A stretch of 63,732 nucleotides of DNA, the filler included, from Octopus bimaculoides (Eukaryota), in assembly GCF_001194135.2 (NCBI RefSeq). It is 4 parts of 4 records of this genome, joined end to end, with 100 filler letters (N's around TTAATTAATTAA, not from the genome) between each part and the next. Parts side by side here need not be neighbours in the genome. Positions count along the whole stretch, not along the records: positions 46,804 to 63,732 come from NC_068993.1; 3 more parts are not named here. One strand, given 5' to 3'. Numbering within the stretch: the stretch's first letter is position 1; the number at the start of each line of letters is the position of its first letter. Positions 1 to 63,732 of the stretch are shown one piece after another. A program made the position numbers and the translations under genes. The notes under the pieces were generated by a model that saw only the letters and a list, made by a program, of their open reading frames with translations, was not told where the DNA came from and did no database searches.

Positions 1-110
1 GTAAGAGTAGTAGTATTTAGTGTTGTAGAGGAGGTGGTGGTGGTGGCGGTTGTGGTGCTAGTTATAATAGTTATACTAGTGGAAAAACAGAAAGGACACA
101 CTGGTTAAGA

Positions 111-143
<33 letters not shown>

Positions 144-252
144 CATGAACCTGATGTACCCTCATCACACAGGTAGTCACGATGGGTATATTGGGCTTTA
201 TACATTTATACCCCAGCATCACTCTGATGGCATATGTTGCTCTCTCTCTCTC

Positions 253-284
<32 letters not shown>

Positions 285-938
285 TAATAATAATAATGAT
301 AATAATAATAATAAGGCTAATCCTTTTTACTATGGGCGCAAAACCTGAAATTTTGGGAGAGGGGATCAGCTGACTGCATCGACCCCAGGATGAAAGGTAA
401 AGTCAACCTCGGCGGAATTTGAACTCAGAACGTAGCGATGGGCGATATATCGTTAAACACTTCACCAGGTATGCTTACAGTTTTGCCAGCTCACGGCTTT
501 AATATATACTATTAATAATAATATTCAGGAACCTTTTGAGCGGGATGGGTTACTCGACCTGAAGCAAAATTCTAACTGGGCCCCCACCTGTAAGGTCATG
601 CGTTGTTTATCTTGATATAAGATCACCTTGTTGCACACATGTGGTTGTGATGCATGTACCTGGTGTACCCTTATCAGATGGGTAATCATGATGGATATAC
701 TGGGTCTTGTATATTTGAACCCAAGTGTCACTGTGATGCATCTGTTGCCCTCTCACTCAATAATAACAATAATAATAACAATCCTGCGTGAACCTGATGT
801 ACCCTTATCAGTCAGGTAGTCATGATGGGTATATTGGGCTTCGCATATTTGTACCCCAGCATCATTCTGATGGCATGCGTTGCTCTCTCACTCAATAATA
901 ATAATAATAATAATAATAACAATAACAATAACAATAAC

Positions 939-972
<34 letters not shown>

Positions 973-1597
973 GTGAGAGCACTCCGTCGGTTATGACGAC
1001 GAGGGTCCCAGCTGACACGATCAACAGAACAGCCTGCTCGTGAAATTAATGTGCAAGTGGCTGAGCACTCCACACACACGTGTACCCTTAACATAGTTCT
1101 CAGGAAGATTCAGCATGACACATAGTGTGACAAGGCTGGCCCTTTGAAATACAGATACTACTCATTTGTGCCAGCTGAGTGGACTGGAGCTACGTGAAAT
1201 AAAGTGTCTTGCTCAAGGACACAACGCGTCGCTGGGAACTGAACTCACGACTTTACGATCGTGAGCCGAAAGCCCTAACCACTAAGCCACGTGCCTTCAC
1301 AATAATAATAATAAATAGTAATAAAGTCCTAAGATAAACACAATCCTTGAAAGAAAGGGTCAAAACAGCCACTGTTTGATTACACTTCATCATAAAACAA
1401 GCTCTGTTGTTTCAACAGGACTGGCCTAGGGCTAAACAATCATAGCAGCAACAACAACAACAACAACAACACCGTGTCAGATTTCTGCAGTTGGAACTTG
1501 GTCAGTTCACTCCAGTGCTGATACTTAGCCCCAGGTGAGTGATGATTGAGACAAATCATAATCGATGGCCACCCCATTCCAGACATGGCCATCCCAT

Positions 1598-1635
<38 letters not shown>

Positions 1636-1669
1636 TATATATGTATATACATGTGTATATTCATATATA

Positions 1670-1702
<33 letters not shown>

Positions 1703-2716
1703 TAAATACACACAAACATATATATACAATCATACATACACATATTCACACATACGTGTATGCATACATATATACATCTTTTATTGTTTATCTTTTGGCT
1801 GTTTCAGTCATTAGAATACGTCCATGCTGGGGCACTGCCTTGAATAATATCAAGGTTTTGCTTATAGCACTTAGGTTTCCGAAGTAGCTCCCCATTTTAT
1901 TACAAACAACGTTGCTTAACTTTGGTGATCATATGGGAACCAATGTTTTCATTGGTACACACACACAAACACACACACACACACACACACATATCTATGA
2001 TCAAACAGACTCCAAAATGGCTGGGGTTGGTCTGCACTGGCAAGATATATTTTATGTAGTAAAAATGATGATAATAGTACAGTGATGCTGCAATGAAAGG
2101 TGGGAAATCCAAACATTTCATATAGTGAGCTTCTTTGGGGAAATGTTGAAAGGAAAGAAAGAAATAAGAGACAGCAGAGCCTTACATCCTCTAAGTTGAG
2201 AAAAACAAGACTGGCTGCAGCTGATGAAGAACACAGGACTATGTGAGCGTCATGAGTGAACAGGAAGTGGAAAAAGAAACAGTTTGGGAAGGAAGAAGGA
2301 AAGAGTAATGAAATGAGGAAAAGCAGGGAAAGTTGAGTATGAGGTGAAGGGAAAAGGTGAGGGGAGAGAGGAGTTGAAGGATAAAAAAAAGGGTTTGATC
2401 AAAGGTGTAAGAATAGGGGGGGGGGGGAATGTTCATTTAAAGTTGTCAGTGACAAGGTACCAAGCTAGAATATGAAAGGTTTCCTTTAGAATGTGGATCC
2501 ATGGTGTGTAGTGATGCCACCTACGGATGAGTGAGTGGTGGAATGGCCTGTACTGTTGAAGTGGAGGGTGGCAACAGGTTGTCCTGGCTTACCTAGTATG
2601 CTTCATATATGCTCCTGAAAGCAATCAACAAGACGTCAGCCTGTTTCCCTAATGTAAAGTGCACTGCAAAGTTTATATATGATGTTATGCATAAGGTTAG
2701 ACATTTTACACATACA

Positions 2717-2832
2717 TACAGGAGGTGCTAAAAAAGTTCCTGGCTTCGGGTAAAAGAAAATACAGGAGGATCAGTCAATTATGATTTTATTCAACATATT
2801 CCCCTCTCAGATTCACACACTTGTTACAGTGG
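2717..2832 (+). mobile_element. mariner-like terminal fragment
   Basis: TACAGGAGGTGCTAAAAAAGTTCCTGGC start resembles mariner TIRs (from memory). Confidence 0.4.
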
Positions 2833-2833
2833 T

Positions 2834-3196
2834 CATCATCATCATCATCTTCATCGTTTAACGTCCGCTTTCCATGCTAGCATGGGTTGGACGATTTGAC
2901 TGAGGACTGATGAACCAGGTGGCTACACCAGGCTCCAGTCTGATCTGGCAGAGTTTCTACAGATGGATGCCCTTCCTAACGCCAACCACTCAGAGAGTGT
3001 AGTGGGTGCTTTTATGTACCACTGGCACGAAGGCCGGTCAGGAGGTACTGGCAACGGCCACGCTCGAAATGGTGTATTTTACGTGCCACCTGCACAGGAG
3101 CCAGTCCAGCGGTACGGGCAATGAACTCACTCGAACGTCTTTTCATGTGCCACTGGCACAAGTGCCAGGAGGGCGACGTTGGTAACGATCACACTC
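2834..3196 (-). mobile_element. Interspersed retro-repeat family C with a (GAT)n tail; other copies at 10232-10497, 37028-37425 (-), 44085-44320 and 47850-48035 (+)
   Basis: Shared GGATGCCCTTCCTAACGCCAACCACT core and (CAT)n-CGTTTAA-TCCGCTTTCCATGC end. Confidence 0.8.
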
Positions 3197-3476
3197 AAGT
3201 CATTCAGTTTATTCTAAGCCCCATAAAAGAACTTAGTCAGGAACTTTTCAGCACTCCTTCATATAGTTTCTGGTCATCTTGCGCTTCTCCTATTCAGTTA
3301 AACAGAATTTCAGAACCGGAAATCGTTGTCTACCATCTAATTAAAACCTACAAACCCAGGTTCAAGATTAGAATAAAACATTTCAATGTCTCCAACATTA
3401 AAGAAACATTCTCAACCACATGGTCCCAGGTTCAATCCCACTGCATGACTCTATGGGCAAGTGTCTTCTACTATAG

Positions 3477-3793
3477 CAGGGGATCTCAACTATTTTATTA
3501 TTTATGGACCCCTTTGATTACTATTTGATTCTGGTAGGTCCTCATAGCCATTCACTGCTTAAAACCTAGTTTTATAGAAACTTCTTTCAAAATTCCTATT
3601 TTGTGGTTGGATTATGTAAAATGTTAAAGAAAGAAACCAAGTTGTTTTTTGCAATGCATACATCTAAAGCAAAATTTTTCTAGGGTCTCTTAAAATACTG
3701 TTGTTGGCCCCCAATTTACTACTTTGCTGTGTGAACCCCCAAAAATCTTATATGGACCCTCAGGGGTTATATGGGCCCCAGCTGAGAACCAGC
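3477..3793. mobile_element. hAT-like MITE (degenerate)
   Basis: Termini CAGGGGATCTCAAC and GCTGAGAACCAGCT; interrupts a SINE family A head. Confidence 0.45.
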
Positions 3794-4609
3794 TCCAATT
3801 GAAAATCTTCATACTTAAATGTCATATTTTTTCTAGATATGCTGACAACTCCAATGACATCGTTGGTAGACTAAATGATCCTGACTTCACAGTGGGATAG
3901 CATGGAGACATGAGCCATTGTAGCTTGCTGCTGTGTCCCCTATTTATCGGAGTTTGCTTGATCATCTGTGGCAACTCTCCAAGTAGTGTGCTGTTACTTC
4001 TTATCTCCATAAGATACTTCCTCATTTGCTGTGACCATGAAGCACATAGCTGACCAACATGAGCTATCACCTCAGTTGGATCCTTAGAGAAGAAAACATG
4101 GTACATGACCTCGCTGTGCATTAACATAATTAATGCTTTTGCCTAAGATGTTGTCTCCCTTTACATACCTGTGCCTGCTATCCCAACTGTCAGTCTAATT
4201 TCAGACTGCATCATTTCTTGCAACTACTACTGTTTCTAGCTCACTTCCTTGGACATCGACCATCAACTCTTGACCATTATGAATGAGAAACACCAAAGAA
4301 AGGCAACGCTAGACATACCTTATCAGAGGGGTAGAGGNNNNNNNNNNNNNNNNNNNNNNNNNNNNNNNNNNNNNNNNNNNNNNNNNNNNNNNNAGAGTGA
4401 TTCATAGTCAAGAGGGTAACAAGGAGGCTGGAGTCTGTAGATGACAGTTTAGGTTAGGGTCTGTTGTGACCCCAAGGACTCATAAGGACAGATCTTAATT
4501 TGGTTACCATGGTATCTAAGTCATTGACATTACAAGATTACTCCTGAACAGGACATCTGGTCCTCACAGAAGAATGACAGCTGAGTCCTGATGGACCCAG
4601 AGACTAGAG

Positions 4610-5545
4610 CCCTTTTCTCTTTATGGAACAGAGGCCACCAATAACTTTTCCGAACTCTGGACTGTCTTCTCAGCTTTTCTCCAGTATTTATAATGTTGGT
4701 TTCAAATTTTGACACAAAGCCAAGAATTCCAAGGTGGAAGCTGACCCCAGTACTCAACTCATACTTATTCTATCAACCCTGAAAAGGTGAAAGGCAAAGT
4801 TGACCTCAGCAGAATTTGAACTCAGAACGTAAAGACTAATGAAATGCTGCTAAGCATTTTGCCTAGTGTGCTAACGATTCTGCCAGCTCCCTGCCCTAGC
4901 CAGTATTTATAATATTAATTATAATAGTAATTAAATCTTGTTGACCTTTGTCTGGCAATACTATGAGAGCAGTGTCACCTATATAATGGACACTGCTGAC
5001 GTTTTGTCCTCTTCTCAATTTACTTAATAGTAATTTAAAACTCTTCATACCCTATGGAACATAGGCCATCAATGGCCTTTCTCCACTGTTCTCGACTCTA
5101 GGCTATCTTTCCTGCATGTCTCCAGTATTTATAATCCTAGTTAAACCTTGTTGACCTTTATCTGATGATATTATAAAGACAATGTCATCTACATAATGGA
5201 TATTGTTGATGCATTGCCCTCCTCTCAATATATTTAATACTAACTTAAACTCTTTATTCCCTGTGAAGCATAAGGCCATCGACAGCCTCTCTCTCCACTG
5301 TTCTCAACTCTTGGCTGTCTTTTCTGCTTCACTCCAATTAGATCCCTGCTTTTTACAGCTCTACCTGAAGACCATTCAGTGACCAACAACAATACATTTG
5401 TCAGAAAAAAACAAGGAAGGTACTGTGAGATGGACTGAAGGCAACGTTCATTCTTGTGAAGGCACTCTACTGAAGCCCTTCCCTTGACATGAAGCCTAAG
5501 GTCAACAACGACATTCCTCCACTGTTCTTGGTTCAATGCTGTCTT
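4610..5545 (-). mobile_element. Array of diverged RTE-like 3' termini (about 210-bp period)
   Basis: Repeated unit starts TTAAAYCTTGTTGACC at 4931 and 5141. The minus strand reads ...EQWR(E/N)xVxxL..., typical of RTE ORF ends. Confidence 0.5.
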
Positions 5546-5759
5546 TTCTGCTTCCCTCCTGTTGGCTCTTTGTTCTTGTCAGCCCTGCCTCTTTAATATA
5601 CATTTCCCTGTGGGAAGGGCTCTGTCTCGGGTCTTATTGGTTTGGGATTACGATTGACTCTTCTGTAACTACACTTATTTCTAAGTAAGGTTATTGGTCC
5701 TATGGAAACCCATTTTTATCTCCAAAATAATCTGGCCTCTATCCTTTAGCCTGTCCAGC

Positions 5760-6040
5760 ATAGGTGGCCCTAGTGAGAGTTTGCGCTCCACTGGCATAGC
5801 TCTTGGTGTCACTGAGCCATGCAAGCCACTTCACTGCAACAAGCACTAGACCTTGTGGCATGTTGCTTTTACTTTGCAGCTACTGCACCTCTGTACATAG
5901 CTTATACTGTACTTCCATATGAGGCATGTGTGGTCCTCATAAGCAGCCATTGGGCCATACCATGTTCCCATAGCAATGCCCTGAGCTTGGAACACTGTCA
6001 TAGACTGCCCCCAGGTCAAGAAATGTTGAGTACAGTTTCT
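5760..6040 (-). mobile_element. Decayed RTE-like RT fragment
   Basis: Minus translation STFLDLGAVYDSVP resembles the FxDLxKAYDxVP RT motif; multiple stops. Confidence 0.45.
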
Positions 6041-6156
6041 GGTATAGGTGAGAAATCATGTCACAAGCAAATACACACATATACCGCCACATGAGCATAT
6101 GCAAGTACATGTATACACACATATATATCAAGAGAAATATACACACATATATACTA

Positions 6157-6190
<34 letters not shown>

Positions 6191-6333
6191 ATGCATACAG
6201 ACATACCTATATAAGCAGAGATATACAGCTATATATTTCTGCATGTGTATATACATCTACATAGATATATAAACAGAAACAAATATATATATATAGATAT
6301 ATATATATATATATGTGCATGTGTAATTATATA

Positions 6334-6375
<42 letters not shown>

Positions 6376-6559
6376 TTCATACATACATTCTACATACATA
6401 TGCACAGTCATGGGGTCCCAAAGGAAACTGAGGAACTAAAAATCAAATAACATATGCTTGTTAATTATTTAAGGTGAATATAATTAAAAGGTCATTAGAA
6501 TTACAAATCCTTTGATGGCTTTTGGGACAGCCTCTACATGTGTATGTGTGTGTGTGTAT

Positions 6560-7160
6560 GTATGCTTTTGAGTGGACACAGCGTGACTGAAGTTCAAATT
6601 CCACCAAGGTCGACTTTGCCTTTCGTCCTTTCAGGGACGATAAATTAAGTACCAGTTGCATAATGAGGTCGATCTAATATATATATAAATTAAGTACCGG
6701 TTGCATAATGGGTCGATCTAATATATATAAATTAAGTACCAGTTGCATAATGGGGTCGATCTAATATATATAAATTAAGTACCAGTTGCATAATGGGGTC
6801 GATCTAATATATATAAATTAAGTACCAGTTGCATAATGGGGTCGATCTAATATATATAAATTAAGTACCAGTTGCATAATGGGGTCGATCTAATATATAT
6901 AAATTAAGTACCAGTTGCATAATGGGGTCGATCTAATATATATAAATTAAGTACCAGTTGCATAATGGGTCGATCTAATATATATAAATTAAGTACCAGT
7001 TGCATAATGGGTCGATCTAATATATATAAATTAAGTACTGGTTGCATAATGGGGTCGATCTAATATATATAAATTAAGTACCAGTTGCATAGTGGGGTCA
7101 ATCTAATCGACTCGCCCCCTCCCCAAAAATTTCAGGCCTTGTGCCTAGAGTAGAAAAGAT
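6560..7160 (+). mobile_element. SINE family B with an internal tandem amplification
   Basis: GTTCAAATTCC..GGTCGACTTTGCCTTTC head and CCCCCTCCCCAAAAATTTCAGGCCTTGTGCCTAGAGTAGAAAAG tail flank the minisatellite. Confidence 0.85.
6642..7106 (+). repeat. 42-45-bp minisatellite, 11 copies (AAATTAAGTACCAGTTGCATAATGGGGTCGATCTAATATATAT)
   Basis: Unit starts at 6642, 6687, 6729, 6772, 6815, 6858, 6901, 6944, 6986, 7028 and 7071; no spacers. Confidence 0.95.
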
Positions 7161-8147
7161 CGAATGGTTCGCAGTCATAGAGTCTCAAGTTCAATTCCTG
7201 TGCATGGCATTTTCGGCAAGCATTTTTTTATCTAGCCTCTGCATAACTCAAGCCTTTGTCACTGAAACTGTGTAAGGGGTGGAAACTGTACAGAAGCCTT
7301 TTCCATGGATTGTAATTCAAAAGTGGAGCCTTGTCACGTTGTAATTACTTTTCAGCTTTGACTTGTTTCAGTCACTGGAGCACGGTCATGCTGGGGCAAA
7401 TATCTTGATAGCTTTAGTCTAACAAATCTGTCCCAGTACTTGGTTTATTTATATTGGCCTCTTTTGGGGATGAGGAGGAGGAGGAGGNNNNNNNNNNNNN
7501 NNNNNNNNNNNNNNNNNNNNNNNNNNNNNNNNNNNNNNNNNNNNNNNNNNNNNNNNNNNNNNNNNNNNNNNNNNNNNNNNNNNNNNNNNNNNNNNNNNNN
7601 NNNNNNNNNNNNNNNNNNNNNNNNNNNNNNNNNNNNNNNNNNNNNNNNNNNNNNNNNNNNNNNNNNNNNNNNNNNNNNNNNNNNNNNNNNNNNNNNNNNN
7701 NNNNNNNNNNNNNNNNNNNNNNNNNNNNNNNNNNNNNNNNNNNNNNNNNNNNNNNNNNNNNNNNNNNNNNNNNNNNNNNNNNNNNNNNNNNNNNNNNNNN
7801 NNNNNNNNNNNNNNNNNNNNNNNNNNNNNNNNNNNNNNNNNNNNNNNNNNNNNNNNNNNNNNNNNNNNNNNNNNNNNNNNNNNNNNNNNNNNNNNNNNNN
7901 NNNNNNNNNNNNNNNNNNNNNNNNNNNNNNNNNNNNNNNNNNNNNNNNNNNNNNNNNNNNNNNNNNNNNNNNNNNNNNNNNNNNNNNNNNNNNNNNNNNN
8001 NNNNNNNNNNNNNNNNNNNNNNNNNNNNNNNNNNNNNNNNNNNNNNNNNNNNNNNNNNNNNNNNNNNNNNNNNNNNNNNNNNNNNNNNNNNNNNNNNNNN
8101 NNNNNNNNNNNNNNNNNNNNNNNNNNNNNNNNNNNNNNNNNNNNNNN

Positions 8148-8493
8148 TAGGATCGCGGTTTCGATTCTCAGATCGGGCGTTGTGTGTGTTTATTGAGCGA
8201 AAACACCTAAAGCTCCACGAGGCTCCGGCAGGGGATGGTGGCGAACCCTGCTGTACTCTTCCACCACAACTTTCTCTCACTTTTACTTCCTGTTTCTGTT
8301 GTGTCTGTAATTTCAAAGGGTCAGCTTTGTCACACTGTGTCATGCTGAATATCCCCGAGAACTACGTTAAGGGTACACGTGTCTGTGGAGTGCTCAGCCA
8401 CTTGCACGTTAATTTCACAAGCAGGCTGTTCCGTTGATCGGATCAACTGGAACCCTCGATGTCGTAAGCGATGGAGTGCCAACAACAACAACA
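8148..8493 (+). mobile_element. SINE family D with a (CAA)n tail; other copies at about 975-1300 (-) and 48445-48735 (+)
   Basis: Shared GAGAACTACGTTAAGGGTACACGTGTCTGTGGAGTGCTCAGCCACTTGCAC core. Confidence 0.75.
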
Positions 8494-8494
8494 T

Positions 8495-8940
8495 GGGCCG
8501 ACAAAAATAAGACTGGACATTATAAAACATGAAGGACAAAGTGGGGTTGCGTAAAGTGTTATGTAAAAAATCTATAACTATGAAAAATATAACAAAGAAA
8601 ATGTCTAAAAGAGGTGAGCAATTCAGGGCTACTCATGGAGACCTCTTGAAAAATCCACCAGCGCCACGATCACTAGGGCAAGGGCCCTCTTCCCATCTTT
8701 CTCTCGCTTTCAGTCTTGGAAACTCAAAAGTGCATGCTGAACGTAGGCCTGCCTAACACAGACCATCATCACCACATTCGCCCACTTTTCAAGGAATTTG
8801 CTGGAAGTCAGCACTTCTCTCTCTACTTTCACTTTCCTTTTCAGATGGAATCTGAAAAAGTTGATGAGGAGTAGGCCAAAGAGGGAAGTATCTGTCTTCA
8901 GCTCTCTGAGTCTAGACCACCACACCACCTCTTCCTGTAG
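8495..8940 (-). mobile_element. L1/Tx1-like LINE 3' fragment (ORF2 C-terminus plus 3' UTR)
   Basis: Minus translation VVWWSRLRELKTDTSLFGLLLINFFRFHLKRKVKVEREVLTSSKFLEKW. A related REVLPSS...VARMV tract occurs at 50560-50660. Confidence 0.7.
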
Positions 8941-8994
8941 TAATAATAATAATAATAATAACGATAATGATAATAATAATAATAATAAAGCTAA

Positions 8995-9535
8995 TAGTAC
9001 CAGGCAGTGGCTCTCATGGCTTCTCATCTTAACTGATTGGAAGTGTTATCATGTACATGTTTTGTCTTGGTATAAAAGATGGACTACAGCAAATATTCTG
9101 CTCAATACCACAGATTTGTTTGTCAGTTGTTTGACCCTAACCAGTTGAGCATGTCCCTTGGTGGCTGATGATATGTGTATCCTTGGTCATGAGCAGAAGT
9201 ATAGGGGAGCATCATAGCCATATGTTGAGAGGAATTCTTTGGGGTTTGAATAATTCACCTCTGGAAACACGGGTGTTTCATTCATCATCCTTAAACAACC
9301 CTTATTCAGAGACTTTTTGAGTAGGATGAGCTGCTCAACCTGAAGAAAATTCTAACAGGACCCCCACCTGCGAGGTTATGCACTGTTTATCTTGATATGA
9401 CATCTCTATGTTACACACATATGGTTGTGATGCATGTGCCTGATGTACCCTTATCAGGCTTTGTATATTTGTACCCCAGTGTCACTTAGATGGCATGCGC
9501 TGCTCTCTCACTCAATAATGATAATAATAATAATA
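8995..9535 (+). mobile_element. LINE-like 3' end, family E, with an (AAT)n tail; truncated copies at 143-312, 525-780 and 785-970
   Basis: Shared GTACCCTTATCAG..CCCCAGxxTCACT..GATGGCAT..CTCTCTCACTCAATAATAAT terminus. Confidence 0.75.
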
Positions 9536-10524
9536 ATTTTCTTTCGTTGGCTACAAAAAAAAAAGAACCTTAGATGATGGTGGCAGTTACAGCAACATAT
9601 TACAAACACATTATGGAATCTATATCAAGTAAAGAGATATCAGCAATAACAATGAAAAACACTTATACAAAAATATAATAACAATAAATAACTGTGAGAA
9701 CAAAACATAAAATAACAAAGAGAAAAGTAACCTGAACTGGGTGAAGGGTACCACATAGGCCATTTGGGGGCATTCCATATAACACTGTGAAGGCACAAGA
9801 CCTTGTGATTAGGGCGTTGTTCTCACAATAACAAGACCATGGTTTCGCTTCATGGTTCAGGTGGTGTGTTGTGTTCTTGAGTGTTTTCTTAAATTGCCCC
9901 AGTCCACTCAGCTGTTACTGAGTAACCTAGCAACTAATTCTGGGAGAATGTTGTGATCTTGGTTTACTTATACGTCATGGAAACCAGGTTACCAACCCTA
10001 TGGATCCCAGGATTTGAGAGAGTTGAGTCCAGGTGTTGACCCTAATGGTGGCACGGTACCCAGGATTACACGAACCCACCAAAGAAAAGGAAATTTCTTT
10101 CAGTTCTTGTTGTTAGTCAGACTGCAATTACAAATTTAGACTAAGTCACAGATAGTAATTATTAATCCTTTCTACTATAGGCACGAGGCCGGAAATTTGG
10201 CGGGAGGAGTTAAATCGACAGTTGACAGTTTGACTGGGTACTGGCAAGCCAGTATGCTGCACCAGGCTCCAATCTGATCTGGCGATGTTTCTACAGCTTG
10301 AAGCCCTTCCTAACGCCAACCACTCCAAGAGTGTAGTGGGCGCTTTTTACATGTCACTGGCACAGGAGCCAGTCAAGTAGCACTGGCATCGCCCATGTTT
10401 GGATGATGCTTTTTACGTGCTACTAGCACAGGAGCCAGTTGGGGCGGGAGGGTTGGCATCGACCACATTCAGATGGTGTTTTGTATGAGCTACCGGCACA
10501 ATAATAATAGTAATAATAATAATA

Positions 10525-10976
10525 ATCCTTTCTACTATAAGCATAAGGCCTAGAATTTGAAGGAAGCAGGATAGTTGATCACATCAACCCCAGTACTTGA
10601 CTGGCACTTAATTTATCAACACCAAAAAGATGAAAGGCAAAGTATACCTCGCAAGAATTTGAACTCAAAACGTGCCAACAGGCGAAATAGTGTTTAGCAT
10701 TTCATCCAGTATGCTAATGATTCAGCCAGCTTGCTGCCTTCATATAATAATAATGTTAATATTTATTTCAAATTTTTGCCACAAGGGCAGCTTGGGGTAG
10801 GGGATTAAATCAATTATATTGATCCCAGTGCGTAACTGGTACGTAATTTATCGACCCTGGAAGGATGAAAGGCAAAATTGACCTCACCAGAATTTGAACT
10901 CAGAACATAAAGATGGGCGAAATACCACTAAGCATTTCATCCAACACGCTAACAATTCTGCCAGCTCAACGCCTTC

Positions 10977-11030
<54 letters not shown>

Positions 11031-11200
11031 TAACAACAATAATAATATACATTGTTTCTACTATAGGTACACAGCCTGACTGGTACTTATATGATTGACC
11101 CTGAAGGGATGGAAAGCAAAGTCAACTCTCAGCGGAATTTGAACCTGGAATGTAATGCGGGATGAAATGCCAAAAAGCAATTTGTCCAGCGGACTAACAA
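10525..11200 (-). mobile_element. Cluster of three SINE family B copies separated by (AAT)n
   Basis: Repeated GAAAGGCAAAGT..GAATTTGAAC..GCTAAxxATTCxGCCAGC blocks at about 10525, 10770 and 11050. Confidence 0.8.
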
Positions 11201-11987
11201 ATAATAAATTTAACAGTAACGATATTTTGTGATAGAGTAGGGAATCATGGAAATGCGTAAGAAATCAGAAAAATATGAAGATATATAATATCGATACATA
11301 TTGCTTCCAATAAAACATTTGACTCGTAATGATTCCAATAAAACATTTGACTCATAATGATTCCTATCCAATAATAAATAATATGGGAACCAAAAGCCAG
11401 GAGTTCAAGTCATGCTACAGACTTACATCTTCAAACACTTACCAAAGCAAACGAGAGTGCCTACCATTATAATGTATAGAAAAACAACAACAACAATAAA
11501 CAATAAGAATGATAATATTTAATAATAATAATAACAAGCAACATTAGGGAAACAAAACATATGAATGATTTTTAGAAAAAAATGCTTATATACATTAAGA
11601 AGGAATAGATAAAGAGATATTTAGAAGAGATATGCATATGTATGTATGTATATATATATATATATAAGGTTGAGGAGGGTATTGGATTTAACCAAACCCC
11701 GGAGGATGCAGGTAATACCAAGTAAGTGCTGTATACCGACTTGTTTGCCCCAGTCGTTGTATGAACAAGATTGGGGATTATAAGTCGTGTATTAGCGTGT
11801 GTATATGTAAATATATAAAAATAAAAAGATAAAGAGAGCAATGGTAAGGGTGGAGAAGTATTTTATGGATACAGTCTTACAGCTGTTTCAGGGAAGATCC
11901 AGTACTTCCCTTCATCGGAGACAGAAAAAAATAAAGTAATCTATTATTATATCCATAGGTGGATGTTTTTAGTATGAAGTGGTAAAG

Positions 11988-12106
11988 AGTGTGGTGTGCT
12001 GAAAAAGGAGAGAACAGTACTTGAAGTGTAGTTTCATTCGGATATTTACCACTGGAATGAAACTACACTTCAAGTACTGTTCTCTCCTTTTTCAGCGCAT
12101 CACACT
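11988..12106. repeat. Inverted repeat: 52-bp arms, 15-nt loop
   Basis: 50 of 52 positions identical; the right arm runs into an N gap. Confidence 0.9.
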
Positions 12107-12141
12107 NNNNNNNNNNNNNNNNNNNNNNNNNNNNNNNNNNN

Positions 12142-12181
<40 letters not shown>

Positions 12182-12329
12182 TGATTTTTAGAAAAAAAAT
12201 GCTTATATACATCAAGAAGGAATAGTTAAAGAGATATTTATAAGAGATATGCAAATATATATATATATAGATATGAAGAATGGTTTTTTGAAAGAATTAA
12301 GAAAATAACCATAAAATAGAATGATTTGA

Positions 12330-12590
12330 GCTGTGTGAATATAAAAGTTTCCAGCCAAAAGAAAAATATAGCAGAGATTTCATGTATGTATGTGTGTGTA
12401 TATAAATGTGTATATATGTTTGTGTATGTGTGTGTGTGTGTGTTTGTGTGTGTGCGTGTGTGTAGCATATATATATACATGCATATATATATACACACAC
12501 ATATACATACATAAATATATATGTACATGTATATACATATATGTATATATAAATATATATGTACATATATAAACATACATATATATGTAT

Positions 12591-12621
<31 letters not shown>

Positions 12622-12641
12622 CCAATACATACATACATATG

Positions 12642-12691
<50 letters not shown>

Positions 12692-12812
12692 TATACCAAT
12701 ATCTATTATATCATTTAACATCATTTAACAAATATATATACTCATTAAATGATGATGAAGATGATAATATACATACTGACTATATATATATGTATGTAAA
12801 ATAAATAATGTG

Positions 12813-12843
<31 letters not shown>

Positions 12844-13554
12844 ATGTATATGTATGTGTGTGTGCATATATATGTGTGTGTGTGTGCGTGTGTATGTATA
12901 TATTTATATGATGTACCTATACACAATATATACATACATACATACAAGAATGTAATACACATGTGTATATACACATGTGTATATACACATACATTACATA
13001 CAAAGCACAATATCGAGAGAAATTTGGTAAATGGTCAGCAGCAACAACAACAACACCGAGAAGAAGAAGAAGAAGAAGAAGAAGAAGAAGAAGGAATAAA
13101 AAATGAGCTCGAAAGAGAAAGAAAGAGAGCGAACAAGAGAGAGAGAGCAAGAGATAAATTGAAGTGCTTTGAGATTGGTGTCTGAAGAAATGCCGGCAAT
13201 GTGTGAGGAAAAAGAAGCAATATGAAGAAATGGAAAAAAATATTAAGAAGAACAAGAACAAGAAGAATAAGAAGAACAAGAAGAGTAAGAAGTAGAAGTG
13301 TAAAATGAGTGCAGTTTGAAATTCAAAAAAAAAAATATATATATATATATTAGAAAATTAATATAAAATAAGGTGTAGAAAATTTGCAAAATTCTCCAAG
13401 TGTATATTGTAAAATTTTCCATGTGTGTGTATATATATATATATATATATAGACACATGTATGTATATATACATATATATACATATACATATATATATAC
13501 ACTTATATGTATATATACATATATATACATATACATATATATATACACTTATAT
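12330..13554. repeat. Compound (TA)n/(TG)n/(CA)n and (GAA)n low-complexity tract; similar tracts throughout segment B and at 6060-6400, 37950-38110 and 41380-41850
   Basis: Seen directly; source of most YIYIY/CVCVC/HTHT ORFs. Confidence 0.95.
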
Positions 13555-13654
13555 NNNNNNNNNNNNNNNNNNNNNNNNNNNNNNNNNNNNNNNNNNNNTT
13601 AATTAATTAANNNNNNNNNNNNNNNNNNNNNNNNNNNNNNNNNNNNNNNNNNNN
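13555..13654. other. Artificial scaffold spacer: 44N-TTAATTAATTAA-44N
   Basis: Exactly 100 nt; the 12-mer has stop codons in all six frames. Confidence 0.95.
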
Positions 13655-13687
<33 letters not shown>

Positions 13688-15931
13688 TGTATATGTATGT
13701 ATGCATGTATGTATATATGTATGTATGCATGTGTGTATGTATGCATGCATGTATGTATGTAGTGGATACTTCAAAAGGAATCCAGGCTTCATTAATCGCC
13801 TGATGATCGGAAACGAATAACTTTGTATACTGGGAAGAGGAACCTTTCGGCTATTATATCCACTGCCTGAATATATTTTGTAATATGAAATCAACGTTTG
13901 AAGAAATCCTTTACTTATGTTTTTTCTTAGTTTTGTTTTAATCCTTTGTGAACTACACCTACAAAAATGATTGTTTCAAGCTCACGCTTTTGATCTGATT
14001 TCTGGTTCTTGTGGTAACGTTGTTATAAAAATCTGAAACTACACTTTTAGAATATCAAAATTATTTTCTTCATAAGTTGACATTACTAATTAACTCAGTT
14101 ATAATTAGATTATTTGCCAATATATTAACTATGGAATACCTATAAACCCAAAACATATTACCAAAGAATAGTATGCCGTATTCATGAAAATTGCATACGG
14201 AATATTAATGATAAAAATGGCATTTCTGAGTTTAATGGAAGCCAATAGTACTCACTACGTAAAAGAAATGTATATGGATTCATAAACAGTCCTTTAAATG
14301 TTGGAAAAGTGTATGGTATTCTCTTTTATATAATATAAACCACGTGATGTCTGCTAGATTCAGGTCTCTAGTTACCTGGCTATAGTAGCATATTTAGTTG
14401 ATTGTTATCAAATAAGATAGTGGTGGCTTTAGCAGAGTGGTGGTAACCTACGAAATCAAGCAGGAAAATAAATCTTGAATCGTCAAAACCTGGTCAGCTG
14501 ACGCTTATACACAATGACCCAAATTGTCTTGATCAGAACAGAAAGCTGTGTTGGTTGTTACCCTTACAAACATCTGCAAAGCCACTCAAACCCTCACTAA
14601 GAACATGAAAGTGATGCTGAGTTACAAATAGCTTCTCCAGTCTGGCCCCGAACCCCGCACGTGGAAGCTCTGGTTATTATCGTTTCCACCGATAAAATAT
14701 GTCATCTACAATTATAAAATATTTCTGATTCTATTTCTTTATTTGGTTTTCCCTGTTAAAGCATCTATCTAAAGTATGGATACGTATCGACTTGGGCTGA
14801 GCAAGTACATACCGTGGGTTACGAACCTAATTCCTGTGCAAATACTATTTTTCAATGCGATAGAGAAATTTCAACGAGTAAACAATGTTTCTGCTCGGAT
14901 ATCAGCATATATCTATTTCTTAGCAATCGAAATCTTTGATGATGGCTTCAACTTTAAGCTAACGCTAAACTTCTAACTTAGCGATGTCCAAATGCTACTT
15001 CTAGAAATTACACTCACTATCACCTAAGATTCGGAACGCTCTTACCCAATGGTATATGACTTTGATCTACAGATAACTTTTAAAATGTAGTTCAGTGATC
15101 CAATGTTTAAGAAAGTAAACCAAAAATACGTGCTAAACTTTATTGGTTAACTAGAATAAAGAATATAGATAATGTCGAAGTGTTCACGCAACTTATATTT
15201 AGTAGAAAGGCGTCTATAATCGGTTCATCCAAAACTATCGTCCGCTTCTGATTTTAAGATGCCATGCGTATTTTCTATGGTGTACACAATATACAACTCC
15301 TCCGACACCACGTCTGAAATCATGAAGTATAAATTGATTCATTTATTATCACGAGAGGAGAATCTTCACATATTGTGTTTCTGAAGAGACAGAAAATACT
15401 GCTGGATTCAACATCATTGAACATTAAGCATATCATGTGATACAGTATCCGTTTCTCTGGTAAATTAAATTATTATTCATGTAAATTTAGGTGTATTGTA
15501 TTACAACAGACTGATATTACGTATTTGGAATTTAGTTTCGACTACATTTACTCACACACATACACGCGCAGACTCCGTGCCTGTACAAGCTAGCGAGTTC
15601 TAACTCCATTCACATGGATACTATAACGAAAATCCGGAGTGGCTTGTTCTGTTGCCTCGTGCCGCATCGGAAATACTGGTAATGTGCATCGCTTGTAATC
15701 AAAACGCGAATAATATATTCATACCTATCTATATATATGTCTAGCTATATATTTATCTATCAGTCTATATGTATAAATATTAAATATATATATAAATATT
15801 GTCTATTTCTTTCAATCATTAGAATCCAGCCATGTTGCAAGGCCAACTTAAAAAATTATAACAAACACATGCCCACGGTGAACCCGGAACAATGTTAGGA
15901 GACAAACTTGTTATCACACAGCCACACACAT

Positions 15932-16024
<93 letters not shown>

Positions 16025-16327
16025 TAGATAGATAGATAGATATGTGTGAGCATATGCATAAATAGACTAAGACAGACACACACTTAAATATTGTTGTGTC
16101 GACACCACCCCAAAGCGAAGAAGTAGGATCGCCCAAGACATATAAATAGAGGTAGTCTAGTCGTGGTTGAGTAGTAGTTGAGTGACGGTTGCGTAGCCGT
16201 CGTGTGGCAGTCGAGTAGATATCATCCGAAGATGCTAGATAGCAGTAGCTTGAGACATAACAAATATGTATATTCGTTCACGCACACATACACACACATA
16301 CAAAAGTATAACACATATATATATATA

Positions 16328-16368
<41 letters not shown>

Positions 16369-16851
16369 GAAGGTGTGTGTATGTGTGTATGCGTGTGAGT
16401 GTGTTTGTGTGCGCGTGTGTTTGTGTGTGTGTGTGTGTACAGTAGCAGTGATAAGAAACGAAAGAAAGAATACTTCCTCAATGCCACTATGAACAGTATT
16501 AATTTCATTTGCTCCACTGCAACTGAAGTCGTTGACTATTTGCAGCTTCTCGATTTGAAAGTCACCGAGACAAGCAACCATTAATTTCACGGGACAAAAT
16601 TAAATGAAATATGTACATATAGACACAGATTGCCACGCACACGCGCACGCGCATACACTACTCTACCACACGCATGCACATACACAGAAAGACGTACAGT
16701 CAAAGATTCATTTATACATATATAATATATACATATATATGGATTTATGTTATATATACATATATGAATATGTATATATATATATATAAATGTATATATA
16801 CATATACTTATATTTACATATATATATAAACATACAAACATGCATACATAC

Positions 16852-16893
<42 letters not shown>

Positions 16894-17496
16894 TACGCAA
16901 CTATTATTACAGAAATTTATTCTTAATGTATATTTATTCGTAATGCGAATCAATTAGGCGATTCCCTTAGCACTGCTTCTGACAGACATTGTAGAGGAAT
17001 AGAAGGAACACTGAAGAAACCTAATAATGAGAAAATATGTCCAGAGTTGTCTCTGCTAATTGCAGGAAGAATTAATATATTTTTGATAATGACTGATGTA
17101 GCCTTTTGCTCAGTGCATATTTACTTCTAAATATTGTATTAACGGTTATAGTATCAAGACGATAATGCTAACAGCAGTATACACACGTATATAGACGGGA
17201 GTGTGTGCGCACACACACTCATACACACACTCATACACACACTCACTCTCACAAATACACGCGCACACACGTAGATATTGAAAAGTTTTGCAAAGCCAAA
17301 ATAATTCATATAGTTATATAAAGAACGAGTTCTTGGCAATTTAAAATATTTATACCTACACGTGTTTGTGTTAAGCATGTATGTATGGACGTACGTGCAT
17401 GTGTGTATGCATAGGAATGCCTACATGTATACACAGACTTAATATCATCTATATTAACTTCTCCACCTTAGCGTACACGCACACTCACACACATAT

Positions 17497-17553
<57 letters not shown>

Positions 17554-17555
<2 letters not shown>

Positions 17556-17985
17556 GAGTGGCTGTGTGGAAGGTAGCTTGCTTACCAAGCACATGGTTCT
17601 GGGTTCTGTCCCACTGGGTGAAACGCTTGGGCAAGTGTCTTCTACTGTAGCCTCGTGCCAACCAAGGCATTGTGAGTGGATTTGGTAGACGGAAACTGAA
17701 ACAAGCTCGTTGTATATGTGTATATATATGTATGCATGTGCATGTATGTGTATGTGTACGTATGTGTGTGTATATGTTTGTGTGTCTGTGTTTGTCCTGC
17801 CAGCATCACTTGATAAACGATGGTAGTGTGTTTACGTCCCCGTAACTTAGCGGTTCGGCAAAAGATACCGATAGAATAAGTACTAGGCTTACAAAGAATA
17901 AGTCCTCGGGTCGATTTGCTCGACTAAACGCGGTGCTCCGGCATAGCAGCAGTCAAATGACTGAAACAAGTAAAAGAGTAAAAAA
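17554..17985 (+). mobile_element. tRNA-derived SINE, family A
   Basis: tRNA-like head GGAGTGGCTGTGTGG...GGGTTCTGTCCC, internal (TG/TA)n, AGTACT...GGGTCGATT core, tail GACTGAAACAAGTAAAAGAG. Many copies in this window. Confidence 0.85.
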
Positions 17986-17999
17986 GTATATATGTATGA

Positions 18000-18033
<34 letters not shown>

Positions 18034-18063
18034 GTATATGTATACACANNNNNNNNNNTATGA

Positions 18064-18097
<34 letters not shown>

Positions 18098-18275
18098 GTA
18101 TATGTATACACAGAGAGAGTGTCCACAAGATCTAGATACATGGAGTAAATAAAATCATAACATAAACAATTAAATATAAGATATGATAATTTCTTAAAGT
18201 ATTTGTTAATCCACATGTACCCAGATTTNNNNNNNNNNNNNNNNNNNNNNNNNNNNNNNNNNNNNNNNNNNNNNN

Positions 18276-18312
<37 letters not shown>

Positions 18313-19410
18313 AATAATTTTATTTTGACGTGTCTTTGTACACATACATATATATATTTATGTATTTTACCGCTGCGATCCTCCGCTGTATACGTTGCCT
18401 CCCCGCTGTCAGGGGTTATCGACCCTATTCATAGTATGCTGATGAAATATTGTACAATATTAATTTGCTCAAACTATATAATATCCTATGTTTGTAGCTC
18501 ATCGTCCTATGAGGAGTTAGAGTTCCTTACGTTATATTCAAACCCTTTGTATCTCTGTTTACTCTTCTGTCAATATTGTCTTTGCTACACATATCTTCTT
18601 TTGCTGGAGACTGACAGAAAGAAACACATTAACTTTTGCCTGGGCGTTTGGGGCCCCATTTATCTCGGTCAGGTTTTCTCTTATTATCGGTTGAATTAGA
18701 TAGTGAAATATACCAGATCAATAATGTGTTATTTTAAAAGGAATATTTTATCTGTTTCGCTATGATAAATTGGTAATTACTTGTTCACGTTAGCAATATG
18801 TATTGCCAGAAAGTTATTGTGTGATATAAAGATACATATTAATGAAGAGTTGACTTTTTTTTTTCTCATTTGAATATTACCTATCGGATATTCTTCTGTC
18901 TCCATTCACTGTCTGATGTATATTGCCCTGCAAGAGCATGATTTATTGATATGTGTTCGGCGTTTCGACTAATAATATTTGCAAACAATCTTCCCTTTAA
19001 TTATGACACAACCCTGGAAATTACTGTTAATCTTTTTCTCATATGGATTCGCAGTATTTGTCAGTCATTCGTTGCATAGGAATATATTAATAATGTGTAA
19101 CAAAATCATGTGTAGGCTGATGCCGCCTAATGGGTTTCACGTTTTATCATGATTTTGTATTTGCTTTAACAAAATATTTCGGTTATATGCTTTCATAGAT
19201 TTCAGGTGTGTGCTTTCTTCACAATACATGATATTACCGGTTGATTTTTCAGCAGCTAGTCTGTCATTATTTCATAACAGAGAACGTGTGGATTTTTAAA
19301 CATGACATATAAGATATATTATACCTTGTTGCAGTTGACTCACTATAGGAATTAAAAGTTCAGCACATCGAACATATGCATACACACACACACACACTCA
19401 CACACACACG

Positions 19411-19442
<32 letters not shown>

Positions 19443-20251
19443 TACTCACAATCACACATGGACACAGTACACACACACGTCAGACATAAATATCAAATGA
19501 CGGAAATACAAACGTACTAATAAACAAAACATGCGTGTGTAGGTATGCCTTTATGTTAGTATGCGCGAGTGTGCGTGCATGTGTGTGTGTGCGTTTGTGT
19601 GTGTATGTGTGATTGTGTGTGCGTGCGTGTGTGCGTGCGTGTGTGCGTGCGTGCAAGTGTCTGTGTGTTTGTGTGTGTGTGTAAATCGAGTTCAGGAACA
19701 CTTCAATTATGCAAATTGTATATATTCGCAATCATATTCATAATTTTAATAAACATACGCTTAAACGACTTGAGATTAAAAACAGTGGTTAAACTCTTTG
19801 GCTTTCAATAGCTTGAATGGTGACCGAAACGAATAGTTTCGTTTTTGATATACATTCTTGATGTGATCTAACGGAAGACGTAATTAATTAATTTGGTTAT
19901 TATTAAGAATTAGAGAAAGCCACCTAGTTTAACCTTGGGACCGGATTTCCCATCAATGCCAAATGTACGCTTCTTAAACATTTTTGTGCAATTATGCATA
20001 TATATATATATATATATATGTGTTGATGTTTCGATAAATGTGGATGTAAAAATGATAAAGAACTGCACTAGTGAAACAAGCTATATTCAGGAGCTGCAAA
20101 TAAAGAGGTAGTCCATTCTAAATATAATTTTTGGCAGCTGAATCTTGACCTAAAACGAGTATATATTTTGGAGTTACAAACTATTAAGCTACTGAAGTAA
20201 TTGTATGCTATCAACTTAATTTGGTAGTCCCTGAAGGGAATAATACTACTG

Positions 20252-20471
20252 TTGGTTAGACCTAGGAAGCTGCACTGCTTCCTGTCAGGCTTGACACAAT
20301 TCCTGTGTCCTTATGTTTACAAGGGGGAGACAATCACCTCCATCCAGCTAAGCCTGCATCCAGACACAGGCTTAGCTGGTTGGAGATGATTGTCTTCCCC
20401 TTCTAAACATAAGGCCACAGGAAATGTGTCAAGGTCGACAGGAAGCAATGCAGCTTCCTAGGTCTAACCAA
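20252..20471. repeat. Foldback palindrome (105-bp arms, 10-nt loop), MITE-like
   Basis: Arms align without gaps with 10 mismatches (counted by hand). Confidence 0.9.
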
Positions 20472-21262
20472 GAGACTTGTATCATTTCTAAAATATTGAC
20501 CTACTATCTAGCCATAATATGAAGTGTAGCAAGAAGATATTGATGAGAAAGTATTTGTCTTATACTAATACTTTCTATGAGTCATATCTATTTCACACAA
20601 ATAAGCAGAGTTTCTCTGATTAGTTCTCTGTTGATTGAGTCTTCCGTCTTCTCCCTATGCCCCATGCTTTTTGCCGTAGAGTAAGCTTCAATCTGAAGAA
20701 AGCGTTAGACGCAATAACTTACATTGATACACGATATATTTTAGTTGTTGAACTATAATGTTTGAGTAAGAATGAGCAAAGTAAACTAAACAGATATTGT
20801 AATAACCACGAACATATTGTTTCTAGTAAAATCAGTATCTCTTAGTACTACATAGTATCTAAAACATTAATATCTAAACTTTCATTTGCAAATCCTAAGT
20901 ATACAAGCACAATTTTCATGAGCAGTGAAACACACATACAGATATATATCTACGTACATATATATATATATATATATGTATGTATGTGTGTGTACGTAGT
21001 ACGTATATATGGGCATGAGAGACAGATAGTATGCAGAGTGTACATAAAATAACTGTACAATTTCCATACGTTATTGTATCTATTACCGTTGAGATCCATC
21101 AATGAACTTATTTGCAGCCAATCCAGCTCATCATACGGAACTGTACTGATGTTTATCATAAAAGTATATTGGCTTGCGTATATTTTCCAATAAACCCTGT
21201 TGTGCTATTCGGATTTTTCAATATGTCCTCAATTTTTCAAATAGTAAAGAAAATTTATGAAC

Positions 21263-21296
<34 letters not shown>

Positions 21297-22236
21297 NNNN
21301 NNNNNNNNNNNNNNNNNNNNNNNNNNNNNNNNNNNNNNNNNNNNNNNNNNNNNNNNNNNNNNNNNNNNNNNNNNNNNNNNNNNNNNNNNNNNNNNNNNNN
21401 NNNNNNNNNNNNNNNNNNNNNNNNNNNNNNNNNNNNNNNNNNNNNNNNNNNNNNNNNNNNNNNNNNNNNNNNNNNNNNNNNNNNNNNNNNNNNNNNNNNN
21501 NNNNNNNNNNNNNNNNNNNNNNNNNNNNNNNNNNNNNNNNNNNNNNNNNNNNNNNNNNNNNNNNNNNNNNNNNNNNNNNNNNNNNNNNNNNNNNNNNNNN
21601 NNNNNNNNNNNNNNNNNNNNNNNNNNNNNNNNNNNNNNNNNNNNNNNNNNNNNNNNNNNNNNNNNNNNNNNNNNNNNNNNNNNNNNNNNNNNNNNNNNNN
21701 NNNNNNNNNNNNNNNNNNNNNNNNNNNNNNNNNNNNNNNNNNNNNNNNNNNNNNNNNNNNNNNNNNNNNNNNNNNNNNNNNNNNNNNNNNNNNNNNNNNN
21801 NNNNNNNNNNNNNNNNNNNNNNNNNNNNNNNNNNNNNNNNNNNNNNNNNNNNNNNNNNNNNNNNNNNNNNNNNNNNNNNNNNNNNNNNNNNNNNNNNNNN
21901 NNNNNNNNNNNNNNNNNNNNNNNNNNNNNNNNNNNNNNNNNNNNNNNNNNNNNNNNNNNNNNNNNNNNNNNNNNNNNNNNNNNNNNNNNNNNNNNNNNNN
22001 NNNNNNNNNNNNNNNNNNNNNNNNNNNNNNNNNNNNNNNNNNNNNNNNNNNNNNNNNNNNNNNNNNNNNNNNNNNNNNNNNNNNNNNNNNNNNNNNNNNN
22101 NNNNNNNNNNNNNNNNNNNNNNNNNNNNNNNNNNNNNNNNNNNNNNNNNNNNNNNNNNNNNNNNNNNNNNNNNNNNNNNNNNNNNNNNNNNNNNNNNNNN
22201 NNNNNNNNNNNNNNNNNNNNNATATATATATGTATG

Positions 22237-22270
<34 letters not shown>

Positions 22271-22836
22271 TATACATAGCCGGTTAAGCTATATTTATGT
22301 CTTACTAATACACTTTTATCGATGATGGATAGCCAGGTAGTAGGAAAACGATATCAGTGATAATAGAATTTTAATCTAGTATCTTACGTGAATTAAAGAG
22401 ATGTATTTAAATACAGTATGACATTTATTTTAGTTCTGAACCATTTTTAGTTTGTAACCGTATAATGTAGACACTTATATTGCTGTTCCACCGCAGTTAT
22501 AGACACAAGCGTTATCACACCCTATAGCGCAGCCAATTTTTATTATTGTCACACCTAAAAATTTGTCTCTCCTTAATTTGTAATATCGATTTTAGCCGCA
22601 GCACAGTCAGTTGTTAATTCCATCTATACTTAACGTATAAGTGAGAAACAGTTTTTTCCCGTCGACATAAGTGATTTTAAATATATTCATGCCACGATAC
22701 TTATCTCGTAAGCAGTAATTGAATACCAAAAATAGTGACGATTAAGTAACCTAGCTACCATAAGAGCAAGAAAATTAATGAAATTAATAAACTGCATATA
22801 ATAATGAGTCCATCCTAAAATATAGGACAGGAAGTG

Positions 22837-22907
<71 letters not shown>

Positions 22908-22975
22908 NNNNNNNNNNTAGTAGTAGTAGTAGTAGTAGTAGTTGTAGTAGTAGTTGTAGTAGTAGTAGTAGTGGT
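22837..22975. repeat. (GTA)n trinucleotide microsatellite
   Basis: Seen directly. Confidence 0.95.
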
Positions 22976-24622
22976 TGAAGGAAGCTGAGGAAGCGGATGA
23001 AGAAAACTGCTGGTTACATTTAGGCAACACAGTCTATTGCACATTTATTTGGGTTACATACATATATACAAGATGACAGCACTTAGCAGTGATGCAGAAA
23101 AACGCAAACATGTTACCGTTTCAAATATGTTTCAGACATATTCCCCAACCCATTCGTTCATTGTATATTGTCATGGAGAAAATTTCTCGCTGTAGACAAT
23201 TACACTGAATCAGTTCACAGTTCTCCGTAACCAAACAGTTCGGCGCATGCATTTCGTTGTGGTTATCTCCTCTCCAGCAGCAGACACCAGAAAACCTTAC
23301 GTAGCAAACTGACACGAGAGACGGGTTTGTATTATGATACTTCTGGCATTGTTCGATGACAGCGCTAAGCGGTGATGTGTATATATGCAAACTTGTTACT
23401 TGTTCAAATATGCTTGAGGTATATTCGAACAGGCAAGAAATCCATTCACCATATTTTGTCAATGATGAAATTTTTCGCTGTAAAGAAATAGGTGTAAATA
23501 TACTGTGTATAGTGTCGGCGCTATTTATATACCCCACCCACCATACAAACATATATATAGGTGAAAATATAAACATATTTACATCTACTTGTAGATATAT
23601 GACGGGTATACGTGTGTATAAGTGCATGTTGCTTACGTGTTGATGTGTGTATTTTTGTGAGTGTGTATTTGTGTGGGTTTTTACTATGAAAGCCGTACAT
23701 ATACAACTGCAAACCCCTGGGGTTAAAAATGGTAGTAACGTCAGTTCCTACGAAACAGCCATGATAAAGTGGTGAGAAACATTACTTATTATTATCTTTA
23801 CTATTTTCATCTCTTATAGAGATTTTCTAATTAGCATATATATTCCACTCAAACAATCATCAAAATTCTCCATTCAGTCTTTGGATACAATCACGACTTT
23901 TTCCCCGCATAACAACAATGCATGAATTTAGTGGGGAACAAAATTTTATGCCTTACGTACATACAAACGATAGCCATCCACCTACTGGACTACGTTTAAA
24001 CATTTTCTGTCTCTTGGCATATGCCATTTAGAGAGCATTGACTGTTTGGAACTGTCACTAGAAACGTTCACTCCACAATGTCAGCTTTAATTTAACGTTG
24101 TCACATGATATTAACACACGGACGTAGCGGGTAACTTACAAAAATTTCTGAGCCTAATCACGTGATCAGCCTCATCCACGCTTAACACATTAAATTCATA
24201 CAGCTACGATTTGTTCGGACTGCCACGTGTCACGTTCGTTCAAATGTATCAGTCTTACCTTACGGTTCCAAACATATTGTAAAATGATATTAACAAACTG
24301 ACGTAGCGCGGAACTTATTAAAATTTCTATGCTTAGTTACATGATCATCCACTGCCAATCAAATCGTATCCAAAACATACACTAATTTGAGACATGTTCT
24401 CTCTATAACAACAAAAGAAGTCTGGAACTCCACTAGAAGCAAGACAGTTACGACATGTCGTATGACTTTCTATCTCAAGTTTTGCAAATCAAATAAATCT
24501 TTGAAATCAGTTTAGTATTTAAAAATGAAATATCTCAACGAATCCAAGTTCATATTCAATTTCTCTCTCTATTTCTTTATTTCTTTCTCTCTGACTCTCT
24601 CTTTCTCTTTATGTATACATAC

Positions 24623-24659
<37 letters not shown>

Positions 24660-24950
24660 NNNNNNNNNNNNNNNNNNNNNNNNNNNNNNNNNNNNNNNNN
24701 NNNNNNNNNNNNNNNNNNNNNNNNNNNNNNNNNNNNNNNNNNNNNNNNNNNNNNNNNNNNNNNNNNNNNNNNNNNNNNNNNNNNNNNNNNNNNNNNNNNN
24801 NNNNNNNNNNNNNNNNNNNNNNNNNNNNNNNNNNNNNNNNNNNNNNNNNNNNNNNNNNNNNNNNNNNNNNNNNNNNNNNNNNNNNNNNNNNNNNNNNNNN
24901 NNNNNNNNNNNNNNNNNNNNNNNNNNNNNNNNNNNNNNNNNNNNNNNNNN

Positions 24951-25669
24951 AAATTTACCCCACCCTCGCCGCATCATGCTGGTTCCGTACCTCTTTGAGT
25001 AACATCAAATTCACTCATTCCTCCACAAACACTCTTCAAGCTTTCCTATCATTTATAAACTCTCTTTCCTCACTCCTTCCACGCAACAAACCGAGGTCTA
25101 CCTCTGCTTCTGCTGCCTACTACCTCTGCCTTCATCACCCTCTTTACCCTCCGCTCCTCATCTATCCTCTCCATGTAACCAAATCACCTCCACATCCATC
25201 TATCTATTTTGGTTGTTAGTTTTTCTGTCATTCCTGCTCGCCTTTGCGCCTCCTCATTCCTGATGCTGTCCATCTGTGTCACACCATAGCCTTCAAACAT
25301 ATCTCAAACACATCTAGTCGCCTCATTTCCGCCTCTCTCAGCCCCCACGTCTCTGCACTATATAACATGGTCGGCACAATCACGCCCTCATACACACCTC
25401 GTTTCACTTTCATACTCAACATTTTATCTCTCAGCATACCTTTCACAACTCCAGGTGTCTTACTCCCCTCCGTCACTGTATATCCAACTTCTTCATCCAG
25501 CACCCCCATCCGCCGCCACATGTAATACCAGATACTAAAAAACACTCACCTCCTCTAACACTTCACCATTTATATTCGCATCCATCCTACCAGCCATTTC
25601 ATCTCTCAAACATCTCATCATGTTACTCTTAGGAGACTGGTGGTAGAGTTTGAAAGAGTGTGTGAGAGG
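24951..25669 (-). mobile_element. RTE-clade LINE reverse-transcriptase C-terminal fragment with an inverted 5' piece
   Basis: Minus-strand translation KRGVYEGVIVPTMLYSAETWGLREAEMRRLDVFEICL and GEVLEEVSVF*YL. Positions 25628-25669 read LRRLVVEFERVCER on +. Confidence 0.85.
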
Positions 25670-25777
25670 TACCACTTTTCTTTATTAATTAATTAAATGA
25701 ATGGCTTACTAGCGCAAACGACCAACTTCTTCCTGTTATTTTTAATCTATTTTCTTTTTGAATATATAGGTATATAT

Positions 25778-25829
<52 letters not shown>

Positions 25830-25941
25830 NNNNNNNNNNNNNNNNNNNNNNNNNNNNNNNNNNNNNNNNNNNNNNNNNNNNNNNNNNNNNNNNNNNNNNN
25901 NNNNNNNNNNNNNNNNNNNNNNNNNNNNNNNNNNNNNNNNN

Positions 25942-26007
<66 letters not shown>

Positions 26008-28018
26008 CACACATAAAATACAATGTGATAAATAATACATATATTACATATAAATAAATATATATATATGTATATTATATACATACATGTGCGTGTGTTT
26101 GTGCGTGGTGTGTGTGTGCGTGTGTGCGCGTGTGTGTGCGTGTGCGTGCGTGTGTCTGCGTCTATGACAGGGCGAGAAAATTTGGTTATAGTAACCTCAG
26201 TATTCGATTAGTATATTATTTTATCCTTCTCGGAAGACTGGAAAACAAATTTGATCAAAGCTATGAAAGGACACACAACATTAACTTAGTCAAAAAATTC
26301 TACAAACCATTTTGTCAGACGCTGAAACAAATCTATAGCGCCACTATCTACGTAGATGTATCTGCTAACAGATTTTCAATAAAGGCATAAGGAGATCATT
26401 CATTCGACTCTTGTACTTCAGTGGTACTTTTGTATTTAGAAAGAATGAAGCCATAACTGGTCCCGCACAAGTAGGCTCGTATTGAAAATTTATATTCTTG
26501 GATGTAGCATCTGCAAAAACAGAGTTAGTTAATATTATTATTTTTCATGTATCGCACCTGCTTCGACCGAAGAGGATTCATACCCTGTTCTATAAAACAC
26601 GGTGTGCATTTAAATATTAATGACCTGAATTTAAATCCTCAAGAGACAAAGAGGCAAACTACTTTCCATCGACGAATAAGCTATTCGACAAGTTCTGGAT
26701 GTTATAGAATCGACTAAACTCGCCTCGAAAAATTATCTTGCCGTCTCCCTATGTTAGAAACAAGTATTTTAAATACTTCTAACTTTGCACAGCGGCAAGT
26801 GCGAGGTATCACATCATTACTCGATTTCATTGCGTTTAGTAAATATTTATCGAACTGTTAAACTACGTTGACACATGACAGGCTTTGAAACATGCTAAGT
26901 AAAACACTCGCTATTACACATATACAGGCACACATACACTTAAGGACATACACACACACATACATCATCTAATTTCCATACAAAATATATTGGAAAATCT
27001 CGAAGCTACAATAGAAAAAAATATCATTTGTACAAACACATGCATGAAAGTATGTATGTACATGCATACACACAGACACAAACACACACATACATGTATC
27101 AATGACTGAATGTATATACATGTACGTATAAAGAGTGAGAGTGAGAAAGACATATATTTATCGTAGTCAGTGTATTTGAATGTCTGTGAGTATAGGTGTA
27201 TCCATATGTATCCTGTCTATTAGCAAGTAAGCAAGTTTGTTAGACCTACGCATGTATGTTTGTGCGTTTGTGTATGCGCTTCTATGCTTGTGTATATATG
27301 TCTGTGTGAGTATGTTTAGTTGCAGCTTAAACAGTGCATCAGTTCATTTTCGAACTTCACTGCAATAAAGTATAATCAAAATAAAATGGCGCATAATGCA
27401 GAAGAATAATTCGACGCATTCGTTAGAATGATGGAGACCTAGTTATATGCCAAGCTGTCAAAGGAGAGTGTAAAGCTCATTCAACTAAATCAGATATTAC
27501 TAGACTGGGAGCATAATCAAGACTGCAGTTATACATATCAGCGTTGTATCTATCGACTTGTGCCGCTTACTGTTCGGATCGACCTGCAAAGAAAGAGCAA
27601 ACAACTTAGTTTGCAGATAGTGTTGGCGATCTGCCAGTACAGCTCCATAAAATAATATCGTATTGCCCGAATATAATCTAAGATAATCATATTGAACTTT
27701 CACAAATAATATAATCATATTTTCTTCCTATGATAAATTCCAATATCTGAATTAATTATATTTCTTATTAGTAATATCTTACCCCCTACCACCATAATAT
27801 CTCACATCAGAGCATTATTTTATTTTACTTTTGTTTCTTTTTGGGGTTTTTGCTTATCATTTATATGTTTAACTGTTATGAACATAGATATACACATGTA
27901 ATTACATTCAATTGTTAACATACATACTCGTTCACAACAAACATACATGCTTTCAATTATTTACATATATATGTGACATATGTGATTTTTTTTTAGTTCA
28001 AATGTAATATGCAACATC

Positions 28019-28057
<39 letters not shown>

Positions 28058-28271
28058 NNNNNNNNNNNNNNNNNNNNNNNNNNNNNNNNNNNNNNNNNNN
28101 NNNNNNNNNNNNNNNNNNNNNNNNNNNNNNNNNNNNNNNNNNNNNNNNNNNNNNNNNNNNNNNNNNNNNNNNNNNNNNNNNNNNNNNNNNNNNNNNNNNN
28201 NNNNNNNNNNNNNNNNNNNNNNNNNNNNNNNNNNNNNNNNNNNNNNNNNNNNNNNNNNNNNNNNNNNNNNN

Positions 28272-28308
<37 letters not shown>

Positions 28309-30434
28309 TAAAGCGAGAGAGAAATATATGTGTGTGTATGTATGTGTGACCGTGCATTACATACACAAACGTGCACACTCATACATGAACATATACGGTC
28401 ATCACCATCTTTATTCAAAAATTTGATTTCAGAACACCCCACCAGAGGAAACTGTAAAAATTGTAAAAAACTGAAATCTCGATACAATTATCGTTTTCTA
28501 ATTCAAAGTACGTCTCCTCTTCTTCGCCATTCAACTTATATTGTTCGTGAACCCATTGATCTGACTTCGTTATCTATTGATCGCACTTTATACTTGCATG
28601 CCTCTATCCGCTTTTTCAATAACTTATTTGTCCTGCGTTTGCGTGCACCAATTCAACTGATCTTGATTGGCTACTAATTTTAACCAAGCAGTATTTCCTT
28701 TCACTTCAGCCCCGTCCCCCTAACTCTTTTTAGCCTCCTCAATTTCCATGTTTTGTTTGCAATAATGAGTCATCTACCATTAGCAAACATCGATATTTTC
28801 CTTGTTATTCTACTACTTTAGTATTTGATGTGGATTTTGTGTGTATCGTGTCTACTGTTGGCTTTTAGTTCCAACGCATAAGTTATGGTACATCATAGAC
28901 GTGATAAATTTTTTCCAGAGCATCTCTCTGATCTCTGGTATCTGAGGAGCGAACGATATTCAGTTTAATTATCATGCTTATTGTTACATCAATAGAAGAC
29001 TTCAGCAGTGAGTGATTTCTAGATTTACATTGCGAGTTCTTTCGTAACAACTTTTAGTAAAGTTTAATAATCGAATCCTTGTATAACTGTGGAGTGAGAT
29101 TTCTTCATTTCAATTCTGGGGTGAATTCTTCTTGTGACTATCTAAGTTTTGAATAAGTTGGTCTTTTCAAAATACACTTTCAAATATATTAAACCCCCTT
29201 CTATTTTATACTATGTACCCTGTAGTTTAGTCGCAATGAAGAACATCAGCAGAAATAGTATGATACAGATTGAGTGGTGAAATACCAATTGGCTCTGATC
29301 GAGCTGACTCGTAATTCAAAAGCGTTCGTTAGTAGTAAATACATTAAAGCGGGATGAAGTCGACACGAATGGACAAAATCAGATGACGTCGACATTATGA
29401 ACGTTAACGTTTGACTCTATATGTCATTGGTAATATCCAGTAAAATGCATTCTTTGAGGGCTAATAACAGGTAGTAGTTGTTATTGCTTTCTCGAACGAG
29501 TAGTCTTATTATTAAACACTGTAGGGCGGTTATAAATACTGTTTATTTATGTGTACACAGGCTTTTTGTGTTTGTCTAAACAAACTAAGCATCGTTATTC
29601 TTTTGTCTAATTCCATTCATTATCCTATAGTAGTATTGTTTCCATGTCTGAATCAGTTTTATACCTCATGCTTCTGGGGACTATTCTAATTTAAAAAAAA
29701 AACAGTATATCAATTTACACACGAAAGTACCCCAATTTATGAAATTCTCGCTATTAATGGAATCTTGAGAAAAATTAATTCGGAAAAGAACGTCATTCGA
29801 ACCCAATTTAGCAAATGCCCACGTGAGACACATTTCTGCTACGGACAACAAACGCGAGATTCGCAAGCCCTGTCAACAAGCACATCGACTAACGCCACGG
29901 ACGACATATCATGAGTATATGATCGATATTTCCGTGCTACATACGATATTGACCCATCAACAGAAGCTTCAAATTCCATCAGCGCATAGCTAACATCATG
30001 GTTTTAACGAAAACTGATGCAGATACACATGGTAGAATTCTGGGTAGCTGTAAATGTTTCTGTTTGTTTGTAGCTGATTATACATCGTTTATAAGAATTA
30101 AGCTTTGAAATTCGTGTCGGATTTTATACATTTTTTGGTGTGTATAGGTAGATGTTTCTTTCTTTTTTTTTTCATGGTTGTTTTCTTTGCTCATAACTCA
30201 TTTCTCAAGTTGCTAATCTGTGAGATCGAACCGGGTTTTATGAGAATGGTTTACAAGTGTATCATATATCGGCGTAACTCGTCAAGCAGTGTCTCACCAT
30301 GGCTGTGTTCAAATGACTGAAACCAGTATCGAGTTTTCTGCGGAAATAGTAGCTGCGTTTCGAGTACACACACACACAGACAAACACACGCAGGCACACC
30401 ACACACGCACACATACACATAGGTAAACAAAAAT

Positions 30435-30485
<51 letters not shown>

Positions 30486-31275
30486 CATAGATACATAGAT
30501 ACATGTGCGTGTGCATAATATATGTATGTGTACGTGTTTCTGATTTGGCACAGTCAATTGCTTCGAGTTCTTGAAACTAATACCATTTACTGAGATTTGG
30601 CAAATTTATAATCAGGGATAAATCCTTATCAGATGATAAAACTGACCAGTTCTTCTCAGTATCCTCCAATTCCATCTAAATACGACTTGGGTATAATTAT
30701 ACCAACACGCACCCCAGAGACTAGTGTAAGGAAATTGATTAACAGAGGGTAACAGAATCAACGGCTCTGTTTGCTGAGCAGCATCGCATTATTTTCTTTT
30801 TTACGTTTTTTTTCTCTTTTTAATGCTGATATTGAATTAACCACTGTTAAATTAGTTTCTTGTTTTCACTGACACGTTTGCTTCACTGACTTGCAGAACA
30901 ATAATTGTATAAACCCTTTTATCAGGCAAAAACTGGTCGACCATAGGCATTAATATCAGACTAGAACTAATTATATATTTTAGATAGCGGTTATGATTTA
31001 TGTTTCGTTTACATTATTTTATTTTTCTATTGTTTTAAATGAACATTTTTTGCATTGTCTTGTTCATTTTTGTTTGCTATTTTCTTTGGTATTTTATGTG
31101 TAGGTGTGTGTGTGTGTGTGTATGTGTGTGTGTGTGTCTATGTGTGTGTGTGTGTGTGTTTGTGTGTGTTTTGCTCATATAAAGTAATCATCGACTCATC
31201 GACTCACGTGTAGACAAGAGTGAAAATACGTGTTGATCTGTGTTTCTGTGTATAAGTATGTAATATATACGTATA

Positions 31276-31314
<39 letters not shown>

Positions 31315-32373
31315 GTGTGTGTGTGTGAATGTGTGTATGTATATATNNNNNNNNNNNNNNNNNNNNNNNNNNNNNNNNNNNNNNNNNNNNNNNNNNNNNN
31401 NNNNNNNNNNNNNNNNNNNNNNNNNNNNNNNNNNNNNNNNNNNNNNNNNNNNNNNNNNNNNNNNNNNNNNNNNNNNNNNNNNNNNNNNNNNNNNNNNNNN
31501 NNNNNNNNNNNNNNNNNNNNNNNNNNNNNNNNNNNNNNNNNNNNNNNNNNNNNNNNNNNNNNNNNNNNNNNNNNNNNNNNNNNNNNNNNNNNNNNNNNNN
31601 NNNNNNNNNNNNNNNNNNNNNNNNNNNNNNNNNNNNNNNNNNNNNNNNNNNNNNNNNNNNNNNNNNNNNNNNNNNNNNNNNNNNNNNNNNNNNNNNNNNN
31701 NNNNNNNNNNNNNNNNNNNNNNNNNNNNNNNNNNNNNNNNNNNNNNNNNNNNNNNNNNNNNNNNNNNNNNNNNNNNNNNNNNNNNNNNNNNNNNNNNNNN
31801 NNNNNNNNNNNNNNNNNNNNNNNNNNNNNNNNNNNNNNNNNNNNNNNNNNNNNNNNNNNNNNNNNNNNNNNNNNNNNNNNNNNNNNNNNNNNNNNNNNNN
31901 NNNNNNNNNNNNNNNNNNNNNNNNNNNNNNNNNNNNNNNNNNNNNNNNNNNNNNNNNNNNNNNNNNNNNNNNTATATATATATATATATATATGTATATA
32001 TGCATGCACATATATGTAAGTGCGTGTGTGTGCACGTATGTATGTGTGTGCGCGTGTATGCACGTAAGCATGCCTGTGTGTAAGTAAGCGTAATTAATGA
32101 ATTACAATTTCGTTCTGATTTGTGATATTTCATTTTCACTTTCAGAGGGGGTCAGTTTTGCATATGTACAAAGAGTGAACGCATAAATACTTGATTAATT
32201 GCATAAATATATCCGTATGGATATGCATATGTAAATAGTTCTATGCACCAACAAACCATCCGCGAAAAATACAAACACATATTTCATATGAGTGCTTATA
32301 TGTCTGCATGTATCTATGCATATATATGTATATGTATGTATCGTATGTATATATATATATATGTATATATATA

Positions 32374-32473
32374 NNNNNNNNNNNNNNNNNNNNNNNNNNN
32401 NNNNNNNNNNNNNNNNNTTAATTAATTAANNNNNNNNNNNNNNNNNNNNNNNNNNNNNNNNNNNNNNNNNNNN
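32374..32473. other. Artificial scaffold spacer: 44N-TTAATTAATTAA-44N
   Basis: Identical layout to 13555-13654. Confidence 0.95.
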
Positions 32474-33031
32474 ATTTATTATATCTTTCTCCGTTTTCTT
32501 CCTCTGTTTAGACGAACTTTCCTACCTTTTCGGACAAAACCTTTTGCAACCTTCGTCCTGTCTTTGTCCTTATATGTCTTTAATTGATATTAGCCCTTGT
32601 GGCCAATAAAACGAATTAATTATTATTATTATTATTATTAAGGCAAACTGGCAGAATTGTTAGCACACTGAGCGAAATGCTTATTCAAATTCCACTGCAG
32701 TCGACTTTGCCTTTCATCCTTTCAGGATCGATAAAATAAGTACCAGTTGAACACTGGGGTCAATACAATCATGCCCCCCCCCAAAAAAAAACATTCCAGG
32801 CCTTGTGCCTTAAGTAGAATGGATTATTAGTAAATTTCTCCCTGTGCACACACATGTGAAAGAGTTGATCTTATTTGTAAGCTTGATCAAAGCTTTCAAA
32901 CAGCCCCTTTTCCCCCCTTTCTTATATATGTTTTCTGACTGTATGTTTGATCCAAAATATGTATTGAATCGTGTATTAAAAGGTGAATTTTGATATTTCA
33001 AGGCAGTGAAATCATATCACCTCTTTATTTA

Positions 33032-33067
<36 letters not shown>

Positions 33068-33715
33068 ATTCTTTTGACATTTATTTTATTTCAATGTATT
33101 TTATATTTCATTTTGTTTATTCCTGCTTCCAGTTAACAGTATCATACATCTAAGACCTGATTACTGATACTCTAGGTTACTGCTGCTATATCTCATTATT
33201 TCATTTATTTATACACAGTTTATTGAAACCTTTCATATAGTTTATCAAATAACATTGGAGCTTATATTATTATTATTCTATCTATTCATATACATACAAA
33301 CACACACACACACACACAATGTGTGTGTCTATATATATGTGTATGTGTGTGTGGTCTCTCTTCTTTTGTGTGCTTGTGTATATCAAGCTAGCTAGCTCTT
33401 TCTATAGATTTCTGTTTGGATGTGAGTGGATGTTCGTATCAATTATATAAATTGCTAAAGGGGACGCCACTATTGATAGTGTGTTTAAAATATAGTGTTG
33501 TTTGATATAAAAAAAAAGAAAGAAAAAGAAAATCAGAAAAAAAAGGGAAAATATGATTTCAGTTACCTTGTCGAAACCAGACAAGTTTCATGTTTAAGCA
33601 TGATTTAAAAAAAAAAATATGTTATATGTATGAAGTTTTTTATAAAGAATAATAATAATGGTAAAATCTTGCTTTTTTTCTTCTTCTAATTTTGTCAAAA
33701 ATCAAATAAGATTAT

Positions 33716-34117
33716 AGGCGCAGGAGTGGCTGTGTGGTAAGTAGCTTGCTTACCAACCACATGGTTCCGGGTTCAGTCCCACTGCGTGGCACCTTGGGCA
33801 AGTGTCTTCTGCTATAGCCTCGGGCCGACCAAAGCCTTGTGAGTGGATTTGGTAGACGGAAACTGAAAGAAGCCCGTCGTATATTTGTATATATATATAT
33901 GTGTGTTTGTGTGACTGTTTATCCCCCCACCAACGCTTGACAACTGATGCTGGTGTGTTTATGTCCCCGCAACTTAGCGTTTCGGCAAAAAAAGACCGAT
34001 AGAATAAGTACTAGGCTTACAAAGAATAAGTCCTGGGGTCGATCTGCTCGACTAAAGGCGGTGCTCCAGCATGGCCGTAGTCAAATGACTGAAACAAGTA
34101 AAAGAGTAAAAGAGAGA
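33716..34117 (+). mobile_element. tRNA-derived SINE, family A (near full length)
   Basis: Collinear with 17554-17985; Pol III box A/B-like motifs in the head. Confidence 0.9.
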
Positions 34118-35180
34118 GTATGCCAGTGCACACGCACACACATTCTCTCTCTCTTTCCCTCTCTCTCCCTCTCTCTCTCTCTGCATATATATATTTAGGT
34201 GGATGATGATGATGATGATGATGACAGTTTGAAAGAGGGTACGTGAGCGCCATATTTACAGTACTTCAATTTATATGGTTTTGATTTTTAAAATTGCATG
34301 CTCTGGCTTATAAATTAGGAATCGCTACAGCTCTCTGCAGTCGCTTGACATGACCTGCTAGAATAAGCGCCAAATCTCAGGATGGTTATGTTTGGAATGC
34401 CTTTGATCTCAGATCTCATTGATCAGAGTTAAACAACAATAATAATAGCGACGACAACAACAACAATCAAACCAGCTTTCTCTGCTTCTGCCTCCTTCTC
34501 ACTATCTTTTCAGAGTTGTCAAAGTTCAGGGATCGATCGTTTCTTTGATAACATTCTCCTATCTTTTCTATTTTCGTCCGCTCCCCCCCTTTTCTTCTAG
34601 AATTATCTCTTGAAAGATGGATGGCGTTAGCAAAACCATGGGGCCTTAGTGTGTGCTGCCAACATTAAGTCACTTATCATTTGACAATGCCGCTCAACAG
34701 ATTTTGCCCATATTCAGTAGAAATATAGATTTCTTCTTTTTTTTTTCTTTNNNNNNNNNNNNNNNNNNNNNNNNNNNNNNNNNNNNNNNNNNNNNNNNNN
34801 NNNNNNNNNNNNNNNNNNNNNNNNNNNNNNTAACACCCTAATTAAAGGCAAAGGTCAGTTTTATGTGATTCTCAAATGTTATTTTGGTAACATCTCATCT
34901 TCTGAATTTTCTTTCATTCTCTGGTTTTCAGTCAGTGGACTGTAACCATGATACAGCACTGCTTTCAAGAATTTTTTTGTCTCTTTTCAATTGATTATAT
35001 CATAAACAATTATTAGTCTGGTACTTATTTCATTAATTAACCTCAAAATTAATAAAAAAAGGCAAGGCCCTAGCTTTTCTTTCTTTTATAATTATAGTAA
35101 TTTTTTTTTTTTCCTGTTCTTTTATTTTTAGTTTTGTTTTGTTTTTGGAACGAAACTTTGTCTGCAATCAGTGGCTCTCT

Positions 35181-35385
35181 TTTCTTTTATCTTTTACTTG
35201 TTTCAGTCATTAGACTGTGGCCATGCTGGGGCATTGCCTTGACGGGTTCAGTTGAACAAACTGACTTCACTACTGGCTTTTTTGTTTTTAAGTCTGGTAT
35301 TTATTCTATCAGTCTCTTTTGCCAAACTGCTAAGTTATAGGGATGTAAACAAACCAGCACCAGTTGTCAAAAAGTGGTAGGGAGT

Positions 35386-35423
<38 letters not shown>

Positions 35424-35510
35424 GAGCTTCTTTCAGTTTCCATCTACCAAATCCAATCACAAGGCATTGGTTGACTTGAGACTATAGTAGAAATCCCACG
35501 CCTAAGGAGT
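35181..35510 (-). mobile_element. SINE family A
   Basis: Reverse complement of the 33716 copy. Confidence 0.8.
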
Positions 35511-35694
35511 GCCACACAATATTAATTTTCAAAATAATGAGCATGAAATTTTGATTGACAATTTGGAGGGGTCACTTTAAAACAAGAACCTTGTATCATA
35601 GTCTGGGAAAAAAATTGAGGTAGTCATGGTTGGAAGATCTTTAATCAGGGCTAGTCTAGGGCCAAGCAACAACAACAACCAGATTATATATTAG

Positions 35695-36134
35695 TGTCAT
35701 TTAAACCAGCCATATCCGGCTCTAGTATTCTACCTAATTTATGTTCAAACTGACCAGATCTGGCCTCTCACACCTTTCCTACAATGTCCTTTCCAATGTA
35801 AATACTCACAAAACTGGAATCTCAAAGCTACATGATTATGCATGCTTAACCCTTTAGCATGCAATATATAAAAATGTAATAGTTATTTATTTGCCTTTTC
35901 TAAAATCAATCCTGTATTATTTCATAGCTTTGAGACTTCGAAGATGTGATTGTTTATTTTTAGAATGACATTGCAGGGTAGGTGTGATAGGCTGGATCTA
36001 GCCACTTTGAACGTAAAACAGGTAAAATATTTGGGCTGGATATGGCTGGTTGGAATAATAAAAGGTTCATTCAAAACAATGTGAATAAATAAGCATTACA
36101 TTTGACAGAATAATTTGAATGTTAAAAGGGTCAA
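35695..36134. mobile_element. piggyBac-like MITE with a second copy nested in reverse orientation
   Basis: TTAACCCTTTAGCAT at 35846 and AAAAGGGTCAA at 36134; 127-bp inverted arms at 35704-35830 and 35925-36051. Confidence 0.65.
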
Positions 36135-38412
36135 TGCAGAAGACATCCAATTCTTCTGTAACCCTCTGTGTATTTCTCCACTAATTCTCAGCAGGGTTTG
36201 TATAGCGGTAGTACTGACAGGAAGTTCACCATTACCGGTGAGACTAAATCTGTATGAGAAAAAAAGAATGTGATGGTGAAGGAGAAGAAGAAAAAGAAGA
36301 AAAAAAATGAAATGTTAGTGCATCCAGCAGTTCTCAGTAGGAGTGTTTGGTAGCAGGATAGGCCTTGGGTTGGGGTGATGATGGAAATAAATTCCAAAGT
36401 GTAAAATGTCTGTCACAGTAGCCAAAGTAGAGAGAGAGAGAGAAAGAGAAGACATAAATGTAATATGAAGAGTCCAAGAGTTTAAAAGGTGTCACTAAAA
36501 GACAAAGAGAGAGACACAAAGATAATATTTGGCAGCGACTATTTGTGAATGGAAGCGAAAGAACTTCGCATTCAATTTGTAATCAGCACTTCATGTGCAT
36601 GTGCAATCAACTCTAATTAAGTCAGTACTTTATCATTTAACCTCCTTGCTTGTTAAACGAAATAAAAGTGTTAATAAGCAATTTCATACCACTATCCACT
36701 CTGTACCTACTTTTGTCCTCAGCCAACTCCCAAATGCCTGACTCTTGCCAGATAAAATTTAACAGCGCCTAATATTCAGAGTTGACCATTTATAAACTGT
36801 AAAGATAATTGCTCTTTGCTCTGCCAGTAGTGGAGATCCCCTAGTCTGTGAATATTTAGTCCCATGCATGAAAACAGCCACAAAAGATCAACTATGAGAT
36901 GCCAAAGTTTGCTGTGGTGTAAGCAGAATCAAACAGCTTTTTGGGTTCTTCTATTCTGGTCGTTGTTGGTCTTTCGTCCCATGTCAAACTTGATTCAAGA
37001 AACCCTTTCAAACAGCCATCTTTTATTTCATCATCATCATCATCATCGTTTAAGATCCGCTTTCCATGCTAGCATGGGTTGGACGATTTGACTGAGGACT
37101 GGTAAACCAGATGGCTACACCAGGCTCCAATCTGATTTGGCAGAGTTTCTACAGCTGGATGCCCTTCCTAACGCCAACCACTCCGAGAGTGTAGTGGGTG
37201 CTTTTACATGCCACCGGCATGAAGGCCAGTCAGGTGGTACTGGCAACAGCCACGCTCAAAATGGTGTATTGTACGTGCCACCTGCACAGGAGCCAGTCCA
37301 GCGGCACTGGCAATGATCTCACTCGAATGTCTTTACATGTGCCACCGGCACAAGTGCCAGGAAGGCGACGCTGGGCACCGTTGGCATCACAATTTCACTT
37401 TCGCTTGCCCCAACAGGTCTTCGCAAGCTGATTATTTTGGATAGGCATACATTATCCAACATATTTTGCATGGTGAGTCTACTGAGAGAGATTTGGCTGC
37501 TATTTCTACCAGACTGAGGGACTATAAAGAACAGCACCCTTGTTCAGACTGTGCACATCATTGGGCTGAAATGTGACAGCCAATAAATTCAATGGTGTTG
37601 GCTCTACTTGATAGTGCAGACTAGTTTGATAGACAGCTTTCTCTACTCTCTACTGTGATCTAAGCAATCAATGGCTGCCAAAGTTTTCATGTGGAAACAC
37701 AAGATACTCTCCTGCTGATTTGATCATGATGATGAAGAACAAATGATGAAAATGCTATTCAATAATAGTAATAATAATAAAATGGTGATGATAATGGCAG
37801 TAGGGGTGGTGGTGCTGGTAGTGTTTGTTATTAGTAGCTGTTGTTAGAGTATCTGAATGTTTTCTTTAAAAAAAATAAAGGAAGAAGAAAACATCATTTA
37901 TCCTCCTTTTATGCTAACAGTTCAATCATACTTTCAAAATGTTTTGATTGCATGTTGTGTGTGTGTATGTGTGTGTGTGCACATGTATATATGCGTGTGT
38001 ATGTTTGTGTGCCTGTGTACGCATGTATGTATGTATGTATGTATATATATATATATATATATATATACGTGTGTGTGTGTGCATGTGTGCATGCATGCAC
38101 ATGTATGTATGTGAGTATGTACTTTTTTTCCTCAGCTAACCAGTCACCACTTCTTTGCTCAGAAAATGGTATTTTTTATGAAATTGAAAAAAAAAAGAAA
38201 GTAACAAATAACAAAGTCGTAAAAATAATGCAAAACAAAAGCAATTCCAAATCCATGTTTGAAAAGTCACTTAAAATATCAAGAATGCCATAGCTGTGAC
38301 AGACCAATTTTTTTTTTCCAGTAATTCATTTCATTTATTTTTATTATTTACACTATATTTTCATTCCAAGACACACATACACACACACACACAGAAATTC
38401 AGAGAGGGGATT

Positions 38413-38457
<45 letters not shown>

Positions 38458-38627
38458 CAATCAAGAAAATGGTGAGAGATTATTCTTCTGTTAGAATACA
38501 GAGGAAAGGAGAACCTCCAAGAGGGTTAGGAGTGGGGGTGGCCTGATCAATATTTATACAGGCATGGCATTCAATTTTGGATGTTGTCAAAAAATGAAAA
38601 CTTTATTGTTGGGTTTTGTGTTGTTGT

Positions 38628-39245
38628 TGTTGTTGTCATTGGGTGTGTATGTACTGGTGGTGATGGTGGAGTTCTTTTCAAATTTCAGTTTGCAACATTC
38701 AGCTATAATTGTATTTTCCATACCTTTGACACTTTCCTTTACCATTTTGTTGCCAATGTTAGTGTTATTGCTTTTTTTTTTTAATTTTTATTGGATTTTT
38801 TTGTTTTTAATCAATTTTTTTTTTTTGAAGACCAAATAAACAACATAAAATTATGAACAACAACACTCTAATTTTGCCACTGTAATTTTCCTTATATATT
38901 TTAATAATAATAATTGCCATTCTTTTGGTTGGTTGAAAACAGTTGGCACATCTCATTTGATATGCTTCCTTCATAATATGCTGGCATAACTCCTTAAAGC
39001 TCAACTGGAATTAAAAGAAAGTCTGGATGAGAATTTAAAAAAAAATTTTCTGTCNNNNNNNNNNTGTTGTTGTCATTGGGTGTGTATGTACTGGTGGTGA
39101 TGGTGGAGTTCTTTTCAAATTTCAGTTTGCAACATTCAGCTATAATTGTATTTTCCATACCTTTGACACTTTCCTTTACCATTTTGTTGCCAATGTTAGT
39201 GTTATTGCTTTTTTTTTTTAATTTTTATTGGATTTTTTTGTTTTT
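38628..39245 (+). repeat. Identical 181-bp direct duplication (38628-38808 and 39065-39245) across a 10-N gap
   Basis: Exact match by eye; probable assembly redundancy. Confidence 0.85.
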
Positions 39246-39406
39246 TGCATGGCTGTATGATCAGAAGTTTGCTTCACAACAACATGGTTCTAGGTTCAGT
39301 CCCACTGTATGGCACCTTGGGCAAGTGTCTTCTACTATAGCCATCCACAGGCTAACCAAAGCCTTGTGAGTGGATTTGGTAGACAGAAACTGAAAACTGC
39401 CCATCA

Positions 39407-39448
<42 letters not shown>

Positions 39449-39640
39449 CCCCATCACTGCTTCACAACTGGTGTAGGTGTGTTCACATCCCCATAACTTA
39501 GCAGTTGGGCAAACTAGCCTGATAGAGTAAGTGCCAGGCTAAAAAGAAAACATATTAGCACTGGATTCAACTCATTCAATAAAAATTCTTCAAGGTTGTG
39601 CCCCAGCATGGCCATAGTCCAATGACTAAAAGAAGTAAAA
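39246..39640 (+). mobile_element. SINE family A (diverged)
   Basis: Collinear with the 33716 copy. Confidence 0.8.
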
Positions 39641-40459
39641 GACAGCATGGGGATATCCAGTGAAATCATGCAAGACTCTTGTGGAGGGAAGGAAGGTATC
39701 TGTAAACTGGAAACTTTGCCCCAATGTTGGCAACAGAGTAGGCTGTTTTAAAGGCTCCCAATACACCAGAAGGTGACAGGGTATGTTTCCCACCCATGTA
39801 AGTCATGACTGAATTTGAACTCAGAACTCAAAGAAAGCAGAACAAATACCGCAAGGCATCCAGTTCTATGTTTTATTAGTTCTGCCAATCTACCACTTTT
39901 TAGATTGGTACCTTTTCTCTTTTTATCGACCTCAAAAGGATAAAAAGCAAAGTTGACCTCATAAAGACTCAGCTAATGCACAACCCAGCTGAGTTAATCT
40001 ATTGAATAATAATTTCTACATTCTTGTCTAACCCTTTCAGTACCAACTTATTTGAGACCTGATTTTATTTTAACCTTTTTTGCATGGTCCTATGGTACAA
40101 ACTTCTTGTTTTAAACTTATCGAAGTTAAAACCGCCAATCAGAATTTCATGTTAATCTATGTTACTAATACCAGTATGATTACGATAGTTATTCTGCTGA
40201 ATTCTTTATTGTGGATAGATTTGGTAGATGGAAACTAAAAGAAGCCTGTCGTGTGTGTGTGTGTTTGTATCTGTGTTTGTCCACAACCGGTGTTGGTTTG
40301 TTTATATCCCAGTAACATATCAGCTCAACAAAGAGACTGATAGAATAAGTACAGGGTTTGCCTAGGTATATATACAGGTTAGCTGCAAATACTCAGTAAG
40401 ATGTACAGGTAGACTGATTTGATTGATTCATCAACATCAGTGCCAATAGGCTCCCTTAC

Positions 40460-40508
40460 TCATGCGAAGCTGACCAGATATGGTGATGGTGGTGGTGGGG
40501 GTAAACAA
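40460..40508 (-). CDS. Candidate 49-nt exon; phase-1 reading (V)VYPHHHHHHIWSASH(E/D)
   Basis: TTTTTCTTTTTAG acceptor and GTAAGG donor; phase compatible with the 41991-42063 exon. Confidence 0.3.
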
Positions 40509-40916
40509 CTAAAAAGAAAAACAATAGCAATAATAACAGTCTGGATGTGGCATTCAGAAACAAGTAATGTTACAAAAGAAAAAAAAGAAAAAACATGGAA
40601 AAGAAAGAGGGTGTGGAGTAGTGGCACAGAAGCACTGAATCTTGTACAAAATCCAGCTAATCATGGCATCCAACACAGAAAAGTAAACCAACAATTAATA
40701 TATATATATATATGTATATAGATATGTGTGTGTGTATGTAGAGATAGATAGATTTGTGTAGGTGTGTATATAAATGTGTGTATTAAAGATTTGTGCGTGT
40801 GCATGTGTAATATTCTTGCTCATTTCAGTACTGACTGGTGGTAACAGTTAATGAATTTCTCTCTCTCTCTCTCTCTCAGTATGAATTGCAAAATATGATA
40901 GTTCATATCTAATGTG

Positions 40917-40967
<51 letters not shown>

Positions 40968-41386
40968 ATGCCTTCTTGTGCTCGTATGATGATGATGATG
41001 ATGATGATGATGACTATGTGAATATAATCAATATCGATTGGTAAAGAGATTCAGAAGAATTTTTAGGTGTGGAGTGTGTGTAGTAGGATGTTGTTTGCGC
41101 GTGGTGGTGGAGGTGGTGGTAGTGGTGGTGGCAGGGGGACACAGATGGGAGGTGAGATAATTGAATTAATCATTGCTAATGGATGGTATAGGCTGCATTA
41201 AAAACAATTGAGGTTGTGGAGCGGGTGGGTGGGGGTGAGATAATAATAATAAGCAAAGATGAAAACAAAACAAATAAAATTTTTTAAACTTTTTTTTTTA
41301 TTTATTATTAATTAAATAAAAGAATTGTGAAAAAATCTTGAATTAAAATGAAATAATAGTAAATGTATACCCATATACATACCCAT

Positions 41387-41430
<44 letters not shown>

Positions 41431-41990
41431 ACATATATGCACAAGCATTCATATGTATACACACACAAACACATGTATGCACATAGATACATATTGATTT
41501 GGTATGTTGTAACCATCATGATTATAAATGCACAAACATGCATACAACCATTCAGGAATACACATACCCTAACCTTTGCCTTTATTAGTGTAATTCATAT
41601 AGTATTCCAACACACACACACACACACACACACTTGCTCCTTCCACTAATATCACCATTACAAATATATACGCACATACAAATGGTATTATTGCCCATCA
41701 CCATTAATTGTGTGCTCATCCATACACACAAAACCATACTTAAATCCTTCTCATTACAAATGTATGTGTACATATATGTATAACCCGCCTTATTTCATGT
41801 ATGTATGTATGTATGTATATGTGTGTGCAGTGTGTGTGTGTGTGTGTCTATATTTCGACATGTATGCTTACACCTACATATACCCATACACATTTTACAT
41901 CATCCATCAACAGTACAGATGGACTGGGAGTGGGGCACATTATATGTCTATCACTATTACATCAACAACAACAACAAAAATACAACTCAC

Positions 41991-42063
41991 CGTTGTTGAT
42001 TTTTAAAATTGTGACAAGGACGGAAAACAAATAAACAAGGATAGATTTTTGATATTGTACCAT
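41991..42063 (-). CDS. Candidate signal-peptide exon: MVQYQKSILVYLFSVLVTILKINN
   Basis: ATG, a basic residue and a 13-aa hydrophobic core, then a strong phase-1 donor G|GTGAGT at 41990. Confidence 0.35.
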
Positions 42064-42608
42064 GAAACTTAAATCTAGTTTTAATCCCATGGTTAACCAT
42101 TTATATATGTTAGTGTATATATATATATATATATCCAATTTCCTTAACTACTAGCAAATACACTGAGGCAGTCAATGAAGAAATAAGTTTGCTGTTTTAT
42201 TTATTTTTATTTTATTTATTTTTCTTCTATTTCTATTTACCAACCTATCAAAGCAGTAAAACTAATAGAGAGTTGAGTTAAATTTAATTTGGCAACCAAA
42301 TTATAACTATTATTAGGTTCAGTGGAGCAACAAACATAATATGATACAGTATTGAGTTAGTTAACTCCCTTTGTATTTTGGCGTTTTCTTCCTACCTGCA
42401 TAAATTTACCCTCCATCTAGCCAGGCATCAATAAAGTAAGATGCAGTCAAGTACTGGAGCCAATGTATTCGACTGTCCATTGCACCCACCATCTCCTCAA
42501 AAATGGTGGTTTTGTTGTTAACCTGGAGATTATACTGGATTAGTGGTGTGTAAGAGTGACAACATCCTCAGGAAAACTCTGGGTGCTAGATAAAATCAAC
42601 TGGATAAT

Positions 42609-42795
42609 CTTTTCCGGAGGACTTTTGGACTAGGACCCATGCATAATTTCCAGAAATTCCTGGCCTGACAGTACTACTGGGGAGATTTACCATTTTGGGA
42701 TAAACTCTACAGGTATGGTAGTACCATCAGTCAATACCTGCCTGAGAAACGAGCAGAGTACCCAAACCATCCTACATGCATTGATCACTTATGGA
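42609..42795 (+). mobile_element. Degenerate L1/Tx1-like LINE fragment (zinc-binding zf-RVT region)
   Basis: LFRRTFGLGPMHNFQKFLA*QYYWGDLPFWDKLYRYGS, then a frameshift, then TCLRNEQSTQTILHAL. Contains a stop and a frameshift. Confidence 0.65.
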
Positions 42796-43672
42796 AGTAT
42801 GTTGAACTGTTTCTATCACATGTAGGATGAATCCAGCTATTGTCCCCATTGGGAAGATCACTCCACTGCCTTCATTTCGGCAGTTTTCTTGAATTCAAAT
42901 CCTGTCATAATAACAACACCTCTCCCTTTCATCATTTGGGTTGTAGTATATTTATTGACTTTGAAAAGGGCTTTGTTTTCTTCTTTCTTTCTTTCTTTCT
43001 AAATTTTAGGTGTGTGAAAGAACTCTTTACTAGGCCTCCAAGAGTGTCACACTACTCCTGCTGTTCTTCAACTGTTATAATTGCAATTTCGTCAGTGACA
43101 TATGCATTACATCCTTGATCATGTTCTGCAGATGAATGTTTGTCTCCCTGAGGGTGGTTTTGCAATTCTTAGTCTTTCACATGCTTTAATCTCAGTAAGA
43201 TGAAATAAACTGTTTCATGTGAATGAGTTTGTTTTTAGCCATATGCACAGATATCAAATTGATGAACAATGAGTGATGAATAACTGGGCCTGCAAATCCC
43301 TTTATAATCCCTTTATAAATTCATGTAGCTATGTAATAATGTTGATTTCCTATTTTGAATATGATGTTTTCATTCTGTTTCACCAATAAAACTCTAGAAG
43401 AGGATGAAAGAGGCATGTTTAAAATTAGGATCGGATATAATGGAAAATATATAAATCTAATTTGTTTTCTCTGATTTAACAAAATAAATAAGTAAATTCT
43501 TCAAATATATAAATCATAAACTGCCTCTTTTTCCTGTTTTTCTTCATTTTTCATTTTTATGTGACAATTGTCTTTGGAATTCAATAATTTCTGTATTGAA
43601 GATTCGGATTTTGCAGAAGCATAAAGACAAAAAGAAAAAAAAGAAAAAATACAAGAATTACCCTCGTCACTT

Positions 43673-43860
43673 TTACTGACAACATAGATAACGCTTCATT
43701 GCTTCTATCAGATATATGAAGAGATTTTTAAAAATTCCTGGAACAAAGCTTATCAAAAACTTAAACAACCACTTCACAGATAAACAGTTTTGACAACAGG
43801 CATCATTTTTGCCAGAAAATTTGCTGCCATAGATAGTGACTGTTATTGCAACTCCTAAAG
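43673..43860 (-). CDS. Candidate exon of a membrane protein: (T)LGVAITVTIYGSKFSGKNDACCQNCLSVKWLFKFLISFVPGIFKNLFIYLIEAMKRYLCCQ*
   Basis: Pyrimidine-rich acceptor CTCCTCTGGTAG; 60-codon open frame with two hydrophobic segments. Ends either at TAA 43673 or at a CA|GTAAAA donor at 43676. Confidence 0.45.
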
Positions 43861-44769
43861 CTACCAGAGGAGAAAGTGATAAAAATGTAAATAACCAACC
43901 AACCATTATTACCATCACTGTCTTCCCTCTCTCTCTCTTTCTCTATGAATCTATATTTTTCTCTCTCACTATATCTCTCTCTTATACTTTTACTCTTTCT
44001 CTTTGTCTCTGCTTGCCTGTCTCTTTGTGAAACTCTTTCTTTCTCTTTATCTCTCCAATACAGTTTGTGGCTGTATTTGGTGCTGGTGCCACACAAAGAG
44101 CACTGGTACCATTTAAAAAGCATGGTGCCATGCAGAAAGCACCCAGTACACTCTGAACAGTGTTTGGCATTATGAAGGGCATCCAGCCATAGAAAGCATG
44201 TCAAACAGACAATGAAGTCTGATGGGGCAGGTGTGGGGGAGGCTTGCTAGCTCCTGTCAAACCATCCAACCTATGTCAGTAAGACATTAAATGGCAATGA
44301 AGATGATGATGATGATGATATGAAGTATCAGTCAGGTGATGGGTGTAAATATTGAAATCTACTCCTTCCTTTATAATTCACAACTGCATGCCTGTGTTAG
44401 AAATCTATATTAGGGAACGTAGTGAAGCGACAATCCATTTGGCATTGATAAAATAAATATCAAATATCTGACTTTAAGTAGTTAAGTTGTGCTATGTAGA
44501 TTATGTAATCTGTGCTGGCAGTCTTAATGACTAGAATAAGAATCTGGTGGTAGTGGAAATTTAGGAAAAAAAATTTTTTGTTTTGTTGACAGCAGCAACA
44601 AAGGATTTCTCTCACCTTAAATCAGACAGACAGACTATCTGTGGTATGTGTAAGAAGTAATGTTACAAGGCACCGAAACATGAGCAATGATATGAGGAAA
44701 ATGTACAGCAATTTGAAAGGAATGTGTTTGGGTTTAGTTTGTTTGTCTTTCGGATGTTCAAATACTTAC

Positions 44770-44817
44770 TTATTAGGAATAGGCAAAATTTTGCAGACAC
44801 AAGAGAAGAAAGTGGCT
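44770..44817 (-). CDS. Candidate 48-nt internal exon: xPLSSLVSAKFCLFLI(T)
   Basis: (CT)n-CACAG acceptor and a perfect GTAAGT donor at 44769-64; phase 1 to 1. Joins in frame to the 43860 exon. Confidence 0.45.
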
Positions 44818-45175
44818 CTGTGTGTGAGAGAGAGAGAAAGCAAAAGGGATAGCTGTACTGATGTGGACTTCTAATGAGTTGTAAAGAGGTAAAGGAAAGA
44901 ATTTGCAGATGAAGTTTTGAAAGTGTTGGTTTTTAGTCCCCAGTTGGCCCTAAACGAGCTGACATATAATCTAAGGTATTCCAGCCATAATCATTCCATC
45001 TTTTTTTTTATTAAGGTTAATTAGGTCTAGATTATCAAATATCTTCTTTCTTTATTTAACCTTTAGGAGACAACAGGGCTGATCTATCAGCCAAGAAGTC
45101 CAATAACAGAGAAGACTGTATTATTTTGTTTAATTTCCTACGGGAATATATATATATAGTTGTATATATGTAAAG

Positions 45176-45340
45176 TACTGTATTTTAATGTGTATAAGGA
45201 ACCCCTTAATTTTGGGGGCTTAAAATTTGGAAAAAAGGTTCTGTAAGGGATTATAATACTATCTATGTGTAAGAAACTCCCATATTTTTTAACCTAATTT
45301 TTGACAAAAAAGGATTCCTTATACACATTAAAATATGGTA
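45176..45340. mobile_element. Tc1/mariner-pogo-type MITE
   Basis: About 30-bp terminal inverted repeats (TIRs) TACYRTATTTTAATGTGTATAAGGAAYCC with TA at both ends. Confidence 0.7.
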
Positions 45341-46331
45341 GTTACTTTATTTTTATTATTTTTTTTTTTTTCTAGATAAGTGCATGCCCTCTGTAGTGCT
45401 TGTGTAAAGGGCTCGGCCTTCTAGTCACTGAAACTCCAAATACAGCTCTGTCTCCAATGCATTTTTTGTTGACAGTATATTGTGATTTGAGAGATATTTA
45501 GGTGCCATTTCTAGCAGATCAAGCAACATTGTAGCTTTTGTCATTTTGTGAAAGCTCAGCCATTTGAATAACAGAGTTCATTTGACAAGCCTCTGCACAG
45601 TCTCTGTCTGTCAGCCACTTTGACTCAAAAGCATAGATTGATCCAAGGCTATGACAGGAAACACATGTCGATGACACTCCACCGAGTTGCCTGACCCAGG
45701 ACTTCATGATTACCAAACAGACTCCTAAACGATCTAGTCATGCCTGCATGCATATATAGACATATATAGAGACTGTGCATGCGTAAATTAACCTAGATGC
45801 AACTCATTCTTTCTCTTTTTATATACGAAATGAAAATATGCTTCGCTGTATGCATAATACATTCCGTCTGTGAATATTAATTTATGTTTGTTTAGGTTTA
45901 GCATTTTTCTTGTTAAACAAAGACATTAGATCGAGGCAATGGACATTTTTGGTTCTATAAAACAAAGCGTTAGTTGCCATTCTTTTCGTAAAAATATATG
46001 TATGTGTAATATATATTTATGTATATAAATGCATGTAATATATATTTGTATATATGTGTGTGTGTGCGTATACGTGCATGTGTGTGTATACATATGTGCG
46101 TGTGTGTATTTATATATATATATATATATAGATAGATAGATGTGTTTAATACAGGGTTATGTAAGTGTAAATAATGCATGTGTGTGTCTGTGTGTGTGTG
46201 TGGTGTTCAAAGAGTAGAAAAAAGTTCAATAAATACATTTAAAAATCTGATTGCTAATTTCACTGTATTTTAATTTCCTTTTCCATTTTAACATCTTCCA
46301 AGTAACATCACCGACACCACTACCATTACGT

Positions 46332-46371
<40 letters not shown>

Positions 46372-46381
46372 CATCTCTCTA

Positions 46382-46416
<35 letters not shown>

Positions 46417-46703
46417 ACTCTCTACATCTCTCTCTCTCTCTTGTTCACTTGCATGCAGGTCCAAATGTGCATCATAATATAACACAGTCGATAAAACAAC
46501 TCATGTCAGAATGACTGGCCAAGATATGCAATAAAGACCAGAAGAAAGAGAGAAAGGGGAAAAAAAAAAAAAACTGACCGAGATAACTTGCGCGATATGC
46601 AATCAATATTCACCTCACACCCTACCCTTTGCTAGTGATTATTATTACCATTATTACTGTTATTTTTATTTATTTGTTAATTTTTTTTTTGTATTTATTT
46701 CTT

Positions 46704-46803
46704 NNNNNNNNNNNNNNNNNNNNNNNNNNNNNNNNNNNNNNNNNNNNTTAATTAATTAANNNNNNNNNNNNNNNNNNNNNNNNNNNNNNNNNNNNNNNNN
46801 NNN
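46704..46803. other. Artificial scaffold spacer: 44N-TTAATTAATTAA-44N
   Basis: Identical layout to 13555-13654. Confidence 0.95.
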
Positions 46804-46984
46804 TAAAATAAAAATATAAACAGTGACAAGCAAACAAGAAAAACAAATAGCAAATTTGCTATTTAATTCTTTAAAATATAAGAATATTTTCTAGTATTCC
46901 AAGCTTAAGAATTAATTGTCGATTTTTATTGAATAGAATATAATAGGAAGTTTTAACAATAAAAATGGTTTGTCTGTTCTTGTT

Positions 46985-47101
46985 TCAAACAGTATCCATA
47001 GGAGTGGAGGGAGGATGGTGGTGATGTTGCTGGTGATTGTGGTTGGCGGAGGAGGGAATTTTGGTTAATAAGCAGAAGGAGGAGAGTTCAGTTCTCTGAG
47101 G
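46985..47101 (-). CDS. Candidate terminal exon: PQRTELSSFCLLTKIPSSANHNHQQHHHHPPSTPMDTV*
   Basis: TATTTTAG acceptor, 38 codons, TGA, then AATAAA at 46930-46925. Confidence 0.3.
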   Translation of the reverse strand, partial: PQRTELSSFCLLTKIPSSANHNHQQHHHHPPSTPMDTV

Positions 47102-48097
47102 CTAAAATAGTGGAATATTGATTTCTTGGAATTAAGCACCAGCAGCATAAAAATAATAAAAACAACAAAGAAAAAATCAAATGAAAATATTAAATATCTT
47201 GAAATTAACGAAGAAGAATGAAGAATGAAACTGCAAAATATTCTTGTTTGTCTATAGAGCTTATATTAGTTTCACATTTTGACACAAGGCCTGTAATTTC
47301 TGGAGTGGGGGTACTGGTGCTCAACTGATACTTATTTCATTGATCCCAAAAGGATGAATGGTAAAGTTGACCTCAGCAGGATTTGAACTCAGGACATAAA
47401 GAGGGAGAAAATGCTGCTAAGCATTTTGCCTGTCATGCTAATGATTCTGCCAAGTGGCTGCTTTATATATAAAGCTTGAATTAATGGTGTTGCATTGAGA
47501 GGACTTTGCTTTAGTTGTGGTCATTGCTGTTTAGGTTAGTCCACATTATATCTGTTAGAAGCCTACGGTCGATTTCCTGGTTGCTCAGGTGAATGCATCC
47601 CAGCTTGGACGGGATGCCAATCTGTCACATGATTTCCTCATTTACATGACACCAGCACCTGTAAGCCCTCAAGAGAAAAACCTCTCATCTGAGAGAGGAA
47701 CATTGAGGACATGTCTGTATGCATGGATGGCCAGTTTTACTTAGCTTGATGTGTCATTTCATGCACAGCGAACCATCAGAAGTCTCAGTCCTTTATCATC
47801 TCCTTTATGAGGCCGAATGCCATCTATGTATCATACATTTAGTATAATACAGGGATGGCAAGCACTGGTGACCCTGCTGGTGGGAGTGCCATGAATAAAA
47901 GCACAGAGGACACTCTGTAAAGTGTATGGCATTAGGAAGTTTATCCAGCCATAGAAAACATGTCATATCAGGTAACTGAGGTTGGTATAGCCCTCCAGTT
48001 TGCCAGCATGGAAAGCAAATGTTAAATGATGATGATGATTTCTATTCTATTTATTATGATTATTTAAGTGTTTTATTTTGTTTTGTTTTTTTTACAG

Positions 48098-48315
48098 GAA
48101 GTATCACAGTGTTCAAGTTTAACAAAGTCGTGGAAGTAAAGGACATCACATCAGAACATTATTGCCACCCCTATATTTTCTTTTATACCTTTTGGTACCT
48201 CATAGTCTTGTATGGAATTGTGGGTAGTATACTAGTCATAGGTATATGTGGCATTTGCATAAAAAACACATATACTTATGCCATAGCAACAACATCTGTT
48301 ACTGAAGTGGTTTAA
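48098..48315 (+). CDS. Terminal exon of a TMEM272-like membrane protein: (G)SITVFKFNKVVEVKDITSEHYCHPYIFFYTFWYLIVLYGIVGSILVIGICGICIKNTYTYAIATTSVTEVV*
   Basis: Strong acceptor (TTTTGTTTTTTTTACAG), phase 1, TAA at 48313-15. YC-x5-F-x2-FW followed by a TM helix and Cys residues resembles the TMEM272 family C-terminus (from memory). No upstream exons were found on + in segment D. Confidence 0.6.
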
Positions 48316-49652
48316 TCTGCTAATCCACAAGATATATCAATTCTTAACACATCTACAAGGTGTCTCGTTTTAGGGGCAGATTACAGTGATTTAAGATTAA
48401 CCCCAGCTACCTAATAGGTGCTTAAGTTTTCACAGTGAAAGCACTTGGCTTTGTGGTTAGAGTACTTGGCTCACATTCATAAGGTCATGAGTTCAATTCC
48501 CAGCAACGTGTCATGTCCTTGAGCAAGACACTTCATTTCATGGTACTCCAGTCCACTCAGCTGACAAAAAGGAGTTATACCTGTCACTCAAAGGATGAAA
48601 CCTTGTTACATCCTCAGGGTCATACTGAATCTCCTGAGAATTACTTGAAGGGTATGTGTGTCCATGGAGTACTCAGCCACTTGCTTGCTAATTTCTTGAG
48701 CAGGCTGTTCAGATTAACTGGAACACTTGTCATCATAGCCAGCAGAACAAAAAGCAGATTTTATCAAAACACATTATGTCCCAAGCTTGAGCAATTTTGC
48801 CAATCCACTGCCCTTGTTCATTTTGTTAAATCAAAATGTCTGTTGTGGATGATCTGTTGGATTATCATCTTATGAGGGTTTTAGCTTCAAATTTGCTTCA
48901 GACATTTGTGTATTTGGGCAAGAGTACATTGGATTCTTTTTTTTTTTTTTTTTTTTTTGTAATGGCTTCCTTAAAGCACAGAAGTAAGCACAGAAGTAAG
49001 CATTTGTGATCTGTTTTTAGAGTGAAAGGCTAATTCTACCTCATAAAAAACAACCAAAAGCAGTGACTTGGCAGTCATTAGAATGTTGGACAGAATGCCT
49101 TGCAGAGTTTATTCTGAATCTATGTGCTCTGAGTTCAAATCCTACTGAGTCCAACTTTGCTTTACCTCTTTTCAGGAGTTGAGGAAAAAGCACCAATCCA
49201 GAGGATTGTATTAGAAGACATATTAATTAGACAGTAGAGTGAGATACTCCGCAGCATCTGCTCAAATTCTTTTGCATTTTGGCAGCAATACCTTTTGCTA
49301 AGCTGTATGAGCCCAAGTTCGTGGCCATTTGCTTTGATAAACACCTGAGGTGTGGAATGAGGAGACTTGCATGCATGGCCAAATGCCAGTCTTCTGCAAA
49401 ACAATCTTAGCCAGATTTGTATATACACAGGCAGGTGTACGGTCAACACTGACAAACATAGAAGCTAAAAGAATAGAAATGGTCTCTCCAACAGGCTTCC
49501 ACACAGTTTCTATCTATCAAATTTTATTTACAAGACTTTGTTAACCTATGACTGTGCTTGAAGACACCTTTTCAAAAGTGTCACACAGTGGCATCAGATC
49601 TGAGAATATAGAGTTGCAAAATAAACTAGGTTATGCAACAATAATGGCACTC

Positions 49653-49895
49653 CAGCCATGTCTGGACCCCTAAATTATACAGCTACTCTTGTGCCGTTTA
49701 ACTATAAAGTCATGCCTGTGTGATTAAACCACAGTCATTATGCTTCTTACCCATACAATTATGCCTGTACCCATAAACCACATGGCTGTACTTGTATCTT
49801 TAAATCTTATAACCTTGCCTGTGGCCCCTTAACTACAGAGCCTCTGCCCCTAAATCACACATGGTCATGACTGTAACACAAAACCACACAGCTTT
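49653..49895 (+). repeat. Degenerate minisatellite, about 27-bp unit, about 9 copies
   Basis: Recurring CAGYCATGCCTGTxCCCxTAAAxYA frame. Confidence 0.6.
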
Positions 49896-49937
49896 TACAT
49901 CAGTTCAGTTATCAGGTGTGAGGAATTCCATTTGGTA

Positions 49938-50159
49938 GTATAAGTTTCAAATGTTGGCACAAGACCAGCAATTTTTAGGGGAGGTGTAAGCCAATTACAT
50001 GAACCCCAGTTTTCAACTGGTACCTATTTTATTGACCCCCACAAAAAGATGAAAGGCAAACTCGACCTCAGCAGAATTTGAACTCAGACCATAAAGATGG
50101 ATGAAATGCCACAAAGAATTTTGCCTGGTATGCTAACAATTCTGCCAGCTCATCACTTT
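49938..50159 (-). mobile_element. SINE family B with a 13-bp target-site duplication
   Basis: Flanked by ATTCCATTTGGTA at 49925-37 and 50160-72. Confidence 0.85.
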
Positions 50160-50188
50160 ATTCCATTTGGTAATATTACCTGAGACTG

Positions 50189-50406
50189 CACACCAGGTAA
50201 AACGTTTACATTCTCAGTTCAAATTCTGCTGAGGTCAACTTTATGTTCTAGGTTCAAATTCCACCAAAGTCAACTTTGCCTTTCATCTTTTCAGGATTGG
50301 TAAAGTAAGTGCCAGTTGAGCACTAGGGTCAATGCAATCGACTTACCCACACCTTGTGAAATTGCTAGCCCTTTCTCTAAATCTGGAACCAAATTTGAAA
50401 CCAATG
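50189..50406 (+). mobile_element. SINE family B with a 13-bp target-site duplication
   Basis: Flanked by TTACCTGAGACTG at 50176-88 and 50407-19. Confidence 0.8.
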
Positions 50407-50559
50407 TTACCTGAGACTGACTGGTACCTGATCTATGGAAAGCTTTTGTTTGTTACCTGTCTAATTCTACAGGGTAGCTGAGCCAGGCCTGTGCATTTAA
50501 ATTCATTTAAGGCATTTACACACTCACTCACCTCCCCAGTCAGACATTCATTCATTCAG

Positions 50560-50905
50560 AGGGAAGTGCTGCCCTCCAGCAATTTATTGAAAGTTAGATG
50601 AGAGTGGCAAGGATGGTCTGAGTGATTGGACCTGCTCTGAGCATGCATCTATAGACTGAGGGGTGAGAATGAAGAGAGGCCACTTGCTTTAGTGGTCAAG
50701 GTTTCCATGAGCAGCCTTTGGAAGTCTCCCCACTTTGGGGGAATCATTCTTTACTAAAATTTTCTTGTTACCTCATTTTTTACTGCTGTAAATTTGTGTA
50801 AATGTATGAATTCCTTTCTGTGGTTTTTTCCCTGCTTTTCTATCGATGTCTTTTGTAATTTTTTATATAGGCCCTAGGGCCAATAAAGAAATGGCTATTA
50901 TTTAT
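50560..50905 (+). mobile_element. L1/Tx1-like LINE 3' end
   Basis: Decayed ORF end ...VIGPALSMHL*, a T-rich UTR and terminus GGCCAATAAAGAAAT. The same terminus (TGTGGCCAATAAAACGAATT plus (ATT)n) occurs at 32598-32640. Confidence 0.6.
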
Positions 50906-51229
50906 TTTGTAAAATATTCAAGACAGTCAATAAAATATTTTTGTTATCAAGAATGCTTTCATTGTTAATATATATGAATATTTTTAATATTTCCACAAAG
51001 CTCTACAATATTCGTAAAAGAAAGGTGTAGTCAATAATGTCAACCTTAACATATTACTGGTACCTGCTACTTATTTTATCAACCAGAGGTGGAAAGGAAA
51101 GTTAACTACAACAGGATTCTGGCACAGAACACAGAGATTTAAATACACACTAGAAAAATCTGATTCTACCATTTTGGCTACCCAACTGCATTTATTCTAC
51201 TGCAACTATCAAATACCATTAGTATTTAA

Positions 51230-51612
51230 GTTGGCAGTAAGGCGATGGGCTGACAGAACCGATAGCATGCAAGGCAAAATAATTCACAACATTTTATCTA
51301 TATTCATGTTCTGCATTCAAATTCCCATTTCTTTATTTATTTATTCTGCATTCAAATTCCACCGAGGTTGACTTTGCTATTTAAGTCAGCAGTAAAGCAG
51401 CAAGCTGACAGAATTGTTAGCAAGCCAAAGTAAAATGCTTGGCGGAATTTCGTCCGTCTTTATGTTCAGTGCTCAAACTTCACTAAGGTTGACTTTGTTT
51501 TTCATCCTTTGGGGGTCGATAAAATAAATACCAGTTGAGCACCGAGGTCGATGTAATCAACTTTCCGCCTTCCTCAAAATTGCTGGCCTTGTGCTGAAAT
51601 TTGAGACCAATA
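51230..51612 (+). mobile_element. Two SINE family B copies
   Basis: GCTGxCAGAAxxGxTAGCA head and CAAATTCC..GGTTGACTTTG repeated. Confidence 0.75.
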
Positions 51613-51915
51613 TTTCTTTTGATTATAAAAACACGTGTATGTAAAAATTGATTTCAAGGAAACTGGTACTAATGTGCTATTTGGCACCAGGGAAACCGTT
51701 ATCGAACAAGCAGGCTTATTCCAGAGCTTTGACCATCCCATCATTTTTAGGAAGAAGTATAATTACACTATCCTTTGTATCCTATTCTTACATATGTGTG
51801 TGTGTGTGTAAGATAAGGCATAAATAAGGAACTTTACCTAGTCCTTTATTCGTGCAATTATGACATTACAGCTGTTTCTGGTAAGCCCTATAGGTGCGTT
51901 CATAGTTCTGCTTAC

Positions 51916-51935
51916 TCGATCGGTCCATTGAGCGA
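51916..51935 (-). other. Candidate 20-nt exon (alternative acceptor gives 51916-51954)
   Basis: TTTTTTTCAG acceptor and GTAAGC donor; contains ATG GAC CGA TCG. Confidence 0.3.
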
Positions 51936-52201
51936 CTGAAAAAAATTGGACGACCTTAAAAAAAATATTGCTATCTTGGTCAGAGTTTGTGTTTCGAATG
52001 AGAAATTAGACGGAAACAAGGCCAATATAATACAAGTATGGGAAGGGGACGAAGAGAGAGGAGAAAAAGAAGATAAATGGAAGAAAAGAAAAAGAAAAGA
52101 AAACAAAAGGAAATAGAAAGGAGAGACACAAGAAGGAAGGTGAAAGTAGAGAGAGAGAGAGAGAAAGAGGTGAAATCCAGAAATCCTTTCTCAGACCTTA
52201 C

Positions 52202-52239
52202 CTAAGATTACGTGTTGTTCTTTTATCATTTGAAAACAT
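52202..52239 (-). other. Candidate first or 5' exon end (MFSNDKRTTRNL)
   Basis: AG|GTAAGG donor at 52201; ATG at 52239. Confidence 0.25.
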
Positions 52240-53245
52240 TTTGTTAGCCTGGTGTATTTGTATTAACAGAGATATTATGAAGTATTTTCTCCCGAAATCA
52301 CAATCCCATATATATATATATATACACACACACACATTTATCCAGGAGTAATGATACCCTGCTGATTCTGTTACTTCAACGATACCAAACTTGAAACTCA
52401 TAATTGGGAAGACAGATATAACTAGAAAAAAAAAACTGAAAGGTTGCAAAGACATTAAATTATCAGCTGAACGGGGGTAAAAAAAAAATGTTAATTTATA
52501 CCTATTTGTTCCTATCTTGTCTCAAAACACATAACTTTTGAATGATCGAAGGCAAAATAATATTCAATAATAGCTAATGCAGCGCCTTATCCAACACATG
52601 TTGAACATGCAGTATTTATGATTCGTTGCCTTCAAAGTATAGATTGCTGGAGTTTAAAATTCGAAAGAGATATTTATCTTTTGAAAACTGTTATGAGAAA
52701 ACAGGTTGACATTGAAAATATGATAAAGGAAACCATTAAATGAAAATGGCATTCTCTTGAAAGATTGCAGAGGGTAAGGATTATAACAACGGTGCCAATA
52801 TGGCAACTAAGTACAATGGAGCACAAAGGATATTACTCAATAAAAATCTGATGATTATTTTCACACCATGAGGATGTCACAAAATGAATTTGCAAAACAT
52901 TCTCGCAACTTTTGAAAGTGTCTATAATATTTTTGTTATATCTACAAACAGAATCGTTAGCATGGTGAGCAAAATGCTTAGCGGCATTTCGTTCGTCTTT
53001 AAGTTCTGAGTAGCCCCAGTGCCGACTTTGCCTTCAGTGCCGACTTTGCCTTTCATTATTACCAATCAAATACGAGTACCTCGAGTGGGTCATTGAGCCA
53101 ATAATAGAAAAAACTTTCGTTGATCCTATTTCACTTCTTTACTTTTATTTGTCAATTGGTTAACCATTTCACCAATTTACTAATCGATTGTTTGATTAAC
53201 CGCTGGTTCATCTATCAATAAACTAAGTTTCTTAAAATCCTTTTG

Positions 53246-53320
53246 CCATTCGGCGGCAACGGCGGCGGCACCACTCCTCCTCCTCCTCCTAACTCTAGGA
53301 AATACGATGGCGGCTACCTG
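53246..53320. promoter_or_regulatory. GC-rich patch with a YY1-like ATGGCGGC (53307-14); candidate promoter
   Basis: CpG-rich (GGC)n/(CCT)n island in AT-rich DNA between divergent gene candidates. Confidence 0.3.
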
Positions 53321-54185
53321 ATCCAACAACACCTCTTATAAACTGCGAATTATCTGGGTATAAACATCATTTTTGTTGTTCGTAGTAACGATAACATTTA
53401 TTTTGTTAACGATAAAAATAGATATTTTTCTTTAAACAAAAAAAGAAAACTGAGCAGAATTTGTGTTTTTGATCGTAACATTTGTATAAAATCTGAATAA
53501 TATCAAATTAGCCCTGTCGTATGTTCTGAAATTTAGTCTGGCGCCAAAGGGTAGAAGTGAAACAACAGGAATCGTTACATTCAAGTTCCTTTTTAAGATG
53601 CGTACACGCATCATCCATTTTGTTCGACATTATTCTCGCTCCCGTTAACATGCACACCATGGTATTACAAGCAAGAGACACCACCGTTGATATTTAAAAT
53701 GGACAACATTGAAATGATCTTCAAAATTCTGCAGAAACTACCAGATTTTTAATTCGAAACTCAGCTGACAAATTCAAGCATACTGATAATGGTCTTGTTA
53801 ACCAAATAAAAATATGTGCCTGCTTCGTTTTTGCATCTGGTTTGCAAGATTCATTTTTGTGAATTCGTGAGTTGAAAAGGTTGTAAATAGAAACGAAAGA
53901 GCTTTGAAACTACTTACTGTTTAACGAAGTTAAAAAAACAATCGATTAGTTAGTTCGTTATCTAACCAATTGACTTAATAATAAAGGAGTGGAATTGAAC
54001 CAGTGCGTTTGTTAATCATATTGGTATAATGACACTTCCTAGACACAACAAAATATGTGCCTAGTTGTTTCTGATATTATATATTTCAAGCTATTTTATA
54101 AAATAAAATATTTATCAAGCTTTTTGTGTCAGGAGAAAAAACGTGGTACTGACGACGCTTTCCAAGGGTTCCAAAACTGAATGGA

Positions 54186-54193
54186 TGACGTCA
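54186..54193. promoter_or_regulatory. Full CRE palindrome TGACGTCA upstream of DHDH-like
   Basis: Exact motif, followed by a possible donor CAG|GTACGA at 54213. An acceptor TTTACAG at 56404-05 precedes the ATG. Confidence 0.3.
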
Positions 54194-54589
54194 TTCTCAG
54201 ACCAGGGACCAGGTACGAATGTTAGGAATAGTGTGGACCCTGCGAGAGATACCTAAGTTGGTTCAGGTAGCGGTGTTAAAAAACAGGGACAATCATCCCA
54301 ACGGATTTCTACACAGTTACTTCTACCAAATTTCACCCACAAGGTTTTGGACGATGCGAGGATATGTTAACAAAAACAAAATCACTTCTCTAAAGTACCA
54401 CGGTGTGGGTTCGAACCTAAGACCTAATATTTGGGAAACATATTATTCACACTACTACTAAGCCTAAAAAAAAAATTTTAAACGTAATCTTTAACAATGG
54501 AGATTAGTGATATTCAGACTGACACATGCCAGTCCTTACTAGTAGTGTGTGTGTGTGTGTGTTAATGCTTACAAGGAAAACGTTGAACA

Positions 54590-54900
54590 GGTTAGGCATG
54601 GGAGCATGCGGGATTGCAGCGCGTAGCTGCATCCACCATTTGTCGGTATCTACTTAGGTCGCCCTGTACAACCGTTTGAGCAATGTCCCAATCAGTTCTC
54701 ACCCCAGTGAAATACTTCCCCATCCACTGCAACAATGAGATCACGGCGGATGAGGAAGCTGAACTGTGACTTCAAAATTTCGGTTTACTCGCCTGATGAC
54801 GGTTAGCAACCCGAAACGTTGAAATCATTGTCAATCTTTTTCTTGTAAATATTAATAAATATGTACTCTCTAAAAAGTACAGAGTGTTCCTTCAATTTAT
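54590..54900 (+). mobile_element. Penelope-like element remnant with a hammerhead-like core
   Basis: CCTGATGA-CGGTTAGCAACCC-GAAACGTTG followed by a T-rich tract and AATAAA. Confidence 0.4.
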
Positions 54901-54904
54901 TATT

Positions 54905-55445
54905 CTTTCTACAAGAGGCACAAGGCCTGGAATTTGGGGAGGTGGGGGTTAGTCGATTACATGGACACTAGTATTTGACTGGTACATATTTTATCAACTC
55001 TTTCGAGGAATTCTAACTCAAAACGTAATTATTCGAAATAAATACGAGTACAAATTTCGCCCAACGTTCTAACGATTCTGCCGTCTCACAGCCCTAATCT
55101 TTCAATAGAATATTGGTTTCAAATTTTGGCACAAGCCCAGCAATTTCGAGGAAGTGGGTAAGATGATTACATCGACCCTAGAGCTTGACGGTACTCATTT
55201 TATCGACCCCAAAAAGAGTGACCCCTACCGCCAGAAACGTTTTAGCCCAAGGCCAGCAAGTTCGCGGAAGGGTTAAGTCGATTACATCGACCCCAGTACG
55301 CAACTGATACTTAATTTATCGACCCCGAAAGGGTGAAAGGCAAAGTCGACCTTGGCGGAATTTGAACCCAGAGCGCAAAGACGGACGAAATTCTGCTAAG
55401 CATTTTGCTCGGCATACTCGCCAACTCCTTCCAACTCGCCACCTT
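54905..55445 (-). mobile_element. Cluster of SINE family B copies
   Basis: Repeated ATCGACCCC..AGT..TGG/TACT core on the reverse strand. Confidence 0.75.
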
Positions 55446-56418
55446 ATCTTACAATTTAATATTAAATTGTTTGTATATATAACCTTATATAAAAAGAAAA
55501 CATATATATATATATATATATTTGTGTGTNNNNNNNNNNNNNNNNNNNNNNNNNNNNNNNNNNNNNNNNNNNNNNNNNNNNNNNNNNNNNNNNNNNNNNN
55601 NNNNNNNNNNNNNNNNNNNNNNNNNNNNNNNNNNNNNNNNNNNNNNNNNNNNNNNNNNNNNNNNNNNNNNNNNNNNNNNNNNNNNNNNNNNNNNNNNNNN
55701 NNNNNNNNNNNNNNNNNNNNNNNNNNNNNNNNNNNNNNNNNNNNNNNNNNNNNNNNNNNNNNNNNNNNNNNNNNNNNNNNNNNNNNNNNNNNNNNNNNNN
55801 NNNNNNNNNNNNNNNNNNNNNNNNNNNNNNNNNNNNNNNNNNNNNNNNNNNNNNNNNNNNNNNNNNNNNNNNNNNNNNNNNNNNNNNNNNNNNNNNNNNN
55901 NNNNNNNNNNNNNNNNNNNNNNNNNNNNNNNNNNNNNNNNNNNNNNNNNNNNNNNNNNNNNNNNNNNNNNNNNNNNNNNNNNNNNNNNNNNNNNNNNNNN
56001 NNNNNNNNNNNNNNNNNNNNNNNNNNNNNNNNNNGATCTCTATGACCAAAATACACACTACAAGATGTACCATCATTTCGGAAAAAATTATTAAATTCTT
56101 GCTTCGTTTTGTTTTTAATAAACAGTTTCGTTTTTATTTGAATGTTTAATAAATTTTTCTGTTTTTATTTTTTTTTTGGTTTTGTGCACGTTTTCTTTTT
56201 TCTCATTAATACCCCCTTTTTATTTGTTGTCTATATCATAGACTCGTCGATTCAATTCACACAATAAATCAATATAAACCCCTCAATAAACATCTGTCTA
56301 AATTTAATTTGTCGAGAAAAAGCGAAGGTCACCGAGTCTCTTGTGACATACTGGCTTAGGGTTCTTGCAGCCGCCATTTACGTTTTATTTTTAGTTCCTT
56401 TACAGTTAAAACTATACA

Positions 56419-56502
56419 ATGCATTGGGGAATATGTGGTACTGGATGTATAGCAGAAGATTTTTGCAAAGCTCTGAGCTGTATGGATCAGTCTCTACATG
56501 AA
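56419..56502 (+). CDS. DHDH: DHDH-like (trans-1,2-dihydrobenzene-1,2-diol dehydrogenase / Gfo-Idh-MocA family) coding exon 1: MHWGICGTGCIAEDFCKALSCMDQSLHE
   Basis: ATG at 56419 has an in-frame TAA upstream. The exon carries the Rossmann motif WGICGTGCIA (cf. WGIVSVGLIS in human DHDH, from memory). GTAAGA donor at 56503, phase 0. Confidence 0.9.
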
Positions 56503-56704
56503 GTAAGAACTTCGTTCCTCCTCTGGTTCTTGTTTTATGTTATGGTTTTAAGAATTTGTTGTTTTGTTTCAATATTTCTTCGTAAATTATTGCAGTCCTT
56601 GTTGTTGCTGTCTTTATCAAATATCCTCGAACTGAAAAAAAAAAATCCTTAACTTTACACGGATGGATATAGCATCTTTTTTTTTCTTTTTTTTTTTTTA
56701 TGCT

Positions 56705-57075
56705 TCACTTGTCTGAGTTAGTAGACTGCAGCCATGCTATTGCACCACCTTGAAGAATTTTACTCGAACGAATCGACCCAGAGCTTATTTTCATTTTAAA
56801 GCTTGGTGCTTATCCTATCGATCTCTTTTGCCGAACCGTTAAGTTACGAGAACGTAAACACACCAACACTTATCAAGCGGTGGTGGACACGCCTACATTA
56901 TATTATATATATAACACACACACACACACACACACACGGCTTCTTTCAGTTTCCGTCTACCAAATCTACTCACAAGGCTTTGGTCGACCCGAGGCTATAG
57001 TAGAAGACACTTGCCTAAGGTGCCACGCAGTAGGACTGAACCTGGAACCATGTGGTTGGGGAGCAAACTTATAAC
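56705..57075 (-). mobile_element. SINE family A in DHDH-like intron 1
   Basis: Reverse complement of the 33716 copy. Confidence 0.85.
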
Positions 57076-59099
57076 CATTTATAGACTTGAGTGGATGTAA
57101 GAGCTTAAAACTATTCTCCGCGAGTGTCTTATATTAAGGTGTTTGACCTAGCGGTTAGGTTGTTTGAATTCTGATTTTAAAGTCTTTTCAATTACGAATC
57201 GGGGTTGCGTCCTTAAACAAAATGTTTCAATTCATATTGCTTCAGTTCATTCTAGGATGAAAATGAGTACCAGCAACAATTGCTGGTAAACCCCACAATG
57301 GACTGGAGTTCCATTCAAGGCGATAGTGCTGTATTCGTTTTGACCCTTATACGCCATGGCAACCGAAATAAGCTCCGGTCTACAGAGCTTGTAGGCTCAT
57401 GACGAACCTAAGACTGCATGGTTTAGTCCCAGGTCAATCTTGATGATCAACTAATAAACTTTAGAACTTAACTGGGAATAGCCAACGTCGGTCGGCCCCA
57501 GCAAGATTTAAACTCTGAACGTAGGATGTGTGTAAATGCAGGCATCGTACGGTTTCCAACAAGATTCTATTCGAATTGTGACGGGAAGTTCCAAATGTGT
57601 AAGGAAGATATATGGTTAACTGAATTAGGTTTTGTATACGACAGGCACTTAATTTTAGCGCTCCTAGTTTTAGATTTTGCTCAGATAGAGCAAGACCTGT
57701 TGTCAAAAGCATTCGGTCCGTTAGCATCCTGCCGTTTTTATAAACACAAAAACTGTTTAATATACACTGTCATTTTTTTATGAGGGATGTGATGAGATTT
57801 GTTATATATAGCAAGTCTAGTGAATTGATAGTTTCTCATTGAATTATATAAAGGGTTCACTCAAATGTAGAGATGCATGGCTAAGTGGTCAGGATGTTGG
57901 ACTCCTAATCGTGAGATTATGGTTTCGATACCTGGACCGGGTGATGCGTTGAGTTCTTGAGCAAAACGCTTTATTTCGCGTTGTCCGGTCCACCCAGCTG
58001 GTAAAAAGGACTACCTGAAATGGACTGGCGTTCCATCCAAGGAGGAATATATACGCCAGAGAAACCAGGGAACCATCCCTATGCTTCTCGTGGATTAATG
58101 TGTAATAACCATGTTAAACTATAATTACGCCCCACTATTTCTCCGTTAGGAGTTCCAAAGTACCAACAAGCGCTTTTGATTATTTCCGGTTCACGAGGAT
58201 ATGAATGTCACAACCTCCTCCGTGGAAATCGTACCAGTTATAGGGTACCGAAGGGTTCCAAAAATTAGAAGGGTACGTTGACTACATGTCTCGCAGACAG
58301 TATGTTTTTAAAATATAAAAGATATTTGATATAATCACTGGCAGAATGTCTTTGATGATAGCTCTGTTCGACCAAGAGCGATTGCGGCTAAACTGCAAAT
58401 AATGGTGATATCTCCCTTCATTATTGTTGATTGATATTTCATTAACTACTTGACAGTATTTCATTATTGCCATTTTGAGTTTAAATCCTGATTTCGCCAA
58501 CTTCACAGATTATCTTTCTGGGATCGACAAAATACGACTGGGTGGGGTCACCATTTTGTTCTGTGTATTATATGAACATGTTAAAATAGCCATTACAGTT
58601 AAGTCCAGTTTGTATTTGATTTAAGTAGCTATTTGCTACGAGTTCTCTTTGTGCACAGGGAAATGAGTGTGGGTGTGGGTACTTGTATTCTGAAAAGTGA
58701 CCAGTGAAATGTGTCAAGCCATTCTTTTTGACCGTGTACAAAGAAAATAAATGTATTCGCGTCTAAAGTTCCATAAGATACTGCTTTAAAATCGTAGTTT
58801 TCAAGAAGCAAATTTTTTTTTCAAATAAAGTAAATTCATAACATTACACACTTTTTAATAAACGTGTACAATTTTTCAATGCGCAATTGTACAATTTTAA
58901 AATTCATGTGTATAAACCCAGAAATTGGTTGTCAGGCATAAGAGCTGTAAAGTTTCTTGTACACAGGAACATAAGCATTAGAATATAATCTTTGTGAGAA
59001 AGTTGAGGGATGAAAATGATCAAATACGAGTCTAGAAACGTGGAACTTCCAGCTACCATAAGAAAATATCCCAGCATTGTTGAACTTTTGGGTTTCTAT

Positions 59100-59710
59100 A
59101 AGCCCTTCATAAATTTAGTACCATTTGCATACTGGAATCGATCTAATCGACTAGTCCCCTCCCCCAAAATTTCGGGCCTTGTGTCTAGAGTAGAAAAGAA
59201 TCGTTAGCACGCCGGACAGAATACTAAGCGGCATTCCGTCCGTCTTTACGTCCTAAGTTCAAATTGCGCCGAGGTTGACTTTACCTTTCACCCTTTTCGG
59301 GTCGATGATATATGAAACAGTTGAACACTGGGGATGATATTATCAACTTGTACCCTCCCCAAAAGTTTTAGACTTTGTGTCTATTGTGGAAAACATTATT
59401 ATTAAGACTACGAACTGGCAGAATCGTTAGCGCGTTGGACAAATAGCTTAGCGGCTTTTTTTGTTTTTTTACTTGCTATTTACGTTCTGAGTTGAAATTC
59501 TGCTTTGGATGATTTTGCTTTTCATTCTTTTGGGATCGATAAAACAGGTATCAGTTGATGTAATCTATTATCCACCTCCTCCTAAAAATTCACGTCTTGA
59601 GATTATAGTAGGGAAAAATTCGCCGACGTCAACTTTGCCTTTTAAATTAAAGTACCAGTCAAGCACTGGAAATTAATGGAACTGACTTGCCTCCTCTCTT
59701 CAAAATTGCT
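59100..59710 (+). mobile_element. Head-to-tail SINE family B copies in DHDH-like intron 1
   Basis: A tail fused to the next head at AGAATCGTTAGC (about 59197); further head at about 59416. Confidence 0.75.
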
Positions 59711-60216
59711 TAACACATAAAGCGCGACAGGCCACGATCGTCACCGTCTGGCACAAGTCCATAGGCCACGATCCTGGCCCAGATAGATGCATTTAATTTA
59801 TGGGCGTTTGTCGGGGTCTGTCACGTAAACGCTCCGATACCCCACAGAATACAAGAGGACTAATAGTTCAATTAATGACTTTTCAGATGATGTAAAACTT
59901 GCCACCATTATATACTAAAGATATTTTAACTATTTTTTGTTTTTTATGTGTGCATTGTAGTCTCATTTTCATAAAATGTGCTCAGCAGTCCATGCTATGT
60001 GAATGCAAATCCTAGCGCTTTATGCATTGAATCTCTTTAGTCAAAATTATTACGTTCTACACGTCAGCAGTTTCGGCTTTACACCATAAACAATCGGGTT
60101 TGAATTTATCAGTATCATTAAGTGTCGGACAGACTTGCCTCAAAATTTGTGGATTTGTTCTACCTGAGACGTTTTCTATAAAATGCATTTATATTCATTT
60201 TTTTTTTTCCAACTAG

Positions 60217-60328
60217 ATCGTTGCTGTTGCTGGTGATGACAGCAATGATGCCAGTGACTTCGGCACGAAGTTTAATATACCAAATACTTACGGATGCTGT
60301 GAAGAATTTGTCAGAAATAAGAATATAG
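60217..60328 (+). CDS. DHDH: DHDH-like exon 2: IVAVAGDDSNDASDFGTKFNIPNTYGCCEEFVRNKNI(D)
   Basis: Poly-T tract with TAG acceptor at 60215-16; 112 nt, phase 0 to 1; GTAAAA donor at 60329. Matches VVAVAARD..FAQKHDIPKAYGSYEEL. Absent from the ORF track because it has no start codon. Confidence 0.9.
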
Positions 60329-60909
60329 GTAAAACGTCTTTTTATCATTAGACTGCGACCATGCTGAGGCACCACCTTGAATTTTTAGTNNNNNNNNNNN
60401 NNNNNNNNNNNNNNNNNNNNNNNNNNNNNNNNNNNNNNNNNNNNNNNNNNNNNNNNNNNNNNNNNNNNNNNNNNNNNNNNNNNNNNNNNNNNNNNNNNNN
60501 NNNNNNNNNNNNNNNNNNNNNNNNNNNNNNNNNNNNNNNNNNNNNNNNNNNNNNNNNNNNNNNNNNNNNNNNNNNNNNNNNNNNNNNNNNNNNNNNNNNN
60601 NNNNNNNNNNNNNNNNNNNNNNNNNNNNNNNNNNNNNNNNNNNNNNNNNNNNNNNNNNNNNNNNNNNNGGAACCAGGTGTTTGGGAAGCAAACTTCTTAC
60701 CACACACCCACCCTGCACCGCCACAGAGTCATCGAATTATCTTATATTTCCAAAAATCCATGGTGGATCTGGATATACTTTTTAAAGCACCAGAACGCCA
60801 CACAACATTAAGGTCACTGGACTGTAACAGCAGCAGCAGAAAAGATCGACGCAAGTAACTGGGGGGGGGTGCACGGTTTGGCGCGTAAATACTGAGAGGA
60901 TCAGTGTCT

Positions 60910-61250
60910 GTACTTATTTTTTACTTTGTCATTGGACTGCAGCCATGCTAGGGCACTGCCTTCAAGTACTTAAGTCTGGTATTATATTAAATTCTTTTGT
61001 CGAACCGCTAGGAAACGGGAACGGAAACAAACCAACACACTTGTCAAGTGATGGTATATGTATACACACATGCAACCCGTCGAGTGTGTGTGTGTAAGCT
61101 CACCACCCCTACACAAACCCGACAGGTTTCCACACAATCTCCGTCTATCAGATTCACTCACAAGGCATTAGCTGTCATGGGGCTTTAGAAGAATACACTT
61201 GCCCAAGTTGCCATGCAACGGAACTGAACCCGGAACCGTGTGGTTCATAA
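60910..61250 (-). mobile_element. SINE family A in DHDH-like intron 2
   Basis: Reverse complement of the family; a second, gap-interrupted copy lies at about 60345-60715. Confidence 0.75.
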
Positions 61251-61420
61251 TGAAGTGACTTTTTTTTTTTCATTTATCTATTTTATAGAAAATTTTCATA
61301 ACTATATCGCATGATCTCTCAAAAATAGTGTTCTAGCATTGATGTACATTGACAATGATATTTCATGTTAGACTTCATTCACAGGTGTACGTTATTCTTT
61401 TTCATTATTGTCTATTCCAG

Positions 61421-61584
61421 ATGTAGTGTATGTATCCTCTCAAGTCGGTGACCGTTACGAACATTGTTATCTCCTGATACAACATAAGAAACATGTTTTA
61501 TGCGAAGCTCCCTGCGCTTTGAGAGCAGAGGAATGTTTTTCGCTGCTAGATTTTGCAAGACGAAATAAAGTGTTTTTCATGGAG
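61421..61584 (+). CDS. DHDH: DHDH-like exon 3: (D)VVYVSSQVGDRYEHCYLLIQHKKHVLCEAPCALRAEECFSLLDFARRNKVFFME
   Basis: TTCCAG acceptor; 164 nt, phase 1 to 0; GAG|GTATTG donor. Carries the family motifs DVVYV, KHVLCExP and FFME. Confidence 0.93.
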
Positions 61585-61890
61585 GTATTGTATTTTTTTA
61601 ATGAAACTTGCTTATTTTGTTGTTTAACTCCAGGTCATCTCTGTTTGTGTGTATGAGAGAGAGGGGGGGGAGAATAAAAGTATTGCTGTAATCGTCTGAG
61701 ACACGTTTGATCTTTTCTCCGTTTTTTTTCTTTTCTCTCCTTGTCTATTCTTTCTGCCGAAGCGTTATCAGCGGGAGTATGAACGCTTGACTGAGCTGTC
61801 TTCAAATGAATGAACCCATTTGCAATTAACTTTTTAATTACTGGTATAGGGAGAGGCATAATTACCACTTCCTGTTAAGCTTCTTTCTGG

Positions 61891-62069
61891 AAAGTAAAGA
61901 CTAGTTGCCAACATAATGTGGCTGTCTTGGAAGGGACGATTGTTACTGTTTAGCACCAGGAAGCAGCGTTTCCAGCTGGCTTTATGACACAATATCTGTG
62001 GAGCTAAACAACAGTAGCAATTGTCCTTTCCAAGATAGCCACATTATGTTGGCAAACAGTCTTTACTTT
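61891..62069. mobile_element. MITE-like inverted repeat (64/67-bp arms, 48-bp spacer) in DHDH-like intron 3
   Basis: AAAGTAAAGACT..GCCAACATAATGTGGCT..TTTAGC and its reverse complement. Confidence 0.8.
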
Positions 62070-62282
62070 AAAGAACTTACTGAATATCTCGCTTTAGAGA
62101 TTTAGAAATGTTTTTTTTACCCTGGTTACACGCAAAATAGGAAAACAAAACTTCCTTCACATAGATGTGCGGGAATGCTTCTGCTTGTGTGTGTGTGTTT
62201 ACATGCGTGTTTCTAGTGGGGAGGTACTTATTTACAGTTGACTCTATGAGCACGTTAACTGGATTTATTCTCTTTTCATCAG

Positions 62283-62532
62283 GGCATGTGGATGTGTTTC
62301 CTGCCGATTTTTAGACACATTAAAGAGGAAATTGATTATGGTACCATAGGGGATGTAAAATATCTCGATGCAGCTCTATTTTTCGACGTTCTACATAAGG
62401 ATAAGAAATCCACCACAGGAATAAGCGGAGGCAGTATTTCCAATATAGGCGTGTATCTTTTGTGGTTGGTACATTTTATATTCCGAGAGAATCCTGAACG
62501 CGTCATCACTATTGGAGATTTTACATGTAACG
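62283..62532 (+). CDS. DHDH: DHDH-like exon 4: GMWMCFLP...GTIGDVKY...GGSISNIGVY...GDFTCN(G)
   Basis: TTTTCATCAG acceptor; 250 nt, phase 0 to 1; GTAAAT donor. Matches AIWTRFFP..GTLGDLR..GGALLDIGIY. Confidence 0.93.
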
Positions 62533-63654
62533 GTAAATATATTCTCTCCCCCCCCCCACACACACACAGCAAAATAAAATTCGAGATGAGATTACAGAAT
62601 TATATAATCTCACAAATTACATAATGTGTACACGTGTTTCACCAGCTAGAACTAGTCATTTATGCAGTAATCGTTGTATAATCAGTTTTTATAAAGCCAG
62701 ATCATCAGAAGTAAATTGAGTAATGTAACCCATTGTTGGTTACCACCGTCAGTTGGTGTTAGATACAAGTAGACTGTCTCGCAAACTTTGGACCCCTATC
62801 CGTAGAATTATTCTACAACTAGTTCAATTATGATTTCTACAGTCAAAGTGGACGTAACTCTAATTTTCTTATCCCCCACCCCCGTTTTTATTCACCCTTC
62901 CACTTCAGTTTTTTCTTGTGGTTTCTCATGTACGAGAGCATTGGTTTTCAAATAGAACGGACCATGTGCTCAGAGCCTGGAGATTGCTCGAAGACACGGC
63001 GCGTTTTAAAAACCTGTATGTCCATATGTATTCATAGCAAGAAACTATTAGCTCTTCAACGTGACATCAAATGACCAGGTTCTCTGCCCCAAAGTCTCTC
63101 ATATTCTTAGTTCCACTCTCACTTCCTTCCTACAGCTTTTGTCCTTTCAATTTATTACATCTATCAACAACATTGTGACAAACTAAGATATTGAAACGAT
63201 CCTCTTTTGACAGTTATCTTCTGATGAAAAGCATTCCAATCTTAAAAAACCGCGTCCTTCTATTGGACTACATCATCCAATGCGTCCCACTTATGAAGAA
63301 CGTGTTGCCATTTGCGGTAGATTCGGCTGCGGAATCTAGCAATTAAATAGCACTCAGTCGGTTACAACGACTAGGGTCTTAGCTGATATGATCAACGGAA
63401 CAGCTAAGTTACGAGGACAATAAACACACTAACACCAACTGTCAAGCGGTGGTGGGGACACACGCACACAAACATATGTGACCAGCTTCTTCCAGTTTCC
63501 ATCTACCAAATCCACTCACAAGTGTGTGTGTGAGAGAGAGAAATAAAGAAATGCTATTTCTGCTGGCAGTAAGACAAACTAGATCTTGCTTTATCTCCTT
63601 TTTTATACTACAGAAAACACTAACGTAAATTAATTTTTATTCTATTGACCTTAG

Positions 63655-63732
63655 GTATTGATGAAGCATGTAACGTTATCCTTGTGTATCAGAATGGTAA
63701 CAAAGCTTCTTTGTCATGTCATTCAAAATTGA
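63655..63732 (+). CDS. DHDH: DHDH-like exon 5, cut by the window end: (G)IDEACNVILVYQNGNKASLSCHSKL
   Basis: CCTTAG acceptor at 63653-54; phase 1 joins exon 4. Matches [23 protein letters not shown]. The frame is open to the window end. Confidence 0.88.
   Translation, partial: VLMKHVTLSLCIRMVTKLLCHVIQN

Follow-up and report, generated by a model that had tools for sequence, protein, structure and literature searches.

A DHDH-like gene at the end of the analysed window (63,732 nucleotides of Octopus bimaculoides DNA, filler included) encodes a protein in which several active-site residues of DHDH are replaced, raising the question of whether its product still acts as an enzyme. On balance, this paralogue is probably an octopod DHDH-derived pseudoenzyme, non-catalytic or strongly impaired, that would function as a C-terminally tethered sensor, adaptor or partner. 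We infer its catalytic death from the residues at the predicted active site.

Five exons on the + strand (Table 1), checked directly for splice sites and phases, encode a DHDH-like fragment of 229 amino acids. The exons measure 84, 112, 164, 250 and 78+ nt, are bounded by AG acceptors and GT donors with phases 0/1/0/1, and form 229 codons without a stop, with an in-frame TAA (56407-56409) upstream of the ATG at 56419. The five exons, open frame and clean splice phases proposed in the sequence-only reading of this locus are thus borne out. Compared to the seven-exon O. sinensis gene, the 5′ two-thirds lie in the window, and the rest of exon 5 and exons 6-7 lie outside. The flanks of the gap in intron 2 are colinear with the O. 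sinensis intron (59109-60389 with L001 13138-14420; 60669-61064 with 14667-15053), and its 279 N correspond to about 246 nt of intronic sequence, a dispersed repeat in O. sinensis. As the flanks are colinear and the missing 246 nt are an intronic repeat, no exon is lost; exons 2 and 3 equal their O. sinensis counterparts in length (112 and 164 nt), and the junction NKNI/D/VVYV is formed without residue loss.

Table 1. Exons, introns and assembly gaps of the DHDH-like gene (positions along the window)
Feature	Position	Strand	Remarks
Assembly gap (second)	55530..56034	.	385 nt upstream of the ATG; equals L001 9198-9607; promoter/5′UTR region unread
Exon 1	56419..56502	+	ATG, codons 1-28; fingerprint G7-T-G-C-I-A12 at 56437-56454; O. 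sinensis counterpart also 84 nt
Intron 1	56503..60216	+	GT...AG; many dispersed repeats; about 88% identical to and colinear with O. sinensis L001 intron 1
Exon 2	60217..60328	+	Codons 29-65 plus 1 nt; length of 112 nt shared with O. sinensis and the canonical paralogue
Intron 2	60329..61420	+	Holds assembly gap 60390-60668
Exon 3	61421..61584	+	Codons 66-120; Arg77 CGT 61453-61455 (for His79); Glu94-Ala95-Pro96 61504-61512 (EAP for EKP)
Exon 4	62283..62532	+	Codons 121-203 plus 1 nt; Trp123; Cys125 62295-62297; Asn174 AAT 62442-62444 (for Asp176); Tyr178 62454-62456 (= Tyr180)
Exon 5, first 78 nt	63655..63732	+	Truncated at the piece edge; O. sinensis exon 5 is 125 nt

Among proteins of solved structure, mammalian dimeric dihydrodiol dehydrogenase (DHDH)/D-xylose 1-dehydrogenase (EC 1.3.1.20/1.1.1.179; 2o48, 2poq, 3ohs) is the best match in sequence and structure; the identity is only ~29-33%, and the two-domain Gfo/Idh/MocA architecture is shared. 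Monkey dimeric DHDH (2o48) ranks first for the fragment (E = 2.6e-34) and for the orthologue (E = 1.6e-45). Pfam assigns an N-terminal Rossmann domain (PF01408, GFO_IDH_MocA, E = 1.9e-19) and a C-terminal α/β domain (PF22725/PF02894, E = 2.2e-11), both above the gathering scores, and the orthologues show the same two domains. For the O. sinensis orthologue, rather than for the window fragment, an AlphaFold model has a pLDDT of 92 and a pTM of 0.89; with this model, Foldseek returned 2o48 as the top match (TM 0.85/0.90), and the top 50 matches are all family members. The fold conservation suggested by the sequence-only reading is therefore also predicted by the orthologue model, indicating that the paralogue keeps the whole DHDH fold.

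Within this fold, five residues of mammalian DHDH are replaced: His79 by Arg77, Lys97 by Ala95 (GCT, 61507-61509), Arg127 by Cys125 (TGT), Asp176 by Asn174, and Arg37 by Asp35, which lies in exon 2, where the end of β2 reads AVAGDD. The EKP motif thus reads E94-A95-P96. Retained are Trp123 (Trp125), Tyr178 (Tyr180; TAT, 62454-62456), Glu94 (Glu96), Pro96 and, between β1 and αA, the glycine loop G7-T-G-C-I-A12 (GxGxxA; GxGxxG/A in the superfamily). The earlier codon placements for R77, A95, C125 and N174 proved exact, as did the retention of W123, Y178 and the glycine loop; the constant two-residue offset to DHDH holds up to about residue 188, where a one-residue gap against 2o48 contradicts the claim of a gapless alignment. 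We take His79 to serve in both coenzyme binding and chemistry and Tyr180 to be the acid/base residue, and Arg37 presumably contacts the 2′-phosphate of NADP. In mutagenesis of the monkey enzyme, Asada et al. in 2000 reportedly identified Tyr180 as the residue whose mutation nearly abolishes activity. In KijD10, the proton is donated by the EKP lysine (PMC11167396), and the EKP glutamate binds the nicotinamide carboxamide (PMC11612644).

These replacements are not of equal weight. Among 261 other homologues, His79 and Glu96 are found in all (261/261), Lys97 in 257/261, Tyr180 in 256/261 and Asp176 in 224/261. At the position of Asp176, only about 86-89% of relatives have Asp, with Tyr in Sepia and Cys or Glu in some canonical octopus copies, and Arg127 is already Asn in the canonical octopod copies. 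The case for lost catalysis consequently rests on His79 and Lys97; of the four substitutions first cited, those at Arg127 and Asp176 are weak evidence, as canonical relatives vary there. Position 37 is Arg or Lys in 97/106 relatives, Asp in Octopus and Gly in Argonauta.

XP_029643826.1 of O. sinensis (86% identity), CAI9731947.1 of O. vulgaris and GAB1601661.1 of Argonauta hians (identity 44-45%) are orthologues, and microsynteny with Argonauta was found as well. All of them carry Arg, Ala and Asn at the positions of His79, Lys97 and Asp176 (codons CGT, GCT or GCC, and AAT), and Tyr180 is conserved in 4/4 sequences of the paralogue clade. Since these three residues are common to the orthologues of three other octopods, they are not sequence errors. 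The orthologues have full-length open reading frames. The Argonauta orthologue, with the fingerprint G-V-G-A-N-A, has lost Trp125, which Octopus keeps, and has lost 21/51 family-conserved positions.

Separate canonical DHDH copies with His79 and Lys97 were found in the same genomes (O. bimaculoides, O. sinensis, O. vulgaris and Argonauta), in tandem arrangement. These copies (among them XP isoform X1 P0163 of O. bimaculoides, P0160/P0162 of O. sinensis and GAB1601625.1 of Argonauta) are the closest relatives of the paralogue; unlike it, they keep a basic residue at position 37, and they end ~25 residues before the paralogue orthologues, without a Cys-aliphatic end. In O. vulgaris, the paralogue (54.14 Mb) and the canonical array (64.53 Mb) lie ~10 Mb apart on OX597826.1, and the exon lengths 84/112/164/250/125 are the same in paralogue and canonical genes. 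The paralogue clade, set on a long stem, is supported by a bootstrap of 100% and is 40-43% identical to the octopod canonical copies versus 31-32% to cuttlefish DHDH, with a bootstrap of just 47% for its grouping with the octopod canonical copies. Taken together, the shared exon lengths and chromosome indicate that this octopod-specific paralogue arose by duplication of the octopod DHDH gene. The duplication predates the Argonauta/Octopus split. Between Argonauta and Octopus, canonical copies are 68-71% identical versus 44-45% for the paralogue clade, whose members evolve ~2.5 times faster, yet keep an open frame.

The full-length orthologues differ from canonical DHDH in a further respect, as they carry a C-terminal extension of ~25 amino acids ending in CTII (O. 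sinensis, O. vulgaris) or CTLL (Argonauta). This end is exactly C-terminal, within the exon of the last conserved helix; none of the other 260 full-length homologues ends in this way, and it is unique among 263 homologues. Compared with the CaaX pattern (Cys at −4, two aliphatic-type residues, terminal L/I/M/S/Q/A), the orthologue end would be a candidate prenylation site, but it equally fits a class I PDZ ligand; the C-terminus of the window gene lies outside the piece. By these motif rules, and in two lineages, the orthologue tail is CaaX-like or PDZ-ligand-like, a feature absent in canonical DHDH.

The paralogue is a candidate pseudoenzyme in the operational sense of an enzyme homologue devoid of conserved catalytic motifs that selection maintains: conserved catalytic residues are gone while an active-type paralogue is present, and purifying selection is indicated. 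In the proposed explanation, the classical NADP-dependent dehydrogenase reaction would have been lost, and the protein, with its DHDH fold, would be non-catalytic or strongly impaired. A pocket for a dinucleotide or small ligand would be left by the glycine loop, Glu96, Trp125 and Tyr180, all of which are kept, and the tail, seen in the orthologues, would tether the protein to a membrane or scaffold via prenylation or PDZ binding. So tethered, it may act as a sensor, an adaptor or a partner of active paralogues. A more elaborate version, in which octopods possess a lipid-anchored (geranylgeranylated) DHDH-fold pseudoenzyme that binds a dinucleotide or small ligand without turnover and serves as a membrane redox/metabolite sensor or as a regulator of the active DHDH array, is improbable as a whole.

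A precedent for such a protein is GFOD1, which likewise combines an animal Gfo/Idh/MocA fold with the absence of a canonical EKP (DRT instead) and has a proposed non-catalytic, protein-binding role. GFOD1/2 are not orthologous to the window protein, which is nested in DHDH and has DHDH proteins as its nearest relatives, and the GFODs are vertebrate-wide whereas the window gene is octopod-specific. GFOD1 is called a pseudoenzyme because it is unable to bind NAD(P); the window paralogue, in contrast, keeps the glycine fingerprint and the nicotinamide-binding Glu, and its cofactor binding may survive. The Lys97 replacement also has a laboratory parallel in KijD10 K102A (PDB 3rc9) and other EKP-lysine mutants, in which the same position is changed to Ala. 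KijD10 K102A is, however, a mutant of a bacterial sugar 3-ketoreductase, whereas the octopod replacement arose in nature, is fixed and comes together with His79Arg.

As Tyr180, Glu96 and GxGxxA are kept, dinucleotide binding, altered chemistry or another cofactor or substrate are conceivable. The paralogue may accordingly be a remodelled oxidoreductase, a possibility of appreciable but clearly lesser probability, in which Tyr180 would act as acid/base, Arg77 could replace the charge of Lys97, and the loss of Arg37 would shift preference from NADP to NAD, with a new substrate, possibly at a membrane. Consistent with this idea, Tyr178, Glu94, Pro96, the G-x-G-x-x-A motif and, in Octopus, Trp123 are conserved, and biliverdin reductase, of related fold, is active without the EKP lysine. 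R77, A95 and N174 are the same in Octopus and Argonauta at 44% overall identity, as expected of a functioning, altered pocket, but the chance of three identical sites against a 44% background is about 0.09, which alone is not significant. The octopod DHDH family is expanded, with Asp176 variable even in copies that have Lys97, suggesting substrate diversification. Against remodelling, His79 occurs in all 261 relatives and Lys97 in 257 of them, and wherever the EKP lysine has been studied it donates the proton. The Argonauta protein, devoid of Trp125 and of 21/51 family-conserved positions, looks like one with a relaxed pocket, and the ~2.5 times faster evolution also speaks against remodelling.

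The pseudoenzyme reading further supposes a gene that is maintained. The dN/dS versus O. sinensis is 0.43 (bootstrap 0.24-0.85), not close to 1, with a dS of 0.145 that is consistent with the ~12% intron divergence. Neutral simulation gives P = 0.039 on 52 differences, a modest short-range signal, and 88% of neutral replicates gain a stop. The Argonauta orthologue is a full ORF despite about one amino-acid substitution per site. Reading frames open in four octopods, Argonauta included, indicate that the paralogue is under purifying selection, the short-range signal being modest. That the copy in O. bimaculoides has recently begun to decay or lacks expression, with the five open exons as a remnant, is very unlikely. 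In favour of decay, the dN/dS of 0.43 is high, exons 6-7 lie beyond the window, and databases returned canonical O. bimaculoides proteins but no full-length protein of the paralogue type, the sole exact match being a 228-aa fragment model. That model, however, just ends at the piece edge, and all five exons have open frames and undamaged splice sites, although at the observed divergence most neutrally evolving copies would have acquired a stop. The exons are also more similar to O. sinensis (92.4%) than the introns are (about 86-89%), and three further octopods have an intact orthologue.

That the protein is a bulk structural one, such as a lens crystallin, as had been suggested by analogy with the enzyme-derived S- and omega-crystallins of cephalopod lenses, is the least probable of all and found no support: in its favour are only the general precedent and a conserved fold with lost catalytic residues, the paralogue is single-copy as opposed to the expanded S-crystallins, and the conserved CaaX-like/PDZ-like end of the orthologues suggests tethering instead of the high solubility of a bulk protein.

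Most enzyme families include known pseudoenzymes. Within Gfo/Idh/MocA, only the vertebrate GFOD proteins have been described as such, their defining feature being that cofactor binding is lost (PMC11612644). If the pseudoenzyme reading is correct, the octopod clade would be an independent, DHDH-derived case, in which two near-invariant residues were naturally lost while the cofactor fingerprint was kept, and in which the orthologues have also gained a putative C-terminal targeting motif. Although the practical stakes are modest for a single lineage-specific paralogue, its co-occurrence with an expanded and variable DHDH array would provide a tractable enzyme/pseudoenzyme pair for the study of cephalopod enzyme repurposing. 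A search of the literature on octopus DHDH and on the accession numbers found nothing, and RefSeq already names the orthologues "DHDH-like" with no remark on the missing residues; the C-terminal extension is a new observation of the present analysis.

Direct inspection of the splice sites and codons bears out the five exons, with phases 0/1/0/1 and a 229-codon open frame up to the end of the piece, that a sequence-only reading had described for a DHDH paralogue and candidate pseudoenzyme in the window. The residues that it listed as lost, now Arg77, Ala95, Cys125 and Asn174 (mammalian DHDH numbering is 2 higher), are encoded where it had placed them, and Trp123, Tyr178 and the glycine loop G7-T-G-C-I-A12 are indeed kept. 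Monkey dimeric DHDH (2o48) matches the window fragment at E=2.6e-34; the alignment, said to be gapless at a constant 2-residue offset, is so to about residue 188 and has one 1-residue gap thereafter.

Features of the substituted DHDH-like gene in the window, and arrays of canonical DHDH copies in two octopus genomes
Feature	Location	Strand	Remarks
Exon 1	56419-56502	+	starts with ATG; in-frame TAA precedes
Exon 2	60217-60328	+	AG/GT sites; GT donor 61 nt before assembly gap
Exon 3	61421-61584	+	AG/GT sites; AG acceptor; start 752 nt past assembly gap
Exon 4	62283-62532	+	AG/GT sites
Exon 5, partial	63655-63732	+	piece ends inside exon
Arg77 codon	61453-61455	+	CGT; His79 position
Ala95 codon	61507-61509	+	GCT; Lys97 position
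Cys125 codon	62295-62297	+	TGT; Arg127 position
Asn174 codon	62442-62444	+	AAT; Asp176 position
Array L002	O. bimaculoides CM046613.1, 44.12-44.16 Mb		canonical DHDH tandem array
Array L003	O. vulgaris OX597826.1, 64.53-64.58 Mb		canonical DHDH tandem array

The piece at 46804-63732 holds two runs of N, 55530-56034 and 60390-60668. Across the introns of this gene, the window and its orthologous locus in O. sinensis (L001) run colinear at 85-89% identity, and the left and right flanks of the second run align colinearly to L001 13138-14420 and 14667-15053, indicating that its 279 N stand for about 246 nt of intron 2. As this gap is intronic, and exons 2 and 3 of O. sinensis likewise have 112 and 164 nt with no exon in between, the reading frame across it is sound.

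The substitutions are not peculiar to one genome. The window fragment exactly matches a 228-aa fragment model (P0001) and is 86% identical to the 353-aa O. sinensis protein XP_029643826.1, in whose cluster the O. vulgaris orthologue falls, and an HMMER scan of 1.8 billion representatives added a 354-aa and a 329-aa protein, both from one Argonauta hians contig. Arg/Ala/Asn, encoded by CGT, GCT or GCC, and AAT, occupy the His79/Lys97/Asp176 positions in O. sinensis, in O. vulgaris and in the 354-aa protein of Argonauta. The three changes are thus not sequencing errors, and they are older than the Argonauta-Octopus split; orthologues retaining EKP and Asp, which the sequence-only reading had named as the sign of error or recent decay, were not what was found. 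A literature search gave no dated figure for this split, and divergence is therefore expressed here as protein distances rather than ages. Restoration of His79 or Lys97 by cephalopod A-to-I editing was considered and rejected, since CGT and GCT contain no A; for Asn174 (AAT) only, editing is possible in principle. Orthology is further supported by microsynteny, as a coding block at 48097-48279 in the window is 57% identical to 7521-7703 of the Argonauta locus (L004), just upstream of the orthologue. This block is the conserved core of an open frame (47980-48315, + strand) that terminates at a stop, encodes a hydrophobic, TM-like peptide and probably represents the final coding exon of an upstream neighbour gene; a Pfam search gave no match. 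RefSeq names the orthologues "DHDH-like", and no paper discussing them came up in a literature search on octopus DHDH and on their accession numbers.

Conservation in the family was counted in two sets of relatives, one of 106 aligned sequences and one of 261.

Conservation of DHDH positions among relatives, and the residue in the substituted octopod clade
Position	106 aligned relatives	261 relatives	Substituted clade
His79	His 106/106	His 261/261	Arg
Glu96	Glu 106/106	Glu 261/261	Glu, kept
Lys97	Lys 106/106	Lys 257/261	Ala
Tyr180	Tyr 106/106	Tyr 256/261	Tyr, kept
Asp176	Asp 94/106	Asp 224/261	Asn
Arg127	Arg 92/106		Cys (Octopus) or Pro (Argonauta)

Two of the four originally listed losses, those of His79 and Lys97, concern residues that are invariant or nearly so elsewhere, whereas the other two positions also vary in canonical copies: among cephalopod copies keeping Lys97, the Asp176 position is Tyr in cuttlefish and Cys or Glu in some octopus copies, and the Arg127 position is Asn in every canonical octopod copy. 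The case consequently rests on His79 and Lys97. Both DHDHs of the cuttlefish Acanthosepion pharaonis (P0167 and P0168) have Tyr at Asp176 while keeping His79, Lys97 and Tyr180, making Asp176 an unreliable marker of activity in cephalopods. The case is strengthened by a change absent from the original list, the loss of a basic residue at position 37, where 97/106 relatives have Arg or Lys and the substituted clade has Asp or Gly; in this fold, a basic residue there serves the NADP 2'-phosphate. At 51 family-conserved positions, 8-10 residues are lost in the Octopus proteins of the clade and 21 in that of Argonauta, compared with 4 in the Argonauta canonical copy. Loss of the EKP lysine is rare, not unique: four anonymous DHDH-like environmental sequences among the 261 (P0058, P0062, P0115 and P0123, from Logan/ENA/JGI) have Leu, Asn, Val or Ser there with His79 kept, and may represent further independent pseudoenzyme lineages. 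One of them is a 13-member marine (TARA) cluster.

A separate canonical copy, the presence of which the sequence-only reading had left to be checked, exists in the same genomes: DHDH-like proteins of 329 aa that keep His79 and Lys97 were recovered by a profile search in O. bimaculoides, O. sinensis, O. vulgaris and Argonauta, along with the DHDH of the cuttlefish Acanthosepion. These copies are in tandem in O. bimaculoides and O. vulgaris, and on O. vulgaris OX597826.1 the substituted gene (about 54.1 Mb) and the canonical array (about 64.5 Mb) share one chromosome. A second DHDH-like tandem duplicate beside the substituted gene itself was rejected, as there is none in the piece nor within 10 kb on either side in O. 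sinensis. Exons 1-5 measure 84/112/164/250/125 in both types of gene (exons of proteins P0164, P0008 and P0158 were placed by exon-wise blastn or HSP coordinates), indicating a paralogue that arose by gene duplication and not a retrocopy. In a neighbour-joining tree with bootstrap, the four substituted sequences form a clade with 100% support and a long stem. The clade joins the octopod canonical copies with a bootstrap of only 47%, but its identity to these (40-43%) compared with that to cuttlefish DHDH (31-32%) speaks for the gene having been duplicated on the octopod side. Members of the two arrays vary in the active site, with Asp176 replaced by Cys or Glu and Pro98 by Thr or Ala, and in a fused array model from O. 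vulgaris the second half has Lys97Gln and Tyr180Asn. A 1316-aa model from the fish Poecilia latipinna (XP_014911139.1, P0007) comprises four fused tandem DHDH units, some with EKS for EKP, and is probably a merged tandem array.

The gene is under real but relaxed constraint. Between the window and O. sinensis, dN is 0.063 and dS 0.145-0.148, and four methods put omega at about 0.43 (bootstrap interval 0.24-0.85, with 1.2% of replicates reaching 1), away from the value near 1 that would have spoken against the original proposal. When the 52 observed differences were placed at random as a neutral test, 37.7 +/- 2.9 codons changed, against 32 observed (P=0.039), and a stop codon arose in 88% of replicates. 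Identity to O. sinensis is 92.4% in exons and about 86-89% in introns. A canonical control pair, O. bimaculoides X1 and O. vulgaris X1, gave an omega of about 0.2, which is a rough yardstick only, since its dS of 0.37-0.44, far above the species-level 0.145, makes strict orthology of the pair within the array unlikely; this high dS suggests paralogue turnover or conversion. Between Argonauta and Octopus, the substituted proteins are 44-45% identical and the canonical copies 68-71%, a protein clock about 2.5-fold faster by Kimura distance, and despite this fast divergence the frames of 353/354 codons in the orthologues are still open.

The fold is likewise conserved, as judged from an AlphaFold2 model of the O. 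sinensis orthologue (108-sequence alignment; mean pLDDT 92, pTM 0.89), in which only the loop at 160-170 and the final 20 residues have low confidence. DHDH 2o48 is the top Foldseek match (TM 0.85/0.90, rmsd 2.1 Å), and the other top matches are all family members, among them the K102A mutant of KijD10. These scores and matches indicate an intact DHDH fold. Its domains and fold together place the protein in the Gfo/Idh/MocA superfamily, where it is nested within animal DHDH.

The proteins of the substituted clade are also about 25 residues longer at the C-terminus than canonical DHDHs, ending in ...FFEKMRCTII in Octopus and ...FFDRIGCTLL in Argonauta, a feature new to this analysis. The extension shares an exon with the last conserved helix and is thus independent of splice prediction. 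Among 263 full-length homologues, no other protein has aliphatic residues after a Cys at -4. A Cys-aliphatic end constitutes a CaaX-type box, with geranylgeranylation favoured when the last residue is Leu or Ile, and Thr-x-hydrophobic-COOH is a class I PDZ ligand; the CTII/CTLL tail would fit both equally. As the window ends before the C-terminus of the gene, the O. bimaculoides copy is predicted from its orthologues to carry this tail.

Mutagenesis of the monkey enzyme by Asada and colleagues in 2000 reportedly left Tyr180Phe almost inactive, whereas His79Gln is said to harm mainly NADP(H) binding. Where studied, in KijD10, the lysine of EKP acts as the proton donor (cited in PMC11167396), and the nicotinamide carboxamide is bound by the glutamate of this motif (PMC11612644). 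The octopod protein is without the EKP lysine, His79 and the 2'-phosphate arginine, and keeps Tyr180, Glu96 and the glycine loop; relative to a catalytically competent DHDH, it fails at His79, Lys97, Asp176 and position 37. Operationally, it would behave as a pseudoenzyme. GFOD1/2 are described as the Gfo/Idh/MocA family's sole cofactor-deficient members (PMC11612644), and the octopod protein is not related to these pseudoenzymes and is not built in their manner. A pseudoenzyme reading of the clade is reasonable on these grounds, and the idea of a non-catalytic DHDH-fold protein has passed the checks run, with loss of activity itself predicted from sequence. Most likely, with a confidence somewhat better than even, this is a DHDH-fold protein that has given up the classical NADP-linked reaction, with a dinucleotide or ligand perhaps still bound, and the tail suggests that, when at work, it would be tethered to a membrane or a scaffold.

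The chief alternative, possible and clearly less likely, is an oxidoreductase that stays active in remodelled form, with Arg77 making up for Lys97. That the O. bimaculoides copy is decaying in this genome is improbable, and is retained because exons 6-7 lie outside the window and homologue and profile searches found no full-length O. bimaculoides model of this type. Recruitment as a lens crystallin, among the ideas first raised, is very improbable, as the C-terminal tail argues against it and the literature search on octopus DHDH and the accession numbers gave no support.

Several repeats accompany the gene. The O. sinensis stretch matching the gap at 60390-60668 is a dispersed repeat with copies also elsewhere in the window, which probably accounts for the assembly break; the family has CA/TG microsatellite flanks and lies at 56723-57077, 61111-61261 and 63406-63522 in the window and at L001 14381-14700. 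The other gap (55530-56034) is 385 nt upstream of the ATG, corresponds to L001 9198-9607 and covers the promoter/5'UTR region, unread in the assembly. A SINE-like dispersed repeat of 100-200 nt is found at 47317-47471, 49945-50160, 50239-50345, 51394-51563, 55270-55445 and 59197-59349, with dozens of copies, 70-89% identical, in L001.
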